Part shown: one piece after another, positions 1-64,000 of the stretch
How the letters are laid out: every line of letters starts with the position of its first letter
How positions within the stretch are numbered: position 1 is the stretch's first letter
Origin: an uncultured Methanosarcinales archaeon
GTDB taxonomy: Archaea > Nanobdellota > Nanobdellia > Woesearchaeales > JAGLXL01
Length of the DNA stretch: 64,000 nt
Direction: 5' to 3'
Assembly: GCA_964384425.1 (NCBI GenBank)
Contig: CAYLKE010000002.1
Location: 10,365 to 74,364 of the forward strand
Program-made: the position numbers and the translations under genes
The notes under the pieces: generated by a model
Told to the model about the DNA's origin: nothing
What the model saw: only the letters and a program-made list of their open reading frames with translations
Database searches by the model: none

Positions 1-1
1 A

Positions 2-919
2 AGAAATAATTATAATATTATAAGATTCCCTTCATTTAGATATTTTTTTTACAAAAATAGAAAAAAAACAACTCAAAAACTTAGACAAAAAAATAAATCT
101 CTTTTTTCTTCAATTCTAATTATTTTTAATATAATTAGTGCTATAGAAATGAAATATTGGATTTGGAAAATAAATAAAAAGTATGGGGCGTTTGATATTT
201 TGCATGGAAATAATATTGAATCTGACTTAGGAATTGCATTTTCTAACATAAAAGCAAAAAAAATTGCACATTTAAGAGATGCTATATTATTAACTCAATT
301 TAGTAAATCCAATATCTTTCTTAAGTATATAAGAAGCAAATTAAGAAGAAAAATTGACAAATTTATTGCTATAAGTAAATTCATTAAAACTAAATATCAC
401 ACTTTTCTTAATATTCCTGAAAATAAATTTGATATAATCTATAATGATGTGTCTAAAGAACAAATATGTGAATTAAATAAAAAACAAGCTAGAGAAAAAT
501 TAAATTTAGACTTAAATAAAAAATATGTTGTTTCTATTGGATCAATTACTAAAGAAAAAGGAATTGATTTTGTTGTTGAAAAATTAGCCCCTTATCTTCC
601 AGATGTAATTTTTTTAATAATAGGTGGAGGATATTTAAAAGAGGAATTAGAAAAGAAAAAAACAAATAATGTTAAATTCTTAGGAAATATAAGTAATAAA
701 GAAGTTAAATATTATTTTAAAGCAGCTGATATTTTCATTGTCCCCTCAAAATGGGAAGAACCATTAGGAAGAGTTTCATTAGAGGCACAAGCAAATAACA
801 CTTATACAATTACTTCTAAAAAAGGTGGATTACCTGAAACTATAAAGAACAATAAAACTGGAAAAGCTATTGAATTAAAAAGTTTTGAAAGAGCAATTAA
901 AGATTATTTTAAAAAATAA
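2..919 (+). CDS. Glycosyltransferase family 4 (GT-B fold), 5'-partial at window edge
   Basis: It has the EX7E motif (EEPLGRVSLE) and a GGLPE segment typical of retaining GT4 enzymes. The frame of the listed ORF (ATG at 149) stays open with no stop back to nt 2. At 256 aa the listed ORF is short for a GT4, so the gene probably begins left of the window. Confidence 0.7.
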   Translation, partial: RNNYNIIRFPSFRYFFYKNRKKTTQKLRQKNKSLFSSILIIFNIISAIEMKYWIWKINKKYGAFDILHGNNIESDLGIAFSNIKAKKIAHLRDAILLTQFSKSNIFLKYIRSKLRRKIDKFIAISKFIKTKYHTFLNIPENKFDIIYNDVSKEQICELNKKQAREKLNLDLNKKYVVSIGSITKEKGIDFVVEKLAPYLPDVIFLIIGGGYLKEELEKKKTNNVKFLGNISNKEVKYYFKAADIFIVPSKWEEPLGRVSLEAQANNTYTITSKKGGLPETIKNNKTGKAIELKSFERAIKDYFKK

Positions 920-2734
920 TTATTTCATCCATTTCTTATACCATAAATTAAACATTAATAATGATAAAAATAGATTAGCATAATTCTTTTTTCCTTTTTG
1001 ATGCTTTTTCCAGCATTTTCTTATTATTTTCTTATTATAATAATCATAATCATTAAAATTAAATATTAATTCGTATGCAAATTCCTTTAATTCATTTCTA
1101 AAATATTCTGCAAAAGGAACAGAAAAACTTTGTTTCTTTCTGTATATTATGCTTTTTGGTAAGTATTTTTCAGCTAATTTTTTTAATAAGACTTTTGTTT
1201 GACCATGTTTTAATTTATATTTTTTTGGTATGTTGTTTGCAAATTCCACTAATTCATGATCTAAAAAAGGGAATCTTCCTTCTAAACTATTTGCCATACA
1301 ACATATATCTTCCTTAAAAAGAAGATCATTAGGAATATATTCTTTTTGATCAAATACAAAAGCACCATATACTGATTTTTTCCTAAAATATTTCTTAAAT
1401 TTATTGAAAATACTTCCTGAATCTATATTTAATTCTTTTTTATCAAAAAATGAAAATAATTTAGGATATAAACTCCAACAATATTCTTTTTCCCAAAATA
1501 ATAAACTAGCTTTTTGCAATTTCTTATTAAACATTCCAAAAAATTTTAGTGTTATATAAATAGGAATTCTTACCAAAGAAGGCAAATATGTAATCAATCT
1601 CAACTTATTAAAATGATAATAGCGTGTATATCCACCAAATAATTCATCTCCTCCTGTTCCAGATAAACCAATAGTAACATTTTTTTTGGCAACCTTGGCA
1701 AGTAGATAAGTTGGAATAGTTGAAGCATCGGAAAATGGTTCGTCAAAATAATTATTAATCTTATTAATCCATTTTTTAATATCTTTTGCAGAAAATTTAA
1801 TTTCGTGATGTTTTGTATTTAACATTTTAGAAACTTTTCTTGCATACTTTGATTCATCATATTTTGCTCTATCAAAACTAACAGAAAATGTTTCTAATTT
1901 TTTTATTTTCTTTCTCATAAAAGAAACAATTAAAGAACTATCAACGCCTCCAGAAAGAAAAGCTCCCACTGGTCTATCAGATATCATTCTTCTTTCAATA
2001 CTTTTATTTAACTTTTTTGTTACAATATCAATTATTTCTTTTTCTTTTATTTTATTATTTAACTTGATATTAACATCCCAATATTTTTGATAATCCTTAA
2101 TTTCTTTTTTCTTTAAATCATAAATTATGTAGTGCCCCGGTTTTAATTTCTTTACGTTTTTCAATATTGTTAAATTCAATGGAGTATATCCAAATAATAA
2201 ATAATGATTCAGCGCTTCTTTACTTATTTCTTTTTTAACAATATTTAATTTAATTATGCATTTTAGTTCAGAAGCAAAAATAAATCTTTTATTTTCATGA
2301 TAATAACATAATGGTTTCATACCTAATCTATCTCTTGCTAAAAATAATTCATTTTTCTTTTTATCATAAATACAAAAAGCAAATTGTCCATTAAATTTTT
2401 TTACACAATCAACGCCCCATTCTTTATATGCGTTAATAATAACTTCAGTATCAGTTTTAGTTTTGAATTTGTATCTCTTGTTTTTTAATTCATTCTTTAT
2501 TTTTTGATAATTATATATCTCCCCATTAAATACAATAATTATATTGTTATTTATACTTTTCATTGGTTGTTTTCCAAAACTAGATAAATCAATAATAGAT
2601 AATCTTTTATGTCCTAAAGTAACATTTTTATCAGAGAAATATCCTTCTTGATCTGGTCCTCTATGAGAAATAAATTTAATTATTTGTTTTATTAATTTTT
2701 TATCATTCCAGGTTATTCCACATATCCCACACAT
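920..2734 (-). CDS. asnB: Asparagine synthetase (glutamine-hydrolysing), AsnB family
   Basis: The N-terminal MCGICGI provides the Ntn catalytic Cys2, and SGGVDSS is the PP-loop. The listed TTG start at 2749 would bury the nucleophilic Cys, so the ATG at 2734 is preferred. Confidence 0.85.
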   Translation of the reverse strand: MCGICGITWNDKKLIKQIIKFISHRGPDQEGYFSDKNVTLGHKRLSIIDLSSFGKQPMKSINNNIIIVFNGEIYNYQKIKNELKNKRYKFKTKTDTEVIINAYKEWGVDCVKKFNGQFAFCIYDKKKNELFLARDRLGMKPLCYYHENKRFIFASELKCIIKLNIVKKEISKEALNHYLLFGYTPLNLTILKNVKKLKPGHYIIYDLKKKEIKDYQKYWDVNIKLNNKIKEKEIIDIVTKKLNKSIERRMISDRPVGAFLSGGVDSSLIVSFMRKKIKKLETFSVSFDRAKYDESKYARKVSKMLNTKHHEIKFSAKDIKKWINKINNYFDEPFSDASTIPTYLLAKVAKKNVTIGLSGTGGDELFGGYTRYYHFNKLRLITYLPSLVRIPIYITLKFFGMFNKKLQKASLLFWEKEYCWSLYPKLFSFFDKKELNIDSGSIFNKFKKYFRKKSVYGAFVFDQKEYIPNDLLFKEDICCMANSLEGRFPFLDHELVEFANNIPKKYKLKHGQTKVLLKKLAEKYLPKSIIYRKKQSFSVPFAEYFRNELKEFAYELIFNFNDYDYYNKKIIRKCWKKHQKGKKNYANLFLSLLMFNLWYKKWMK

Positions 2735-2830
2735 TTTAAATATTATCAAGGAAACATTAATAAATGTTACCGAATCATATAAAAATAAATTAATCTATAT
2801 GATTTAATAAAAGAAAAAATATAATAAAAA

Positions 2831-3583
2831 ATGATTCCATATAAAGATATCAAAGCAGTAGCATTTAGAGATTTTGAAATAAAAAATAATAGGTTATATA
2901 AGAAAATATATAGAATTCTTGCAAGTTATTTGGTTTTTATTTTTCAATTCTTTCCAATTACACCAAATATGGTTTCATTGAGTGCTATTATTGTAACTTT
3001 TTTAGGAGGATTTTTCTTTTTAAAATATAATATTTACTTATTTTTTGCAGGTGTTTTAATGCTTTATTTAGGTGAATTATTAGATCATGCAGATGGTAAT
3101 TTAGCAAGAGTTACAAAAAAAACATCAAAAATAATTTCAGTATTATTGGATGATTATTTCCATGAAATACCTAGACAATTCATATTCTTTTTTATAGGTT
3201 TAGGAGGATATTTAATTTTTAATAAAATCATTTATCTTTATTTGGGATTTATAGTATTAGTTTTTCAATTATTAACTATGCATTTATCACAATTAAGAAG
3301 AGCTGTATTGGCAATGCAAGTAAACACTGGATTTTTTAATGAAGCAAACGATAATAATCCTTTTTCTCAATCTAAAATTAAAAAATTAGGCATGAAAATT
3401 GCTGTTTTTCCAATGAAAGAAAATAAATTAATATTACTTATTTCAGTTATTATTACATTTTTTGTTCCTAATTTCATATTTAATATTTTGTACTTTTACG
3501 CACCCTTTATATTTTTAAGGTTCTTTGCTTTTTTCTATGTTTCATATAAAGGAGTTCAATCTTTTGAGAAAAAAATTCAATAA
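2831..3583 (+). CDS. CDP-alcohol phosphatidyltransferase family membrane protein
   Basis: The protein is polytopic and hydrophobic, with DHADGNLAR matching the DGxxAR core of the family motif. The distal G..D...D part is divergent (S...D...H). It is the first gene of a tightly packed plus-strand operon. Confidence 0.55.
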   Translation: MIPYKDIKAVAFRDFEIKNNRLYKKIYRILASYLVFIFQFFPITPNMVSLSAIIVTFLGGFFFLKYNIYLFFAGVLMLYLGELLDHADGNLARVTKKTSKIISVLLDDYFHEIPRQFIFFFIGLGGYLIFNKIIYLYLGFIVLVFQLLTMHLSQLRRAVLAMQVNTGFFNEANDNNPFSQSKIKKLGMKIAVFPMKENKLILLISVIITFFVPNFIFNILYFYAPFIFLRFFAFFYVSYKGVQSFEKKIQ

Positions 3584-3584
3584 A

Positions 3585-4577
3585 ATGAAAATAATTGCTA
3601 TACCTTTTGGTACTCATAAAGCACATCCTGTAAATCAAGAATGGTTTAAGTCAGTAGGAGTTACTAAATCAAAATCCTTTACTGGTTTTAATTCAAGAAA
3701 AATTGTAACAAAATACCCTTTTATTTCTCAGATTTTAGGATTCATTCATTCAATATTAATGCCCAAGGCAGATGTTTATTTATTAACTAGTGTAGCTTCA
3801 GTAATATCTGTTGTTTTAAATAAAAAATTATTTGGTAGTAAAATAATCACAGTTAATTCAGATACTTTTTACAAGGACCTAAAAAATGCAAGAGGAATTA
3901 GAAAATTATATATGAAATGGTTAGTGAAACACGTTGATGCGATTATTTCAACATCTAATATGATGAAAAACATATCATCAAAGTTTACAAATGTTCCCAA
4001 TGAAGTAGTTTATCCTTTTTGTAATGTAGAAAAATTTGAAAAAAATAAATATAATGCAAATAGTATTAATATTTGTTCTATTGGATTGGGAATAAGTACA
4101 AAAGGAACAGATATATTATACAAAGTATTTGATAATGTCAAGAGAAAAATTTCTAATTCTAAACTTTATGCTCTCGGAGATCTTATTTTTATTAAAAATA
4201 TTAAAAAACCAAAAGATTGTATAAATCCAGGAGTTGTTGATCCATTAAAATATATATGTGATTCGGGTGTGTATGTAAATACATCTCGTCATGAATCTTT
4301 TGGTGTAAATATAATTGAAGCTATGTGTGCAGGATTACCAGTTATTGCTACTAAAAATTGTGGTGCTTCTGAATTAATTTCACCTCATTATCCTGAATTA
4401 ATTACTTCATTAGATCCTATTGAAATATCTGAAAAAATAATTTCTCTTTTAAACAAAAAAGAAAAAAAGAAAAAAATAGGAAAACATCTTAAGAAAATAG
4501 GAAAAGAATTTACTAAAGAAAAAAGTATATCTGATTTTAAAAATACTTTTTATACATTACTGAAGAAAATAAAATGA
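3585..4577 (+). CDS. Glycosyltransferase family 4
   Basis: It has the EX7E motif (ESFGVNIIE) followed by AMCAGLPVIAT. The ATG at 3585 directly follows the upstream stop (3581-3583). The listed TTG start at 3525 would overlap the previous gene by 59 nt. Confidence 0.8.
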   Translation: MKIIAIPFGTHKAHPVNQEWFKSVGVTKSKSFTGFNSRKIVTKYPFISQILGFIHSILMPKADVYLLTSVASVISVVLNKKLFGSKIITVNSDTFYKDLKNARGIRKLYMKWLVKHVDAIISTSNMMKNISSKFTNVPNEVVYPFCNVEKFEKNKYNANSINICSIGLGISTKGTDILYKVFDNVKRKISNSKLYALGDLIFIKNIKKPKDCINPGVVDPLKYICDSGVYVNTSRHESFGVNIIEAMCAGLPVIATKNCGASELISPHYPELITSLDPIEISEKIISLLNKKEKKKKIGKHLKKIGKEFTKEKSISDFKNTFYTLLKKIK

Positions 4578-6322
4578 AAAAAAGCAAACTTATTATTGTA
4601 GCCCCTCATCCAGATGATGAATGGATAGGATGTGGTTGTAGTATACAAAAAGCTGTAGATGAAGGAAGAAAAGTTAAAGTAATTCTTGTAACTGGAAGAG
4701 TAAAATCAAGGGTTGAATTGTCAAAAGAACTTGCTAAGAAATATGGATATGAATTATTATTTTTAGATGAAACAGAAAGAAATCTAAATGAAGAAAACAT
4801 AATCAATATTATCAAAAAAGAGATTTCTATTAACGATACAGTACTTATTCCTTCTTATGATTCTCATCCAGATCATCAATTAATTAATATTATTGCTAAA
4901 GAAAACATAAAGAATAAAGAACTGTTTGAATATGGTATTTATAATAATTCTAAAAATATTTTTAAAAGAGCATTTAATAAAATAAAAAGTTTAATAACTA
5001 AAAAGGGATATACTAGTTTTTTCAAAGGAAGAGGAGTTAGTTTTTCTTATAAGGAAAAAGTAAAACAAAAACACATAAAAGAATTTGATGAATTTCCCAG
5101 AGCAGCTGATCTTTTAAGACCTGCAAAAACTAAATTAAATATTGTTTTTTTAACTAAAGATTATCATGTAAATACTGTTGATGCAGGATTTACAAGCATT
5201 TTAAATCTAGCTAAAAAACTAAAAGAAAAAGGACATTTTGTTACAATGATAAGTAATAAGAGTCATAAAGTTAATTATGGTTCTCCTGCAAATAAAATTT
5301 ATGAGGTTTTTAAAGGAATTCCAATATATCGACCTTATGGCTTTAAATATTTGAATTTTAAAATTGGTCCTTTGAGTTTAAATTTTATAATTAATAGATT
5401 TATTGCTCCAGTATTGGGTTTAAGATATGTGCAAAAAAAACTTAAATTTAAATTTAATATCATACATGGATCCAGCTCTGCATCTTATTTGATAATACCT
5501 TCATTACTAGCTAAATTATTTTCTCAGAGAGCAAAAATATTTCATTCTATACGTTCTGAATCCCATTTTAGTTTGTGGGGATTGAAAACCTCATTTTTAC
5601 TAAATTTTACACAAAAAACATTTGTTACCTTACAGAGTTTAATTAAAAAGATAATCAAAGATGGATGTAATCCTAAAAATCTTGAATTAATAAGATCATC
5701 AATTGATTTAAGCAAATTTAAAAGAATAAAAGAAAAACCTGAATCTCTTAGAAAAAAACATAATGTTGCTAAGGAAGACAAAGTTGTTTTATATTATGGA
5801 AAAGGAGGACATCTAAAAGGTGTTGATGTTTTATTAAAAGCAATTAATTTTATTCCTGAAAATGAAAAAGTTAAGTTTATTTTTTATCATCCAGTTATTT
5901 GGCTACCACATATTGTAAAATTATATGAAAAGCACAAGTACAAATATAAGATCTCTTTTAATATTGGTAAAATTAATGTTCCAGATTACTTAAACATGGC
6001 AGATATACAAGTTCTTCCATTTAAATCAATCCAAGGAACAGAAGGAAACCCTCTCTGTCTATTAGAGGGAATGAGTACAAAAACTCCAATCGTGACAACT
6101 GAATTAAATGATTTAAAAGAAATTGTTGAAAAGGATAAAGATGTTTTAATGGCCCAACCTGATAATCCAGAATCTTTAGCAAATGAAATAATGAGATTAT
6201 TGAATGACAAAGAATTGCAAAAAATATTAATCTGTAATTCATATGAAAAATCAAAATCCTTTGATATAAATATCATCACAAAACAAATACATAGAAATTA
6301 TTTAATATCTTTAAACAAATAA
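4574..6322 (+). CDS. Fusion protein: N-terminal PIG-L/LmbE-family de-N-acetylase plus C-terminal GT4 glycosyltransferase
   Basis: The N-terminal part has AHPDDE-type (APHPDDEWIGCG) and HPDH motifs of the PIG-L/LmbE zinc deacetylases. The C-terminal part has EX7E (EGNPLCLLE) and a GT-B layout. Its start overlaps the upstream stop by 4 nt. Confidence 0.75.
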   Translation: MKKSKLIIVAPHPDDEWIGCGCSIQKAVDEGRKVKVILVTGRVKSRVELSKELAKKYGYELLFLDETERNLNEENIINIIKKEISINDTVLIPSYDSHPDHQLINIIAKENIKNKELFEYGIYNNSKNIFKRAFNKIKSLITKKGYTSFFKGRGVSFSYKEKVKQKHIKEFDEFPRAADLLRPAKTKLNIVFLTKDYHVNTVDAGFTSILNLAKKLKEKGHFVTMISNKSHKVNYGSPANKIYEVFKGIPIYRPYGFKYLNFKIGPLSLNFIINRFIAPVLGLRYVQKKLKFKFNIIHGSSSASYLIIPSLLAKLFSQRAKIFHSIRSESHFSLWGLKTSFLLNFTQKTFVTLQSLIKKIIKDGCNPKNLELIRSSIDLSKFKRIKEKPESLRKKHNVAKEDKVVLYYGKGGHLKGVDVLLKAINFIPENEKVKFIFYHPVIWLPHIVKLYEKHKYKYKISFNIGKINVPDYLNMADIQVLPFKSIQGTEGNPLCLLEGMSTKTPIVTTELNDLKEIVEKDKDVLMAQPDNPESLANEIMRLLNDKELQKILICNSYEKSKSFDINIITKQIHRNYLISLNK

Positions 6323-7854
6323 TGTTTTTTAACTTTTCTTAATCTAAACATATCTTGTATTTGTAAAAAACTTAATACTGTAAATACAATTGCTTTTTCT
6401 ATAAAATTCTTACCAACATATGCTCTCCAATTAGATAACGAATGTTTTATTATACTATGTTTTTTTAGTTTAAGTTTTTTCAATTTCACGTCTGTTATTA
6501 GATTATTTATGTTATGTTTTTTACAAAAACTCATTATTTTATTAAATCCATAATTTAATGGATTACTTACAAAAATAAATATCAAATCGTACTTTTTATA
6601 ATCTTTTTTAATTTGTCTGTAATCTTTAATAACAATTTCATTATTTTCTTTAAGTTTATTAATTAAAAATTTAAGCATATGTGAATCAGAATAATTATAT
6701 ATCATAATTTTCTTATTTTTTAATGTATCAATTTCTTTTTTGATTTCACTTGTTTGATAATTTTCTTCGAGAACCTTTAATGTTGTTTCTTTTGCTTCTT
6801 TTTCCGTTTTTTTATAAAATTGCCAAAATTCAAAAAGAATATTTTTTTGTTTTTGATTTAATTTTCTAATTTTTATTAGTCTTTTCTTCCAATCTTTATG
6901 ATTAATTCTTTTATAGAATGTTATTTTATCATGGTCAATCAATAATTCATAATTATTATTCCTAATAACTGTTTTTTTATATGGTTGACTGATGTATCTA
7001 TTATCTATTCTGACTAATCTGTTATTTATGATTTCTTTATTTTCATCATTTTCAATTAAATTTTTCAATGATATTGCTATTTTATTTTTAATAGGACTTT
7101 CTAATTTAATATAATCAAAGATAGTTTCAAATACATCAAATAATCCCACTTGAGTATTAATAATCTTATTTTTTACTTTTGATAATTCTGAAGGTAATTT
7201 AATAAATAAATTAGAACCATAACAATCCTCACTTACATATATAGAATGATTTCTAGGATTCATTAACCATCCTAATCCATGTATTTTTCCATAATCAGTA
7301 TATCCATGATCTGAAGAATTAATTATTATTGAATCTTCATACAAATTATTTTCTTTTAAATAAGTATATAATTTTTTAGTATATTCTTCTTGATCAGAAT
7401 GTGGTGCTAAATGCACATAAACAAAATTGTTTCCTTTGTAATCAAATTTATTTTTCATCACAAAAAGAAAATAATTCCAAATATCTATATTTTTAGATTT
7501 GAATTCTTTTTTATCTTCTTCAATACTTAAAATGTCTTTATAAAAATTCATACCTTCTTTACAAAAAAATATTCCATTTAAAGTATAATTATTTTCTTTA
7601 AGTAGAGTTAAGTAATTTTGATGATTTCCAAATTGTTTAAGTGCTGCATGGGCATAATACAATTCATATGAAAATCTTCCTGAGAAAAATGAACTTGTTG
7701 ACATAATAGTTGAGGTTGCTGATGCAATTGCATTTGTAAATAATATCCCTTCTGGAGCCATTTTCTTATACGTGGAAAGTTGTCCATAATTATCATTACC
7801 TGGAAATGCTCTATTTCCTTCATTTGCAATCCAAAATATGTTTTGTTTTTTCAT
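6298..7854 (-). CDS. Alkaline-phosphatase/sulfatase-superfamily protein (candidate phospho- or phosphonyl-group transferase) with an extra C-terminal domain
   Basis: It has an SSDHGY metal-ligand segment, and a Ser/Thr-rich segment (ASATSTIMSTSSFFSGRF) sits where sulfatases carry CxPxR. It is the last gene of the phosphonate operon. Confidence 0.55.
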   Translation of the reverse strand: MKKQNIFWIANEGNRAFPGNDNYGQLSTYKKMAPEGILFTNAIASATSTIMSTSSFFSGRFSYELYYAHAALKQFGNHQNYLTLLKENNYTLNGIFFCKEGMNFYKDILSIEEDKKEFKSKNIDIWNYFLFVMKNKFDYKGNNFVYVHLAPHSDQEEYTKKLYTYLKENNLYEDSIIINSSDHGYTDYGKIHGLGWLMNPRNHSIYVSEDCYGSNLFIKLPSELSKVKNKIINTQVGLFDVFETIFDYIKLESPIKNKIAISLKNLIENDENKEIINNRLVRIDNRYISQPYKKTVIRNNNYELLIDHDKITFYKRINHKDWKKRLIKIRKLNQKQKNILFEFWQFYKKTEKEAKETTLKVLEENYQTSEIKKEIDTLKNKKIMIYNYSDSHMLKFLINKLKENNEIVIKDYRQIKKDYKKYDLIFIFVSNPLNYGFNKIMSFCKKHNINNLITDVKLKKLKLKKHSIIKHSLSNWRAYVGKNFIEKAIVFTVLSFLQIQDMFRLRKVKKHYLFKDIK

Positions 7855-7865
7855 TTTAACCCTAT

Positions 7866-8495
7866 TTATTTCTTTTCAAAAACCATAACTAAATTTTGTC
7901 CAAATAACAAATTTTTAATTGGTAAGTTTATATGAATTAATGGTGTAACGCTTCTATTGAATGTTATTTTCTTAATTTTAAACAATTTTCTGACAAGCAT
8001 TTTAATTTGCCAAGTAAAAGTAGGAGTAATATGTGGTTCAAACCAATCTCTATCTTTTCCATACAATTTACCTTGAAAACTAGGAAATTTTCCAGTAAAT
8101 AAAAAGAATAACCTACTAAACCAATTTTGACTATTTGGTGTTGTAACAATTAATTTACCTTTTTCATTAAGCATATTATATGCATCAACAAATAATTTCT
8201 TGGAATTGTATATGTGTTCAATAACTTCTGTACAAATAACCATATCATATTTTTGTTTTATTTTAATTTCTTTATTCAAGTCAACCTTTAAACATTTAAT
8301 ATCAGAAGCACGATTAATAGAAGGATTAATATCTGTTGCAGTAATATCAAATCCTAGTTTATTTAATTTTAAAGGTACTCCACCATACCCACTACCCAAA
8401 TCAATAATTTTTTTTGGTTTATAATATTTAACTAATTTAACAACTGTTTCATGAAGATACTTTGATGCTCTTCTGTATTTTCTAGATTCTTTCAT
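7866..8495 (-). CDS. Class I SAM-dependent methyltransferase
   Basis: Motif I is IIDLGSGYGG, followed by an acidic post-I segment and the DMVICTEVIEHI motif. Its start overlaps the upstream gene's stop by 4 nt. Confidence 0.8.
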   Translation of the reverse strand: MKESRKYRRASKYLHETVVKLVKYYKPKKIIDLGSGYGGVPLKLNKLGFDITATDINPSINRASDIKCLKVDLNKEIKIKQKYDMVICTEVIEHIYNSKKLFVDAYNMLNEKGKLIVTTPNSQNWFSRLFFLFTGKFPSFQGKLYGKDRDWFEPHITPTFTWQIKMLVRKLFKIKKITFNRSVTPLIHINLPIKNLLFGQNLVMVFEKK

Positions 8496-9625
8496 TTTTC
8501 CACTTTATTTTTTAAAATATATATCAATCCTTTGTTATCAACACTTCTAGGATTGTTCTTTGCCCTTTCTAGATTAAAATTTAATGATAGTTCATTTAAG
8601 TCTTTTTCATCTATACCTAATTTTTCCAATTTAGTTTCAAGACGTATATTTTCCATAATCTGATTAACTTTTAAATTTATCTCTTTTACATTATTAACAT
8701 TAAATATATCACATATTTCTTGTATAGTTTGCTTTACATATTCTACTCCTCTTTTATCTAAACAATCATCTTTTTGGACATTGTTATTATAGATTGCAAA
8801 TTGTCCTAATATAAGTCCAACAGCATGTCCATGAGGAATTCCATGATTAGAAGTAAATGTATATGAAACTGCATGAGGTGCAGTAGTTTTTGTAATGTTG
8901 ATTGCTTTTCCTGCTAAATTAGCAGCATTTAACATATTTTGCTTTGCTATAATGGAATCGCCATTTACTGCTTTATCAATACTTCCTAAGGTTAATATCA
9001 TTGCTTTTTTTGCATAATTTTTAGATTCTTCTGTTGAATTTATAGACCAATATGATTCAACAGCTTGACATAATGCATCCATCCCACTAGATGCTGCAAC
9101 AGATTTAGGAAGATTTTTTGTTAAATTTGAATCTAAAATACAATAATCTGGTAATAAATAATTATGTGCAAGAGAATATTTTTTTTTATCTTTGTAAACA
9201 ACAGCAAAATGAGTTGCCTCACTTCCTGACCCAAATGTTGTTGGAATTGCAATCAAAGGTTTTCCTTTTTCTAAGATTGGCATTTCTTTTTTCAAATAAC
9301 TTTCTATTGAAGCAGAATTATGAGAAAATGTATTTATTGATTTTGCCATGTCTATAACACTTCCTCCACCAATTGCTACAATTATATCATATATTTTTTC
9401 ATTAAAATGTTTTAATCCTTTTTTAATATCTTCAACTTTTACATTTGGAGAAAAATCATTAAAGAAAAAAGAATTATAATCTTGAAAATTATTTTCAATG
9501 TAATTTTTTGCTCCACACAGTTCAAATGATTTTTTACCTGTAACAAAAAAAATATTTTTGGCATAAAGATTCCCAATTATACAATTTAAATAATTAATAC
9601 CAAAATACTCTCTTTGATTAGTCAT
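8492..9625 (-). CDS. Iron-containing (group III) alcohol dehydrogenase, candidate phosphonoacetaldehyde reductase
   Basis: It has the GGGSVIDMAK NAD(P)-binding motif and a His-rich metal site (PHAVSY, HGIPHGHAV). The specific role is inferred from its position directly downstream of ppd and pepM. Confidence 0.65.
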   Translation of the reverse strand: MTNQREYFGINYLNCIIGNLYAKNIFFVTGKKSFELCGAKNYIENNFQDYNSFFFNDFSPNVKVEDIKKGLKHFNEKIYDIIVAIGGGSVIDMAKSINTFSHNSASIESYLKKEMPILEKGKPLIAIPTTFGSGSEATHFAVVYKDKKKYSLAHNYLLPDYCILDSNLTKNLPKSVAASSGMDALCQAVESYWSINSTEESKNYAKKAMILTLGSIDKAVNGDSIIAKQNMLNAANLAGKAINITKTTAPHAVSYTFTSNHGIPHGHAVGLILGQFAIYNNNVQKDDCLDKRGVEYVKQTIQEICDIFNVNNVKEINLKVNQIMENIRLETKLEKLGIDEKDLNELSLNFNLERAKNNPRSVDNKGLIYILKNKVEK

Positions 9626-10754
9626 CTTTACTTAAAAATTCCATAAATGCTTTTTTATTTTCAATAGGGGTAGTGGTTGGTCTTCCTAAATCTTTTCTTG
9701 CTCCTTTATTTACTTTAATTTCAAGTAATGCAGGACCTTCACATTCTTTAAGGATTTTTATTTTCTCTTTCAACTGAGATTCTGTTTCACAACTCATTAT
9801 TTCTTTGTAATTACATCCTTGTGCAATTTTTTCAAAATCCATTGTTTCTGCAACTGTTGGTTGCCCTCCAACTGAATCATGAGCACAATTATTGAAAATA
9901 ATGTGTTTAAAGTTTTTAGGTTCTAATGCTCCAGTAATTCCCATTGATCCCATATGCATTAATGCTGCTCCATCCCCATCAAAACAATATACTTGTTTAT
10001 TTGGTTTTTGCAATGCAATTCCTAATGCAATGGATGAACTATGTCCCATTGACCCAACTGTTAAAAAATCATTTGCATGTCCTTGACTTTTTTCTTCTCT
10101 GTATTCAAATAATTCTCGAGAAGTTTTCCCAGTAGTTGAAACAATAACTGCATCTAATCCTATTTCATTTGCAACAATTTTTACTGCATCTTCTCTACTC
10201 ATATCATATTGACAAATTGAATTAGCTTTTTCTGCTGAATATGATTCAAATAATCCTTTTCTTACAATTAAAGCATAAGGCTCATTTGTTTCTTTGATTT
10301 TACTTACTGCTGTATCAATTGTTTCTTTTGCTTTATCAATTTCATCAGATAATATTTCATATTTCATTCCAATTGCATCTAATAATCCAGTAGTAACCAT
10401 TCCTTGTTTTTTATGTTGAGGTTCATCTTTTTTACCTGGTTCTCCCCTCCATCCAATTAAAAGTAACATTGGGATATTATATACTTCTTTATCTGTTAAA
10501 GAAATTAATGGATTCATACAATTTCCTTGTCCAGAATTTTGCATATAAACTATTCCTATTTTATTAGTTGCAAGATGATAACCTGCTGCTAATGCAATTG
10601 CATTTCCTTCATTTGCTGCAATTATGTTATTTTTCTCTTCAACATTATCTAATAAATAAGCACAAAAATCTTTTAGTAATGAGTCTGGAACACCCGTGTA
10701 AAAGTTTACTTCTTTTTCTTTTAGTTTTTTATAAAAATCTTTACAATTTATCAT
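9618..10754 (-). CDS. ppd: Phosphonopyruvate decarboxylase (ThDP-dependent)
   Basis: It has the ThDP motif GDGAALMHMGS...NN and the size (378 aa) and layout of the Ppd/sulfopyruvate decarboxylase family. It is assigned to Ppd because it lies adjacent to PEP mutase. Confidence 0.8.
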   Translation of the reverse strand: MINCKDFYKKLKEKEVNFYTGVPDSLLKDFCAYLLDNVEEKNNIIAANEGNAIALAAGYHLATNKIGIVYMQNSGQGNCMNPLISLTDKEVYNIPMLLLIGWRGEPGKKDEPQHKKQGMVTTGLLDAIGMKYEILSDEIDKAKETIDTAVSKIKETNEPYALIVRKGLFESYSAEKANSICQYDMSREDAVKIVANEIGLDAVIVSTTGKTSRELFEYREEKSQGHANDFLTVGSMGHSSSIALGIALQKPNKQVYCFDGDGAALMHMGSMGITGALEPKNFKHIIFNNCAHDSVGGQPTVAETMDFEKIAQGCNYKEIMSCETESQLKEKIKILKECEGPALLEIKVNKGARKDLGRPTTTPIENKKAFMEFLSKDD

Positions 10755-10769
10755 TTTTCTTTCCTCTAT

Positions 10770-12068
10770 TTATTTCTCTGGTATTAACCTTAATATCTCC
10801 TTAATAGATAAGCAGTGTTCTCCTGCTTCATGACATCTTTCATTTGTTAAAATAGATTCAGCAGTTCTTACCATAGATGGATAAGCACTTCTAAGAAGAT
10901 GGTTAGCGTAAATAACAACACTTATTCCTGCTTTATTTAATTCCTTTTCTGAAATATGTCCATATGCAGTTGGAACTGCAATCAATGGAATTTTATTTTC
11001 AAATTGATTATATCTTTTACAAAATTCCATTAGTTCTGCTGTATCTGAATCTTTACTATGAATCATTATTGCATCAGCTCCCGCATTGATGTATGAATTT
11101 GCTCTAATCAAAGCATCTTCAACACCTTTTTTTAAAATAAGACTTTCAATTCTAGCGATAACCATAAAATCATCAGTAATTTGTGCTTTTTTACCAAGGG
11201 TTATCTTTTGTGAAAAAGCTTGAACAGTATCTTGTGTTTGTTGAACATCTGTTCCAAAAAGGGAATTTTTCTTTGCCCCAATTTTATCCTCTATAATGAC
11301 AGCAGAAACCCCCAATCTTTCTAATGTTTTAACCATAAAAGTAAAATGTTCTGGCAATCCTCCATTATCCCCATCAACAATTAATGGTTTAGTTGTTACT
11401 TCGAAAACTTCATTAATGGTATTAGTTCTAGATGAAAAATCAACACAACCAGTATCAGGTTTTCCTTTTGCAGTTGAATCTGTCAAACTACTTAGCCACA
11501 TTGCGTCAAATTCTTTAATTTTAACACCATCATTTATTTTTGTAGTTTCAACAATTCTTCCTGTTAGCCCATTATGGACTTCTAAAACTCTAACAATATC
11601 TTTTAATTCAAGCAATCTTCTAAGTTTCTTTCTTCTTACTTCTGGAGTTGTTCCTTTGTCAACAACATGTTTAATTATTTTTGTAGATGAAATATCTGGT
11701 GTGTATTCTGGTTCAACTAATTCTCCATCCCATTCTTTTAATGTTTCGATAACTCTTTCTCTTGTCTTTTTCTGAACACCTTCTCTCCAATCTGTTCCAT
11801 GAACAACATAATCTGGTTTTAATAATTTTAAGTTAGGAACATAATCTAATGTGTCTTGAGGAATTACACTTGTAACTCCTTTGATATTTTCAATAACTGC
11901 TTTTCTTTTTTCATAATCTAAAAAAGGAATTCTTTTGTAACTTGCAATTGCTTTATCTGTAAGAAGACCTATAGTTACATTACCTAACTTTCTAGCTTCT
12001 TTAATGATATTCAAATGGCCATGATGTATTATATCTCCACACATCCCAATATATACTTTTTTTGTCAT
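10770..12068 (-). CDS. pepM: Fusion protein: HxGH-type cytidylyltransferase (TagD/ECT-like) plus phosphoenolpyruvate mutase
   Basis: The N-terminal part has GDIIHHGH and ISSTKII, which are cytidylyltransferase signatures. The C-terminal part has [21 protein letters not shown] and the PepM-discriminating EDKX5NS motif ([10 protein letters not shown], nt 11262-11291). Confidence 0.9.
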
Positions 12069-12649
12069 TTTTTTTCACCACCTTTATGTATTTTAAATAT
12101 TTTTTTGATTATGTTTTCTGTTGATAATTTTTCATAGAATTCTGGTTGTACAATCTTTGCATTAATTTCTTTTATATATTTTTTTCCAGGAATATTTTGC
12201 CAATTAGAACCATAAATAACTATAACTTCAGCATTAGGAAATTGATTTTTAATTTTTCTTAAATTTTCAGTAGGATCAAATTCATTTTGATTCATAACCA
12301 TATCAACACACTGTAATGCAGATACAATGTTTTTTCTTTCTTTAAAATCAGCAATAGGTTCTTCTTTATATGTCTTTATTGCTTCATTTGTTAAAACCCC
12401 ACATATATGAAAATCTCCTAATTCATTTGCTTTTTGCAATAATCTTAAATGTCCATAATGAAATAAATCTGCAGTAACAGATGAGTAAACTATTGTTTTA
12501 GTTTTAATTTTTTCAATATCAACTACTTCCCCTTCTTTTATACCAGAATTCTTTGGAATTGTAACACACAATTGCCCATTTGATTTATTTATCCATATTT
12601 GTTTTTTCATATATAACATCCCATTTACTATTAACACTAGTATTAACAT
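12065..12649 (-). CDS. Cytidylyltransferase-family protein with N-terminal AbrB/SpoVT-like segment
   Basis: It has ADLFHYGH (HxGH) and LSTENII motifs. The N-terminal [18 protein letters not shown] resembles a swapped-hairpin AbrB domain. An alternative ATG at 12610 (MKKQIW) may be the true start. Confidence 0.7.
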
Positions 12650-12695
12650 TTTATTTATAAATATTATGTAAATATATAATATATCACAAAATAAA

Positions 12696-13994
12696 TTAAA
12701 GTAATTTATTTACGTAATTAAGAACATCATCCAAAGTATTATCTTCACCTTCAGACTTAATCTTAACAGGCTTAACAATCTTATTTATTTTATCAAATAT
12801 TTTCTCTTGCCTATATAAATCTTCAATAGGATGATCTTTTTTTCTAACAAATAGGATCTGAGGATCATTGTATAGGTAAAATGTTATTGTTGGTTTTGGA
12901 AAAAACCAAAATAAAAATCTCTTTAAAAACATAGGAACTTTATTTGTTAATAGTACGTCTGTTGTATATCTATCTGTTATAACAAAATCATGTGTTTTTC
13001 TTGCAGGAAATATTTTGAAAAAATATCTTAATAACAAATCAAATGCAAAAACAGGAGCAGCCAAAGTATGGATTATACTAAATTTTTTCCTTCCCTTGCC
13101 TTCTGCACCCAAACTTGTTTTTCCACCTATTTTTTTATACCTCTTACCAAAAAAATGAATAGGAAGAATATTATTTCTTCCCCTACCAGTATAAATTCTT
13201 TTTACTTTAAAATTATTTTTTTTAAGTACTTGTATGAAATTATTTGAAGTTGTTGTTTTACCACTTCCATCCATTCCTATGAATGCAATCAAAGGCTTAC
13301 TTTTTCTAAACCAATTTAATTTCCATAATCCTCCAAAAAAATATAATCTGAATATCCAATACAATTTAAAGGGATAATTTTTAATAAAATAATTGTAAAT
13401 ATTTCTAGCCTCTTTCTCAATTAATTCATATCTATGTTTTTTAATATTGTTAATAACAAATATAGAATATTTTCTTCCAATTTTTTTATTTAATATCTTT
13501 TCAATATAATCCCAATTAATATTTTCTTTTTTTAATCTTTCAATATCATCTATGTAATCTTTTCTAAATCTTTTTTTATCTAAAATACTATGTAACAAAA
13601 TAATTAATAATTCATCATTAAAAGAACTAACATAAAAAAAACCTATTTTTCTTTTATGTTTTAATATATTTTTTGAATCTAAATATCTTAAATTACTACC
13701 TGTTATCCCATCAACATGTATATGAAAAAACAATCTTTTCTTTTCTTTAACAAAAAATTTATGGTACCCTAAATGATTAGAAAATGGATTTATGGGAATT
13801 CTCTTAAAATTAAAATTCTCAAATATTTTCTTAATTTTAGCTACATCTTTTCTCTCCACACAGAGATCAATGTCTTTTCCATCATATATCTTGTTTTCTA
13901 ATAAAAAGCCATAATTTCTAGAAATAACATATCTCACATTGTTTTTCTCAAAATTATCCAAAACTTTTTTAATCTCTTTTATGAATTCAATCAT
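12696..13994 (-). CDS. Fusion protein: N-terminal Pol-beta-type nucleotidyltransferase-like domain plus C-terminal thymidylate-kinase-like P-loop kinase
   Basis: The N-terminal part has a GKDIDLCV NTase-like acidic motif. The C-terminal part has Walker A GMDGSGKTT and a DRY segment (ITDRYTTD) like dTMP kinases. Confidence 0.5.
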   Translation of the reverse strand: MIEFIKEIKKVLDNFEKNNVRYVISRNYGFLLENKIYDGKDIDLCVERKDVAKIKKIFENFNFKRIPINPFSNHLGYHKFFVKEKKRLFFHIHVDGITGSNLRYLDSKNILKHKRKIGFFYVSSFNDELLIILLHSILDKKRFRKDYIDDIERLKKENINWDYIEKILNKKIGRKYSIFVINNIKKHRYELIEKEARNIYNYFIKNYPFKLYWIFRLYFFGGLWKLNWFRKSKPLIAFIGMDGSGKTTTSNNFIQVLKKNNFKVKRIYTGRGRNNILPIHFFGKRYKKIGGKTSLGAEGKGRKKFSIIHTLAAPVFAFDLLLRYFFKIFPARKTHDFVITDRYTTDVLLTNKVPMFLKRFLFWFFPKPTITFYLYNDPQILFVRKKDHPIEDLYRQEKIFDKINKIVKPVKIKSEGEDNTLDDVLNYVNKLL

Positions 13995-14046
13995 AACTAT
14001 GTTAAAATAAGATTATTTAAAAGTTTAACTATTATAGGAAATAATA

Positions 14047-15516
14047 ATGGACAAATATAAGAAAATATCTTGGGAATTTTTTACATCTTATTTACTGCAA
14101 GGACTCAGTGTTTTATTAGGTTTTTTGGCATTTCCTATTATTACAAGATATTTGACTGTTAAAGAATATGGTTTTTATTCTGTTCTTATTGTAACATTTA
14201 CTTTAATAATTAGTAGTATTGATTTTGGACTTAAGAACTTTATTCAAAGAGATTTAACTTCCAAATCTGAAAAATATAAATTAAATAAAATGTCTATATT
14301 CAATACTTTTTTTTTAATCACTTCAGGTATTTACATCTTATTATTTGTAATATTTCAAATAATTAATTATATCTTTTTGTCTATTGATATGTATTTAGTT
14401 ACATATTTTTTCTTTTCAATGATTTTTGCAAATTATTTTGGAATATTTAGTTTTTATCTAACATCTAGAATAGAATTAATAAAAAGTAAGATTCTAAATT
14501 TTTTAAATGCTGATTTATGGTTAATCATACTTATAGTATTTATTATATTTTCATCTAAATTAACAATAAAAAGTATTTTCATAATTAAACTGCTTGCATC
14601 AGTCCTAAGTTTGATTTTCATCATATTAATTATAAAAAATAAGAATAAAATATTCACATTTAAATTCAATAAAAAATATTTGGTTAAAGCATTAGAATAC
14701 TCATTTCCTTTTGTTCCTATGTTAATATCACAATGGGTTATAACCGCTAGTGACAGATATTTAATAAAAATTTTTTCTAATAATACTCAACTAGGATATT
14801 ACTCATACATATATACTCTTGTTGCTTTTATTTCAATTACTGGAAAACAGATATCTTCAATATTATTAACTTACATAATAGAAGCTAAAAATAAAAAAGA
14901 TCATGCTAAAAGTAACTTTTTATTTAATGCGAACTTAAAGTATTCTTTGATGATAGTTATTCCTGGTATTTTGGGATTATTAATTTTAAGAAAAGAAATT
15001 GTTATATTATTATCAGGAACAAAATATTTACCAGCATTATACGTTTTACCAATACTTTTATTTTATCCCTTATTCAGAATAATCAACATAAATTTTCAAA
15101 GTATATTGATGATTCAAAACAAAACAAAATTGATTAGTAAAATCTATATTGTTGGCATGGTACTAAATATCATATTAAATTTTGTTCTTGTTCCTTTTTA
15201 TGGAATTCTGGGGGCTTCTATTGCCACAATTACAACATATTTTTTGATGACGATAATGTTTTATTCTATATCAAAAAAATACTTTAAACCATTTTATCGC
15301 TTTAATTTTAAATTTTTACGTATTGAAAGAATAATATTTTCATCATTACTAATGGCAGCAGTGTTATTTTTTATAGAACCAACAACCCCTATAGCTAAAA
15401 TATCAACAATATTTTTTGGAGCAGGAATTTATTTTTTTTTGTTATTAATAACAGGATTCTTTATCAAAGACGAATTGTCACTAATTAAAAATCTCATTAA
15501 ATCACCTTTTTATTAA
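14047..15516 (+). CDS. Polysaccharide/oligosaccharide flippase (MOP superfamily, Wzx-like)
   Basis: The 489-aa protein has roughly 12-14 hydrophobic helices, and its length and topology are typical of Wzx/MurJ-like flippases. It lies inside the glycan island. Confidence 0.65.
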   Translation: MDKYKKISWEFFTSYLLQGLSVLLGFLAFPIITRYLTVKEYGFYSVLIVTFTLIISSIDFGLKNFIQRDLTSKSEKYKLNKMSIFNTFFLITSGIYILLFVIFQIINYIFLSIDMYLVTYFFFSMIFANYFGIFSFYLTSRIELIKSKILNFLNADLWLIILIVFIIFSSKLTIKSIFIIKLLASVLSLIFIILIIKNKNKIFTFKFNKKYLVKALEYSFPFVPMLISQWVITASDRYLIKIFSNNTQLGYYSYIYTLVAFISITGKQISSILLTYIIEAKNKKDHAKSNFLFNANLKYSLMIVIPGILGLLILRKEIVILLSGTKYLPALYVLPILLFYPLFRIININFQSILMIQNKTKLISKIYIVGMVLNIILNFVLVPFYGILGASIATITTYFLMTIMFYSISKKYFKPFYRFNFKFLRIERIIFSSLLMAAVLFFIEPTTPIAKISTIFFGAGIYFFLLLITGFFIKDELSLIKNLIKSPFY

Positions 15517-15567
15517 ATGACATAAGAAAAGATAGAAGAATATTCAATAAATATAATAAAATAAGAA

Positions 15568-16455
15568 TTAATAAAAAAAATTCTGGAAGTAAACAACCCC
15601 CACCATATAAACTCCCCATAACATAACATTCAACACCATCATCTTATCTTTTAAGAATATCATTGTAGGGGATTCTGCTTTGTCAGACATAAGAGTTAAA
15701 TATACATACCTCATAAGTCCATAAAAGACAAATAAGAAAGATGCAGCAAGAAGATGAGCATTAACACTTAATCTGTTCTCTAAACACCATAGTAAATAAA
15801 TTGTTAATGTAAGTCCTGCAGAAAACACCAACATCATCTTAAGAAAATCTAGATTATATTTCTTCAAGACTTCTCTTTTATGTTCATCATTTCTTACAAG
15901 TTCAGAATATCTTTTAGCTATTGTAATCATAATAGCTAATGTGAATGTGACTGCTAATATCCAAGGACTAATTCCAACATTTATTGCAAATATCCCTGCT
16001 AACACCCTTAACACATAACCTGTTGAAACAACAACCAAATCCAATATAACTTCATTTTTTAACCATAAACTATAAAATATATTTATAAAAATATACAATA
16101 AGATAATACTCCATACTAATTTATTAATAAAATAAGAAAAAACTATTGAAAAAACAAATAAAAACAAAATTAAAATATAACCTTGCCACATCTTAACCTT
16201 TCCAGAAGCCAATGGCCGCGTTCTTTTTTTAGGATGTTTTTTATCATATTCTACATCGATAAAATCATTAAAAACATAAACACCAGAACTAGTCAAACAA
16301 AAAACAGCAAATACAATCAAAGATAAGATAATTTTATCTTGAACAAATAAATTACCAGAAAAAACCAATCCGCCAAATACAAAGAAATTTTTAATCCATT
16401 GATGTGGACGCATTAGTTTTACAAAATCTTTAATTACCATTAACCTATTAATCAT
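15568..16455 (-). CDS. UbiA-family polyprenyl-phosphate phosphoribosyltransferase (Rv3806c/DPPR-synthase-like)
   Basis: It has the motif series RPHQWIKN, NDFIDVEYDKKHPKKRTRPLASG, YVLRVLAG and AKRYSEL in the same order as I recall for mycobacterial decaprenyl-phosphate phosphoribosyltransferase. Confidence 0.7.
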   Translation of the reverse strand: MINRLMVIKDFVKLMRPHQWIKNFFVFGGLVFSGNLFVQDKIILSLIVFAVFCLTSSGVYVFNDFIDVEYDKKHPKKRTRPLASGKVKMWQGYILILFLFVFSIVFSYFINKLVWSIILLYIFINIFYSLWLKNEVILDLVVVSTGYVLRVLAGIFAINVGISPWILAVTFTLAIMITIAKRYSELVRNDEHKREVLKKYNLDFLKMMLVFSAGLTLTIYLLWCLENRLSVNAHLLAASFLFVFYGLMRYVYLTLMSDKAESPTMIFLKDKMMVLNVMLWGVYMVGVVYFQNFFY

Positions 16456-16517
16456 AATAATTTTTATAAATATTATTAAAAATAAACATAACTACTAGAA
16501 AATGGGTGATGGATGAA

Positions 16518-16523
16518 GGAGGT
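16518..16523 (+). promoter_or_regulatory. Shine-Dalgarno site (GGAGGT) for the SDR gene at 16529
   Basis: GGAGGT lies 5 nt upstream of the ATG and is complementary to the archaeal 16S 3' end (..AUCACCUCC). Confidence 0.5.
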
Positions 16524-16528
16524 CAGAT

Positions 16529-17572
16529 ATGAAAAAAACATTAGCAATCACAGGAGGAGCTGGTTTCTTAGGATACCATCTTTGTAATCATTTAAAAAAT
16601 AAATATAAAGAAATAAGAGTTATTGATAGACAAAAACTAAATCCAAATGAATATCCAAAAAATGTTAAATTTTACAACTTTGACATTAGAGATCACAAAG
16701 ATCTTGTAAAGGCATTCGAAGGAGTGGATGAAATAATTCATGCCGCAGCTGCTCTTCCGTTATGGAAGAAAAAAGAGATTTATTCTGTAAATGTTAAAGG
16801 AACAAAAAGTGTTCTTGACGCTGCTATGAAAAATAAAATCAAAAGAATGGTTCTTATATCTTCAACAGCAGTTTATGGTGTTCCAGATAAACATCCACTT
16901 TATGAAAATGATAAATTAATTGGAGTAGGTCCTTATGGAATTACAAAAATTAAAAAAGAAAAACTTGCAGACAGATACAGAAAAAAAGGAATGTTTATCA
17001 CAACAATTCGTCCAAAAACATTTATTGGAACAGGAAGACTAGGTGTTTTCCAAATTTTATATGATTGGGTAGAAAGTGGAACCAAAATACCTATAATTGG
17101 AAAAGGAAAAAATAGATATCAGTTATTGGAAGTAACTGATTTATGCGAAGCAATTTATTTATCATTAAAATCAAGAAACAAAAAAGCTAATGGGGTGTTT
17201 AACATTGGAGCAGATAACTTTGGAACTGTAAAACATGATGTAGGGGCATTATGTGAATATGCAAGCAATGGATCTCGAACATTATCATTTCCAGTTTGGA
17301 TGGTTTTGCCAGTGTTAGAAGTTGCATGGTGGTTCAGAATGTCTCCTTTATACAAATGGGTTTATGGAACAGCATATAAAGATTCATTTGTATCAGTAGA
17401 TAAAGCAAAGGAAATTCTTAAATGGAAACCTAAATATAGTAATGCAGAAGCTTTAATCAGATCATATGAATGGTATTTAGAACATAAAGACGAACTTAAG
17501 GGAGAAGAAGGAGTTACTCACAGAGTTGCTTGGAAACAAGGAATATTAGGAATAGCTAAGAAATTTTTGTAA
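16529..17572 (+). CDS. NAD-dependent epimerase/dehydratase (extended SDR, 3-beta-HSD-like)
   Basis: It has the TGGAGFLG Rossmann motif and a YGITK catalytic YxxxK. Confidence 0.8.
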   Translation: MKKTLAITGGAGFLGYHLCNHLKNKYKEIRVIDRQKLNPNEYPKNVKFYNFDIRDHKDLVKAFEGVDEIIHAAAALPLWKKKEIYSVNVKGTKSVLDAAMKNKIKRMVLISSTAVYGVPDKHPLYENDKLIGVGPYGITKIKKEKLADRYRKKGMFITTIRPKTFIGTGRLGVFQILYDWVESGTKIPIIGKGKNRYQLLEVTDLCEAIYLSLKSRNKKANGVFNIGADNFGTVKHDVGALCEYASNGSRTLSFPVWMVLPVLEVAWWFRMSPLYKWVYGTAYKDSFVSVDKAKEILKWKPKYSNAEALIRSYEWYLEHKDELKGEEGVTHRVAWKQGILGIAKKFL

Positions 17573-17573
17573 A

Positions 17574-18062
17574 ATGAATATTAAAAAAATAATAAAATTC
17601 AGTGAAAGAATATTTGATGTGTTTATGAAAGACTTTTCATCAATAGGAAGTATGGTTTTCTATGGGTTGGTTATGATTATGTTTTTTATATTAGAATTTT
17701 ACAAAATAAGTTTATTTCTTTTGTTGAGTTTTATTTTATTGTCATCGATTACAATTATTATTAGATCAATTTATTTTAAAACTCGTCCTAATGTAATGAA
17801 ACACAATTCATTCTTTGAAAGACTAGATGCTTCATCTTTTCCAAGTGTACATTCTGCAAGAATTATTGTATTGTTTTTAACATATTTATTTTTCTTTGAA
17901 ATTAATTTATCTATTACAATAGTTTTAGGAGCAATAACATTATGTGTTCTGTATAGCAGAATCTATCTCAAAAAACATTATTTGATTGATGTGGTGTTTG
18001 GGGTTTTGAATGGATTTGTTGTGGGAGTTATTGTTAATTATTTGGTAGGGAAATTATTATGA
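17574..18062 (+). CDS. PAP2-family (type 2 phosphatidic acid phosphatase) membrane phosphatase
   Basis: All three PAP2 motifs are present: KTRP, PSVHS and SRIYLKKHYLID. Confidence 0.85.
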   Translation: MNIKKIIKFSERIFDVFMKDFSSIGSMVFYGLVMIMFFILEFYKISLFLLLSFILLSSITIIIRSIYFKTRPNVMKHNSFFERLDASSFPSVHSARIIVLFLTYLFFFEINLSITIVLGAITLCVLYSRIYLKKHYLIDVVFGVLNGFVVGVIVNYLVGKLL

Positions 18063-19336
18063 AAAAGATAATGATTTTAGGTGGAGGTTTAAGTGGTTTA
18101 GCTGCTGCATTAAAATTAAAAAAAGCAAATAACAACTTAGATATAACTCTTCTTGAGAAAAAACCATTTTTTGGAGGATTAGCAGCATCATTCAAACATA
18201 AAGAATATGAAATACCTTACTTCTACCACCACATAATTGAAAGCAATCATCTTACAAAAGAATATTTAAAAAAATATGAGTTATTGAAAGGATGTAAATG
18301 GTCTCCTATAAAAATGGCTATTGGAAATAAAGGCAAGCTTTTCAATATTAACTCTATAAAAGGACTATTAACATATAATGGGCTTTCATTATGGGGGAAA
18401 TTTAGATTTGGATTATTTGGATTATATGTGATATTTTTAATGAATCCTTCCAAATTAGATGGAAAATTAAATGCAGAAAAATGGCTATCAAAGTATGCTG
18501 GAAAAGAAGTAACTAAAAAAATCTTTTATAACTTACAAGCAAGAAATAAATTTAACATACCTCTAAGTGATATATCGGCGAAACAACTAGCAAATAGATT
18601 AAATGAAAAAGAAATTTATGATAAATTTACATATCCAAAAAAAGGATTAAATAAATTAATTGATGGAATGGTAAATGATGCTAAGAAATTAGGCATAAAA
18701 GTTCTTGATAATGTTAATATAAAAAAAATTAATCTAAAAACTAAGAAAATAGAATACAAAAAAATGAGAAAAAGAGAAAAAGAAAATTATGATATATTGA
18801 TAAATACTATTCCTGTTCAGGAATTTTCAAAAATATCAAATCTTCCAACAGAATATAATAAAAAAATGAATTCTGTTAAATATTGTCCAGCAGTTGTTAT
18901 AATATTTGGTACAGAAAAATTTCTGGATAAAAAACATTATTGGATAAATCTATTTAATGAACAACCCCACATAATAATGCAACATTCAATATTATGTGAT
19001 AAATATCCTTGGAAAGTTAGTTGGATACTTAGATATGGGGGAAGTGAAGAAGATCTTGATAAGAGTGATAAACAGATAAAAGAAGAATATTTTAAATCTC
19101 TTAAAAAATATTTTCCTTCTGTAAAAATTAAATGGGCTAAAGTTTTTAGAGAGAAATATGGTGAACCAATTTATGATAAGAATTATTCTAAATATATGCC
19201 ACACCATAGAACACCAGTCAAAGATTTGTATATGTCTGGAATACAAGTAACATATCCAAAAATTAGGAATATGAACATTGCATTGAAAAGTGGAGAAAAT
19301 GTTGCAAAGATTGTGTTGAAAGATCTGAATAAATAA
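18059..19336 (+). CDS. FAD/NAD(P)-binding oxidoreductase (amine-oxidase / UDP-galactopyranose-mutase-like Rossmann class)
   Basis: The N-terminal ILGGGLSGLAAA dinucleotide-binding motif is followed by LEKKPFFGGLA. Its start overlaps the PAP2 stop by 4 nt. Confidence 0.7.
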   Translation: MKKIMILGGGLSGLAAALKLKKANNNLDITLLEKKPFFGGLAASFKHKEYEIPYFYHHIIESNHLTKEYLKKYELLKGCKWSPIKMAIGNKGKLFNINSIKGLLTYNGLSLWGKFRFGLFGLYVIFLMNPSKLDGKLNAEKWLSKYAGKEVTKKIFYNLQARNKFNIPLSDISAKQLANRLNEKEIYDKFTYPKKGLNKLIDGMVNDAKKLGIKVLDNVNIKKINLKTKKIEYKKMRKREKENYDILINTIPVQEFSKISNLPTEYNKKMNSVKYCPAVVIIFGTEKFLDKKHYWINLFNEQPHIIMQHSILCDKYPWKVSWILRYGGSEEDLDKSDKQIKEEYFKSLKKYFPSVKIKWAKVFREKYGEPIYDKNYSKYMPHHRTPVKDLYMSGIQVTYPKIRNMNIALKSGENVAKIVLKDLNK

Positions 19337-19355
19337 AATAATTTCAATAATTAAA

Positions 19356-20294
19356 ATGAAAAATAGAAAAATAATTATCACTGGAGGAGCAGGAGAAGTT
19401 GGATTAAATCTCATAAACCTTATTAATAAGAAAAAATATCAGGTAATTGTTATTGATAAGAATAAACACAATATTAATATTGCAAAAAAGATATCTTCAA
19501 ATATTGATTGTTATTGTTATGATCTTTCAAAAAAGGGAGAATGGGAAGATTTGTTCAAGAATGCGTATTGTGTTGTTCAATTGCAAGCCCAAATATCTTC
19601 ATCTTACAAAAAACCTTACATAAAGAATAATATTCATTCAGTTAGAAATGTTGTGGAAGTATGTGAAAAAAATAAAATAAAGAATTTAATTCATTTGAGT
19701 TCTTCTGTTGTGATATCTGTTGCAAAAGATCATTACACCAATACAAAAAGAATAGGGGAAGAAATTGTTAAAAAAAGTAACGTCCCCCACATAATATTAA
19801 GGCCTTCGTTAATGTATGGTTGTTTTGATATAAAACATTTGGGATTTTTAAAAAAATTCTTTTTTTCACCAATATATCCTATTCCTGGAAGTGGCAAATA
19901 TATCAGACAACCTTTATTTGTAGAAGACATGTGTAATGTTATTATTAATTCTATCGAAAAGAAAAAAGACAATAGTATTCATAATATTATTGGAAAAGAA
20001 AGAATCTATTTCATAAATCTTCTTAGATTATTAGCAAAGAAATTAAATAAAAAAATAATTTTTTTCCCTTTACCTTTACCAGCATTTAATATAATGTTAA
20101 AATTTTATAGTTCATTATTTTCAAAAAACCCATTGATACCAGAACAATTAACAGCATTAATGGCAGGAGACAGATTTCCAGTAAGTGATTGGGACAAAGT
20201 TTTTAATGTTGAGTATACTCCTTATAAAAAAGGTTTAAAAAAGATGATTGAATCTCCTTATTTTGAATATGGTAAAATGATGAAAAAAGATTAA
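19356..20294 (+). CDS. NAD-dependent epimerase/reductase (SDR family)
   Basis: It has a TGGAGEVG Rossmann motif and a YTNTK YxxxK segment. Confidence 0.7.
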   Translation: MKNRKIIITGGAGEVGLNLINLINKKKYQVIVIDKNKHNINIAKKISSNIDCYCYDLSKKGEWEDLFKNAYCVVQLQAQISSSYKKPYIKNNIHSVRNVVEVCEKNKIKNLIHLSSSVVISVAKDHYTNTKRIGEEIVKKSNVPHIILRPSLMYGCFDIKHLGFLKKFFFSPIYPIPGSGKYIRQPLFVEDMCNVIINSIEKKKDNSIHNIIGKERIYFINLLRLLAKKLNKKIIFFPLPLPAFNIMLKFYSSLFSKNPLIPEQLTALMAGDRFPVSDWDKVFNVEYTPYKKGLKKMIESPYFEYGKMMKKD

Positions 20295-20296
20295 AA

Positions 20297-22042
20297 ATGT
20301 TTAATAAAAAAATAAAAAAAATATTGTTGGGAGTAATTATTTTAGCACTACTTTACTTAATATTTAATTTTGCACAATTAACACTTAGTTATAAGCATCT
20401 TCCTGGTCCTGTATATGGAGGAGATGTTTATAGAGATAGAGGTTTTATACAAAGTATTGTTGTTGGATTTGATGCACAGGATGATGGTTATTTTCTGAAT
20501 CATGCACAGTATTATAATTGGGGTATGTCATTTGTTTTAGGTAATGTGATAAAATTATTTAACTTAAATATTGAACAATCTATGCTATGGTTTGCTTTTT
20601 TTATTTATTTGGGATGTATAACAATGTATTATTTTATTGGAAAAGAAGTTTTTGGAACAAGATTAAAAGCTAGCTTGGTTTCATTACTTGGAGCAATATG
20701 GTTTATTTATCCTTCAGTAAAATTTACTCAATCAGCCAATTTACTATTGTTAATTTCAATTTATTTTTTATTCAAATATATAAATACTAAAAAAGGAAAA
20801 TATAATTACTATTCTGGTTCAATTATTGCTTTTTGTGGTTTGATATATGGGGCAACATATTTTCCTTATCTCTTTTTTTATGCCATTTGGAATTTAATTG
20901 AAGTAATTAAATTATTTAGAAAAGATTTGAAAGAAAAGATTAAATTATCTTATTCAAAGATTAAGAAGTATTTTGTTTATATCATACCTACAGCTATTGC
21001 AGGAATTATTCCATTTGTTATACATTATCTTCCTTTAATGTTAAGGTATGGATCACATAATCCAAATCCTGTCTATGAGTATGGAGATATTGCAATTGAA
21101 AATTATAATATTTTTTATGTTGCATTAAATGAATTAAAAAAATTTTTTAATGTATCTCATTGGGTTCTGTTCTGTTTAGGAATATTGGCATTATTAGGAT
21201 TACTTTTATTTATGATAACAAAAGGGAATAAATCATCTTTTTTCAAAAAATATTATTTCTTAAATTTTATCCCTCAATTACACCATTATATCACAAAACC
21301 CTTAATGGGAAAATGGTTTTTTCCACATAAAATGGGAATAAAGCATTTTATTTTTCCAATATTTATTGTTAAATCTATAGATATATCAAAATTATTTAAA
21401 AAATACAAAAAAATGCCACAAATTTTATTCCTAATTATATTGGTACTTTCATTAATTTATATACCAATTAAAATAAATCAACATGAAAGTAGTAAATGGG
21501 TTAAATATGGTCAACAAATGGATCCATCCACACAGATGATTTATGATGTTGGAAATTACTTAAAAATTATAATAAATAATAATGAAACCATTTTAGCTAA
21601 TGATGAAACATCTTTTGCATTGATGGCTTTATCAGGTAAAAAAGTTGTTATAAGTAGAAGAACTCATGCCAGTTATTATGTTGATATTGATAAAAGAATA
21701 GCTGACACAGCAATAATATTATATGGTAACAATAGTAAATTGAGAAAAGACTTGTTAAACAAATATAAGACCAATTATTTTTATGAAGATCAATTTTTAC
21801 ATTCTACACAAATGAATACTCGAGTTGAATTTTCTAATTATTTAAGTGAAAATGGCGTTAATTTTACAATAAAGAAAATACCTATTGATCCTGCAACAAC
21901 AATTTATTATGGAACAGTTTACGAAAGAATAATAATTATGCCAAGGGAATTGAATGAAAATTTTATTAAAATGTTAAAACCAGTAAGACAATTTAAAATA
22001 AATTCACAAATTGCCTCAGTTCTTTACAGAATAAATAACTAA
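20297..22042 (+). CDS. Large polytopic membrane protein, candidate GT-C-fold glycosyltransferase
   Basis: It has about 10-12 hydrophobic helices in the first 400 aa or so, an acidic first loop (FDAQDDGY) and a C-terminal soluble domain of about 170 aa. It is the last gene of the operon, 2 nt after the SDR. No family-specific motif was recognised. Confidence 0.4.
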   Translation: MFNKKIKKILLGVIILALLYLIFNFAQLTLSYKHLPGPVYGGDVYRDRGFIQSIVVGFDAQDDGYFLNHAQYYNWGMSFVLGNVIKLFNLNIEQSMLWFAFFIYLGCITMYYFIGKEVFGTRLKASLVSLLGAIWFIYPSVKFTQSANLLLLISIYFLFKYINTKKGKYNYYSGSIIAFCGLIYGATYFPYLFFYAIWNLIEVIKLFRKDLKEKIKLSYSKIKKYFVYIIPTAIAGIIPFVIHYLPLMLRYGSHNPNPVYEYGDIAIENYNIFYVALNELKKFFNVSHWVLFCLGILALLGLLLFMITKGNKSSFFKKYYFLNFIPQLHHYITKPLMGKWFFPHKMGIKHFIFPIFIVKSIDISKLFKKYKKMPQILFLIILVLSLIYIPIKINQHESSKWVKYGQQMDPSTQMIYDVGNYLKIIINNNETILANDETSFALMALSGKKVVISRRTHASYYVDIDKRIADTAIILYGNNSKLRKDLLNKYKTNYFYEDQFLHSTQMNTRVEFSNYLSENGVNFTIKKIPIDPATTIYYGTVYERIIIMPRELNENFIKMLKPVRQFKINSQIASVLYRINN

Positions 22043-22470
22043 TCTCTCTTCTCTCTCCAATCATCAATCGCTTTCCTCAATGCTTGGTCCCCTAAGACTG
22101 AACAATGTACTTTATTTGGAGGTAATCCTTCTAATCTTTCAAGAATATCTTTAGGAGTTATCTTATATGCTTCATCTACATTCATTCCTTTCACCATCTC
22201 AGACAAAACAGAAGTTGATGCAATCGCACTTGCACATCCAAATGTTCTCCATTTACACTCAATTATTTTATTATCTTTTACTCGAATCCACATCTCCATT
22301 ACGTCTCCACAAACTGGACTTCCAGCTGTTCCTTTTCCATCATACTTGTAATGTTTAATATCTTCTTCAGACATGAAATTACGCGGATTAAAGAAATGAT
22401 CTTTTACTTGTTCTGAATAAGTCCAAGGAATGTTATCTTTCTTTTTCTTATTAATATTTTTATCTTTCAT
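22039..22470 (-). CDS. iscU: Iron-sulfur cluster scaffold protein, IscU/NifU-like
   Basis: The cluster ligands are present in VCGDVM, GCASAIASTS and VHCSVLG. Confidence 0.85.
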   Translation of the reverse strand: MKDKNINKKKKDNIPWTYSEQVKDHFFNPRNFMSEEDIKHYKYDGKGTAGSPVCGDVMEMWIRVKDNKIIECKWRTFGCASAIASTSVLSEMVKGMNVDEAYKITPKDILERLEGLPPNKVHCSVLGDQALRKAIDDWREKRD

Positions 22471-22471
22471 C

Positions 22472-23041
22472 TTATATAAGTCCTAATCTTTCAACATCTT
22501 TCCATTTAAGTTTTATAATTTTTCCTGTTTCAATCTTCTGTAAAGTAACTTCTTTACTTAACTTCTTAACAACAACTTCATCTCCTTTATATTCTATCTT
22601 ATCTCCTTTCTTGAATTTAGGAAGTTTAAACAACAATGATAAACGATATAAGTCCTTATCTTTCTTTTTAGTGTGAAGGGTATATGATTTCTTAATCATG
22701 CCCCCAATTTTCTTTTGCATTAATTTCCCCAGCTGAACAACAAACTTCTGATCATCAATATAAATATCATATCCTCCTCTTACTTTAATTGCCTTTGCAA
22801 CATTTGCCCCACTTTCTAATATTAATTCCTTAATATTTTGAAATATAACTTTTGGGACGTTTCTAAGCTGAAGAATTCCTTCAAAATAATCCTTATGTCT
22901 TGAGATTACCTTTTTGTGTTTTATTTCACTAGTTTTATTATTTTCTTTCTTTAAACTATCTCTTTTAGAAGTCTTTCTGCATTTCTCACACAAATTCTTT
23001 TCAAATTTACCTTTCTTTCCACATTTCACACAAAAATCCAT
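22472..23041 (-). CDS. NMD3-like protein (short archaeal form)
   Basis: It has N-terminal zinc-ribbon Cys pairs (CVKCG...CEKC) and an EGILQLRN segment resembling the NMD3 signature. Confidence 0.45.
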   Translation of the reverse strand: MDFCVKCGKKGKFEKNLCEKCRKTSKRDSLKKENNKTSEIKHKKVISRHKDYFEGILQLRNVPKVIFQNIKELILESGANVAKAIKVRGGYDIYIDDQKFVVQLGKLMQKKIGGMIKKSYTLHTKKKDKDLYRLSLLFKLPKFKKGDKIEYKGDEVVVKKLSKEVTLQKIETGKIIKLKWKDVERLGLI

Positions 23042-23095
23042 GATAATTGTTAATATAAGAACTTTAAAAATGTTTTTTTATTTTTGTTTAAAAAG

Positions 23096-23116
23096 GTTGC
23101 GTTTTAGAAACGCAAC
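23096..23116 (-). terminator. Perfect 9-bp stem / 3-nt loop hairpin followed on the minus strand by a T-run
   Basis: GTTGCGTTT-TAG-AAACGCAAC forms the hairpin. On the minus strand it is followed by CCTTTTTAAAC. It lies about 200 nt downstream of the EamA gene and about 55 nt upstream of the NMD3-like start. Confidence 0.3.
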
Positions 23117-23251
23117 GTTTATAAATAAATTTTAATAAAACAAAATACAAACTATATCTGAAAAAATTTTAATATTACAAAATTCTTATATCTAAAAATC
23201 ATTCATAAATACTTCAACTTGTTATTTTGATTTATTCCAATAATCTTTCGA

Positions 23252-23298
23252 TATATCGAACAATTTCTCAAATAATCATCCATTATATCGAACAATTT
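23252..23298. repeat. Two perfect 15-nt direct repeats (TATATCGAACAATTT) spaced 32 nt apart
   Basis: The copies are at 23252-23266 and 23284-23298. The first copy overlaps a 12-nt perfect palindrome, TCGATATATCGA (23248-23259). Confidence 0.6.
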
Positions 23299-23317
23299 AA
23301 TTAATTTAAGTTAAAAA

Positions 23318-24181
23318 TTACAACAATGTTATCAACAAAACTCCAATCAACATAATAGATGCTCCTAATAATCTCTTTTTCCAATCAACTTCTTTAAACA
23401 AGAAATGTCCCCATAAAACAGCTAAGATAATACTTACTCTTTTTATTGCACTTACATATATTGCAAGAGTGAAATGTAATGCAAACATATATGATATCCA
23501 CATTGCTGCTCCAATAACACCCAATGGAAGAAGATGTCTTAATTCATGTCTGAACATCTCAACATGCTCATGTTTTCTTAAGAATATTAAAGGGATCATT
23601 ATAATAACAATATATGCATTTATTGCAAATGCCCAAAATAAAGGAGAAGAATTTTCTATACCTACTTTATCAAATATTGTTGTAAATGCCCATAAAAAAG
23701 ATACTAATAACATTGTTCTACTTGCTTTATTTCTAAACAAAGATTTTATAGGTTCTAATATTCCTTTTTTGTGTTTTGTTGCATTCAACATATATGAACC
23801 TATAACAATAAACTTAACACCCAACAAACCCCAAAAATTTGGAAATTCTCCTAATATTAAAGGAGATAAAAATAATAAAAATAAAGGAGTAAAAGCAACC
23901 ATAGGTATAACTAATGAAAGTTCTCCTTCTTTCATAGATTTAAAAAAATAAATTGTTGCGAGAGTATTAAGAAATCCTCCACAAAATAATGCCAACCAAA
24001 ACATCCCATTAAATGTTGGAAAATCAATAAAAAATAAAGGTATTAAAAGAAAAGGTAATGCAAATAAACGAGATGACCAACTTACAACATATTCATCAAG
24101 ATAATGTAGAGATTCTTTGCTAAATACACCTCTTAATGAAGAGAGAAACGCTGTAAAAAATGCAAGTACATAGCCTATCAT
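23318..24181 (-). CDS. EamA/DMT-superfamily transporter
   Basis: The protein has ten predicted hydrophobic helices in a two-repeat EamA-like layout. Confidence 0.7.
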   Translation of the reverse strand: MIGYVLAFFTAFLSSLRGVFSKESLHYLDEYVVSWSSRLFALPFLLIPLFFIDFPTFNGMFWLALFCGGFLNTLATIYFFKSMKEGELSLVIPMVAFTPLFLLFLSPLILGEFPNFWGLLGVKFIVIGSYMLNATKHKKGILEPIKSLFRNKASRTMLLVSFLWAFTTIFDKVGIENSSPLFWAFAINAYIVIIMIPLIFLRKHEHVEMFRHELRHLLPLGVIGAAMWISYMFALHFTLAIYVSAIKRVSIILAVLWGHFLFKEVDWKKRLLGASIMLIGVLLITLL

Positions 24182-24220
24182 AAATTGAATAATAAATATT
24201 TTATTTAATAAATTATCGGT

Positions 24221-26362
24221 TTAAACTCCTAACAACCCCAATATATCGTCCCCATATTTCATTATCTTTGTGGGACCCAGTCCATGAATTTCTTTAAGTT
24301 CATCTTTTGAAGAAGGCATTTTTTGCGCTATATCAAGAATTGTTTTGTCATTAAATATAATATATGCTGGTGTGTTCATTTGCTGGCTTAAATCTCTTCT
24401 CCAATCTTTTAAACGTTGCATAACATCAAGCATTGTTATATTTGTAGATCTATTAAGTGCTTTATTTTTTCTTAATTTTATTTCAGGAGCTTTTATTTTC
24501 TGTTTTTTCTTTTTCAGTATATTTTGCATTTCATCTGTTATAAAGTAAGTTGGAGATTTTGTTGAATATGTTATATATAAATTATCTTTTGCTCTTGACA
24601 TAGCAACATAAAATAATCTTTTTTCTTCCTCTTCTTTATCATATTCATCAACCTTAATAAGATCAACAACAGGATGCTCACTTGCTTTACATGGAAAATT
24701 CATTGCACTAGCACCTATTACAAAAACAACTTTTGCTTCTAATCCTTTTATTGCATGAACTGTTGCAAGAGTTACATCGTCTTTTGATGCCATCACACTT
24801 CTTCTAGTTTCATCAGAACGCACAATATGTTTTATATTATGTGCTTTTAAATAAACAGAAAGTTCATTTAATTGCTTATTTGTTCGAGCTAAAACAAATA
24901 TTTCAGAACGAGGTATGTTTGTTGAGAGTATCTTTCCAACAATAAATTCAAATTCTTCATTTTCTGAATTAAATTTTAAGAGATGTGTATCTTTTTCTCC
25001 ATCTCTTATTGATTCCAAATCATTTAATCCCAAAGATGATATGCTTTTGTTAATCAAATTAACAATATGTTTATTGGAACGATAATTTTTTGTTAGAGTC
25101 ACAATTTCACAATCAGGATATTTATCTTCAAAATTCATTATATATCCTATATCTGATCCTCTCCAACCATAAATTGATTGTCTTGGATCTCCAACACAAA
25201 AAAGATTTTTTGAATTAAGTGTATCTAATAGTTTTATCTGTGTTGAATTTACATCTTGATATTCATCTACAAGAATATGTTCAAATTGAGGAATAGTTTC
25301 AGGATGTGTTTCAAATAATCTAAGAACATCTATTAATTGATCTGCAAAATCTCTTAATCCTTTTTCTTTCATATAATCTTCTATAAAATTACACACCCCA
25401 TAAACGAGATTAACTGCACCAGCATGTTTTGAATCTTGCACAATAAAACTTTCTCTAGAAACAGGTTTATGTTTAAATTTAAGATAGTCTCTTATAAAAA
25501 AACAATCATTCATAAATATATTTGCAAGTTGATCTTGTGTTTTTGATTTTCTTTGGGCATAAGTAAAATAGATATTTATTGCTCTTCCCATATCAAGATT
25601 TATTGAATTAAGAGCTTTTTTTGTCATTATTATCTTATCCCTATAATTAATAACTTTCATTGTTCTATCATAAAGAAGATCATTATGTTTTCTCAACAAT
25701 TTTTCACAGAATGAATTAAATGTTTCAACACGAACTTTTTCCATCCCATTCATTTCAGATATTCTTTTAAGCATCTCACTTCTTGCTTTTCTTGTAAATG
25801 TTATTGCTAATATTTTATTAGAGTCTACTGATCTGTATTTTGAAAGAAATTGTATTCTTTTTGTAAGGACTGTTGTTTTTCCACTTCCTGCTCCTGCAAT
25901 ACATAAAACCTTATCATTGCAAGATATTATTGCTTTCTTTTGTTCATCATTGTATTTCCCTAAGAAATGATCAAGTGCTTTGAAAAGTTCTCTATCTTTT
26001 TCAGTTATTTCTGTTTTTATTTCCTTACAACTAAATGCAAGTTTCTTTTTGTAATGTTGAGGATTAGATATTTCTTTTATTCCTTTGTTTGTGAGTTGTA
26101 ATACTTTCAAGTATTTGTTATATGGTACTGAAATAAATCTTATTAATCCATTCATTAAAAGATTATCTACAAGATGCATAAGTTCATCTTGCTCATATGC
26201 CATACATCCAAATGAAGGCTTTTTATCTAAACTATTTCTTGTAATAGAAGAATTACTTTTATCTCCCCTAAGAAAATCAACTAAAAGCTTCTTTCCAACA
26301 TTAAATGGAAGCTCATTTAATGCTTTTAATATATTAAGATAGTCTAACTCTTTTTTTTGCAT
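24221..26362 (-). CDS. UvrD/PcrA-family SF1 helicase with N-terminal winged-helix and C-terminal HRDC domain
   Basis: It has Walker A AGAGSGKTT, DEYQD, NYRS, VHAIKGLEA and MSRAK helicase motifs. The C-terminal WRRDLSQQMNTPAYIIFNDKTILDIA...GLG segment is HRDC-like. Confidence 0.85.
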   Translation of the reverse strand: MQKKELDYLNILKALNELPFNVGKKLLVDFLRGDKSNSSITRNSLDKKPSFGCMAYEQDELMHLVDNLLMNGLIRFISVPYNKYLKVLQLTNKGIKEISNPQHYKKKLAFSCKEIKTEITEKDRELFKALDHFLGKYNDEQKKAIISCNDKVLCIAGAGSGKTTVLTKRIQFLSKYRSVDSNKILAITFTRKARSEMLKRISEMNGMEKVRVETFNSFCEKLLRKHNDLLYDRTMKVINYRDKIIMTKKALNSINLDMGRAINIYFTYAQRKSKTQDQLANIFMNDCFFIRDYLKFKHKPVSRESFIVQDSKHAGAVNLVYGVCNFIEDYMKEKGLRDFADQLIDVLRLFETHPETIPQFEHILVDEYQDVNSTQIKLLDTLNSKNLFCVGDPRQSIYGWRGSDIGYIMNFEDKYPDCEIVTLTKNYRSNKHIVNLINKSISSLGLNDLESIRDGEKDTHLLKFNSENEEFEFIVGKILSTNIPRSEIFVLARTNKQLNELSVYLKAHNIKHIVRSDETRRSVMASKDDVTLATVHAIKGLEAKVVFVIGASAMNFPCKASEHPVVDLIKVDEYDKEEEEKRLFYVAMSRAKDNLYITYSTKSPTYFITDEMQNILKKKKQKIKAPEIKLRKNKALNRSTNITMLDVMQRLKDWRRDLSQQMNTPAYIIFNDKTILDIAQKMPSSKDELKEIHGLGPTKIMKYGDDILGLLGV

Positions 26363-26402
26363 AAATCTTGCAAATTGTCTCCCTTTAATAATATTTTTAT
26401 AG

Positions 26403-27776
26403 TTAAGTTAATAAAACAAGCATATGTTCTCTAAAAAAGTTAAATTTATCTGAACAATTGTTAATTCCCATTAAAACACCATAATATTTCTTTCTCAATT
26501 CAAATGCTTTTTTTGATGTAAGTCCTTTCCCACATTTGTATGTTATTTTTTCATCTAATAATGTTCTTGGAGTCATTTTTACATCAGTTATATAGTATTT
26601 TTCTGGATTCTTAAAAACATAAGATCCTTTCTGTAATCCAAATATTGATGTAAGAACAAGATCGACATTATCTTTATTTTTTCTTAAAAATTTAATTGTG
26701 TCTTCAAATTCATCAAGTGTTTCTGTTGGAAATCCAAACATTATGAAAAGAGAATTTATTATGCCTGCGTCATGAGAATCTTTCAACACTTTTTCTATAT
26801 CCCTTACAATTGTTCCTTTTCTCATCATATTTAAAACTCTTTGATTTCCTGATTCTACACCCCACATAACTATTCGCAATCCAGAATCTTTTAATTTTTG
26901 TAATGTTTCTTTATCCAATAAATGTATTGGTTTAAGTTGACAAGTCCATTTGACATGCAATGGGGCAATCATCTCAGCAATCTCTAGTAGTCGGGACTTA
27001 CTTATCATATCATCTATAAAGAAAAAATGTTCTGCACCAGAAGAAACAATTGTTTTTCTTATATCTTCCAAATCATATTCAAAATATTTTTCATTGCTAT
27101 GATGAGTACAGAAAGCACACTTCCTATAATAACAAGTGCTTGATGATTTTATTGGAATAACTGTTTTTGGAGTAAAATAATCTTCTAAAGGATATTGTTT
27201 AAAATCAAGAACTCTGTCCACATTTAATTTACTGCAAGGAATCTTTTTGTTATTTATATGATTAAGAAGTTCAACTTCATTTTTAAGATAATAATCTGCT
27301 TTTCTTGAAAGTGCTTCTGAAACTGCCTCTCCACCAACAATTGTTTCAATTCCTAATTTTTTTAATTCTTTTATTAAAGAATATGTATAAAACACTTGAC
27401 TAGAATAAACTAAACTAAATGCCACAATATCTGGAGAATATTTTTTTATCTCATCCAATAAATTGTCAAACATTTCTGGTTTTTTGTTATTTAATATTAA
27501 TTTATTATTTTTTGAATAACATTTTCTTGATAAAAATAAATACTTGTCCAGTTTATTCTCATATGCTTTGCTTATCTTTTTTACAGAAGAAAAATATTTT
27601 CCAAATTCTGAAAATTTAAGTTTATGGAATTTCAGATTAAGATCGAGTAAATTAATTTCATTTTTTATAGTTAAGTTATTTTCAAGAAAATTCTTTAGAT
27701 TTGTTATTGAATAGGGCGGTGTTGCAGGAGTACAGAAAGGTGAATATATTAATAGTATTTTTTTCATAATTATCAA
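26403..27776 (-). CDS. B12-binding-domain radical SAM protein (class B-like)
   Basis: The N-terminal flavodoxin-like module (ILLIYSP..., VAFSLVYSS, IVGG) is followed by a Cys cluster CYYRKCAFC and a GVESGNQRVL...GFPTET core. Confidence 0.75.
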   Translation of the reverse strand: MIIMKKILLIYSPFCTPATPPYSITNLKNFLENNLTIKNEINLLDLNLKFHKLKFSEFGKYFSSVKKISKAYENKLDKYLFLSRKCYSKNNKLILNNKKPEMFDNLLDEIKKYSPDIVAFSLVYSSQVFYTYSLIKELKKLGIETIVGGEAVSEALSRKADYYLKNEVELLNHINNKKIPCSKLNVDRVLDFKQYPLEDYFTPKTVIPIKSSSTCYYRKCAFCTHHSNEKYFEYDLEDIRKTIVSSGAEHFFFIDDMISKSRLLEIAEMIAPLHVKWTCQLKPIHLLDKETLQKLKDSGLRIVMWGVESGNQRVLNMMRKGTIVRDIEKVLKDSHDAGIINSLFIMFGFPTETLDEFEDTIKFLRKNKDNVDLVLTSIFGLQKGSYVFKNPEKYYITDVKMTPRTLLDEKITYKCGKGLTSKKAFELRKKYYGVLMGINNCSDKFNFFREHMLVLLT

Positions 27777-29786
27777 CTACATATGTGATCCATCAATTGC
27801 ACTTAAAAACAAAACCTTATCTCCTTTATCAGATGAATATGTTATTTCATAAGCTGGATAATACACTATTTCTGAAGATATAAATTTCACATTAAACCAT
27901 GTCTTAATGAATATTTTTATATCACTTAATTTTATTTTATGTTTTATAATATCTCCTTCAACATCATCATTCTTAAGTTTATAATTTGTTGAGATTACTC
28001 TATTAATATTGCTGTCAAAAGATATATCTAATTCTGTGTCCCATTGATATGCATTGCTTTTCTTTCCACTATAAGATACAAGATTATTTTTCATAAGTTT
28101 GTTCAAGGTCTTGTTTACAAAATTAGATGTAAGTTTAAGTTTTTCAGATATTAATTTAGATGTTATTTTTTTATTGAATATGACTTGTTTAAGTATTATT
28201 ATTTCATTTTCATTAAGTCCTAGTATTTGTTTAAGACCTTGATAAATCTTGTATTTGTTATCTGCAAATAATGTAAATTCTCCATCTACTCCATCAACAA
28301 AAATATCATAATCTTCATAATATTTTTTTCCAAAAAATGTTTTCTTTTCTTTTCTTACTTTTATTTTGTAAAATGGTTTAAGTAATAAATCAACAGATAT
28401 TACTTTATCTGTATCTTTTCCAAAAAATAAAAATTGTTTTTTATGATTTTTATCAATAAGTTTATCTAAAAGATCATCTTTGATAACAATAGGAAAATGT
28501 TTTAATGTGTGTTTGTTTTTTGTTTTTGATAATGAATGTTTTTTTCTTATGTTTTTTGATTTTCTTTTTAATTCATATTTTTTAGTGTAATCTTTCATGA
28601 TATCTTTTATCTGATCCCCTGTAAGTGTTTCATGTTTTGTATACAACCACCTGCATTTTATTTCACTAATATCATCATAAATGTCTGGTGAGAAGAATAA
28701 GAATTCTCCTGGTTTAAGTTTTGGCATCTTTGTTATTAAATCATCAATCTTATCTCCAGCTAATGATTTCATTGCTTGTTTTATTTTTTGTCTATCCTGA
28801 TTTGTTGTTAATCTTCCAATAGCCCAAGTACTAAATTGTGAAAATGCTTTATAATCTATATCTCCTGGATTCTGAGTAGATACCATACACCCAACACCAT
28901 ATTTTCTTGCCTGTTTGTAGATGAGCTTTAGAATATCTTTTGTGATTGGTTTTACAGCACCCGCTGGAATATAATCTGCAATTTCATCAATATAAAAAAG
29001 CATCTGTAATGCTTTTGAAGGGTTTTTAAGCATCCATTGATATAACTGAAGAGCAAGCATTGAAAGAAAGAATTCTTTATCTCTTTTTGTTGAAAGACTA
29101 TTAAGATATATGATAGAAATTTGAGGTGATTTTTTTCCTATTAATTCATCTATGTCTAAATGTTGTCCAAAATTAAACATAAGTTCTCTTTCTCCAAAAG
29201 TTAGATATTTTAACTTTTTTATCAGAGCTTTCAATTCATTCTTATTATCAAAAAATCCTTTTGAGTTTTCAACAAGATCTTCTGGAGGAGATGAAAGAGT
29301 ATCAATTAAGTCATTAAAATTATCTATGCTGATATTGTTGTCATAAAGATATATTAAAGTATAATATAGTACTGCCTGTGCATGTTTTCCCTGATCTTGG
29401 TCTAATTTATATCCAATTAAAGCTGTTATTGAATTTGAGATTTGATTTATTATACTAACTAAATCTTCATAATCAATTCCTTTTTTTGGAAGTTTTAATG
29501 GGTTAATACACAGAGGAATTCCTTTTGAACTAGTTGGAGTGTAGATTCTTACTTTTATCTTCTTGAATTTTTCTTTTTCAGGAAGAGCAAGTGATGCAAG
29601 ATCTCCTTGAGGATCAATTAGAATAGAAGGAATTTTGTTTAATATAGCTTCTTCAATAATTACCTTACTTAGAACTGTTTTTCCACTTCCACTACCTCCC
29701 AATGCAATAAAGTGTTTCTTTAATTGTTTTAATGGAAAGTTAAATTCTTTTTTATTATCTATATATTCACCTATTTTTGCTTTCAT
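27777..29786 (-). CDS. HerA/FtsK-superfamily P-loop NTPase (DUF87/DUF853-like) with C-terminal winged-HTH region
   Basis: It has Walker A GGSGSGKTV, IDPQGDL, Walker B YIDEIADY and RKYGVGCMVSTQNPGDID. The C-terminal part carries a MarR-like segment (ISEKLKLTSNFVNKTLNKLMKNNLV). Confidence 0.7.
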   Translation of the reverse strand: MKAKIGEYIDNKKEFNFPLKQLKKHFIALGGSGSGKTVLSKVIIEEAILNKIPSILIDPQGDLASLALPEKEKFKKIKVRIYTPTSSKGIPLCINPLKLPKKGIDYEDLVSIINQISNSITALIGYKLDQDQGKHAQAVLYYTLIYLYDNNISIDNFNDLIDTLSSPPEDLVENSKGFFDNKNELKALIKKLKYLTFGERELMFNFGQHLDIDELIGKKSPQISIIYLNSLSTKRDKEFFLSMLALQLYQWMLKNPSKALQMLFYIDEIADYIPAGAVKPITKDILKLIYKQARKYGVGCMVSTQNPGDIDYKAFSQFSTWAIGRLTTNQDRQKIKQAMKSLAGDKIDDLITKMPKLKPGEFLFFSPDIYDDISEIKCRWLYTKHETLTGDQIKDIMKDYTKKYELKRKSKNIRKKHSLSKTKNKHTLKHFPIVIKDDLLDKLIDKNHKKQFLFFGKDTDKVISVDLLLKPFYKIKVRKEKKTFFGKKYYEDYDIFVDGVDGEFTLFADNKYKIYQGLKQILGLNENEIIILKQVIFNKKITSKLISEKLKLTSNFVNKTLNKLMKNNLVSYSGKKSNAYQWDTELDISFDSNINRVISTNYKLKNDDVEGDIIKHKIKLSDIKIFIKTWFNVKFISSEIVYYPAYEITYSSDKGDKVLFLSAIDGSHM

Positions 29787-29914
29787 AAGTGTTTAGAATA
29801 ATATTATTGTTTATATAATTTTACTTCATTTATAAATAAAAACCCATGAATAGTATAAATACTACTTAATAGTGATTAAATAGAGAAAAGTTTATATATT
29901 TACCAAATATAGAG

Positions 29915-30913
29915 ATGCATATGAACAAAAAAACAACATTATCATTAATTGTAGCAGGTTTATTTAGTGTATTGCCTGCAAAAAATCAAAACATGTTATA
30001 TTCTAAAGAAAAACCAAAAATTGTTGCTAAAAAAGAAGAAAGTAAAAAAGGAAATCTAGAAAAAAAGATTGAAGTTCCTAAAAGTTTTAACAAAGAATCT
30101 ACAAAAGAAAATGTTATTGAAGCATATTCTGATTATCTAAAAAAATGGGAAGAATTACAACCTTATTTAATGTATGATTTAAACAAAGTAAAAAATTGGG
30201 GTGTTAAAGATAAGAAAAAAAGAAATTTATTAATAAAAAAAGATATGAATAAACTTAATTATATTTTCAATAAATTCCATAATATGTATGAAAAATGTGA
30301 TGAAAACATATCTCTTATAGATGTAATAAATCATTATAAAAACAAAAAAGATACCCCTTATATGATAAAAACAATAAGAGATGAATTTTTACGTACAATA
30401 AAATTCAAAGAAACAATGAATTCACAATATGGTAAAATATATAGAGAGAAATATTCAGAAAGGGACCTTTTGCAAAAAATAAAGATCTTAATTGCAAAAA
30501 AAAGAGACAAGCAAATAACTGTTAAAGACAAGTCAGGTAATGAATATAAGACAGATATTGAATTTAAGGAATATAAAGATATAATATTGGATAATGGTGC
30601 ATTTTTTTATCTTAAATCAAACACTACTAAAAAAGTAAAATCATTACTTCATCAAGAACTTTTTGGAAAAGATGATTGGGACTTTTATTATCCAAATCAC
30701 ACAGATTTCTTAAGAATGCATATGCCTTTAGTAGCTTACAATAAACAGAAAAAAGAATATGGATTGATTGCAGAAAAGTGTGCTACAGGCGATTTATATA
30801 AAAATAAATATTGTACTCCTAGAACACTTATCGCATTGGGTGCTAAAAAGAATATGAAAAATATAAAAGGAACAATTGTTCCTCATGATTATGATCTTGG
30901 AATAAAGAAATAA
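29915..30913 (+). CDS. Hypothetical secreted/membrane-anchored protein
   Basis: It has an N-terminal signal-like hydrophobic segment (KKTTLSLIVAGLFSVLPA). No recognisable domain was found. Confidence 0.5.
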   Translation: MHMNKKTTLSLIVAGLFSVLPAKNQNMLYSKEKPKIVAKKEESKKGNLEKKIEVPKSFNKESTKENVIEAYSDYLKKWEELQPYLMYDLNKVKNWGVKDKKKRNLLIKKDMNKLNYIFNKFHNMYEKCDENISLIDVINHYKNKKDTPYMIKTIRDEFLRTIKFKETMNSQYGKIYREKYSERDLLQKIKILIAKKRDKQITVKDKSGNEYKTDIEFKEYKDIILDNGAFFYLKSNTTKKVKSLLHQELFGKDDWDFYYPNHTDFLRMHMPLVAYNKQKKEYGLIAEKCATGDLYKNKYCTPRTLIALGAKKNMKNIKGTIVPHDYDLGIKK

Positions 30914-30923
30914 CTCAATTAGA

Positions 30924-31625
30924 TTATCTTGAAAAGTATCTCTTAAGCTTATGTCTTAATGTGTTTGGTGGATTTGATTTAATTAATCTACCATATTTAT
31001 CTAATAACTTAAATTTATTTTTCTTAGAGGAAAAAATAGAGGAAAAAAATAACATATGTTCATAAGTTTGTTCATTAGTTGTTTGGAATGTTGAGTTTTT
31101 TGAATCTTCTGCAAATTCGGGGAAAGCCAACGAAAATCCGCAATTAGGAGGAAGTTCTTTAAATGTCATATACTGGGGATTATATTTTCCAGGATTATCT
31201 CCCGTACAAAAGGGAAGTATTATTTTGCCTTCTAAATTTAAGATTAAGTAGTTTGAATAAGCTGCACAACACTCCCCTACGTCACCCACCATATTTAATC
31301 TCAAAGGATTCTCTTTTGAACCATTTAAATAACTTCCAAATGCATTAATTAAGACAGAAGTTCCTTTCGTATTTATTTTGAAATCATTATATCCTGCATT
31401 ATAAGACTTTTGGATAAGTTTTGAAAGATGTATGCCTTGATCAAAATCCAATAATGAAATTTGTTTTTCAGTTCCATGGCAAGGATACTTTTTTCCTTTA
31501 AGCAAAACATCTGAAATTAAATAACTCACCAAATCGTTTATTTGATCTGGATTTAATATATTTTTTTCTGATTTTTCATTCTCAGGTTTTCTACCCCAAT
31601 ATTTCCAATAAGTTTCATTTTCCAT
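30924..31625 (-). CDS. Hypothetical protein
   Basis: This is a long ORF with ordinary amino-acid composition. No confident family assignment was possible. Confidence 0.45.
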   Translation of the reverse strand: MENETYWKYWGRKPENEKSEKNILNPDQINDLVSYLISDVLLKGKKYPCHGTEKQISLLDFDQGIHLSKLIQKSYNAGYNDFKINTKGTSVLINAFGSYLNGSKENPLRLNMVGDVGECCAAYSNYLILNLEGKIILPFCTGDNPGKYNPQYMTFKELPPNCGFSLAFPEFAEDSKNSTFQTTNEQTYEHMLFFSSIFSSKKNKFKLLDKYGRLIKSNPPNTLRHKLKRYFSR

Positions 31626-31687
31626 TTTGCCTTCAATATAGCACTATAACAAATAAGAATATAAAATTTATTGTGTTCCAGAATAAA

Positions 31688-32398
31688 CTATTCCAGAATC
31701 TTTATAATACCTGGCATGATTTCAAAAATTTCTCCTTCTGCAATCATATTTTTTATCAACTTCTCAGCGTCTGGGACGGTTGATTGAGAAATAATATCGT
31801 CCATTGGAGCTCCATCTCCATTATCCAGTTTTCTTATAGTGTTTATTATATTTTCTATAGGAGCTTCAACATCATCTTTTTTTTCCTTATCTTCTTTAGA
31901 AATATCATTCTTTTTCTCTTCAATTGAATTAGGGGTTTCTTTATTTTTTGATTCTACTTCCTTCACACTTTCTGTATCAGAAACATCATACTTATATTTC
32001 TTATTCTCCTTTTTCTCTTTTTTCTTAACACCATAAATTTCAAGTTCTTTTTGCCTATATTTAACCCATTCAGAAGAATTTAGTTTTTTTATACCTCTTG
32101 GAATAATATATTTTTGATTATTAAAATATCCAAATGTTCCAAAAACACCTATACATGATCCAACAGATACACCATCAAGATTAGAATTATTGTAAATAAC
32201 TTCTATATTGCCTGTTCCATCTTCTATTGTTATTTTCTGAATACCTATATTTACAACAATACCAATTACATTAACCCTATAAACTTCTTCTTCATTTATG
32301 ATAAGTGCATCTGGTTCAGAGGATTCAGATTTTTTATATTCTGCATCATTCATCTGACTTATGCTTACTTTCACGTGTGAGTTTGCTTTGAAATCCAT
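31688..32398 (-). CDS. OB-fold plus C-terminal winged-helix protein, RPA32/Stn1-like
   Basis: It has an OB-like segment (VNVIGIVVNIGIQKITIEDGTGNIEV), an acidic/Lys-rich linker and a C-terminal wH-like segment (MDDIISQS...LIKNMIAEGEIFE). Its start codon overlaps the leuS stop as TAATG. Confidence 0.4.
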   Translation of the reverse strand: MDFKANSHVKVSISQMNDAEYKKSESSEPDALIINEEEVYRVNVIGIVVNIGIQKITIEDGTGNIEVIYNNSNLDGVSVGSCIGVFGTFGYFNNQKYIIPRGIKKLNSSEWVKYRQKELEIYGVKKKEKKENKKYKYDVSDTESVKEVESKNKETPNSIEEKKNDISKEDKEKKDDVEAPIENIINTIRKLDNGDGAPMDDIISQSTVPDAEKLIKNMIAEGEIFEIMPGIIKILE

Positions 32399-35097
32399 TA
32401 TAATAATTTTATTGCGACCTTTCCAGGTAGCGAATGTCGTGCCTTACTATCCATTGAAGTATCAGCATCATATACATGTACCTTACATCCAAATTCATCT
32501 TCAATAAGTTTTGAAAAAAAGTTAAGATTTTCCATTTCTTGTTTTTTTGTGAATATTTCTTTTGGAAGTAATGAAGTATCTTTCATCACTCTAGATATTA
32601 TTTTAATAACATCTTTTGAATTTTTCTTTATTTCATCATCTTTCATTGCATCTGCAATTATAATTTTATTGTCTCTTTTATCTATATGTTCCTTAATAAT
32701 ATTATAGAGTTTATATTTCCAATTTTCTGCAACATATAATTCAATACCATTGACTTTTTCTGTCTTAATCATCTTCATAATAGCTTTTACATCAGAACGA
32801 ATAGTAGATATTTTGTCATGAAGTTCATGTAGACCTAATTTAATACTATCTTTACTTGCACTTGGCCATTGCATTTCATAAATACATTTTTCATTTGAAT
32901 TATCTTCCATAGAATTCAATATCTCATTCATCTCCTCTGTAAGATGAGGAGCTACTGGATTAAGCAACACAATCAATTTTTTCAAAACATAATTAAATGT
33001 TTTTTTTGTTATTCCTAATTTTGATATTTCAATAAAATCATTTGTAAGTTTCATTATCTCACTTATTGCAAAATTAAATTTATAATTTTCATAATGTTTT
33101 GTTGCATTTATTATTGTTGAATTCAAACAAGATTTTAACAACATATCTCCATATCCTTCTTTATCAATTGATTTGTAATTCTTATCAATAAGATTTGCAA
33201 ATTTATGTAAAAACCTAAAAATTCCTTCTACTCCTTTATCATTCCAATCCATTTCTTTTTCAGGCTGAGACGCAAACAATATGAATGTTCTTGCTGTATC
33301 CGCCCCATATTTGTCAAGTATTTCTTGAGGATCAACTGTGTTTCCTAAGGATTTAGACATTTTTGCTCCATCTTTTAATACCATTCCTAATGTCAACAAT
33401 TTCTTAAAAGGTTCATCCAAATCCACTAATCCCATATCTCTCATTGCTTTTGTATAGAATCTTGAATACAATAAATGAAGAATTGCATGTTCAACTCCAC
33501 CCACATAATAATCAACTGGCATAAATTTATCTGCTTTTTCTTTTGAAAATATCCTTTCATCATTGTCTTTATCTAAATATCTTAAGAAATACCAACTACT
33601 ATCTACAAAAGTATCCATTGTGTCTGTTTCTCTACGAGCATCTGCCCCACACATTGGACATTTTACATTTACAAATGAAGAAGATGTTTCAAGTGGATTA
33701 CCTTTTCCATCAAATGTTGCATCATCAGGAAGTTCCACAGGTAATTGTTCTTCTGGAACAGTCTGAGGCCCACATTTATCACAATATATTATAGGGATAG
33801 GTGTTCCCCAAAATCTTTGACGAGATATCAACCAATCTCTTAATCTGAAAGTAGTCTCTTTCTTTCCCCAATTATTTTTTTCAAGATAATCTTGTATTTT
33901 AGGAATAGCATCTCTATTATTCATTCCATCAAATTGTCCACTATTTACAAGTTCTCCATCATCTGAATAAGCTTCCTTAAGCTCATTGTTAAGAACTTCT
34001 TTTTTCTCGTCTGCAATTACAACTTTTATAGGAAGATTGTATTTTTTTGCAAATTCAAAATCTCTTTGATCATGTGAAGGGACAGCCATTACTGCTCCTG
34101 TTCCATAATCTGCTATTACATAATCGCCAACCCATAAAGGAAACTTTTCATTATTAACAGGATTAATAGCATAACGACCCAAGAAAACTCCTTTTTTCTC
34201 TCTGCTTTCCATTTGTCTTTCCAAAGGTGTCACTTTTGCTGCTTCTTTTACAAATTCTTTAACTTCCTCTTCTTGAGGTGTTCCTTTTGCTAATTCTAAA
34301 ACATCATTTGATTCAGGAGCAAAAACAAGATAAGTTATACCATAAATAGTATCAACTCGGGTTGTGAATGTCTCAATTTCCTTATTCATTCCATCAATCT
34401 TAAACTTAATTATTGTCCCTTCAGATTTCCCTATCCAGTTTTTCTGCATAGTTCTAACCTTTTCAGGCCATTCTTCTAATTTATCAATATCTGCAAGTAA
34501 TTCTTCTTGATAATTTTTTATTTTATAATACCATTGATCCAAGGGCTTCTGAATTACATCTCCACTACATCTCCAACATTTTCCATCGATAACTTGTTCA
34601 TTTGCAAGAACAGTATTACATTTATCACACCAATTAATTAATCCTGCTTTTCTATATGCTAAACCTTTCTTAAACATCTGTATAAAAAACCATTGATTCC
34701 ATTTGTAATATTGAGAATAACAAGTTGGCATAAATGTGTCCCAATCATAACTAAAACCCATCATCTTTAATTGTTCTACCATTGACTTCATACATTTCTC
34801 AGTCCATTGTTTTGGATGAGTCCCATGCTTGATAGCTGCATTTTCTGCAGGCATACCTAATGCATCAAAACCAATTGGATAAAACACATTGAATCCATTC
34901 AAACGCTTAAATCTAGCAACAACATCTCCCAATGAATAATTTCTTACATGCCCCATATGTAATTTTCCACTAGGATAAGAAAACATTTCAAGAGTATAGA
35001 ATTTAGGTTTATCAGATTTCCAATCTGTCTTAAATGCCTTTTTCATAGCCCAATTATTTTGCCATTTTCTTCCTATTTCAGTTAAGTTTATATCCAT
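32398..35097 (-). CDS. leuS: Leucyl-tRNA synthetase
   Basis: It has HMGH ([14 protein letters not shown]) and KMSKSLGN class I signatures, a CWRCSG zinc module and a CP1 editing-domain segment (TTRVDTIYG). Confidence 0.95.
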
Positions 35098-35261
35098 TAT
35101 AACACCTCAAGTATTGATTATTATTAAATTATTATAGAGTAGAGAACAAGTGTTTTTTATTATTTTCTATAATATAAGGATAAAATCACCAATAAAAGGC
35201 AAATAAAGTATAAAAAATTATTTTTTCACAGCATAATAAAGTAAATTATTTAAAAATAATT

Positions 35262-35756
35262 TTATTTATTTTTATCATAAGGTTCTTGATTGAAACTATT
35301 ATAGAATTTATCTTTGTCCATTAAATCCTTATTTTTTAAATCTTCTTTTACTTTTTTCTTTATTAAATCATTTATTTCATTACATAAATTTTCTGGAATA
35401 TCTCCACCATATAACATTTCATAAGATTTCATACCTGTTTTTTTAGGATTAAATTCAAATTTTTTTAATCCTGAAGATATTATTTTATCTCCTTCTTTAT
35501 CGTAAGTAAATAAACTAGAAAATATATCTTTGTCCCAATTTATTTTTACAAGAGGTTTATCATAATTCTTTCTCCTATAAAGAGTAACATTCATCCCATC
35601 ATTAGATTCATTTCCTATATTACCATAAATTCCAAAAACAGCATATTCTTCATCTGTTTCTAAATCAAATGCAGAGGGACCACTACTGATAAAACCATAA
35701 TCTATAGATTCATCAAAATCAATCTTCATCATTTCATAAAAATTAGTATATATCAT
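35262..35756 (-). CDS. Hypothetical protein
   Basis: The ORF has non-repetitive composition and no recognisable motif. Confidence 0.45.
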   Translation of the reverse strand: MIYTNFYEMMKIDFDESIDYGFISSGPSAFDLETDEEYAVFGIYGNIGNESNDGMNVTLYRRKNYDKPLVKINWDKDIFSSLFTYDKEGDKIISSGLKKFEFNPKKTGMKSYEMLYGGDIPENLCNEINDLIKKKVKEDLKNKDLMDKDKFYNSFNQEPYDKNK

Positions 35757-35794
35757 GTCATTTTTGAAATTTATTCTTTTTTCATTAACACATT

Positions 35795-36010
35795 CTACAC
35801 CTGAAAAATAGGTTCTATTGTAAATTCTTCACTAAATAAATTTTGCCAAACATAAAAATCAACTTGTATTAAATCATTCTCTAAAAGATCATAAGGATTA
35901 TGTTCAAGATGATTTTTAGTATTTATCAAAATCTCAAGATTTTCTTTAAATTCTTTAGAATCAATTATATTGCATAAATGTTTTTCAGTAACATTATATA
36001 TCTTTTTCAT
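35795..36010 (-). CDS. Hypothetical small protein
   Basis: This 71-aa ORF fills the gap between neighbouring same-strand genes. No motif was recognised. Confidence 0.3.
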   Translation of the reverse strand: MKKIYNVTEKHLCNIIDSKEFKENLEILINTKNHLEHNPYDLLENDLIQVDFYVWQNLFSEEFTIEPIFQV

Positions 36011-36040
36011 TTTAAATATAAAAGAAATATTAAAATAAAA

Positions 36041-36742
36041 TTATTTAGCTTTCTTTTCTGCAGGTGCTAATTTATTAATAATAGCGGTTGGTATTCCTGA
36101 ATCAACCATTTTAGAACGGATTTTGGAATTATCTTTTCCTTGCATTTCTTTAAGAATTGCTTGTCCTTGTTTTTCAAACATAGCTCTTTTCTTTTCCATC
36201 TCTGCTTTTAATTTACTTCTTTCTTCACCTAATTTTATTTTCTCTTCTTCTGTTAATTCAGTTTTTTCTTCAGCTATTTCTTTATCAAATTTACCTTCAT
36301 TAACTAATTTTATAGCTTCTCTTCCAGGAACACCTTCAACTAAGATTCCCATACTATCACATGTTCCCATAATTTCCTTACACTTATTTTTAAGATCTTT
36401 TCCAATAAGATCATCTTTTTTAGTTAATGCGATTTTAATAATTTGTTCAATAAGTAAATCTGCGACCTTCTCTGTAAGTGGATTTCCTGCTCCTGATTTT
36501 ACTTCTGCTTCTTTTTTTATTAAAGCACTTGCAGGTGGAGTCCCTACCTTAATATCATATGTTTTATCATCATTAATTATAACTTTAACAGGAACTTGCA
36601 TTCCTTTCATAGCAGCTGTTTTTTTATTAATATCAGAAACAACTTGTCCTATATTTACACCTGTAGGGCCTAATGCAGGTCCAAGTGGTGGAGCTGCTGT
36701 TGCTTTTCCACCTTCAATCAATACATCTACTGTTTGTGCCAT
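36041..36742 (-). CDS. rpl11: Ribosomal protein uL11 with about 70-aa Lys/Glu-rich C-terminal extension
   Basis: The N-terminal GGKATAAPPLGPALGPTGVNI is the uL11 signature. The conserved body ends near residue 160 and the ORF continues to 233 aa. Confidence 0.9.
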   Translation of the reverse strand: MAQTVDVLIEGGKATAAPPLGPALGPTGVNIGQVVSDINKKTAAMKGMQVPVKVIINDDKTYDIKVGTPPASALIKKEAEVKSGAGNPLTEKVADLLIEQIIKIALTKKDDLIGKDLKNKCKEIMGTCDSMGILVEGVPGREAIKLVNEGKFDKEIAEEKTELTEEEKIKLGEERSKLKAEMEKKRAMFEKQGQAILKEMQGKDNSKIRSKMVDSGIPTAIINKLAPAEKKAK

Positions 36743-36799
36743 TGTAAAGTAATGAGATTGTGTTTAATTTATAAAGGTTTTGGTAATCCATATAATATA

Positions 36800-37645
36800 T
36801 CAAATAAGTAAATCAAAAACAGATATTTGATATGTTGGATGAATTAAATGTAAATCATGTTTATTTGAATCATCCTTTTTTGCATAAGTTATAAGTTTTT
36901 TATAGGTATCTTTTAATGATGCATCACATTCTTTAGTATTATTACATAATAAATATTTATCTGCAAGTCTTTTGAAAACATTATCTGTTATCTTAAGCCA
37001 TTTTTCATCAAAGTTTTCTTTTTCTGCAATTTTTATTGCTTTTTTGTAATCATCACATCCTTCCAAAATATAAGAAACATCTTTTTGATCATTATATATT
37101 TCAAAATTGCATTCTCCTTTCATCCCTAATATCTCTTTTGAATGATTTCCTAAATCATAAGAAGTATCAAAAATATCAATTGCTTTTTTAAGTAAATATT
37201 TTTTTATTTTATCTCCACAATTACATAAATCATCAAGATTAAATTCACATAATTGTTTGATCTTATAACCTGTCATTGCTGTCCATTCTTTAGGTTTATA
37301 TTTTTCAGATTCATTTCCTAAAACAAAATCATATGAACGCATAAGAAGATATAATGAAGAAAGAACATGGTTTCTGCTTGTTTCATGATTTATTTTTCCA
37401 TAAACTTTCATAGCATTATTAGTCTTAAACAAGTCTTGTGTTATATGATTCCCAAAAGAATTGTAATTATCTAAGGTAGTAAGTTCGTCTGAATTTTCTT
37501 CAAGTAATGGGACATATCCTCTATTATGCAATATATCTATTACTTTTTTAGGAACATTTAATTTTAAACTATTCTTAATATAATTTGTTATCTTTTTTTC
37601 TATTCTTTCTTTTCTTAAATTATCTAATGTATTTTTTCTTTTCAT
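36800..37645 (-). CDS. Hypothetical protein
   Basis: This 281-aa ORF overlaps the upstream gene's stop by 4 nt. No motif was recognised. Confidence 0.5.
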   Translation of the reverse strand: MKRKNTLDNLRKERIEKKITNYIKNSLKLNVPKKVIDILHNRGYVPLLEENSDELTTLDNYNSFGNHITQDLFKTNNAMKVYGKINHETSRNHVLSSLYLLMRSYDFVLGNESEKYKPKEWTAMTGYKIKQLCEFNLDDLCNCGDKIKKYLLKKAIDIFDTSYDLGNHSKEILGMKGECNFEIYNDQKDVSYILEGCDDYKKAIKIAEKENFDEKWLKITDNVFKRLADKYLLCNNTKECDASLKDTYKKLITYAKKDDSNKHDLHLIHPTYQISVFDLLI

Positions 37646-38577
37646 TTTTGCCTCTTAAATTTTTGATTTTGCTTTTTTCTATTTCTATAATGACCTTTTT
37701 CTTTTTTATCAATTATATCTGAGATAATATTTGTACAATAAGTTTCATCTTTAAAGGAATCGATTTCTCTTAAAAGAGAATATTCAACACCACCACATTT
37801 ATGATTTTCACAAAACTCAACAAATTCATCATTATAAAAATTCAAAAACATATCTAACTCCTCAACACTAGCTTTTCTTATTCTATAAGGATTTTCAATA
37901 ACTCTTTTCATACCCACATCTAAATTCTGTATGCTTTTTTTCTTGAATTTTACTGCATTCCTTAAAGCCATTTTGTAATTATATATTGCTTTTTTAAAAT
38001 TTCCAAGATTAAGGTATGATTCAGCAATTATTCTTGAAGAAAAATATTTGTCTATTCCTTCTACTCTTGCAATACTCATATGATCTATTGCTTTAATAAA
38101 AAAATTATCTATTGTTTTATAAGGTTCATCAGAAAATTCTTTTTTCTGTCTTCCACCATATCTTGCACAACAAAATTCAATATAAGATAAATCAGATGCC
38201 CAAATTTTTATTCTATAATTAAAATTATTCTTTACTTTTTTCTCTTCTTCAGCAATACTCTTTTCATTTCTTACACCATATTGTATAACTTGCTTAAAAG
38301 GATGAGAAAGCAAAAATAATTTGACTAATTTATCTCTATTTGAACGAGGACTTTCCAAAAAATCATAATCAGGACTTTTTAAAATGTCATAAAAACAATC
38401 ACACATTCTTTTTACAGGATATTTCTTATGTTTATTATCCGGTATTTTAGCACCTATTATCCATAAATCATCATAAAGTTTAGAAATAAGATTTTTGTTG
38501 TTTATAAGATATTTTTCAGCAAAATTATCTACTGCTTTTTCAAGCTTTTCCCCATCATGTTCTGCTAATCCTTCCAT
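37642..38577 (-). CDS. Hypothetical protein (possible TPR-like helical repeat)
   Basis: I chose the ATG at 38577 (MEGLAEHDGEK). The listed start at 38769 would overlap the divergently transcribed rfcL coding sequence by 105 nt. Confidence 0.5.
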   Translation of the reverse strand: MEGLAEHDGEKLEKAVDNFAEKYLINNKNLISKLYDDLWIIGAKIPDNKHKKYPVKRMCDCFYDILKSPDYDFLESPRSNRDKLVKLFLLSHPFKQVIQYGVRNEKSIAEEEKKVKNNFNYRIKIWASDLSYIEFCCARYGGRQKKEFSDEPYKTIDNFFIKAIDHMSIARVEGIDKYFSSRIIAESYLNLGNFKKAIYNYKMALRNAVKFKKKSIQNLDVGMKRVIENPYRIRKASVEELDMFLNFYNDEFVEFCENHKCGGVEYSLLREIDSFKDETYCTNIISDIIDKKEKGHYRNRKKQNQKFKRQK

Positions 38578-38664
38578 ATTGCCCCTTTTAAGTAGAAATA
38601 CTCTTACCAATATAAATATTATTGGTAACAAATATTTATATATCAAGACAAGAAACAATATTAT

Positions 38665-39867
38665 ATGCTTTGGACAAAGAAATATATCCCAAAAAATAGT
38701 AAAGAAATTGTAGGTAATGATGCTAATATAAAAAAGATAATCAATTTTATCAGTAATTATAAAAAACAAAAAAAGAAAGCAGTTTTACTTTATGGGCCTT
38801 CTGGTGTTGGAAAAACTTGTTCAGCTTATGCTATTGCAGATGAATATGATACAGAATTATTAGAACTTAATTCATCAGATTTTAGAGATACAAATAAAAT
38901 TAAACAGATAATTGGTGGAGCAGCTAATCAAATGTCTTTATTTTCAAAATCAAAAATAATATTTATAGATGAAATTGATGGATTTAGTGGAGTTAAAGAT
39001 AGAGGAGGGATAACAGCACTTACACAGATAATGAAAAAAAGTTCTTTTCCAATAATACTTACTGCAGATGATCCATGGAATAAGAAGTTTTCATCATTAA
39101 GAAAACAATGTCTTATGATAGAAATGGGAAAATTAAATTATTCTGATATTTTTGGAGTAATAAAGAATATAGCAGATAAAGAAAATATAAAATATGATAT
39201 TAATGCACTTAAAAAACTTGCAAGATATAGTGGAGGAGATTTAAGAGCAGCTATTGTTGATTTGCAATCATCTGTTCAAAATAATAAGTTTGAAAAAAAG
39301 AATCTTGATAAAATCAATTTTAGATATCCCAATGAAAAGATATTTGATGTTCTTGTGAGGTTATTTAAGACAACAGATGCAAAAGTTGCTTATGATTCAT
39401 TAAGTAATCTAGATGATTTGAAAGATGTTGCATTATGGATAGAAGAAAACATTCCAAAAGAATATAAAAAACCAAAAGATATTTACAGAGCATTTGAAGC
39501 ACTTGCATCATCTGATAGATTTTATGGAAGAATAAGAAAACAGCAATATTGGAGATATTTTGTTTATTATTTGATTATGATGAGTTCAGGTGTTGCACTT
39601 GCAAAAGATGAAAAATATCATGGGCTTACACAATATAAAAGAACAGAAAGACCTCTTAAAATATGGATGGCAAATATGAGAAATGCTGCCAAAAGATCAA
39701 TAATTCAAAAATTAGCAGATACATTGTCTATATCAAAAAGAAAAACATATACTATATTAAATGAAATAAAATTCATATATCAACATGATAAAATATTTAA
39801 AGAAAAAATAAATGAATTACTTGAATTAGATAATAAAGAAATTGCTTGGTTAGAAAAAAAAAGTTAG
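38665..39867 (+). CDS. rfcL: Replication factor C large subunit
   Basis: It has WTKKYIPKNSKEIVGN, Walker A GPSGVGKT and Walker B FIDEIDG, and its length and layout match archaeal RfcL. Confidence 0.85.
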   Translation: MLWTKKYIPKNSKEIVGNDANIKKIINFISNYKKQKKKAVLLYGPSGVGKTCSAYAIADEYDTELLELNSSDFRDTNKIKQIIGGAANQMSLFSKSKIIFIDEIDGFSGVKDRGGITALTQIMKKSSFPIILTADDPWNKKFSSLRKQCLMIEMGKLNYSDIFGVIKNIADKENIKYDINALKKLARYSGGDLRAAIVDLQSSVQNNKFEKKNLDKINFRYPNEKIFDVLVRLFKTTDAKVAYDSLSNLDDLKDVALWIEENIPKEYKKPKDIYRAFEALASSDRFYGRIRKQQYWRYFVYYLIMMSSGVALAKDEKYHGLTQYKRTERPLKIWMANMRNAAKRSIIQKLADTLSISKRKTYTILNEIKFIYQHDKIFKEKINELLELDNKEIAWLEKKS

Positions 39868-39873
39868 ATAATT

Positions 39874-40089
39874 TTATAATTTTTCAGTTATATATTTTCC
39901 AGATTCTTCATTTAAATAACATCTTACAAGATTATTATCTTTATAAAAAGATTCTTTTATTTGATTAACAATATTTTGAATATTTTTTGAAAAATTATTC
40001 TTTTTATGATTAATATTATAAACATTAGACTTATATATTACCATACCTTCAATATTGGAATCATATTTATTTTTTACCATACCCTTCAC
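39874..40089 (-). CDS. Hypothetical small protein
   Basis: This is a 71-aa ORF with no motif. Confidence 0.25.
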   Translation of the reverse strand: MKGMVKNKYDSNIEGMVIYKSNVYNINHKKNNFSKNIQNIVNQIKESFYKDNNLVRCYLNEESGKYITEKL

Positions 40090-40245
40090 AACTTACAAGT
40101 AGTATATAAATTTTATGTTTATTTTCACTAAATAACATATAACTTTATATAGTATATATTAATATTATATTATAATATATATGATTAATGTGTTTAATAG
40201 TTTAAAACTATTTAGTTAAATTAATCATAATAAATAATAGGGGAC

Positions 40246-40250
40246 GGTGA
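40246..40250 (+). promoter_or_regulatory. Shine-Dalgarno site (GGTGA) for the ORF at 40256
   Basis: GGTGA lies 5 nt upstream of the ATG and is complementary to the 16S 3' end. Confidence 0.45.
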
Positions 40251-40255
40251 TATAA

Positions 40256-40492
40256 ATGCCATTTAATCCAGAATTAGACAAAAGATTATTTTCAGAATCT
40301 AAGGAATTTGAAAATACAAAAATAACAGTTTCTGTTCAACAATATAATGAAGGAGAAAAGAAACTGCAAATTTCAAGGCAAAACAAAAGACCTGCAAGTG
40401 ATGATTGGACATTCGCAAAATTAGGAAGAATGACAAAAGAAGAAGCAGAAGCAGTCTTGCCAGCAATTAAAAAAGCAATAGAAAATATGTAA
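40256..40492 (+). CDS. Small PC4/YdbC-like putative ssDNA-binding protein
   Basis: The pattern VSVQQYNEGEKKLQISRQ...DDWTFAKLGRMTKEEAEAVL resembles, from memory, the bacterial YdbC (PC4-like) family. The gene has a strong RBS. Confidence 0.4.
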   Translation: MPFNPELDKRLFSESKEFENTKITVSVQQYNEGEKKLQISRQNKRPASDDWTFAKLGRMTKEEAEAVLPAIKKAIENM

Positions 40493-40522
40493 TTGCTTTA
40501 GAAAAATTATTTTAATTTTTTA

Positions 40523-41272
40523 TTATTTTTTTCCATTTATCTTTAATGCTTGTTGACAACTTTTAGAACTACAATAATAATCTTTTTCTATTCTTCCGTC
40601 TTTAATTTTGACAATTCTTCTACCTTTCTGTACAAATCTTTCATCATGAGTAATCATAATTATTGTTTTTCCTTCAGAATGTAGTTTTTCTAGTAATTCA
40701 ATTATAACTTTCCCACTTTTTGTATCTAAATTACCTGTTGGTTCGTCTGCAAGTATTATTTCTGGATCATTTGCAAGTGAACGTGCTATTGCAACTCTCT
40801 GTTGCTCACCTCCACTCATTTCAGTTGGTTTGTGATCTATTCTATGCCCTAATCCAACAAATGTTAAAAGTTGTTTTGCTCTCTTTTTTCTTGTATCTTC
40901 ATCTATATTCTTAAATATCATAGGCAAGGTAACATTATCTCTTGCTGAAAGAATACTTATAAGATTAAATTGTTGAAAAATAAATCCTACCTTATTTCTT
41001 CTTATAGCTGCAAGTTCATTTTCAGAATATGTTGAAACATCTACATCGTCAATTAATAAACTCCCATTTGTAGGGACATCTAAAACCCCAACTATGTTCA
41101 TCATTGTTGATTTACCACTTCCAGAAGGCCCAATAATAACCACAAAATCATCTTTTTTAACTTCAAGATTTATATCAAAAAGAACTTTAACTTCCACTTC
41201 ATCTGATGGAAAATAACTTTTGTAAACTTTCTTTAGTTCAATAACAGACTTCTCTTTTTTTTGTTTTTTCAT
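40523..41272 (-). CDS. ABC transporter ATP-binding protein (MacB/LolD/FtsE-like)
   Basis: It has Walker A GPSGSGKST, the signature LSGGEQQR and Walker B ILADEPTGNLD. Confidence 0.9.
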   Translation of the reverse strand: MKKQKKEKSVIELKKVYKSYFPSDEVEVKVLFDINLEVKKDDFVVIIGPSGSGKSTMMNIVGVLDVPTNGSLLIDDVDVSTYSENELAAIRRNKVGFIFQQFNLISILSARDNVTLPMIFKNIDEDTRKKRAKQLLTFVGLGHRIDHKPTEMSGGEQQRVAIARSLANDPEIILADEPTGNLDTKSGKVIIELLEKLHSEGKTIIMITHDERFVQKGRRIVKIKDGRIEKDYYCSSKSCQQALKINGKK

Positions 41273-41311
41273 AATCTAGAAAAGAGATAGAGAGTATTTA
41301 AAGATTATGGA

Positions 41312-42325
41312 TTAATCATTCTTAAGATTTCTTTTATAATGAATATTTGTATTACACTCCACATCCAATCTTATTTTGGGAGGCAATTTATGCATAATAA
41401 AATAATAATGTTGGGATACTTCTTCATCTATACAATCTAGGACAGGATAAAACTTACCATTTTTTTCAGGGAAAAAATCATAATTAACTTTTATGTATTT
41501 GTCCTCATCTTCAACTTTCATAGAAAATATCTTATCTACATTGCCAGCAATATTAAGATTTTTTAATTTCTTAATGAGTTCTTTCTCATTTAAAAAGCCA
41601 TTTATTTTTGGAAGATAAATATCTAAATAAGCATTTTCATCTTTATTTATGCCCCCATTAATCAAAAAATAAACTTTGAAATCTCCATTAAATGATTTAA
41701 AATCATTGTCAGAAATTAAATCATTATAACTTTTTATCAGAGATTTTTGTTTTTCTAGTTTTTCAAAAAACAAATTTGAAGCATCAGATATATGTTTTTG
41801 ATTTTCATAAGCAGAAATTATTTTTTTAGAATCTTTATTTATATTGTCTAATTGATTTTTGTAAATATTTTTTATATTGTTATCTGTTGTAGAATTATTA
41901 AGTTCCTTGATAAGTGATTCATGGATTTTATTTTTTTCAATAGCTTGTTGATATTCATCTTCTGATATTCCAACATTTTGTTTTAGAGAGTATATATTTT
42001 TTCCATCCACTAAGTTAATATCAAAAACATCACCAAGATTTTGTACTCTTGAAAGCATAAGATCATATTTAGATTTTAATTCTTCTCTTAAAGATAGAGC
42101 AAATATTGAATTATTAGGTGATTCCTTAAATATTTTTAAAACACATTGTTTGTTTATTTCATTTTCAAGATCATGCTTACTTATTGCAATATTTTTATTA
42201 TTTTTTAAGTATTCTTTACATACATTATTTTTTAATTTTGAAATAGTAAGAAACTCACTAAATAAATTATCTTTTACTTCAACATAATCTGAAACAGAAT
42301 AAAAATCAAATTTCTCCTTAAACAT
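41312..42325 (-). CDS. Hypothetical protein
   Basis: This 337-aa ORF is Asn/Lys-rich, has no transmembrane segments and no recognisable motif. Confidence 0.45.
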   Translation of the reverse strand: MFKEKFDFYSVSDYVEVKDNLFSEFLTISKLKNNVCKEYLKNNKNIAISKHDLENEINKQCVLKIFKESPNNSIFALSLREELKSKYDLMLSRVQNLGDVFDINLVDGKNIYSLKQNVGISEDEYQQAIEKNKIHESLIKELNNSTTDNNIKNIYKNQLDNINKDSKKIISAYENQKHISDASNLFFEKLEKQKSLIKSYNDLISDNDFKSFNGDFKVYFLINGGINKDENAYLDIYLPKINGFLNEKELIKKLKNLNIAGNVDKIFSMKVEDEDKYIKVNYDFFPEKNGKFYPVLDCIDEEVSQHYYFIMHKLPPKIRLDVECNTNIHYKRNLKND

Positions 42326-42399
42326 TGAAAAAAGAGCATTTATATCTCCAGTATATTTTTTAAAATCTTCAACATATTGACAATTTTCTTTTTGATTAT

Positions 42400-42981
42400 C
42401 TAATTTTTTTCTAGTGTTTTTATTTTTTCATTTAATTCAAGTATCTTACTATTATATGATTCTTGATATAAGTTAAATTGTTCGATACTTATTGTTTTAT
42501 TTTCATCTTCTTTGTCAAAGTTCTCTTCACAACTATTTTCTTTGTTCATGATTTCTTCAAGATCAACATTGTTCTCTTTAATCTCCATCTTAACATCTTT
42601 TAATGGGTTATTTGAATGAAATTGTGATCCTCCTGCTGATTTTAAAGAAGATTCCAGATGTTTTAATGTGTGTTGTATTGCATTTTGATTTCCAATTAAA
42701 ACAAGATGGTCTTGTCCGTTTTCATAAGATATATCTACAAAAGGAATATTTTCAGAAGTATTTCCATCTTTTAATTTTTGATAGTTTTTATTAAGATGTT
42801 TTTTTAAAACAGCAAGTAATCCAGATACATTTGAACCCCTATTATTTAACGAAAGAATTACTTCCATACCAACATTACTATCAAAATCATCATATTCTAT
42901 CTTTCCATTATAATGGCAGATTTCAGTATTTAATCTTTTTCCATCAATAAAACTACTAAAATGCCTCGTTTGGTTATCCAT
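42400..42981 (-). CDS. Hypothetical protein
   Basis: This 193-aa ORF has an acidic, coiled-coil-like C-terminus and no recognisable motif. Confidence 0.45.
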   Translation of the reverse strand: MDNQTRHFSSFIDGKRLNTEICHYNGKIEYDDFDSNVGMEVILSLNNRGSNVSGLLAVLKKHLNKNYQKLKDGNTSENIPFVDISYENGQDHLVLIGNQNAIQHTLKHLESSLKSAGGSQFHSNNPLKDVKMEIKENNVDLEEIMNKENSCEENFDKEDENKTISIEQFNLYQESYNSKILELNEKIKTLEKN

Positions 42982-43073
42982 ATTTATTAACCACTAAACA
43001 GTGATTTATAAATATTTCGTAAAGAACCAGCATACATAAAACATCATAAAATATAATAAAACAAAAAAATAAA

Positions 43074-43177
43074 TGGGCCCACCCGGACATTCGGTAACAA
43101 CCTCGTCCGTTGCTCACATTCGAACCGGGGATCAACGCCGTGTAAAGGCGTTGTCATAACCACTAGACCATGGGCCC
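43074..43177 (-). tRNA. tRNA-Val(UAC): tRNA-Val (anticodon UAC) containing a 31-nt intron in the T-loop
   Basis: The reverse complement folds as a perfect cloverleaf. The acceptor stem is GGGCCCA/UGGGCCC, the anticodon stem is ACGCC/GGCGU with loop UUUACAC, and the T-stem is CCCGG/CCGGG with loop UUCGAAU. The discriminator is A and CCA is not encoded. Removing 31 nt leaves 73 nt. Confidence 0.9.
43087..43117 (-). other. Non-canonical tRNA intron (position 59/60 or 60/61) with bulge-helix-bulge motif
   Basis: The T-stem is followed by a 4-bp helix (U54-G57 with C85-A88), flanked by 3-nt bulges A58A59U60 and U89G90U91. An inner helix pairs G61-A64 with U81-C84. The exact boundary is ambiguous by 1 nt. 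Confidence 0.75.
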
Positions 43178-43243
43178 TTTATGTTAATTTAATACTAAAA
43201 ACACAATACCTTTTTAAATTTTTATAATGCTTATATAAATATT

Positions 43244-44530
43244 ATGGCAAAAATATACTTTGAAACATATGGATGTACATTAAATCATGCAGATACAGAA
43301 CATATGGCTCAATTATTAAAAGAAGCAGATTTTGAAATAACAGAAAACATAAAATCTTCAGATATTATCATAATAAATTCATGTGCAGTTAAGTCACCCA
43401 CTGAAAATAAAATATTAAATAGAATTGAAGAACTTAAATATAGATATGAAGATAAAAGAATAATTGTTACTGGATGTATTGCACAAGCATATCCTGAAAA
43501 AATAGATGACCTTACATTATTAGGAACACATAATATTGATGATATTGTTGATATTGTGGAAGAACTTCTTGAAGAAAATATAATAAGACATTTAACACAA
43601 ATAAATAATCCTCAACTTTTGACAAAAACATATAAAAAAAATAAAGCAATAGGCATAATACCTATTTGCAGAGGATGTTTAGGTAATTGTAAATATTGTA
43701 TTGTAAAAAAAACAAGAGGTAAACTCCATTCTTACTCAATAGAAAATATAATAAAAAAAGCAAAAGATCAGATAAGATCTGGAGTGAGAGAAATATGGCT
43801 GACAGCACAAGATACAGGATGTTATGGAAAAGATATTGGAACAAATATAATTGAATTATTAAAAAATATTTTATCATTAGAAGGTAAATTTATGATAAGA
43901 TTAGGAATGATGAATCCTAATTTTGCACTAGAATTTAAGGAAAAACTACTTGATATTTTTAAACACAAAAAAATGTTCAAATTTATTCATCTTCCAGTGC
44001 AAAGTGGAAGTGATAGTGTTCTTAAGAATATGAATAGAAAATATACTGCAAATGAGTTTATTCAACTTGTAACATTTTTAAGACTAAATATTCCTGATAT
44101 CACTATAGCAACAGATATAATTGTAGGACTTCCAGAAGAAAAGGATGAAGATTTTGAAAAGACAAGAGAACTTTTAAGACAAACACGACCAGAAGTTGTA
44201 AATCGTTCTCGTTATTGGAAAAGAGATAAGACAGAAGCTGCTAAGATGAAACAAATTCCAGGAAATATTACAAAAGATAGATCACGTTTAATAGAGGATC
44301 TTCATAGAAAAATAGCTTTAATGATGAATGAAAAATGGATGAAATGGGAAGGAAAAGTTATTGTTGATGAAATAGGAAAAGAAAAATCAATGTTAGGAAG
44401 AAACTTTGCATACAAACAAGTTGCAATACCTGATTCACAAGACAAGTTAAAGATAGGAGATATTGTTAATGTGAGAGTGAGAAAAGTTACCCCTCATTAT
44501 TTATTAGGAGAGATTATAGAGAATAAATAA
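43244..44530 (+). CDS. Archaeal-type MiaB-like radical SAM methylthiotransferase (e-MtaB/CDKAL1-like)
   Basis: It has the N-terminal UPF0004 Cys pattern (ETYGCTLN, NSCAV, TGC), a radical SAM CLGNCKYC cluster and a C-terminal TRAM-like domain. Confidence 0.8.
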   Translation: MAKIYFETYGCTLNHADTEHMAQLLKEADFEITENIKSSDIIIINSCAVKSPTENKILNRIEELKYRYEDKRIIVTGCIAQAYPEKIDDLTLLGTHNIDDIVDIVEELLEENIIRHLTQINNPQLLTKTYKKNKAIGIIPICRGCLGNCKYCIVKKTRGKLHSYSIENIIKKAKDQIRSGVREIWLTAQDTGCYGKDIGTNIIELLKNILSLEGKFMIRLGMMNPNFALEFKEKLLDIFKHKKMFKFIHLPVQSGSDSVLKNMNRKYTANEFIQLVTFLRLNIPDITIATDIIVGLPEEKDEDFEKTRELLRQTRPEVVNRSRYWKRDKTEAAKMKQIPGNITKDRSRLIEDLHRKIALMMNEKWMKWEGKVIVDEIGKEKSMLGRNFAYKQVAIPDSQDKLKIGDIVNVRVRKVTPHYLLGEIIENK

Positions 44531-44692
44531 TAAATTCTTAAGAAACATTTATAAATAAAATAATATTATAATATTAAGTAAAAATCCCAAGACAATATAT
44601 TACAAGGTATTTTTACTCCTGAAAATGGCATTTAATATTTAATGTAGAGTATCAATAGAGTACTCATTTTCAATGAATAAAAAGGTGATAGG

Positions 44693-45259
44693 ATGGAAGG
44701 CGAAGAATATGAAATTATCCCACATGAGGTTCTTAGTGATTTAAAGGACGAAGTTCATGTACTCAAAGAAAGACTTTCTAGACCTCTTAACGAGGAAGAA
44801 AAAGAACTTATTTTAAAAATTCACTCACTTGGAGAGGAAATTGATGAATTAAAAGCAATGATTAATTCTGCTGTAAAAAGTGTTGAAGGAGATGATGATT
44901 CAAGTGTAAATGATATAGTAAATAGATTAGGAGATAGAATAAGTACATTAGAATCACAAAATGAACAAATTGCAAATGCCTTAATAACACTTTCTCAGAC
45001 AAATCAAAAAATAATGGCTAAGATAGATTCACTTACAATTATGTTTAAACAGAATAATTCTCAAAATCAACAGCCTCAACAAAGAAATATAAATCCTCCT
45101 CAACCTCAACAATTTCAAATGAAAAAACCTGAACCACAAAATATTCCTGAACCAAAAGAAAGAGAGACTCCTCCTTCATTGGATGAAGAAATTCCTCCTC
45201 CTCCAAAAATTGAGGATGTAAAAGAAAAGAAAAAATCAATATTTGACATATTTAAATAA
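44693..45259 (+). CDS. Coiled-coil protein with Gln/Pro-rich linker and short amphipathic C-terminus
   Basis: It shows heptad-like segments, a QQPQQRNINPPQPQQ low-complexity linker and the terminal KKKSIFDIFK. A GGTGAT RBS lies 3 nt upstream (44684-44689). Confidence 0.5.
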   Translation: MEGEEYEIIPHEVLSDLKDEVHVLKERLSRPLNEEEKELILKIHSLGEEIDELKAMINSAVKSVEGDDDSSVNDIVNRLGDRISTLESQNEQIANALITLSQTNQKIMAKIDSLTIMFKQNNSQNQQPQQRNINPPQPQQFQMKKPEPQNIPEPKERETPPSLDEEIPPPPKIEDVKEKKKSIFDIFK

Positions 45260-45260
45260 A

Positions 45261-46187
45261 ATGGCTATCTCAAAACTTAGATCAAAAAGTTTCTTAAAGG
45301 GACTAAAAGGCAAAAATCCAGAAGATGATCAGAAAATTGTAAAAGAACATATAAGCAATATAAAAAGAGTTGCGAAATCAGGAGATAATGAAGAATTAGA
45401 TATGCATATAAAAGAACTTGAACATTATGTAAAAAGATTGTTAAATGTTCAAAAAAATATGATGTCAAAAGAATCTAATGATTTCATTAAATTAAAAGAA
45501 CAAATGAAAGATTTAAGAGCAAGATTAAAATTAACTTCTTTAACAACACCAAAACAACTTGATAAGATAGAGTTTTTATTGGGTGAAATGAGTTCTCAAT
45601 TATCTACATATAACAAAGTACAAAATAGAAGAGAGCAAAAGATGCTTGAACTTGAAAGAAAAGTCAATGAATCAATTGCAAAAAATTATAGTGAAATTCT
45701 TATTGTTGAAAAACAAATAAAAGGACTTGAAAATAAATATGATAAATTAAAAGAATCATCAGATATAGATTCAAAAACATTAAAAAGATTAGAAAACAAA
45801 ATAAATGATTTAAAAGCACGTTTAATAGATAAGAAAGCAGAAATTGTCGAGAGAAAACAACAAGAAATGATGCAACAACATTTAAATCATGATAAACAAA
45901 CACATCTTGATGAGATATCTACACCATATTCAAGTTCATTTCAAAAACCAAAAGAAGAAAAACTTTTAGAAGCAGAACACCATGCTTTATTAGAAGATAT
46001 GCATGAAGAAAATCCTTTTAAGCAACCCCCACATAGTTTAGATGATATTCCTGAACCTCACCCATTAGATAATGAAACAAAAGAAGACATAGACATGGAT
46101 GATTTTGATACTGATTTCTTAGAAGAAGAAAAAGAAGGTTTCTTCAAAAGAATAATAAACAAAATAAAAAGTTGGTTTAGTCGTTAG
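45261..46187 (+). CDS. Coiled-coil protein with acidic tail and amphipathic C-terminal helix
   Basis: The ATG at 45261 sits 1 nt after the upstream stop, whereas the listed TTG at 45243 would overlap it. The protein has a long heptad region, an acidic DMDDFDTDFLEEE segment and then GFFKRIINKIKSWFSR. Confidence 0.5.
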   Translation: MAISKLRSKSFLKGLKGKNPEDDQKIVKEHISNIKRVAKSGDNEELDMHIKELEHYVKRLLNVQKNMMSKESNDFIKLKEQMKDLRARLKLTSLTTPKQLDKIEFLLGEMSSQLSTYNKVQNRREQKMLELERKVNESIAKNYSEILIVEKQIKGLENKYDKLKESSDIDSKTLKRLENKINDLKARLIDKKAEIVERKQQEMMQQHLNHDKQTHLDEISTPYSSSFQKPKEEKLLEAEHHALLEDMHEENPFKQPPHSLDDIPEPHPLDNETKEDIDMDDFDTDFLEEEKEGFFKRIINKIKSWFSR

Positions 46188-47796
46188 AATGCAATCTTAG
46201 ATTTATTGATTTTTCTATGATATTTAATTTTTTAAGTTTGACTCCTGCCATGATCAACATTCTTTTAGATGCTTTTACTCCATCAGTATGTGCATATTTA
46301 TCATGAAGGTAAACTATTTCTTTTATACCTGATTGAATAATTAATTTAGCACATTCATTACAAGGAAAAAGATCCACATAGATTCTTGCACCTTGTAAAT
46401 TCTTTGTTGAATTTAATATTGCATTTGCTTCTGCATGTACAACATAAGGATATTTATTGTGTAAACTATTTTTATTTTCTCTTGCCCAAGGCAATTCATC
46501 ATCTGAACAACCAATTGGAAAACCATTATATCCAATACCTATTATTTTATTACGTCCATTTACAATACATGCACCAACTTGTGTGTTAGGATCTTTACTT
46601 CTATGTGCAGAAAGTTTTGCTATACCCATAAAATATTCATCCCAAGAAATATAATCAGATCTTTTTGAAACAATAGATGAAGGTTGGTTCTCATTAAAAG
46701 ATTCTTTTTTTGTATTCATTTCTTTTTCATTCTTATTATCTATTTTTTCATTATATTCTTCAGTTTCTTCTTGAGATTCTCCATTAAGTTCTTCGTTAAA
46801 TTCTTCAGGAATATCATCCAATGAGTTGTTTTTAACTTTTTTAAATTCTTCATAAGAACTCTTTTTTTCTATCTCACCTATTTCTTTATTTCCTTCTTCT
46901 ATTATTCTAGAAACAGGTTCACTCATCTCTTGCTTATTGTTTTCATCTATGTCCTTATTTGTTATGTTTTCTATGTCTTCCACTTCTGTTCTATCTTCTG
47001 TTCTGTCTTCTACTCTGTTTTCTGCTCTATCTTCCACTTTGTCTTCTTTTCTATCTTCTGCTCTGTCTTCCACTTTGTCTTCTGTTCTATCTTCTCTAAC
47101 CATATCTTGATTATTTTCTCTTATATTATCTTCTTTAATCATATTATTTTGATTTATGTCTTCTTCATTAACATTAATTATATCTCCTGCAACATCTTCT
47201 TGTTTTTCAGTTGCTCCTGAGAATTTTGGTTGATTTTGGATAATTTCCAATGCACAATCAACTTGCTTATGTAATTCACTTCTTTCTCCATCATTTGTAA
47301 AATTATAATCTGCCAAAGAGATACATTTAGACAAGTTCTGTTTATGTGGATTATCTGAAGTCATTTCTCTTTCTTCATTTGCAACAAATTCTGAGAAAGA
47401 AACATTGTCTGTTTCACTTAATCTGCTTGATATTCTTTCATACCTTATTTTAGGATCTGCATCAACTGAAAACAAGAAAAAATTACCTTTTTCTCTTAAA
47501 GAATTTACTTCACCTTCTGTTCTTAAGCTTTCAATAATAGCATTTTTTCCATCTTCTTTTGCTTTTTTATAAAGTTCTTCAGCAATATAGCTTGGAGAAT
47601 TTTTTGCACGTAGATCATTTCCAACAACAACCATACTATCTCTATTGACAGATAAACCTCTTTTTTTTATCTCTTCTTTAATAAATTCTCTTGCAGAATA
47701 ATGTTTAAAACCTTTTTCAAACATCAAATAATCAACAATAGTGCCTTTACCGGCCCCTAATGTTCCTGTAATTCCAATAATAATTTTTTCTGACAT
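46177..47796 (-). CDS. Fusion protein: P-loop nucleotide/nucleoside-kinase-like domain, long acidic repeat linker, dCMP deaminase
   Basis: The N-terminal part has Walker A GITGTLGAGKGT. The C-terminal part has the HAEANAI and PCNECAKLI zinc motifs of the dCMP/CMP deaminase family. A linker of about 190 aa carries EDR/EDK repeats. Confidence 0.8.
   Translation of the reverse strand: MSEKIIIGITGTLGAGKGTIVDYLMFEKGFKHYSAREFIKEEIKKRGLSVNRDSMVVVGNDLRAKNSPSYIAEELYKKAKEDGKNAIIESLRTEGEVNSLREKGNFFLFSVDADPKIRYERISSRLSETDNVSFSEFVANEEREMTSDNPHKQNLSKCISLADYNFTNDGERSELHKQVDCALEIIQNQPKFSGATEKQEDVAGDIINVNEEDINQNNMIKEDNIRENNQDMVREDRTEDKVEDRAEDRKEDKVEDRAENRVEDRTEDRTEVEDIENITNKDIDENNKQEMSEPVSRIIEEGNKEIGEIEKKSSYEEFKKVKNNSLDDIPEEFNEELNGESQEETEEYNEKIDNKNEKEMNTKKESFNENQPSSIVSKRSDYISWDEYFMGIAKLSAHRSKDPNTQVGACIVNGRNKIIGIGYNGFPIGCSDDELPWARENKNSLHNKYPYVVHAEANAILNSTKNLQGARIYVDLFPCNECAKLIIQSGIKEIVYLHDKYAHTDGVKASKRMLIMAGVKLKKLNIIEKSINLRLHSND
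46975..47097 (-). repeat. Imperfect 12-nt tandem repeats (about 10 units) encoding (V/K)EDR(A/T)ED-type acidic repeats
   Basis: The plus strand reads tctgttctatct/tctgttctgtct/tctgctctatct/tccactttgtct and so on. The translated repeat is REDRTEDKVEDRAEDRKEDKVEDRAENRVEDRTEDRTE. Confidence 0.85.
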
Positions 47797-47890
47797 TAAA
47801 AACTCCTCCTTTTTATATTAAAAGAGATAAGAATTATTTTTTATATACATTGTTATAATAGAAAATAAATAAAAGAAAATAAAGAATATA

Positions 47891-48259
47891 TTATGCTCTT
47901 GAAATAAGTAAGGCAAATAAAAACACTATTGCACCTACAACCATATGCATAATTCCTGCAGACCAATCAACCATTGTAGCAAGATAATTACTTAATCCTA
48001 ATACAAAAACAATTGCTCCTGTAACAACAAATGCATATGTTAAGAAGAATTTTCTCATATGATATCTAATGTTTGATATTTTTGTTACCCATTCAACTAC
48101 ATTATGCATATGATTCTCTAAAACACTAAAAAATGATGGAGATACCTTTTCCCAAACATTTTCTATACCTTTTTTCAATGCACTTTTTTTTGATGATGAT
48201 TTTTTAGAACTTGTTTTTGTTCTTTTTTTAGAACTCTTTTTTGTTTTTCTTTTAGCCAT
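47891..48259 (-). CDS. Small membrane protein with Lys/Ser-rich N-terminus
   Basis: It has a basic tail (KRKTKKSSKKRTKTSSKK) followed by two hydrophobic helices. Confidence 0.45.
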   Translation of the reverse strand: MAKRKTKKSSKKRTKTSSKKSSSKKSALKKGIENVWEKVSPSFFSVLENHMHNVVEWVTKISNIRYHMRKFFLTYAFVVTGAIVFVLGLSNYLATMVDWSAGIMHMVVGAIVFLFALLISRA

Positions 48260-48318
48260 TTAATATCACCTCGATTTTAATATCAATAATAAATATATAT
48301 GCCTTTAAATATTTTTTG

Positions 48319-49737
48319 TTAGAAACTAGATGCTTTGTAGATTTTTCCAGTCTTGTGCTTTTGTTTCATCTTTATAGGATTACTATAAATATCTAAAAAA
48401 TAATTTAATACTTCAAGTTCTGCTTTTTTTGAATTATTTTTTTCTAATTTCTGATATTCTTTATGAAAAGATTTTATGAATGGTTTTATCTTTTTTGAAA
48501 AATATTGTCTTGCTGTTTTTTTCTGTTCCCAAAAATTATTTCCTATAATGAAATTAGAATCCATCTTATAATAATTATTCATCAAATAATCTTTTGTATC
48601 TCTCAAAATTTCAGAAAGAATAAACTCATCCCTATCAAATATTATATCTTTCACACCAGATTTTTTTAAATCATAAACAATATCATTATCTTGATAAAGA
48701 TTATAATTTTTTGTAATACTTTTATCAATCTTATTTTTCAATATATCTGTATCTTTATAATCTAAAGACGAAATATCCAGAGGAGAACTAAAATTTATTG
48801 AAGCTTCTGAGAAACACATGGCACCATATAAAAATCTCCAAGCATCATCACCATCTTTTAGTTTTTCAATACCCTTGTCTTTAAAATACTGGGTTATTGC
48901 TTTGTAAACATTTGTTTTAGTATATTTTTTTCTTTTCAAAAAACTTTCTTTATTTTTATCATAAGATATACTGCAAGTTACTATATTAAATTCATCAAAA
49001 GCATTATCTGTTTTTTTATTTCTGTTTAGATAAAGACTTAAGAGTTTTAGAATATTTTCATCTGTTTCATAAGTTCCTTTTTTGCACGTACCACCATTAT
49101 TTGCAATAAGCATATTATTTCCATCCAATAAATGTTTAGTAAAGCAATTAAAAAATCCTTTTGTCTTGTATTTGGAATCTTTACATTGTCTATGTATTGT
49201 GAATGCCTTATTTTGTCTTAATATAGCTTCCATAAAAGGAAATTTATGAAGATTACTTCCTGCTACCCCATAAAAGAGATCTTTTCTTTTTTGATAGATT
49301 GCGTAATTAATAAGTAAAGGATCTATTATCTCTTCATGATTAAATAAAATAAGATAAGGTTTATCTTTATTTGCAATATTTTCTAATCCATTAATACTAA
49401 GTTTTCCAAAATCTGCAAACTTTTTAGCTAACCAAGTAGCATATTTAAAAATTCCACTTCCTAATGAAGAAGTTTTATTAAAACCATATGAAAATAATTT
49501 TTCTAAGAATGTTGTAAACTCATTTTGAGTATTTATATTTCCTAATTCTGATTCAAGAAATTTTTTAGTTAATTTAGTGCTTATTTTTTTTGTAAACATT
49601 GGAAAACGCTTAGATATTCCTGAATAAAGTGCAGAATCATTAATAATCATTTCAACAGATTTTTTAACACTCTCTTCTGTTTCTGGAAAAGGCAATATAT
49701 CTTCAAGTTTCTTTTTTTGTTTTTTAATCATAATCAA
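48319..49737 (-). CDS. GPAT/PlsB-like glycerolipid acyltransferase family protein (tentative)
   Basis: It has the HX4D block (LFNHEEIID), a block II-like KAFTIHR (compare GxxFIRR) and a degenerate block III (NNGGTCKKG). Confidence 0.4.
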   Translation of the reverse strand: MIMIKKQKKKLEDILPFPETEESVKKSVEMIINDSALYSGISKRFPMFTKKISTKLTKKFLESELGNINTQNEFTTFLEKLFSYGFNKTSSLGSGIFKYATWLAKKFADFGKLSINGLENIANKDKPYLILFNHEEIIDPLLINYAIYQKRKDLFYGVAGSNLHKFPFMEAILRQNKAFTIHRQCKDSKYKTKGFFNCFTKHLLDGNNMLIANNGGTCKKGTYETDENILKLLSLYLNRNKKTDNAFDEFNIVTCSISYDKNKESFLKRKKYTKTNVYKAITQYFKDKGIEKLKDGDDAWRFLYGAMCFSEASINFSSPLDISSLDYKDTDILKNKIDKSITKNYNLYQDNDIVYDLKKSGVKDIIFDRDEFILSEILRDTKDYLMNNYYKMDSNFIIGNNFWEQKKTARQYFSKKIKPFIKSFHKEYQKLEKNNSKKAELEVLNYFLDIYSNPIKMKQKHKTGKIYKASSF

Positions 49738-49779
49738 AACACGTATAACACAAGATTATATAAAAATATTGTGTTATAT

Positions 49780-51141
49780 TTAATCCTTATTATTCTTTTC
49801 AGGTTTTTCATCCAACTTCAAATAATCCCAATTATTAAGTTTATGGATTTTTCCAGAATCATATCCTATCTCTCTAGCAAGATTAACAAGTTCATCTTCC
49901 ATAATATCCTCACCATGTAAAGGAATAATGTTTTCTGCATTTATCAACTCAAGAAAATCCCTTAAATCTTCTCTAGATGCATGTCCACTAACATGTATAT
50001 CTTTAAATATTCTTACACCTAAACTTTTAAGTCTTTTTTCCATTTCTTTTCTATGAAGAATATTAATTTCTGTTGGAATAACTTTACAAGAATAAACAAC
50101 TGCATCTCCGAAACCAAGTGGAAATTTATATTTCCCATCTATAATCTTCATAAGAACTGATTTTGGTTCTCCTTGATGGCCTGTTGTTACAATAAGATAA
50201 TTTTCTGTACCTTTTTTCTGCATTCTTTCGAGTTCTTTTTTTATCTGTTTTGGATAACCTGCCATCTTAACACCTTCAAAACTATATATTCCTGCTTTTT
50301 TTGCAGCAATTGCGTATTTGGCAAGAGACCTTCCAATAAAAACAACTTTTCTATTTATCAGTTTTCCACATTCAACAATTGTTTTTAGACGAGCTATATG
50401 AGAAGAATAAGTAGTAACAATAAGAGTTCTTCCTTCTGTATTTATACTAAGTAAAACATCTTTCAGCATTTCCCTTGCTACACTTTCACTAGGAGTTTTC
50501 TTTTCTTCAGGAGCATTTAATGAATCAACAAATGCAACTCGAATTCCTTTTTTACTTAGTTGTTCTAATTTTTTATAATTAGGTTTTTTTCCAACAATGG
50601 GTTTATCATCTATTTTAAAATCTGTCCCATATAAAACAACCCCTTCCTTTGTTTCTAAGGCGATAAGAGAACATTGTGCTGTTGAATGTGTTATGTTAAT
50701 AAAAGATATTTTTAAATCATCACTTACTTGATATGAACTATTAGGACATATTGTCTTTATCTTATTAGGAATTTTTTGTTTATTGTCTTTCATAATTGCT
50801 TTAAGAACTTCTGCTGTAAAAGGAGTACATAATATTGGAGCATTATATTTTTTAGCAAGATAAGGTATTGCACCAATATGATCTAAATGAGCATGAGAAG
50901 GCACAATAGCTTTAACCATATGTTTCCATTCATTCAATGGAAGGTCATCAGGAATAGCTTCTGCTTTTTTTAATGCCTTTGTAGACATTTTTACAAGGTG
51001 ATCTCGTTCTTGATCTGTAAAAGTAATATAATTTGGTAGGTGAATACCCATATCAAATATTACAACTTCATTTCCTATTTTAACAGCAGTACAATTTTTT
51101 CCTATTTCGCCATATCCACCAATAGTTCTTATTTCTATCAA
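49780..51141 (-). CDS. rnj: Archaeal RNase J (beta-CASP metallo-beta-lactamase ribonuclease)
   Basis: It has the HAHLDHIG motif, beta-CASP motifs and an N-terminal IEIRTIGGYGEIGKN. The start is reassigned to the TTG at 51141, which lies 6 nt downstream of GAGGAGG. The listed start at 51156 is also a TTG. Confidence 0.8.
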   Translation of the reverse strand: MIEIRTIGGYGEIGKNCTAVKIGNEVVIFDMGIHLPNYITFTDQERDHLVKMSTKALKKAEAIPDDLPLNEWKHMVKAIVPSHAHLDHIGAIPYLAKKYNAPILCTPFTAEVLKAIMKDNKQKIPNKIKTICPNSSYQVSDDLKISFINITHSTAQCSLIALETKEGVVLYGTDFKIDDKPIVGKKPNYKKLEQLSKKGIRVAFVDSLNAPEEKKTPSESVAREMLKDVLLSINTEGRTLIVTTYSSHIARLKTIVECGKLINRKVVFIGRSLAKYAIAAKKAGIYSFEGVKMAGYPKQIKKELERMQKKGTENYLIVTTGHQGEPKSVLMKIIDGKYKFPLGFGDAVVYSCKVIPTEINILHRKEMEKRLKSLGVRIFKDIHVSGHASREDLRDFLELINAENIIPLHGEDIMEDELVNLAREIGYDSGKIHKLNNWDYLKLDEKPEKNNKD

Positions 51142-51147
51142 AATTTT

Positions 51148-51154
51148 CCTCCTC
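51148..51154 (-). promoter_or_regulatory. Shine-Dalgarno site (GAGGAGG) for RNase J
   Basis: The minus strand reads TTGAGGAGGAAAATTTTGATAGAA. The purine tract lies inside the longer listed ORF, 6 nt upstream of the second TTG. Confidence 0.45.
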
Positions 51155-51327
51155 AAAATTTTGGAGATTCCAAAAATTTGTGATTTTTTATTATTTTAGT
51201 ATATTAAAATTTTACTCAAAATTTAAAAAATATAATTTTTTATATTTTTATTTATATTATTAATATATATCTTTCAAAATATATTTAGTAAAAGATATAA
51301 TAATTATTTATATATAAAACCGAAGCC

Positions 51328-51335
51328 TTTTTATA
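51328..51335 (+). promoter_or_regulatory. TATA-box-like element (TTTTTATA) about 27 nt upstream of the eL21 ATG; candidate leaderless promoter
   Basis: The distance from the TATA centre to the ATG matches the archaeal TATA-to-TSS spacing, and no SD is visible upstream of the ATG. Confidence 0.3.
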
Positions 51336-51358
51336 CTTGTCGTTTTTTTCAACATCTT

Positions 51359-51652
51359 ATGGCAACAAGAATCGGTGGAAATAGAAGAAAAGCAAGACAC
51401 AAAATCACTAAAAAAATCAGAGAAAAAGGAAAAATAAGTATAAGAAAATACTTTCAAACCTTAAATAATGGTGACAGAGTAGTCTTAAAATCTGAACCAG
51501 CAGTACAAAAAGGATGCTATCATATGAGATTTCATGCTTCAAATGGAAAAGTAATAGGTAAAAAAGGAGCATGTTATGAAGTAGAAATTAAAGATGGTAA
51601 TAAGAAAAAAACTTTAATAGTTCACCCAGTACATTTAAAAAAATTAAATTAG
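51359..51652 (+). CDS. rpl21e: Ribosomal protein eL21
   Basis: The 97-aa protein has a basic N-terminus (RRKARHKITKK) and the RFHASNGKVIGKKG...EVEI...KTLIVHPVHL pattern of L21e. Confidence 0.85.
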   Translation: MATRIGGNRRKARHKITKKIREKGKISIRKYFQTLNNGDRVVLKSEPAVQKGCYHMRFHASNGKVIGKKGACYEVEIKDGNKKKTLIVHPVHLKKLN

Positions 51653-51662
51653 GTAATAAAAA

Positions 51663-52010
51663 ATGATGCAAGGAAAAATAATTTCTAAAGAACCAATGTT
51701 AATGAATGAAGTAAAGGATTTCCTTGATAGTGAAGAGGAATTAAACTATAGAGCAGGAAAAACAAAAGATTATTTACAAGATTTTTCATTTATTTCAACA
51801 AAAAAAGCAAAAGAACTTATGGAAAAATTAGATGGATTAAAAATAACAAGATTAAAAAATGAAATTGTCTGTAAGATTGCTGATGTTCTTCCACAAGATG
51901 TTGATGAACTTAAATCTATAATGCAAGCATACACAGTTACATTACCTGAAAAAGATTATGAAAGAATAGTAAAATTAGTAAAAGAAGTTCATGAATTTAA
52001 ATTTAAATAA
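51663..52010 (+). CDS. rpoF: DNA-directed RNA polymerase subunit Rpo4/RpoF
   Basis: It occupies the conserved archaeal position immediately downstream of L21e. Its size and helical HRDC-like pattern fit Rpb4/RpoF. Confidence 0.7.
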   Translation: MMQGKIISKEPMLMNEVKDFLDSEEELNYRAGKTKDYLQDFSFISTKKAKELMEKLDGLKITRLKNEIVCKIADVLPQDVDELKSIMQAYTVTLPEKDYERIVKLVKEVHEFKFK

Positions 52011-52048
52011 TTCTTTTTTTATATTATTCAAAAAATACCTATGAAAGA

Positions 52049-52492
52049 TTAATAAAAAATAGTCATTACAATTGCACCTGCGATTATAAAAAACACACCA
52101 ATAATTCTTACAAAAGGAATTTTTTCTTTAAAGTAAAAATAACCAATTAACAAAGACCATACATAAGTTACAGATGTTATTGGATAAAGAACAATAAGAT
52201 CAACAAACTTAAGCATGAGTACAAAAAATATAGCTGAGAATCCATAAACACTTGCACCAATCACAAAGTTCCAATCAACAAGATCAATTAATTTCTTAAT
52301 ATTAAATATTTCTTGCTTGATAAAAAGCATCTTCAAAAATAATATTCCTGCTTTAAAAGGTCCAAGAAATATTTTCCTCAAATCAAAAATTATTATTCTT
52401 TTGAATATTGCTGCACCAATTGCACCAACAAAACAATTCACCACTGTAATTAAAATTGCTACAAGAGGATTAATATTTATTTCTATCATCAT
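52049..52492 (-). CDS. Small EamA/SMR-like membrane protein (half-transporter, partner of 52489-52812)
   Basis: It has four hydrophobic helices and shares a 4-nt overlap with the upstream paralogue-like gene. Confidence 0.5.
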   Translation of the reverse strand: MMIEININPLVAILITVVNCFVGAIGAAIFKRIIIFDLRKIFLGPFKAGILFLKMLFIKQEIFNIKKLIDLVDWNFVIGASVYGFSAIFFVLMLKFVDLIVLYPITSVTYVWSLLIGYFYFKEKIPFVRIIGVFFIIAGAIVMTIFY

Positions 52493-52812
52493 GAAGCTCC
52501 TATATATATCACACCAATAATAATTGAAATAAGACCTGCTAATCTCGCAGGATTAAGGACTTCTCCTAAAACAAACATTGCAAGTAAGGTATTCCATACA
52601 AATCCCAAAGCTAGTAAAGGATGTATCTTAGAAAGATCCCCTAATGTAAGTGCTTTTACCATAAGTAATGAACCTATTCCATAAAACACAAAACCAATAA
52701 CTACAAACATATTTATGTAATTGTCACTTGCTCCGATTTTCCAAAAAAGTTGTCCAAGTGCAGTTGTTATAGTACAGAATATCATCAATATTATAGGTAA
52801 TAATTGTTTCAT
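52489..52812 (-). CDS. Small EamA/SMR-like membrane protein (ArnE/ArnF-like layout)
   Basis: The 107-aa protein has four hydrophobic helices and is paired with the downstream gene. Confidence 0.5.
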   Translation of the reverse strand: MKQLLPIILMIFCTITTALGQLFWKIGASDNYINMFVVIGFVFYGIGSLLMVKALTLGDLSKIHPLLALGFVWNTLLAMFVLGEVLNPARLAGLISIIIGVIYIGAS

Positions 52813-52990
52813 TTGAAAAGAAAATACTATTTATTATATAAATATTAAGGAAAAAGAATCTTTATTTTATAAGGTTTAATATTGTTTTATATGATAATAC
52901 TCTTGTATTAAAATACTTTATTAGGGATATTGCATTTTTTTATTAGTATTGATGTATTTGTTTATTAGTATACTAGTAAAAGAAATAGTT

Positions 52991-53050
52991 GTGTTGTTTT
53001 GTGTTGTTTTATTTTGTTTTATTTTATTTTATTTTATTTTATTTTATTTT
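52991..53050. repeat. Compound microsatellite: 2 x GTGTTGTTTT followed by (ATTTT)n
   Basis: Read directly from the sequence as gtgttgtttt gtgttgtttt atttt gtttt then six more atttt units. It abuts and slightly overlaps the stop codon of the ORF ending at 53039. Confidence 0.9.
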
Positions 53051-53521
53051 AGTAAGATAATCATTAATTTCTTTGTCAGAATACTTATCTTTGAATTGAA
53101 ATGTAAAATCAAATTTATATGAATCTAAACCTTTCTGTAAAAGACTTCTTGAAAAATCTATATATTTATTATGTTCAATATAGTATATGTCGCTATCTGG
53201 AAATTTTTCTATGAGAAATTCTAAAGGTTCAAAAGATATTGAATAATATTCTATTTGTAAAGGAAACATATTCTCTTTTTGAGATTTTTTTAGTTCATCT
53301 TCATGATTAAATATAATTTCACCACCTTTTGCATAAATATTCTTTGTATTTTTAGATAATATCTTTTTTTCTAGTTTATCTTTTTCTTTTTCAAAAAAAT
53401 CATCAGAAACAACCATAAATGCTTTTGAATAATGAGTAACTGAATCTCTTGTTCCAAGACATTTTGAAGCTACTAAAAAATCCCCGCATAAAAAATCATT
53501 TCTTTTTACATATCGTCCCAT
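53039..53521 (-). CDS. Hypothetical protein
   Basis: This is a 160-aa ORF with no recognisable motif. Confidence 0.45.
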   Translation of the reverse strand: MGRYVKRNDFLCGDFLVASKCLGTRDSVTHYSKAFMVVSDDFFEKEKDKLEKKILSKNTKNIYAKGGEIIFNHEDELKKSQKENMFPLQIEYYSISFEPLEFLIEKFPDSDIYYIEHNKYIDFSRSLLQKGLDSYKFDFTFQFKDKYSDKEINDYLTKIK

Positions 53522-53545
53522 AATACTATAAAATAATAGTTTTAT

Positions 53546-54130
53546 TTAAATATTTCTATTTTTACTATTAATTAGTAGTTTAATTATAAAAAAGAATTCC
53601 TTTTTAAACATCTTAACCAAAACATTAAGATTTTCAAAATTTTCTTTTATACGAGTTTTATTTTTATCAAAAACAAGATCCATGATTTTTATGTATTCTT
53701 TTGTTTTTCTTTTTAATTCAAAAGAAAAATCATCTGAATGAAATAAGATATCTCCTTTTCTTTTGTTGTTTACAAGAACTTCGTATCTTTTCATCAAAGC
53801 CCTTAACATAACTTTTATTCTTTTAGGAGGAGAAGGATATTTTAATTCAAAATCTTTAAAATTATTTGGATCAAATTCTAAATCAGGATATGCAAAGTTA
53901 AATGATCTTTCTATTGTTTTATATTTAATATAATCAACCATCTCATTTATTATATTTAAAGAATATGTGTAAAAATCATTTAAAATTTTTATGTCGTCTT
54001 TATTTAATTTAGAACTATTTATATTAATTTGTTTGTTAAAAAATTTTTCAAAATCATTAACAACATTTTGAGAATAAGTAATTAACTTATCTGAAATACT
54101 CTTTAATCTTCCATTTGTTTCAATTACCAT
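53546..54130 (-). CDS. Hypothetical protein
   Basis: This is a 194-aa ORF with no recognisable motif. Confidence 0.45.
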   Translation of the reverse strand: MVIETNGRLKSISDKLITYSQNVVNDFEKFFNKQININSSKLNKDDIKILNDFYTYSLNIINEMVDYIKYKTIERSFNFAYPDLEFDPNNFKDFELKYPSPPKRIKVMLRALMKRYEVLVNNKRKGDILFHSDDFSFELKRKTKEYIKIMDLVFDKNKTRIKENFENLNVLVKMFKKEFFFIIKLLINSKNRNI

Positions 54131-54149
54131 GATAATTAATAAAAAAAAA

Positions 54150-54959
54150 TTAGAACTTGACGTTCTTCATGTCTTTCCATGCCATGTTAAATAAATTTTC
54201 CATAGCTCCTGCAAAGAAAGGTGTTTTGACCCAGATTCCTGTATCATAAGTAGGATGTACTTTATCATCATCCATAACCATAAATACTAAATCTTTTCCA
54301 TCAACAACTGCAAATCTTGCTTTTATGTCCTTAACATCTCTAACTTCTGCAAGACCTTTTATTTCTTTAAGAATAGATCTTGCTTCTTTATTCATAGGAG
54401 CAGCTATTTTTATCTTAACACCTTTTTTATTTAATGCTTCGAATGTAGTTTTTAAACCTTCAACTTTTCTCATAAGACCATTTGTTGTAGTCATTATATG
54501 AACAGATTCTTTAGCATTTTTTATTGTTAAATCTAAATGATTGTGAATATTTGATCTACCTTTCACAGAACCAGAAAGTTCAGCAGGATCTATTAATTCA
54601 ATTCCATTAGTGTGTAATCCTTCAAGTTCTTTTAAAACATCTGAGCTTTTAAGATTTTGTAGTCTTTTTATTTTATTGTCTGCTTCCTGACGCATATTTC
54701 TTTTGACTCTTTCTACAACTTCAGTAGGAGGGACAGCAATATATTTTATAGGTTTTCCAAGTTTCATGACGACAAAACCTCTTTTTTCAAGACTCTCTAG
54801 AACATCATAACTTCTACTCCTAGGTACTGAGGCAATATCTGATAATTCACCTGCAGTTGATACACCTCTTGACAACAATGCTGTCCAAATTCTTACTTCA
54901 TATAGATTAAGATCAAAAAATCTCCTTAATGTGCTTAAAAATTCATCTTTAACAATCAT
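54150..54959 (-). CDS. TrmB-family transcriptional regulator
   Basis: It has the N-terminal wHTH LNLYEVRIWTALLSRGVSTAGELSDIASVPRSRSYDVLESLEKRGFV and a C-terminal TrmB_C-like domain. Confidence 0.85.
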   Translation of the reverse strand: MIVKDEFLSTLRRFFDLNLYEVRIWTALLSRGVSTAGELSDIASVPRSRSYDVLESLEKRGFVVMKLGKPIKYIAVPPTEVVERVKRNMRQEADNKIKRLQNLKSSDVLKELEGLHTNGIELIDPAELSGSVKGRSNIHNHLDLTIKNAKESVHIMTTTNGLMRKVEGLKTTFEALNKKGVKIKIAAPMNKEARSILKEIKGLAEVRDVKDIKARFAVVDGKDLVFMVMDDDKVHPTYDTGIWVKTPFFAGAMENLFNMAWKDMKNVKF

Positions 54960-55037
54960 GTTATTCCCTCCTTTTTAATATAACATTTATTTATTTCTTA
55001 TTGTTTTATATATTTTACGATTAATTTGTAATTAAAC

Positions 55038-56000
55038 TTAGTTCTTACCGCACAGGGTCACAAACGCGATTAAAGATTCTAGCTGAATAAATTCATCACT
55101 TCCTTCGACGAGATGAAACTCTGTCTCACCGCATTTCTCAATAATTTTTATCTTATCTGTATCTTTTATACTTGTATTCCACATCTCACCCTGTAATTGC
55201 TTTATAATATCTAATCCAGCTAATCCATTGTTTAACATAGTCTTTAATAATAATTCTTTTGATTTAACAAATTCTCCTTGATAAGCAAGTTCTAAAATTT
55301 TCCTTATGTCTTCTGGTTGTGCCATTGAAGCAGTCATAATAACCTTATCAGAAGTTATATCTTTTCCAAGTGATGCAGCAGATTGTAATGTATTTTCAAG
55401 TTTTCTGCAATCTCCTTTACTTACTTTGTATAGTAATTCTCTTGATTCATCATCAATATTTAAGCCTTCTCTCTCGCATATTTGGTCGATTATATTATTT
55501 ACAGCTTCTTTTGAAAGAGGTTTGAATCTAAAAATTGCACATCTTGATTGAATAGGATCAATTATTTTTGAAGAATAATTACAGCTTAATATGAAACGAC
55601 ATGTACTAGTATAGTTTTCCATAGTTCTTCTTAATGCTTGTTGAGCTTCTTTTGTTAAAGCATCACTTTCATCAAGATAGATTATCTTAAATGGAACATC
55701 TCCTAATGCACGAGTTCTTGCAAAATCCTTTACTTTAACTCTTACAACATCTATTCCTCTTTCATCTGATGCATTAAGTTCTAAAAAATTATCTTTCCAA
55801 CTGTCTCCAAATATTTTTTTTACAATAACTAGAGAAAGAGATGTTTTTCCAACACCTGCAGGACCAGAAAATAAAAGATGAGGTAGATTTCCATTTTCAA
55901 CTAGACTGCTTATTCTAGCTACAATCTGTTCTTGACCTTTTATGTCTTCAAAAGACTGTGGTCTATACTTCTCAGTCCATATAATATGTGAATCTACCAT
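55038..56000 (-). CDS. rfcS: Replication factor C small subunit
   Basis: It has WTEKYRPQSFEDIKGQ, Walker A GPAGVGKT, Walker B YLDESDALT and an SRC motif (IQSRCAIFRF). It carries no intein. Confidence 0.92.
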   Translation of the reverse strand: MVDSHIIWTEKYRPQSFEDIKGQEQIVARISSLVENGNLPHLLFSGPAGVGKTSLSLVIVKKIFGDSWKDNFLELNASDERGIDVVRVKVKDFARTRALGDVPFKIIYLDESDALTKEAQQALRRTMENYTSTCRFILSCNYSSKIIDPIQSRCAIFRFKPLSKEAVNNIIDQICEREGLNIDDESRELLYKVSKGDCRKLENTLQSAASLGKDITSDKVIMTASMAQPEDIRKILELAYQGEFVKSKELLLKTMLNNGLAGLDIIKQLQGEMWNTSIKDTDKIKIIEKCGETEFHLVEGSDEFIQLESLIAFVTLCGKN

Positions 56001-56023
56001 TTTCTATTAATTATAGAAGATAA

Positions 56024-56284
56024 TTAAACAATGTCTTCTTCTGAAACTACTAAAAAATCACCCATTGCAATTACAGCAGATGAAGGAACTAATATATTTC
56101 CATTTTCATCTTTCTCAAGTTCTAATTTTTGAACATAATCTGTAGGGTTTTTTATCTGTAGATGAATTAATTCTCCAGAATTAACTTCAAATGTGATATC
56201 TCCAATTTCACCAAATCTTTTACCTGTTTTACTTACAACTGTTTTTCCAATCATATCTCTTGAATATTTTTTATCTTCTGCCAT
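56024..56284 (-). CDS. PRC-barrel domain protein
   Basis: The pattern GKTVVSKTGKRFGEIGDITFEVNSGELIHL...VPSSAVIAMGDFLVV is typical of small archaeal PRC-barrel proteins. Confidence 0.6.
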   Translation of the reverse strand: MAEDKKYSRDMIGKTVVSKTGKRFGEIGDITFEVNSGELIHLQIKNPTDYVQKLELEKDENGNILVPSSAVIAMGDFLVVSEEDIV

Positions 56285-56398
56285 TTTTTCAAACTCACCT
56301 CATCTTTAAATATAATATATTTTTATTATTTTTGTAATATTTAAATTATTTGATGTATTTATATATTTTGTTATTGTTGAATAATTCATAATAAGTTA

Positions 56399-57181
56399 TT
56401 AGGTATTATAAATGTAATTTTTAATAAAATTTGCCAACACAGACATTATCCCTTTAAGATTATTCTTTTTTTCTTCAAATAAATAACTATATGCTTCTTT
56501 TAATTTGGACACATCTATTAATTTTAATCCCATACCTATTTCTTTATTTGAAATATGATTCATTGTATCATCGCACAATTTTAAAAAATTTAATTCTAAT
56601 TTATAAATATTAAAAAGATCTTTTTTAGAAGAATGATTCTTTTTTAAATTATTTATTGATTCAATAAAATCATTTAATTGATTTATTGTTTTTTCAATAA
56701 ATGCTTCCTCTTTTTCAAAGAAAGCTAAAAATCCAGGATAATCTTGTTCTATAAAGTTCTGAAAATTAATATTATTTATTTTTTGAGCAGAGATCATATA
56801 ATCCACCCCAATATTAAAATTTTCAGCCATTTCTATTGCAGATTTTATCTTATTGAAAAATAATTTGTTTAGATCAAGATATACTTTATATGTATTTAAA
56901 TGAGTTGAGATATTACTTTTTATATTTTCATTTTTCTGTTCTACAAGCAATTGTAAATTTTTAGAAAATTTAGAAAAATCTTTATCTTTAAATGGTTTAA
57001 TTATAGTTCTTGCCCATTTCTTGAATATTTCATTTGCTAAAGCTTCAAAAATATTTTGATTGTGATTTTTTAAAATATCAATTTTATTTAAATCATCTTT
57101 TTTATTTTTTGTAGAAAGCAAAGTATAGAGATTTGCATAAACTTTTTCTACTTGATTTTTTGTTTTTGTTAATACTGCCAT
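56399..57181 (-). CDS. Hypothetical helical protein
   Basis: This is a 260-aa ORF with no recognisable motif. Confidence 0.45.
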   Translation of the reverse strand: MAVLTKTKNQVEKVYANLYTLLSTKNKKDDLNKIDILKNHNQNIFEALANEIFKKWARTIIKPFKDKDFSKFSKNLQLLVEQKNENIKSNISTHLNTYKVYLDLNKLFFNKIKSAIEMAENFNIGVDYMISAQKINNINFQNFIEQDYPGFLAFFEKEEAFIEKTINQLNDFIESINNLKKNHSSKKDLFNIYKLELNFLKLCDDTMNHISNKEIGMGLKLIDVSKLKEAYSYLFEEKKNNLKGIMSVLANFIKNYIYNT

Positions 57182-57247
57182 ATATAATTACCTTTTTTTA
57201 TAAAATAAAAAAAATAAAAATTTTAACTTAAAAAAAAGAAAATTTAA

Positions 57248-60200
57248 TTATCCAAAATAATTTGGTGCAGGTTCTGGATTCATTTCTTCAGAATTAGAAC
57301 GTTTTATTTTAGATTTTATTTTTTTGTAGTTATCTTCTGCTTTTTTTGTTACAGAACCTTTTACAATCTTAAGTGCTTCTTTAAAATCAGACATAGCCAC
57401 TTTTTTCTTTTTTCCTTTTCTAATAACATTCATAGCAGCTTCCCTACACACAGACTCAATATCTGCCCCCACATAACCTTCTGTCTCATCTGCTAATTTT
57501 CCAAGATTAACATTACTTTCTAAAGGAATTCCTCTTGTGTGAACTTCAAATATCTTTTCTCTAGTTTTCTTGTCTGGAACCCCACATAATATAACTCTAT
57601 CAAATCTTCCTGGACGTAGTAAAGCAGGATCAACAATATCTGGACGATTTGTTGCTGCTATAACAACCAATCCTTTTGTTTCTTCTAATCCATCCATTTC
57701 AGTAAGAAGCTGATTAACAACCCTTTCAGTAACATTATTTTCTTGTCCTCTTCCTCTTCTAGGAGCTATTGCATCTATTTCATCAAAAAATATAACTGTT
57801 GGGGACGATTGACGAGCTTTTCTAAAAACTTCTCTTATTGCTTTTTCACTCTCACCTACCCATTTACTTAGTAAGCTAGGACCATTGATTAATATGAAAT
57901 TTGCTTCAGTTTGATTAGCAACAGCTTTTGCAAGCAATGTTTTTCCAGTACCTGGAGGACCAAAAAGCAAAACACCTTTTGGAGGTTGAATTCCAAATTC
58001 TTTGAATTTTTTTGGTCTGTTCAATGGCCATTCAACTGATTCTTCTAATTGTTCTTTTACATCATCTAATCCACCAATATTTTTCCAAGTAACATTTGGA
58101 ATCTCAACAAGAACTTCTCTCATTGCACTAGGACGTACAACTTTTAATGCTTCCATAAAATCTTCATGATTTACTTTTAATTTATCCAAAATTTCAGGAG
58201 GAATTGGATTATCTTCATTTAAATTAAGATCAGGCATTACTCTCCTTAATACAACCATTGCTGATTCTTTTGCAAGTGCTGATAAATCTGCTCCCACAAA
58301 TCCATGTGTTATTCTTGCAAGTTTTTTTAATTTAACACTTTTATCTAAAGGCATATTCCTAGTATGTACTTTCAAGACCTCTAATCTTCCTTCTTGATTT
58401 GGAGGACCTATCTCAATCTCTCTGTCAAATCTTCCAGGTCTTCTAAGAGCTGGATCAAGTGAATTAGGAATATTTGAAGCTGCTATAACAATTGTTTTAC
58501 CTCTACTTTTTAATCCATCCATCAAACTTAACAATTGTGCAACAACTCTCTTTTCAACTTCTCCTTTTGTTTCTTCTCTTTTTGTTGCAATAGCATCTAT
58601 TTCATCAATAAAAATTATACTTGGAGAATTCTTCTCAGCTTCTTCAAATTTCTTTCTTAGATTATTTTCACTTTCTCCATAAAACTTACTATTATGTAAA
58701 ACGAAATAAGGAGCTACTATGAAACTATCATCATTAACAGTAAAATCATATAACTCAATTTTACCTTTTTTGTTTATCTTCTCTACTTTTTCCCAAGAGA
58801 TATCATCTCTCATTAACAGATTAAATTCATCATTTATTGATTTATCAAGAATTCTATTCTTCTTTGCTATATCATATAATACTTTTAATGAATGTTTTGT
58901 TGCATTGCCTGTTTTATAAACATAATAATCTTTGTTTCTATATTTTTTGTAAGGCAAAGTTCTTATTTTTTTAATTATATTTAAGGGATGAGGAATGTTT
59001 TCATGTTCTTTGATTCTTTTTACTTTATTTATTTCGTTTAATCTTTTTAATTTCTCTCCACTTTTAGGTTTTATGTTAAGAAATTTTTTTCTACCATCAA
59101 AACCCCTGATTATTAATTTATGCATTAATCCTTTTTTAGTCTTATGTTTTTTGAGATGGGTTTTTATTTTTAATTTTAGACTTAAAAGAGATTGTAATTG
59201 ATAAAGAAATTTTTCATCTTTTGCATAAATGATAGGAGTAGGATATTCTAGATTATTAATTTTTAATTTAGCTACACTTCCATCACCATCAAAATAACCT
59301 CTGACAAATGATTTAATTTCTTCTTTAGGTAAATTAATAAAATAAGGAGGAATAATAACTTTTGAATTAGCTGTAAATCCTAATTCTTTAATTATTTCAA
59401 CTATTAATTTAGAATAAACAATAACACCTAAGTTTTTGCCATTATTTTTTTCTTTAAAGTCAGTTATTCCAAAAACTTTTTTTATTAAATCTTTAAATCT
59501 TTTTATAAGAACTGCATCTTGATTGTAAAATCCTATTGAATCGCCTTTTTTTGATATATTTCCATCAGAAACAATTAAACCTAGAATTTCTAATAAATCA
59601 GGATTTGTTTTTTTAGGTATTTTAATAAAATTACTTCTTGAAAGATTTTTGCTTTTCAATGCATACATCTCATTCTTTTTTACTAAATTCTTAATTAATG
59701 GGATTTTGTAACTTTTTTCAGGAAGACTAATAGAATTTATTTTAAGTACATATTCTCCTGGAAGAATATTTTTTAGTGGTTCCCAAGTTAATCCGTTATT
59801 TCTATAAACTAAAAAAGGTTGATTTTCAGATGTTGTTAATTTACTTCCATCTTTAAACTCAATCTCATACCCTTCTGCTTTTAATTTTGTTACATGAGTT
59901 ATTTTTGATGAAACACATTTTTCTTTAAATGCATAATTACTAATTGGTTTTTTAAGTGTTTTAACAGAGTATCCATTAATATTTTCTATACTGCCCCCTC
60001 TTTCATACAATTTTTTAGCATTAATAAATCCTTTTTTTGTTAAAATAGGTGTATCTCCAGTAACACACATAATTTCTGGACCATTAATTAATATAAAATG
60101 TGAATTTGTCTCAGAAGCAACTGCCTTTGCAAGTAATGTCTTTCCAGTACCTGGAGGACCATGTAAAAGAACTCCTTTTGGAGGTTCTATTCCTAATCTT

Positions 60201-60907
60201 TCAAATAATTCAGGATGTTTTAGTGGGAGTTCGACCATTTCCCTAATCTTTGAAATCTCATCCTTTAATCCACCAATATCTTCATAACTTATCATAAATT
60301 CTGTTTCTGAATCTTTAACTTCAACTGCTTCTGGATTAAGTTCAATCTCTGTTTCAGATGTTATTATTAAAGGTGTTTTTGAAGGACTTGAACTTACAAT
60401 ATTGAATAATATATCACTAAATCCAAAACTACCCATACTCCCATTAAGACGTGTGAGAAATTCTTCCATTGGAGAACCTGGTTGAGCATGAAGTGTTCTT
60501 CTTCTTCCACTCAGAGATATAAAATCTCCTTTCATGATTGGTCTTCCTAAAAATCCTCTTTTGAATACATTTGGTGAAGCACGAATATGAATTCCTTTTT
60601 TAGCAGGAGCTATTGTAATTTTTTTAGCAGGTTTTACTTCTGTTTTTGTTAGTTGAACAAATTCTCCTAAAGTTACTTTTGCATTTCTTCTAGTAATACC
60701 ATCCATTCGGATAATATTTAATCCTAAATCTCCAGGATATGCTTTTTGAACTATTGCTAATGTTGTTCTATTTCCTATTATTTCAACAACATCTCCTTCT
60801 AAAACACCTATTTGAGCCATGAAACTTGAATCTATTCTTATTATGCCTTTGTTAACGTCTTCATTAACTGCACCAGCAACTTTTAGTTTGATATTTTTAT
60901 TTTCCAT
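57248..60907 (-). CDS. cdc48: CDC48/VAT-type AAA+ ATPase (two AAA modules) interrupted by an intein
   Basis: It has a CDC48 N-domain and D1 Walker [10 protein letters not shown]1 Walker B (FIDEIDA) lies after the insertion. D2 has GPPGTGKT and FFDEIDA. The extein length is 760 aa after removing 459 aa. Confidence 0.95.
58691..60067 (-). mobile_element. Intein (459 aa) with LAGLIDADG homing-endonuclease domain, inserted in the [13 protein letters not shown] motif of CDC48 D1
   Basis: It starts at Cys (CVTGDTPIL; codon 60065-60067) and ends at VLHN (Asn codon 58691-58693) with +1 Ser. The LAGLIDADG blocks are [13 protein letters not shown] and [11 protein letters not shown]. The flanks reconstitute the conserved [13 protein letters not shown]. 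Confidence 0.9.
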
Positions 60908-60978
60908 AAAGAAATTTCAGAATTAGCTGTATTTAAAGTTTGTTGTTTTTGTTAAATTAGTATATAAATATAATAAAA

Positions 60979-61404
60979 TTATAAAACAAATTCTTCTCTC
61001 TTAATTTCATCAACAACAAAGTTTTCTTGATTTATTTTTGCATTTTTTTTATTAAGATCTTCTTTAAAATCAGACATTTCAGCCATATCTTTAAAAATAC
61101 ATTCAACATAAAAATCTGAATCATTCATAAGAGATTGTAATGTATTTACATGTTTATTAGACATAAGATATTTCTTAAGTTCTTTTTTATTATCTGAACT
61201 TAATACAAAATGAGTTTTTATTGAATAACCTATTTTTGAAAAATCCAATAAACTTGTATGTTTAGCTATAATCTCTTCTTCAAGTTTTCTTAATACAGTA
61301 AATAATGTTGAAACAGGAATTTCAGTTTCTTTGCTTATATCTGTTAAAGATTTTCTTCCATCTTCTCTTAAATGTTTAATCAAACATAATTCTTTTTCTT
61401 TCAT
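60979..61404 (-). CDS. Lrp/AsnC-family transcriptional regulator
   Basis: It has the N-terminal HTH LIKHLREDGRKSLTDISKETEIPVSTLFTVLRKLEEE and a C-terminal RAM-like domain. Confidence 0.7.
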   Translation of the reverse strand: MKEKELCLIKHLREDGRKSLTDISKETEIPVSTLFTVLRKLEEEIIAKHTSLLDFSKIGYSIKTHFVLSSDNKKELKKYLMSNKHVNTLQSLMNDSDFYVECIFKDMAEMSDFKEDLNKKNAKINQENFVVDEIKREEFVL

Positions 61405-61665
61405 CTTTTTTCCTCCAATTTTTATGTTTTTTAAGTATCCTGTTATTTATTTTGATTTTATTCTTTATATGTGTTTACAACAAATATTTGAAATTATTTT
61501 GGATTCAGTAAAAATTGTTCCAAAAAGAATATTTGTTTTGATTATTAATTTTTAGACACAATTGTATTTGTTATATTGTTTATTTATAAGTACTATGCAA
61601 TATGTTTCGGAATGTTTCCGGATAAGCGTATAAAGATTTATATATTAATAAAATAGAATAAATTT

Positions 61666-62472
61666 ATGATATTTAAAATACTTGGATCAGGAGGAGCAAT
61701 GTCCTTACCTCGCCCATTATGTGAATGTGAACTATGTAAAAGAGCAAGAAAGGATAACTCATTAAAAAGAAACAGTAGTTGTGCGTATATCCCAGAAATA
61801 AAAACATTAATTGATTGTCCAGAAGATATTGCTGATTCATTAAATAGGCATAATGTTACAAAAGTAAATAATCTTCTTATAACTCATTGGCATCCAGATC
61901 ACACATTTGGACTTCGGCTATTGTTAGAAGCAAATTATGATTTTGTAAATAATAAAGCAGAAAAACAAATTAATATTTATATTGGTAAAAAAGTTTATGA
62001 AACTTTAAAGCAAAGATATCCTGCATTAGATTATCAAGTGAATGTTTTAAAACTAGCAAAGATAAATATTATTGAGGATGGAGATATTCTTGAATTTGGA
62101 GATGCTAAAATTAAAGTTGCGGGTTATACAGGAAAAGAATCTGAATGGTATGGATATTTATTTGAAAATAATGGAAAGAAATTACTTTACACACCTTGTG
62201 ATACAATAAATTTTAAGGAATATTCAAAATACACAGAATTGGATTATTGGGTTACAGAAACAGGAATAATTTCTGACACAGTTGAAAACGAGATATATTT
62301 TCCTGATATGATAAAAAGAATAAAAGAAATACAACCTAAAAAAACAATTCTTACTCATATTGAAGAACTTGAATTAAAGCTTCATGGAGAAGATGCACTT
62401 GAAAAGAGAAAAAAAGAATATCAAGATATTAATATCAATATTGCATATGATGGCATGGAAATAGAATTATAA
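61666..62472 (+). CDS. MBL-fold metallo-hydrolase, PhnP/PqqB-like
   Basis: It has HWHPDH (HxHxDH) plus an N-terminal CECELCKRAR Cys cluster that resembles, from memory, the CECAACARAR of E. coli PhnP. Confidence 0.55.
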   Translation: MIFKILGSGGAMSLPRPLCECELCKRARKDNSLKRNSSCAYIPEIKTLIDCPEDIADSLNRHNVTKVNNLLITHWHPDHTFGLRLLLEANYDFVNNKAEKQINIYIGKKVYETLKQRYPALDYQVNVLKLAKINIIEDGDILEFGDAKIKVAGYTGKESEWYGYLFENNGKKLLYTPCDTINFKEYSKYTELDYWVTETGIISDTVENEIYFPDMIKRIKEIQPKKTILTHIEELELKLHGEDALEKRKKEYQDININIAYDGMEIEL

Positions 62473-62535
62473 TTTTTCTTCTTGTGTTTTATATTTTCAA
62501 AAATATTATAAATAGCATATAATTATATAATAAAC

Positions 62536-63996
62536 ATGGAAAAAGAAGACATAATTACATTTTGTACTAGAAAAGGATTCATATACAGATCATGTGACCT
62601 TTATGGTGGATTGAGTGGGTTTTATACATATGGGCATATGGGAACACTTTTAAAAAGAAATTTTGAGAATTTGTGGAGAGAATACTTTCTAAAATTAGAT
62701 GATAATTATTATGAAATAACTTCTCCAGTTATTATGCATGAAAATGTTTTTAATGCATCTGGACATCTTGAGAATTTTAATGATCTTATAATAAAATGTA
62801 AAGACTGCAATTGGTATGAAAGAGCAGACCATTTTATAGAACAACAAACAGAGAAGATTGTTGAAGACCTTCCAAAAAAAGATATTGAAAAAGTTTTAAA
62901 AGAAAATAAATTAAAATGTCCAAAATGTAAGAAAGATAATTTTGAAATATTTCCGTGGATGTTAATGTTTAAATCTGAAACTGGAGTAATAAATAAACAA
63001 GATGTTTACTTGCGTCCAGAAACTGCACAAAGTGCATTTATCAATTTCAAACGGCAATATGAATTACAGAGAAAAAAACTACCTTTAGGATTAAGTATAA
63101 TAGGAAAAGCATTTAGAAATGAGATATCTCCAAGAAATTTTGTACTACGTCAGAGAGAATTTACACAAGCAGAATTACAAATATTCTTTAATCCAAATAA
63201 TTTTGAGTTTGATTTAGATAATTGCAAAGGAACTATACCTGTTATGTTTGCAGACGAGAGAAACAAAGGAAATTTTAAAGAAGTTGATAAAATAATATTA
63301 CAAGAAAAAGGTTATACTAGTTTCTACATCCACCATATGTTTAAGATAACCGAATTCTATAAGAACATATTGAATATACCAAAAGAAAAAATAAGATTCT
63401 ATGAAAAAGCAGGAAAAGAAAAAGCATTTTATAATAAATTTCATATGGATATTGAAATAAATTTTAAAGAATATGGGTGGATTGAGGTTGCTGGACTTCA
63501 TTATAGAACAGATCATGATCTTGCAGGACATCAAAAGGTATCTAGTAAAAACATGGAAGTTGATGATGGTAATGGAAATAAATTTATACCTCATGTATTA
63601 GAATTAAGTTTTGGAGTAGATAGAAATGTTTTTATGTTATTGGATGTATTTAGGGAATGGGATGAAGAAAGAAAGAATTTTGTTCTTAAATTACCTAAAA
63701 AATTATCACCCAGATATGTTTCTGTTCTTCCATTAGTTAAGAATAAAGAAAATATAACTAATTTTGCAAGAGATGTTTATGATAAAGTAAAATGTTTTAA
63801 TTCATTTTATGATGAAAGTGGAAGTGTTGGAAGAAGATATTCAAGAAATGATGAGATTGGGACACCTTTCTGTGTGACGATTGATTTTGATGGATTGGAA
63901 GATGATACTGTAACAGTTCGTTCAAGAGATACAAAAGAACAAGAAAGAATAAAAGTAAATGATTTGGTTGGTTGGTTGTATTCTAAATGGAATTAA
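62536..63996 (+). CDS. glyS: Glycyl-tRNA synthetase (archaeal/eukaryal alpha2 type)
   Basis: It has the N-terminal RKGFIYRSCDLYGGLSGFYTYGHMG, class II motifs (FRNEISPR, GVDR) and a C-terminal anticodon-binding domain. Confidence 0.92.
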   Translation: MEKEDIITFCTRKGFIYRSCDLYGGLSGFYTYGHMGTLLKRNFENLWREYFLKLDDNYYEITSPVIMHENVFNASGHLENFNDLIIKCKDCNWYERADHFIEQQTEKIVEDLPKKDIEKVLKENKLKCPKCKKDNFEIFPWMLMFKSETGVINKQDVYLRPETAQSAFINFKRQYELQRKKLPLGLSIIGKAFRNEISPRNFVLRQREFTQAELQIFFNPNNFEFDLDNCKGTIPVMFADERNKGNFKEVDKIILQEKGYTSFYIHHMFKITEFYKNILNIPKEKIRFYEKAGKEKAFYNKFHMDIEINFKEYGWIEVAGLHYRTDHDLAGHQKVSSKNMEVDDGNGNKFIPHVLELSFGVDRNVFMLLDVFREWDEERKNFVLKLPKKLSPRYVSVLPLVKNKENITNFARDVYDKVKCFNSFYDESGSVGRRYSRNDEIGTPFCVTIDFDGLEDDTVTVRSRDTKEQERIKVNDLVGWLYSKWN

Positions 63997-64000
63997 TTTT

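Follow-up and report, generated by a model that had tools for sequence, protein, structure and literature searches.

The canonical archaeal tRNA intron, located at position 37/38 and carrying the hBHBh' motif, was reportedly described by Marck and Grosjean in 2003. The multi-intron tRNA genes of Thermoproteales are said to have been described by Sugahara et al. in 2008, and the split tRNA genes of Nanoarchaeum equitans by Randau et al. in 2005. In the bulge-helix-bulge (BHB) of the canonical 37/38 intron, the central helix H comprises positions 32-35, with anticodon nucleotides 34-35 inside it, and the 5' bulge consists of positions 36 and 37 and the first intron nucleotide (PMC4090602). Position 59/60 is among the known non-canonical positions of tRNA introns (PMC4090602). 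Introns at this position are found in two precursors of the DPANN archaeon ARMAN-2. The pre-tRNA-Cys(GCA) has an hBH intron at 59/60, which the cognate splicing endonuclease EndA cleaves in vitro (Fujishima et al. 2011, PMC3239211), and the pre-tRNA-Pro(GGG) has strict hBHBh' introns at both 53/54 and 59/60 (PMC3239211). An initial sequence-only reading of the locus described here held that non-canonical intron positions are established mainly for Thermoproteales and a few other lineages. The ARMAN-2 tRNA-Cys and tRNA-Pro(GGG) precedents (PMC3239211) and the listing of 59/60 itself (PMC4090602) contradict this view.

Several DPANN lineages possess an alpha4-type EndA with an extra L3 loop, which goes along with a larger number of disrupted tRNA genes (PMC5829648). 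Kaneta et al. (2018) predicted the tRNAs of one Woesearchaeote and one Pacearchaeote and took incomplete tRNA sets as a sign of disrupted genes not yet identified (PMC5829648). In a 2026 preprint covering 208 complete Nanobdellota genomes, tRNA-Val was undetected in 15 of 54 Pacearchaeales and tRNA-Trp in 30 of 123 Woesearchaeales; loss, detection failure, and split genes are indistinguishable from its data (10.64898/2026.05.13.725050). A T-loop intron of tRNA-Val that is common to many Woesearchaeota-like genomes, often together with two further introns, was not found in the literature searched.

The locus lies in a 64-kb window, which is the whole stretch of DNA that was analyzed and to which all coordinates refer. 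Archaeal genes in the window include those for the large (38665-39867) and small (55038-56000) subunits of RFC. Ribosomal protein L11, TrmB, HerA, NMD3, and RNase J are also encoded. The RFC small subunit is matched at 100% on a 115.8-kb NCBI contig and on a Logan contig of SRR15425353. Its best non-self homologs belong to Candidatus Woesearchaeota/Nanoarchaeota, with 63-69% identity, and together with the archaeal gene set they indicate that the host is an uncultured and very AT-rich member of the DPANN archaea, from the Woesearchaeota/Nanobdellota group. Divergently adjacent to the tRNA-Val gene, at 43244-44530, lies the gene for an ms2t6A methylthiotransferase of archaeal/eukaryotic type (TIGR01578; MiaB-like-B). 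In species-representative genomes this protein has no close relative, and only distant bacterial ones were found; a look-up of its exact sequence gave no record.

The sequence supports the assignment of the locus to tRNA-Val(UAC), with a BHB intron of 31 nt at 59/60. The gene is complete and occupies 43074..43177 on the minus strand, with a pre-tRNA body of 104 nt and no encoded CCA. Read directly from 43177 to 43074, the minus strand is GGGCCCAUGGUCUAGUGGUUAUGACAACGCCUUUACACGGCGUUGAUCCCCGGUUCGAA + UGUGAGCAACGGACGAGGUUGUUACCGAAUG + UCCGGGUGGGCCCA, corresponding to the 5' exon, the intron, and the 3' exon, in agreement with the 104-nt minus-strand tRNA-Val(UAC) sequence given in the first reading. 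The 5' exon (43119..43177, minus strand; tRNA positions 1-59) contains the 5' strand of the acceptor stem, the D-arm, the anticodon arm, the variable loop, the 5' strand of the T-stem, and U54-A59, as defined by spliced alignment. The 3' exon (43074..43087, minus strand; tRNA positions 60-73) consists of U60, the 3' strands of the T-stem and the acceptor stem, and the discriminator A73. Between them lies the intron, UGUGAGCAACGGACGAGGUUGUUACCGAAUG, of 31 nt (43088..43118, minus strand; pre-tRNA nt 60-90), with a G+C content of 52%. The spliced alignment places this single intron at 59/60, between nucleotides of the T-loop. On the minus strand the two exons adjoin in collinear order, unlike those of a split or permuted gene, and no further copies of them are present in the window.

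When nt 60-90 are taken out, ARAGORN calls the remaining 73-nt sequence as tRNA-Val(tac). In the resulting cloverleaf, the anticodon UAC (43142..43144, minus strand; positions 34-36) sits in the loop UUUACAC. The spliced tRNA has a 7-bp acceptor stem (1-7/97-103 in pre-tRNA numbering), a 5-bp anticodon stem (27-31/39-43), a T-stem (49-53/92-96), A73, U33, G18G19, U54U55C56, and A58, and its T-arm reads CCCGG-UUCGAAU-CCGGG. Position 17 is absent and position 20a is present, so that the linear index equals the Sprinzl number from 21 on. The cloverleaf was initially called flawless. Its stems are indeed complete after removal of the intron, but pair 13-22 is U-U, the sole non-Watson-Crick stem position. 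Since U13 and U22 are invariant in all of the relatives described below, this pair is a trait of the family rather than damage. All stems and conserved positions are intact in the tRNA-Val of the window, with none of the lost stems, lost nucleotides, or absent constraint of a pseudogene.

The pairings listed in the first reading, and the hBHBh' geometry that it drew from them, are all present in the precursor. The pair list and a constrained fold agree on the helices. The outer helix h is the T-stem, with C49-G53 as its 5' strand (43125..43129, minus strand) and the mature C61-G65 as its 3' strand (43082..43086, minus strand). The central 4-bp helix H is formed by U54, U55, C56, and G57 (43121..43124, minus strand) with intron nucleotides C85, G86, A87, and A88 (43090..43093, minus strand). 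It is flanked by a 5' bulge of A58, A59, and U60 (43118..43120, minus strand) and a 3' bulge of U89, G90, and U91 (43087..43089, minus strand). The inner hairpin h' (43094..43117, minus strand) pairs nt 61-64 with nt 81-84 (G-C, U-A, G-U, and A-U), is extended by nt 66-69 with nt 77-80, and closes with a 7-nt loop.

With the T-stem alone constrained, the minimum free energy (MFE) fold of the T-arm and insert is exactly this strict 3-4-3 hBHBh', with an h' of 4(+4) bp and nothing opposite the 5' bulge. Shuffled inserts (n = 200,000) form a strict BHB in register in 0.35% of cases when h' is required to have at least 3 bp, and in 0.14% when it is required to have at least 4 bp. The MFE of the full 104-mer is -42.2 kcal/mol, in a fold in which the D/variable region is mispaired; the cloverleaf with the BHB has -39.9 kcal/mol, 2.3 kcal/mol higher. 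An MFE fold that departs from the cloverleaf is ordinary when tRNAs are folded in silico.

Insertions at the same site are found in many related genomes. Species-representative genomes contain no exact match to the intron. The relatives were sought through the exons, using the pattern CCCGGTTCGAA-N{21,46}-CCGGGNGGGCCCA with any filler. In the species-representative genomes (596 Gb), this pattern identified 23 loci, nearly all labeled Woesearchaeota/Nanoarchaeota, whereas approximately 0.4 matches were estimated by chance. The identical exon pattern also occurs in 35 metagenome contigs. Ten loci were set aside from the statistics. Nine of them are high-GC soil contigs (L016, L031, L034, L040, L042-L044, L048, and L059) with one identical sequence that does not form the BHB described here, and the tenth, L038, is a chance match with 66% G+C. 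The retained set comprises 49 low-GC DPANN loci, including that of the window. Their inserts, 43 of them distinct, measure 20-45 nt (median 31), a range bounded by the search. These same-site loci back the placement of the 31-nt intron at 59/60 proposed at the outset. When the T-loop insert is removed, ARAGORN finds a tRNA in most of the relatives, and all of the uninterrupted ones are tRNA-Val with the anticodon UAC, CAC, or GAC.

The inserts of the relatives are unrelated in sequence to the intron of the window and to each other. No homologous intron is present among 58 related loci, and covariation accordingly lends no support to the window's own h' helix. What is conserved is the strand that forms H. 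The 4-mer located exactly 3 nt before the 3' strand of the T-stem is CGAA (20 inserts), UGAA (6), CGGA (3), CGAG (1), AGAA (10), or one of a few others. It forms four of four pairs with UUCG in 30 of the 43 inserts and three of four in the other 13, whereas at seven neighboring offsets four of four pairs occur in only 0-4 of 43. The 3' bulge is 3 nt in the relatives and reads AGU in 30 of 43. On the 5' side, constrained folds of many relatives show an asymmetric internal loop instead of a clean 3-nt bulge. Constrained folds were also used to assess the inner helix across the relatives, since most of them have relaxed motifs for which strict-register scoring is unfit. These 5' internal loops are the relaxed hBH-like motifs known from the literature, and the copy in the window is among the strictest.

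Many of the related genes are interrupted more than once. Spliced alignment to the mature tRNA-Val gives three recurring insertion sites, in the D-loop (~20/21), in the anticodon loop (~37/38), and at 59/60, with intron boundaries good to ~2 nt. One intron is present in 15 genes, two in 17, and three in ~17, so that about two thirds carry one or two extra introns; three genes of the three-intron group were scored as four-intron, probably owing to an alignment artifact. In several relatives the gene is located within a tRNA cluster upstream of 16S rRNA, but the copy in the window is not so placed. L055 also carries a tRNA-Val(UAC) without a T-loop intron, which indicates that the intron is frequent but not universal.

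The spliced relatives vary as tRNAs do. In 12 distinct single-intron genes spliced in silico, 99.2% of stem cells in the alignment are paired. Besides pair 7-66, four of the five pairs of the anticodon stem show double-sided changes, which makes five in all and exceeds both shuffled and slid controls in these 12 genes; the T-stem and most of the 3' strand of the acceptor stem are fixed by the search pattern and are hence uninformative in this respect.

We consider the locus to be, very probably, a functional tRNA-Val(UAC) gene that is spliced by EndA and whose product would serve in translation. A decaying tRNA-Val pseudogene with a random 31-nt insertion in its T-loop, whose work is done by an intact tRNA-Val(UAC) elsewhere, would also fail standard detectors, as this gene does. 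A second tRNA-Val(UAC) may exist in the genome beyond the window, and L055 shows that a member genome of the group can have a Val(UAC) gene lacking the T-loop intron. A random insert, however, gives a strict BHB in register in only ~0.1-0.4% of cases, and the exon features are not only all intact but also identical or near-identical to those of the relatives. The 49 DPANN loci with insertions at the same site and with the same H strand, whose spliced forms covary like tRNAs, are likewise hard to reconcile with decay. Base composition points in the same direction. The G+C content of the 104-nt gene is ~58-60% against a window background of 26%, and G+C island scans identify the gene as the strongest such island of the 64-kb window and the only non-coding one. 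Against a genome at 26% G+C, such high values for the gene and for its intron (52%) speak for selection acting on structure. Decay of this kind is thus improbable, and the functional, spliced gene is the reading that we retain.

The origin of the insertion is a separate matter. tRNA genes are common integration targets, and the insert could be a scar left by an integrated mobile element, virus, or plasmid, or what remains of one. It could also be a transposed intron that is still moving, rather than a stable one; the introns of Thermoproteales have been proposed to transpose (PMC4090602), and the mutually unrelated intron sequences in the family are compatible with repeated gain. With up to 3 mismatches allowed, the window contains neither a repeated piece of an exon nor another copy of the intron. 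No integrase adjoins the tRNA-Val gene, whose neighbors are a hypothetical gene and the methylthiotransferase, and an insert of 31 nt has no room for a coding sequence. If it were a transposed BHB intron, it would be spliced all the same, so that this alternative bears on the origin and not on the mechanism. Taken as a rival to a stable intron, it is very improbable. Two other kinds of element were considered for the insert and rejected. A C/D-box guide RNA would not fit into 31 nt, and neither a C nor a D box is seen. A self-splicing group I or group II intron has a catalytic core of hundreds of nucleotides, which an insert of 31 nt cannot accommodate, and even at E <= 10 none of the intron families of Rfam gives a match.

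For the spliced gene, the positions of the cuts follow from the geometry of the motif. Here H is formed by positions 54-57, and the 5' bulge consists of positions 58 and 59 and the first intron nucleotide, which matches the canonical 37/38 arrangement. By this analogy the cuts would fall at 59/60, between A59 and U60, and after G90, between G90 and U91; the 3-nt size of the 3' bulge in the relatives is consistent with the latter. Both U60 and U91 are U, so that removal of either 60-90 or 61-91 yields an identical mature RNA. Retention of the insert is barely credible, since a 38-nt T-loop would abolish the tertiary interaction between the D-loop and the T-loop that belongs to established tRNA structure. 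Cleavage at other bonds has scarcely more to recommend it. If both cuts were shifted by one nucleotide toward the 5' side, the loop would still have 7 nt, UUCGAGU, but in the published geometry of BHBs the splice follows the second nucleotide of the bulge, equivalent to 37/38 (PMC4090602). The 3' bulge is conserved as AGU/UGU, and its final U restores the T-loop UUCGAAU, with the near-universal pyrimidine at position 60, that is found in intron-less archaeal tRNA-Val (L055).

We propose the following pathway for the spliced tRNA-Val. A precursor of ~104 nt with short flanks would be transcribed and would form the strict hBHBh', with the T-stem as h, U54-G57/C85-A88 as H, two 3-nt bulges, and the intron hairpin as h'. 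EndA would cut after A59 and after G90, releasing the 31-nt intron, and an RtcB-type ligase would join the exons, which would give back a T-loop of 7 nt, UUCGAAU. RNase P and RNase Z would trim the ends, and CCA would be added enzymatically. In its construction the motif mirrors exactly, in the T-loop, what the canonical 37/38 intron forms in the anticodon loop.

The flanks offer candidate signals for transcription. A TATA-like box, TTTAAAAA (43211..43218, minus strand), spans -41 to -34 relative to the 5' end of the mature tRNA and is a candidate archaeal promoter. In 34 of the 43 distinct relatives, a TTWAWA box begins between -34 and -30; the box in the window is 8-10 nt more distant from the gene. 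Taken alone, such a box is weak evidence of a promoter in a genome with 26% G+C. Directly after the discriminator A73, an oligo-T tract, TTTATTTTTTT (T7; 43063..43073, minus strand), is a candidate archaeal terminator, and a run of at least four T within 15 nt downstream is found in 22 of the 43 relatives.

The first reading saw in the non-canonical position implications for the type of endonuclease, with a broad-specificity heterotetramer or an epsilon2 form in view. The strict hBHBh' alone demands neither, given the alpha4 enzymes with the L3 loop in several DPANN lineages (PMC5829648). The relaxed motifs in many relatives do argue for a broad-specificity EndA in the lineage. Neither EndA nor RtcB was found in the 64-kb window and a 3.5-kb flank by Pfam on ~50 ORFs or by relaxed Pfam (E <= 1) on ten unannotated ORFs. 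The M. jannaschii EndA, a query verified against PDB 1A79, gave no tblastn match in the 411 kb of the window and the fetched loci.

As the first reading anticipated, standard scans miss the gene. ARAGORN reports no tRNA anywhere in the window and leaves the unspliced gene uncalled even in intron mode. Rfam at gathering thresholds finds nothing in the window; at permissive thresholds, its tRNA model aligns nt 1-51 alone and scores 24.4 bits, where the gathering score is 29. The same holds for the relatives. In 20 related loci scored with this model, the tRNA-Val genes with a 59/60 intron are all below 29 bits, the best being a partial match of 28.4 bits (L045), whereas eleven neighboring tRNAs at the relatives' loci scored 47-63 bits. 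Several of these neighbors are 100-114 nt long and presumably carry introns that the Rfam model tolerates. Since the intron is located in the T-loop and not in the anticodon loop, detectors that allow only anticodon-loop introns fail. tRNAscan-SE 2.0 has a BHB routine, with two intron models trained on Cren-/Euryarchaeota and Thaumarchaeota and not on DPANN archaea (PMC8450103).

This has direct consequences for annotation. No other tRNA gene was found in the 64-kb window by ARAGORN, by Rfam at the gathering score or at E <= 5, or by G+C island scans of 60 and 34 nt. The intron-bearing tRNA-Val gene is therefore the only one in 64 kb, and it is invisible to ARAGORN and below the Rfam threshold. 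It provides an extra DPANN training case for BHB-intron models. A T-loop intron, often accompanied by D-loop and anticodon-loop introns, disrupts the tRNA-Val genes of dozens of DPANN species. Such a gene structure is a candidate explanation, by detection failure, for the "missing" tRNA-Val of Pacearchaeales. We tentatively extend this to a broader proposal, to which we give slightly less than even odds. The 59/60 intron may be an old, lineage-wide trait of tRNA-Val in Woesearchaeales and Pacearchaeales (Nanobdellota), often stacked with D-loop and anticodon-loop introns, and disrupted genes, rather than loss or split tRNAs, may explain the "missing" tRNA-Val and perhaps the "missing" tRNA-Trp. 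If this is true, the small EndA of these reduced-genome archaea must process relaxed BHBs at three sites of a tRNA.

Both the mechanism and the 59/60 position were already known, and no new mechanism is shown by this locus. Its relation to the described systems can be stated as follows. The canonical 37/38 hBHBh' intron (PMC4090602) shares with it a 7-nt loop whose stem serves as h and whose first four nucleotides form H with the 3' end of the intron, as well as a splice site after the sixth loop nucleotide; the loop concerned is the anticodon loop there and the T-loop here. The split tRNAs of Nanoarchaeum equitans (PMC4090602) also come from a DPANN host, and their halves are joined via a BHB-like structure cut by EndA. 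They are products of trans-splicing, however, whereas the locus here has a cis intron between contiguous, collinear exons. The multi-intron tRNA genes of Thermoproteales (PMC8450103) have non-canonical BHB introns, up to three per gene, as do the relatives here at ~20/21, 37/38, and 59/60. Those genes belong to Crenarchaeota with an (alpha-beta)2 EndA and to the GC-rich genomes of thermophiles, and the gene in the window has one intron. ARMAN-2 (Ca. Micrarchaeum) resembles the present case in its DPANN host, its T-loop insertion at 59/60, and its BHB-type splice sites, and its tRNA-Pro example is likewise a strict hBHBh'. It differs in phylum-level lineage, being a member of Micrarchaeota with an epsilon2 EndA, in contrast to the Woesearchaeota-like host here, and in the tRNAs affected, which are Cys and Pro there and Val here. 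The tRNA-Cys intron of ARMAN-2 is 13 nt long, compared with 31 nt here, and in the present lineage the 59/60 site is common to the tRNA-Val genes of dozens of related species.

Among the DPANN relatives of the window's tRNA-Val gene (L004-L061, loci matched by an exon-pattern search of public genomes and metagenomes), many carry two or three introns. The introns in these genes are located at about 20/21 (D-loop), at about 37/38, and at 59/60, and the whole genes are 130-216 nt long. An example is the gene at L010 1691-1861 on the plus strand, and further examples are found in L012, L014, L021, L033, L046, L053, L057, and L061. ARAGORN gave wrong labels to the multi-intron genes, and zero matches to them were obtained with the Rfam tRNA model.

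Val genes of one genome can differ in intron presence, since the L055 contig bears both a Val gene with the T-loop intron and a second, tRNA-Val(UAC), at about 8290-8370 (minus strand), which has an anticodon-loop intron only and an uninterrupted T-loop. In L003, L019, L045, L053, and L056, the intron-containing tRNA-Val belongs to a tRNA gene cluster that immediately precedes the 16S rRNA gene. Unlike in these loci, there is no rRNA near the window's copy.

One identical sequence is common to nine loci on soil contigs of 53-57% G+C (L016, L031, L034, L040, L042, L043, L044, L048, and L059). This sequence fits the exon pattern, but its insert forms no bulge-helix-bulge motif at 59/60, with only 2 of the 4 pairs in the central helix, and no tRNA was recovered from it after in silico "splicing". 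The 5' part of the T-arm is enclosed by a 10-bp helix, GGCGAGUCCG/CGGACUCGCC. The sequence may represent a tRNA gene of a soil archaeon that is disrupted or split in a different way.

The divergent neighbor of the window's tRNA-Val, 67 nt from the tRNA 5' end, encodes a tRNA-modifying enzyme, the ms2t6A37 methylthiotransferase (TIGR01578; 43244-44530, plus strand). t6A is found in tRNAs reading ANN codons; tRNA-Val is not expected to be a substrate of this enzyme, and the adjacency is therefore probably coincidental. A sub-threshold Rfam match to n00280 ("C. difficile sRNA included into helicase gene") at 24558-24655 on the minus strand (50.9 bits versus a gathering score of 65.2) falls within a UvrD-like helicase ORF (24221-26362) and is most likely conserved coding sequence rather than an RNA gene.

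A phosphonate-type gene set (8492-12649, minus strand) encodes two cytidylyltransferases, one of them fused to PEP mutase, together with a TPP-dependent decarboxylase and an Fe-alcohol dehydrogenase. Its embedding in a large glycosyltransferase/polysaccharide cluster (149-22042) suggests that surface glycans of this archaeon are decorated with phosphonate. Also on the minus strand, a CDC48-type AAA ATPase of 1219 aa (57248-60907) is interrupted by an intein containing a LAGLIDADG homing-endonuclease domain, according to precomputed Pfam matches for the identical gene in L026, another matched locus. In a 539-aa fusion protein (46177-47796, minus strand), a nucleotide-kinase-like domain at the N-terminus is combined with a dCMP/dCTP-deaminase domain at the C-terminus, the latter weakly matching an anti-phage dCTP deaminase model; the protein also contains a long, acidic repeat of low complexity made up of EDR/EDK units. 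The leucyl-tRNA synthetase (32398-35097, minus strand) contains the PF13603 editing domain (E = 3.8e-68), which is typical of bacterial LeuRS, suggesting that the enzyme of this archaeon is of the bacterial type.

Follow-up and report, generated by a model that had tools for sequence, protein, structure and literature searches.

A putative bifunctional intein with a glutamine-type block B in the D1 pore loop of a DPANN archaeal CDC48

Introduction

The described systems nearest to the CDC48 element analysed here are the TliVMA and PhoVMA inteins (7qss, 7qsu, 7qst), which gave the best sequence match (E 4e-14), TliVMA (7qss) being also the best structural match, with Foldseek TM-scores of 0.73 and 0.78. 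They share with it the association of a HINT splicing domain with a LAGLIDADG endonuclease, a P-loop ATPase as host and, before block B, a strand with an (A/I)-T-H motif. They differ from it by an identity of only 20-22%, by their host, the A subunit of the V/A-ATPase (the molecule names of 7qss and 7qsu read V-ATPase/V-type ATP synthase alpha chain), by another insertion site, and by a block B that in the VMA chains 7qss and 7qsu is the canonical Thr-x-x-His, whereas the CDC48 intein has Ser-x-Asn-Gln. PI-PfuI, PI-PkoII (2cw7) and PI-SceI, of archaea and yeast, also have the bifunctional fold, two LAGLIDADG motifs that each bear one catalytic acidic residue, and extra DNA-binding regions (Foldseek E 1e-20 to 1e-10); they are 11-16% identical to the CDC48 intein and their hosts are RNR, DNA polymerase and VMA1. 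The CDC48 intein has an extra helical region (aa 336-424), not matched to the DNA-recognition or stirrup domains of these three enzymes.

The histidine at position B:10 has been called the most conserved of all intein residues, and one functional exception has been characterised (PMC4031507). In most of the inteins tested, loss of this histidine weakens the first step of splicing or prevents it altogether (PMC6333167, PMC10663303), and in engineered inteins bulky residues at position -1 are able to offset this loss (PMC6333167). The natural exception, as related in PMC4031507 and PMC6333167 after Tori et al. (2012), is the CDC21-1 intein of Thermococcus kodakaraensis, a class 1 intein that splices although its block B has no histidine. 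On this description it resembles the CDC48 intein in its AAA+ type ATPase host (MCM) and in having a bulky residue at -1, Leu where the CDC48 intein has Met, and it differs in belonging to an unrelated lineage, in the host itself and in its compensating Lys58, located outside the motifs, downstream of block B. That CDC48 can host an intein is known from PMC10710043, which describes one in the CDC48 of Anaeramoeba, similar to bacterial or archaeal inteins at orthologous sites, and which presents most such singleton inteins as having no obvious endonuclease. In VAT, Tyr264 and Tyr265 are essential residues of pore loop 1 (bioRxiv 10.1101/105866). Literature searches returned no specific report of glutamine at block B, nor of CDC48 inteins in DPANN archaea.

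The interrupted CDC48 and its insertion site

The host is a DPANN archaeon with a genome of about 1 Mb. Its cdc48 precursor gene lies at 57248..60907 on the minus strand of the window (the whole 64,000-nucleotide stretch of DNA that was analysed), as do all the intein and extein features given below, and codes for 1219 amino acids plus a stop; the ORF listing and profiles delineate an N domain, D1, the intein and D2. The precursor, which has the N domain and the two AAA+ modules of CDC48/VAT, scores 1009.7 bits against TIGR01243 (cut-off 802.65), with further matches to CDC48_N, AAA (two) and AAA_lid_3 (two), and the intein breaks the TIGR01243 match exactly at model position 250. Excision of residues 281-739 leaves, just as the original prediction had it, a CDC48 of 760 aa, and this product matches that of intein-free relatives.

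The N-extein (aa 1-280, 60068..60907) contains the D1 Walker A motif GPPGTGKT (60137..60160), upstream of the insert, and ends with NGPEIM, its Met -1 (60068..60070) being found in 87/87 members of the intein family. The C-extein (aa 740-1219, 57248..58690) opens with Ser+1 (58688..58690), followed by KFYG of D1 pore loop 1 (58676..58687) and by the D1 Walker B motif IIFIDEID (58595..58618), so that the insert does sit between Walker A and Walker B of D1, as had been proposed. In the numbering of mature CDC48 the insertion point falls between Met280 and Ser281, and the aromatic pair of D1 pore loop 1 comes two residues downstream. The spliced junction aligns without gaps with the VAT segment INGPEIMSKYYGQSE (5vc7/5g4f), and the joined, intein-free site of 60 bp in cdc48 is TTTATATTAATTAATGGTCCAGAAATTATG/AGTAAGTTTTATGGAGAAAGTGAAAATAAT, where the slash, here and below, marks the point of insertion. 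With the substrate-gripping pore loop interrupted, the unspliced precursor should be inactive. A profile search found CDC48 to be single-copy in this genome, where the other AAA candidates are limited to a PAN-like protein and one other single-AAA protein. The assembly being 89.7% complete, there is a small chance of a second cdc48 free of the intein. With a single copy, it is probable that splicing is required.

Anatomy of the intein and its endonuclease

The insert (58691..60067, precursor residues 281-739) counts 459 residues, from Cys1 in CVTGDTPIL at residue 281 to His458-Asn459 in VLHN at residue 739; these limits are exactly those first proposed. Profiles, the AlphaFold model and Foldseek all point to a HINT splicing domain in which a LAGLIDADG endonuclease is nested, and the pattern is no product of chance. 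Pfam Intein_splicing matches with 49 bits (cut-off 35.8), TIGR01445, the intein N-terminal region, with 35 bits (cut-off 24.5), and Pfam LAGLIDADG_3 with 60 bits, in two stretches. An AF2 model of the intein (pLDDT 90.5, pTM 0.89) has as its best Foldseek matches the TliVMA/PhoVMA inteins with their endonuclease, PI-PfuI, PI-PkoII and PI-SceI (E 1e-29 to ~1e-10), and the HINT fold is further supported by superposition on the TvoVMA, PabCDC21-1, Pho RadA and TFIIB mini-inteins (RMSD 1.8-3.2 A over ~120 columns).

The N-terminal lobe of the HINT domain (intein aa 1-115, 59723..60067), in which DSSP places beta strands, is covered by TIGR01445 over residues 1-87, with its first block at 60029..60067. 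In the family alignment (n=87) C1, T6, T10 and G13 are invariant, and the N-terminal nucleophile is thus a cysteine in 87/87, here encoded by TGT (60065..60067). A further cysteine of this copy, C51, varies within the family. Invariant as well (87/87) is the Ile56-Thr57-His58 motif (59894..59902), which aligns with KATHIYK of the VMA chains 7qss and 7qsu. The C-terminal lobe (aa 425-459, 58691..58795) comprises block F, in which Asp441 of ELYDFTV stands at F:4 (58745..58747), and block G, PYFVLHN. L439, D441, F442, F449, H458 and N459 are found in 87/87 sequences, and Ser+1 follows in every family sequence extracted.

With a block numbering in which B:10 is Gln83 and G:7 is Asn459, a class 2 intein, in which the +1 residue attacks directly, is rejected, since the first residue is an invariant Cys1 and not Ala1; class 3 is rejected as well, Cys1 being present, F:4 being Asp441, and B:12 (Phe85) and G:5 (Leu457) leaving no room for the Trp-Cys-Thr triplet. 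The element, set in frame in cdc48, is very probably a bifunctional intein of class 1 type, a HINT splicing domain with a nested LAGLIDADG homing endonuclease, to which we attribute putative splicing and homing activity from its sequence. As a mobile element it is ordinary and of a known kind; its block B is mechanistically unusual.

The endonuclease core (intein aa 151-335, 59063..59617) is matched by LAGLIDADG_3 in two stretches. Motif 1 (59555..59596), which includes LGLIVSDGN, carries D168, and motif 2 (59273..59308), which includes YFDGDG, carries D262, both acidic residues having been noticed at the outset; position 168 is Asp or Glu, and position 262 Asp, in 87/87. The alpha-beta-beta-alpha-beta-beta-alpha succession occurs twice (DSSP, intein aa 156-330), in agreement with Foldseek matches to I-DmoI, I-Tsp061I and PI-PfuI. 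Mean column identity (n=87) is 0.56 for this core, with almost no indels, and 0.56 for the HINT N-lobe. Between the core and the C-terminal lobe, the helical region (aa 336-424, 58796..59062; DSSP helices at aa 337-418) keeps a mean column identity of 0.51 with few gaps, and that it might bind DNA is a guess. Selection on the intein was assessed from column conservation and from codon usage at the motifs, dN/dS being unsuitable because synonymous sites are saturated (the closest relatives at the DNA level share 55-62% protein identity, in AT-rich genomes). This conservation, together with a sporadic distribution, suggests that the endonuclease is active and would cleave the intein-free allele.

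The RFC small subunit of the same window (55038..56000), for its part, is indeed free of any intein, NF001679 matching it in one stretch, 4-318 of 322. That the intein is the only clearly mobile element of the window holds for the three families searched, Intein_splicing and LAGLIDADG_3 matching solely inside it and Phage_integrase nowhere.

A sporadic allelic family

At least 87 sequences make up the allelic family of this intein. They are 44-62% identical and all intact, with Cys1, the terminal His-Asn and Ser+1, and are invariably inserted at GPExM/C...HN/S(K/R)xYG. Many DPANN assemblies in public databases contain the allele, some copies bearing the JGI label 'AAA+ ATPase/intein/homing endonuclease'. 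It occurs sporadically across Pace-, Woese- and Aenigmarchaeota, in 3/61 relatives and in 2/151 genomes of a phylum sample, and this rarity (~1-5% of the genomes sampled) fits homing and also fits an old element that is being lost. Empty sites, NGPEIM/SK(F/Y)YG, are seen in five genomes of the same taxonomic family (G003, G004, G005, G006, G008), where CDC48 is 759-782 aa long and colinear with the exteins of the gene in which the intein is inserted in frame. The search for intein-free alleles in related genomes that had been advised thus recovered NGPEIM/SKFYG, exactly the junction predicted. The CDC48 of G006 is distributed over two ORFs, and we considered a split intein there and rejected it, for the frame is broken in the coiled-coil insertion of the D1 lid.

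Another close relative, G002, has at the same site a mini-intein of 176 aa which retains ITH, SANQ and HN. A stop or frameshift in close relatives had been named, along with a failure to splice, as the mark of a degenerate remnant: neither this copy nor its close relatives show one, and only a distant MAG (L032) has a single in-frame TAA inside the intein, so that some copies may be decaying. Intein identity and extein identity are uncorrelated (r = -0.08): the intein of G001, a genome of the same taxonomic family, is 46% identical to ours, as against 58-62% for copies of more distant hosts, 62% being the figure for the nearest known relative. As the extein identities are all similar (53-63%, 64-76%), the comparison is only suggestive of horizontal transfer. 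An all-against-all search of representatives with the HINT N-lobe gave only 22 matches, several of them spurious repeats, and revealed P0125, P0127 and P0128.

A glutamine in place of the catalytic histidine

Block B (59807..59848) reads Ser80-Glu-Asn82-Gln83 and not Thr-x-x-His, with Ser80 at B:7 (59828..59830) and Gln83, encoded by CAA, at B:10 (59819..59821). In HMMER pairwise alignments with the VMA chains 7qss and 7qsu and with the Pho RadA intein, Ser falls on Thr and Gln on His. S80, N82, Q83, P84 and L86 are present in 87/87 family sequences, and the Ser-x-Asn-Gln pattern in 99/99 family copies, as against a histidine in 21 other inteins of the same data set and, at B:10, in the other inteins of this very genome (8/8). 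Glutamine is not obligatory at this site, since P0127, a distant copy of the allele, carries a histidine at B:10. The MCM intein of a Halobacteria MAG (P0102) has Thr at B:10, not His; we take it to be of the CDC21-1 type, presumably His-less as a type, so that it could serve as a positive control.

The codon for Gln at B:10 varies synonymously among relatives (CAA in three, CAG in eight), and a histidine codon is one base away. From this codon pattern, Gln83 appears to be kept by purifying selection, although His is so near. We asked what could replace the missing residue. His58 of the invariant ITH is not supported as a specific substitute, since the His-bearing VMA chains 7qss and 7qsu carry the same motif. 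No equivalent of Lys58 of the T. kodakaraensis CDC21-1 intein was identified in the CDC48 intein, where B:10 is an invariant glutamine. On balance we favour the view that the family is a second natural lineage of His-less, splicing-competent class 1 inteins, with Ser-x-Asn-Gln fixed. The same type of block B may be present at three or more CDC48 sites: D1 pore loop 1, the paralogous pore loop 1 of D2, and QLL/T. At each of these three sites a bulky Met or Leu occupies position -1.

A possible mechanism and its alternatives

That splicing takes place is suggested by the single-copy host gene and by the pattern of conservation. The 1219-aa precursor would fold first, after which Cys1 would attack the carbonyl of Met(-1) in an N-S acyl shift. 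As Ser80-x-Asn82-Gln83 is invariant, this step has to run without the block B histidine: Gln and Asn of block B might hydrogen-bond the scissile peptide or the oxyanion, and the bulky invariant Met at -1 may replace the ground-state destabilisation that the histidine provides. The thioester would then be transferred to the hydroxyl of Ser+1, giving a branched intermediate, cyclisation of Asn459, assisted by His458, would release the intein, and an O-N shift would yield the 760-aa CDC48 with its junction segment restored. Either the freed intein or the precursor could cut intein-free cdc48 at the joined site, repair then copying the intein in, and homing of this sort would account for the scattered presence of the allele in Pace-, Woese- and Aenigmarchaeota.

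The rarity of the allele is also compatible with an intein that splices while its endonuclease is no longer active, the whole being a fixed, vertically inherited passenger kept since precise deletion is rare. We hold this to be possible without favouring it: the mini-intein of G002 is a case of endonuclease loss in this very lineage, and no recent transfer is visible when the nearest intein is only 62% identical, but the core has remained as conserved as the splicing domain, almost free of indels, with acidic residues kept at 168 and 262 and many other residues invariant, and the similarity of inteins does not follow that of their hosts, witness G001 against its distant counterparts. It could also be that glutamine at B:10 slows splicing or renders it conditional. 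The intein would then switch the activity of CDC48 post-translationally, instead of being a neutral parasite. The harm caused by losing the B:10 histidine in most tested inteins (PMC6333167, PMC10663303), a pore-loop site that should silence the precursor and the purifying selection on Gln with His one base away would all suit such a switch. We nonetheless find it unlikely, as no sensing residue pair or condition was identified, C51 is not conserved, and the invariance of Gln is explained equally well by another, efficient mode of catalysis like that of the T. kodakaraensis CDC21-1 intein (PMC4031507).

Far less credible is a degenerate remnant in a cdc48 pseudogene, splicing being gone and the function of CDC48 having disappeared or passed to another ATPase. 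The absent histidine, the reduced genomes of DPANN archaea and the stop codon in L032 would point that way; yet the 1219-codon frame is intact, the CDC48 model gives the exteins a score of 1010 bits, all the remaining splicing residues are invariant in 87 sequences, synonymous variation goes with invariant amino acids, the mini-intein of G002 keeps the same motifs, and the PAN-like and single-AAA proteins are the only candidates for a replacement. As for a chimera, in which misassembly placed foreign sequence into cdc48, we regard it as improbable in the extreme. What speaks for it is the GC content of the intein, 23.7% against 32-33% for the exteins, but we rejected this as evidence of foreign origin: the intein is close to the mean of the window (26%), neighbouring genes go down to 18-22%, and the gap results from a Lys/Asn/Ile-rich intein set in a conserved ATPase rich in Gly, Ala and Arg, the exteins being GC-rich by composition. 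Furthermore, the insertion is in frame and exact to the codon, and the same architecture recurs in 87 or more assemblies, independent of one another and drawn from several sources. We therefore retain the bifunctional intein that splices and homes as our preferred reading.

Concluding remarks

For annotation, the consequence is that the true CDC48 of this organism has 760 residues, and that reading the locus as an 'AAA family ATPase' of 1219 residues is wrong. If the family is indeed a second His-less lineage, its N-S acyl shift would be catalysed unlike that of canonical inteins and unlike the Lys58 solution of the T. kodakaraensis CDC21-1 intein. About 100 natural sequences with Gln, a mini-intein of 176 aa and the His-bearing P0127 constitute a comparative set for the study of a His-less first splicing step, and with it one can ask whether the bulky -1 effect found in engineered inteins (PMC6333167) is at work in natural ones; as a protein-engineering tool, a mini-intein that does not need the histidine would have some interest too. 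At the scale of the phyla concerned, the intein would mark gene flow among DPANN archaea. At that of the cell, its position in the pore loop means that splicing would gate every unfoldase activity of the only CDC48 available.

The intein and its host gene

The cdc48 gene is a single long open reading frame (57248..60907, minus strand; 1219 aa), and its translation matches exactly the Cys to His-Asn insert of the original prediction: CVTGDTPIL...VLHN spans precursor residues 281-739, that is 459 aa at window positions 58691..60067. As had been proposed, the D1 Walker A motif (60137..60160) lies upstream of the insert and the Walker B motif (58595..58618) downstream, both on the minus strand, and excision leaves the announced CDC48 of 760 aa (1219 - 459). 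The host matches TIGR01243 CDC48 at 1010 bits, with a match interrupted exactly at model position 250. Both the observation and its interpretation were correct. The spliced junction aligns without a gap to Thermoplasma VAT (5vc7/5g4f), as INGPEIMSKYYGQSE. The VAT residues Tyr264/Tyr265, in SKYYG, belong to pore loop 1 of the first ATPase ring and are essential there (bioRxiv 10.1101/105866), and because the junction aligns to this very motif, the intein can be placed two residues before the aromatic pair that grips the substrate in D1, here Phe-Tyr (58676..58687). With 459 extra residues in its pore loop, the unspliced precursor should be inactive.

Two Pfam profiles recognize the insert, Intein_splicing with 49 bits (its cut-off is 35.8) and LAGLIDADG_3 with 60 bits, in two stretches; the NCBIfam intein N-terminal region, TIGR01445, covers intein residues 1-87. 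An AlphaFold2 model (input alignment of 41 sequences; mean pLDDT 90.5, pTM 0.89) retrieved with Foldseek, as top matches, the TliVMA and PhoVMA inteins with their homing endonuclease (7qss, E 1e-29, TM 0.73/0.78), followed by PI-PfuI, PI-PkoII and PI-SceI; individual lobes match mini-inteins and I-DmoI-type endonucleases. Combining the secondary structure of the model with the profile matches, we divide the intein into a HINT N-lobe (aa 1-115, 59723..60067), a linker (aa 116-150, 59618..59722), a LAGLIDADG core (aa 151-335, 59063..59617), a helical region (aa 336-424, 58796..59062) and a HINT C-lobe with blocks F and G (aa 425-459, 58691..58795).

The genome assembly amounts to 1.05 Mb in 23 contigs and is 89.7% complete; within it, TIGR01243 finds a single CDC48, the next AAA matches, of 411 and 482 aa, having one module each. 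The neighbours of cdc48 are housekeeping genes: RFC small subunit (free of intein, as was claimed), Lrp-like regulator, MBL-fold hydrolase and GlyRS. In the window, Intein_splicing and LAGLIDADG_3 match inside the CDC48 intein only, and Phage_integrase has no match there. Immediately downstream of cdc48, a 260-aa open reading frame (56399..57181, minus strand) of very low GC content (17-22%), rich in Lys, Asn and Ile and helical-looking, has no NCBIfam match.

A family at several stages of residence

A search using the intein alone returned 96 clusters of AAA/CDC48-type proteins with a related intein, from which 87 complete inteins were extracted, the window copy counted. All 87 are intact and occupy one site, NGPE(I/V/C/L)M–C...HN–S(K/R)(F/Y/W)YG (dashes mark the junctions), the other 86 being 44-62% identical to the window copy. 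Named hosts are MAGs of Candidatus Pacearchaeota, Woesearchaeota, Nanoarchaeota and Aenigmarchaeota. The intein is present in 3 of 61 genomes of the same order, and in 2 of 151 sampled evenly across the phylum. Several states of an intein homing cycle coexist within the taxonomic family to which the window belongs. A search for intein-free alleles, as the original prediction had suggested, found the empty site NGPEIM–SK(F/Y)YGQSE, in a CDC48 of 759-782 aa, in five genomes (G003, G004, G005, G006 and G008); G001 has a full-length copy (467 aa, 46% identity to the window copy), and G002 (contig C8, locus L022) has at the same D1 site a mini-intein of 176 aa, its endonuclease deleted, which keeps ITH, SANQPFL, YDFTV and LLHN. 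Identity of the inteins to the window copy is uncoupled from that of their exteins (r = -0.08), which suggests horizontal movement but does not decide the matter. In a distant Woesearchaeota MAG (L032, CAZJUI010000003.1) a gene otherwise intact carries one in-frame TAA at the invariant Gly74 (locus nt about 3226), perhaps because this copy is decaying or because the assembly is wrong there. The CDC48 of G006 is read in two overlapping frames (L024/L025, contig C14), the frame breaking within a long coiled-coil stretch inserted in the D1 lid behind IHTRNMP; P0033, P0047, P0070 and P0085 have comparable insertions that stay in frame.

The acidic residues claimed to be kept in both LAGLIDADG blocks are retained throughout the family, with Asp or Glu in motif 1 and Asp262 in motif 2 in 87/87. 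The LAGLIDADG core and the HINT N-lobe have the same mean pairwise column identity, 0.56, against 0.63 for the C-lobe, and gaps amount to about 1%. This is what a domain under selection would show, and the endonuclease may be active.

CDC48 hosts inteins at other positions too. Ser-x-Asn-Gln inteins sit at D2 pore-loop-1, the exact paralogue of the D1 site (P0002-P0005, P0094, P0122, P0135; consensus KGP(S/E)L(L/F)–C...HN–S(M/K)WVG), sometimes alongside a D1 copy, which points to ectopic movement within a gene, between its two paralogous sites. A second, unrelated type starts with Ser (SLPY(D/E)E...), has a canonical T-x-x-H in block B and is inserted four residues downstream in the pore loop, at (W/Y)(V/Y)G(K/Q/G)–S...AHN–SE(E/K), in D2 (P0009, P0012, P0015, P0022, P0031) or in D1 (P0065, P0068, P0072 and L023, the latter in G007, of the same taxonomic family as the window); some proteins carry both types. 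A third site, VSQLL–C...LLHN–TLMDG, is found in P0032 (Aenigmatarchaeota MAG), where block B, VSAIQRF, again places Gln at B:10 and the -1 residue is Leu.

Outside the window, the genome has eight more inteins in seven genes (C5:42909-44009; C8:28131-29453; C2:108400-109683; C5:51985-53298; C4:68300-71389, with two inteins; C2:1800-3182; C8:19469-19762, where C2 is the contig of the window). Read from their translations, five hosts are RNR, MCM, GyrA, RtcB and Lon, and the other two are P-loop ATPases, of 1782 aa (with two inteins) and 886 aa. Eight extra inteins make a high load for a genome of 1.05 Mb. The MCM intein begins SLDYEEP, a start similar to that of the Ser1-type CDC48 inteins.

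Predicted splicing without the block B histidine

Aligned with VMA chains 7qss/7qsu (KIKVTPIHKLF) and the Pho RadA intein (SLKVTPSHPVL), Ser80 takes the place of Thr B:7 and Gln83 that of His B:10. S80, N82, Q83, P84 and L86 are invariant (87/87), and by a family profile Gln stands at B:10 in 99/99 copies, those of the paralogous D2 site included; His occupies this position in 21 other inteins of the same proteins and matches, and in all eight other inteins of the genome. The MCM intein P0102 (Halobacteria MAG) has Thr there; inteins of the CDC21-1-type in MCM lack this His, and P0102 may thus be a positive control. In eleven copies the Gln83 codon is CAA (3) or CAG (8), and the Ser and Asn codons vary too; since His is one transversion from the Gln codons, and codons vary, Gln is held by selection. 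P0127, a protein of 1087 aa that came out of the representative search, carries at this D1 site (NAPAIM–C...) an allelic but distant intein, with 35% identity across the N-lobe. Its block B has SANH, hence His at B:10, and its closer kin P0125 and P0128 have SSNQ and SRNQ; SANH at this site means that His and Gln were exchanged within its history. The -1 residue is an invariant Met at the D1 site, and Leu at the D2 (consensus L/F) and QLL–T sites. His B:10 has been called the most conserved intein residue (2014 review, PMC4031507; again in a 2023 review, PMC10663303), and bulky -1 residues are able to offset its loss, the CDC21-1 group having Leu at -1 (2018 study, PMC6333167).

The residues present fit what would be a standard class 1 pathway. 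Cys1 would make the thioester, Asp441 (F:4) assisting this first step, and Ser+1 would receive it; Asn459 would then cyclize with His458. The first step would be activated without His B:10, and hydrogen bonds from Gln83 and Asn82 may replace it, the bulky Met(-1) adding strain. Splicing competence is strongly implied, because the host gene is single copy, the motifs are invariant, codons vary synonymously and a mini-intein survives, which it can do by splicing only.

A literature search found no paper on Gln at B:10, nor on a DPANN CDC48 intein; PMC10710043 mentions an Anaeramoeba CDC48 intein, with relatives at orthologous prokaryotic sites. The element itself is a mobile intein of ordinary type, homologues of which are already plentiful in public assemblies, and it is the invariant Ser-x-Asn-Gln block B that makes the family a variant, apparently undescribed, of this known kind.
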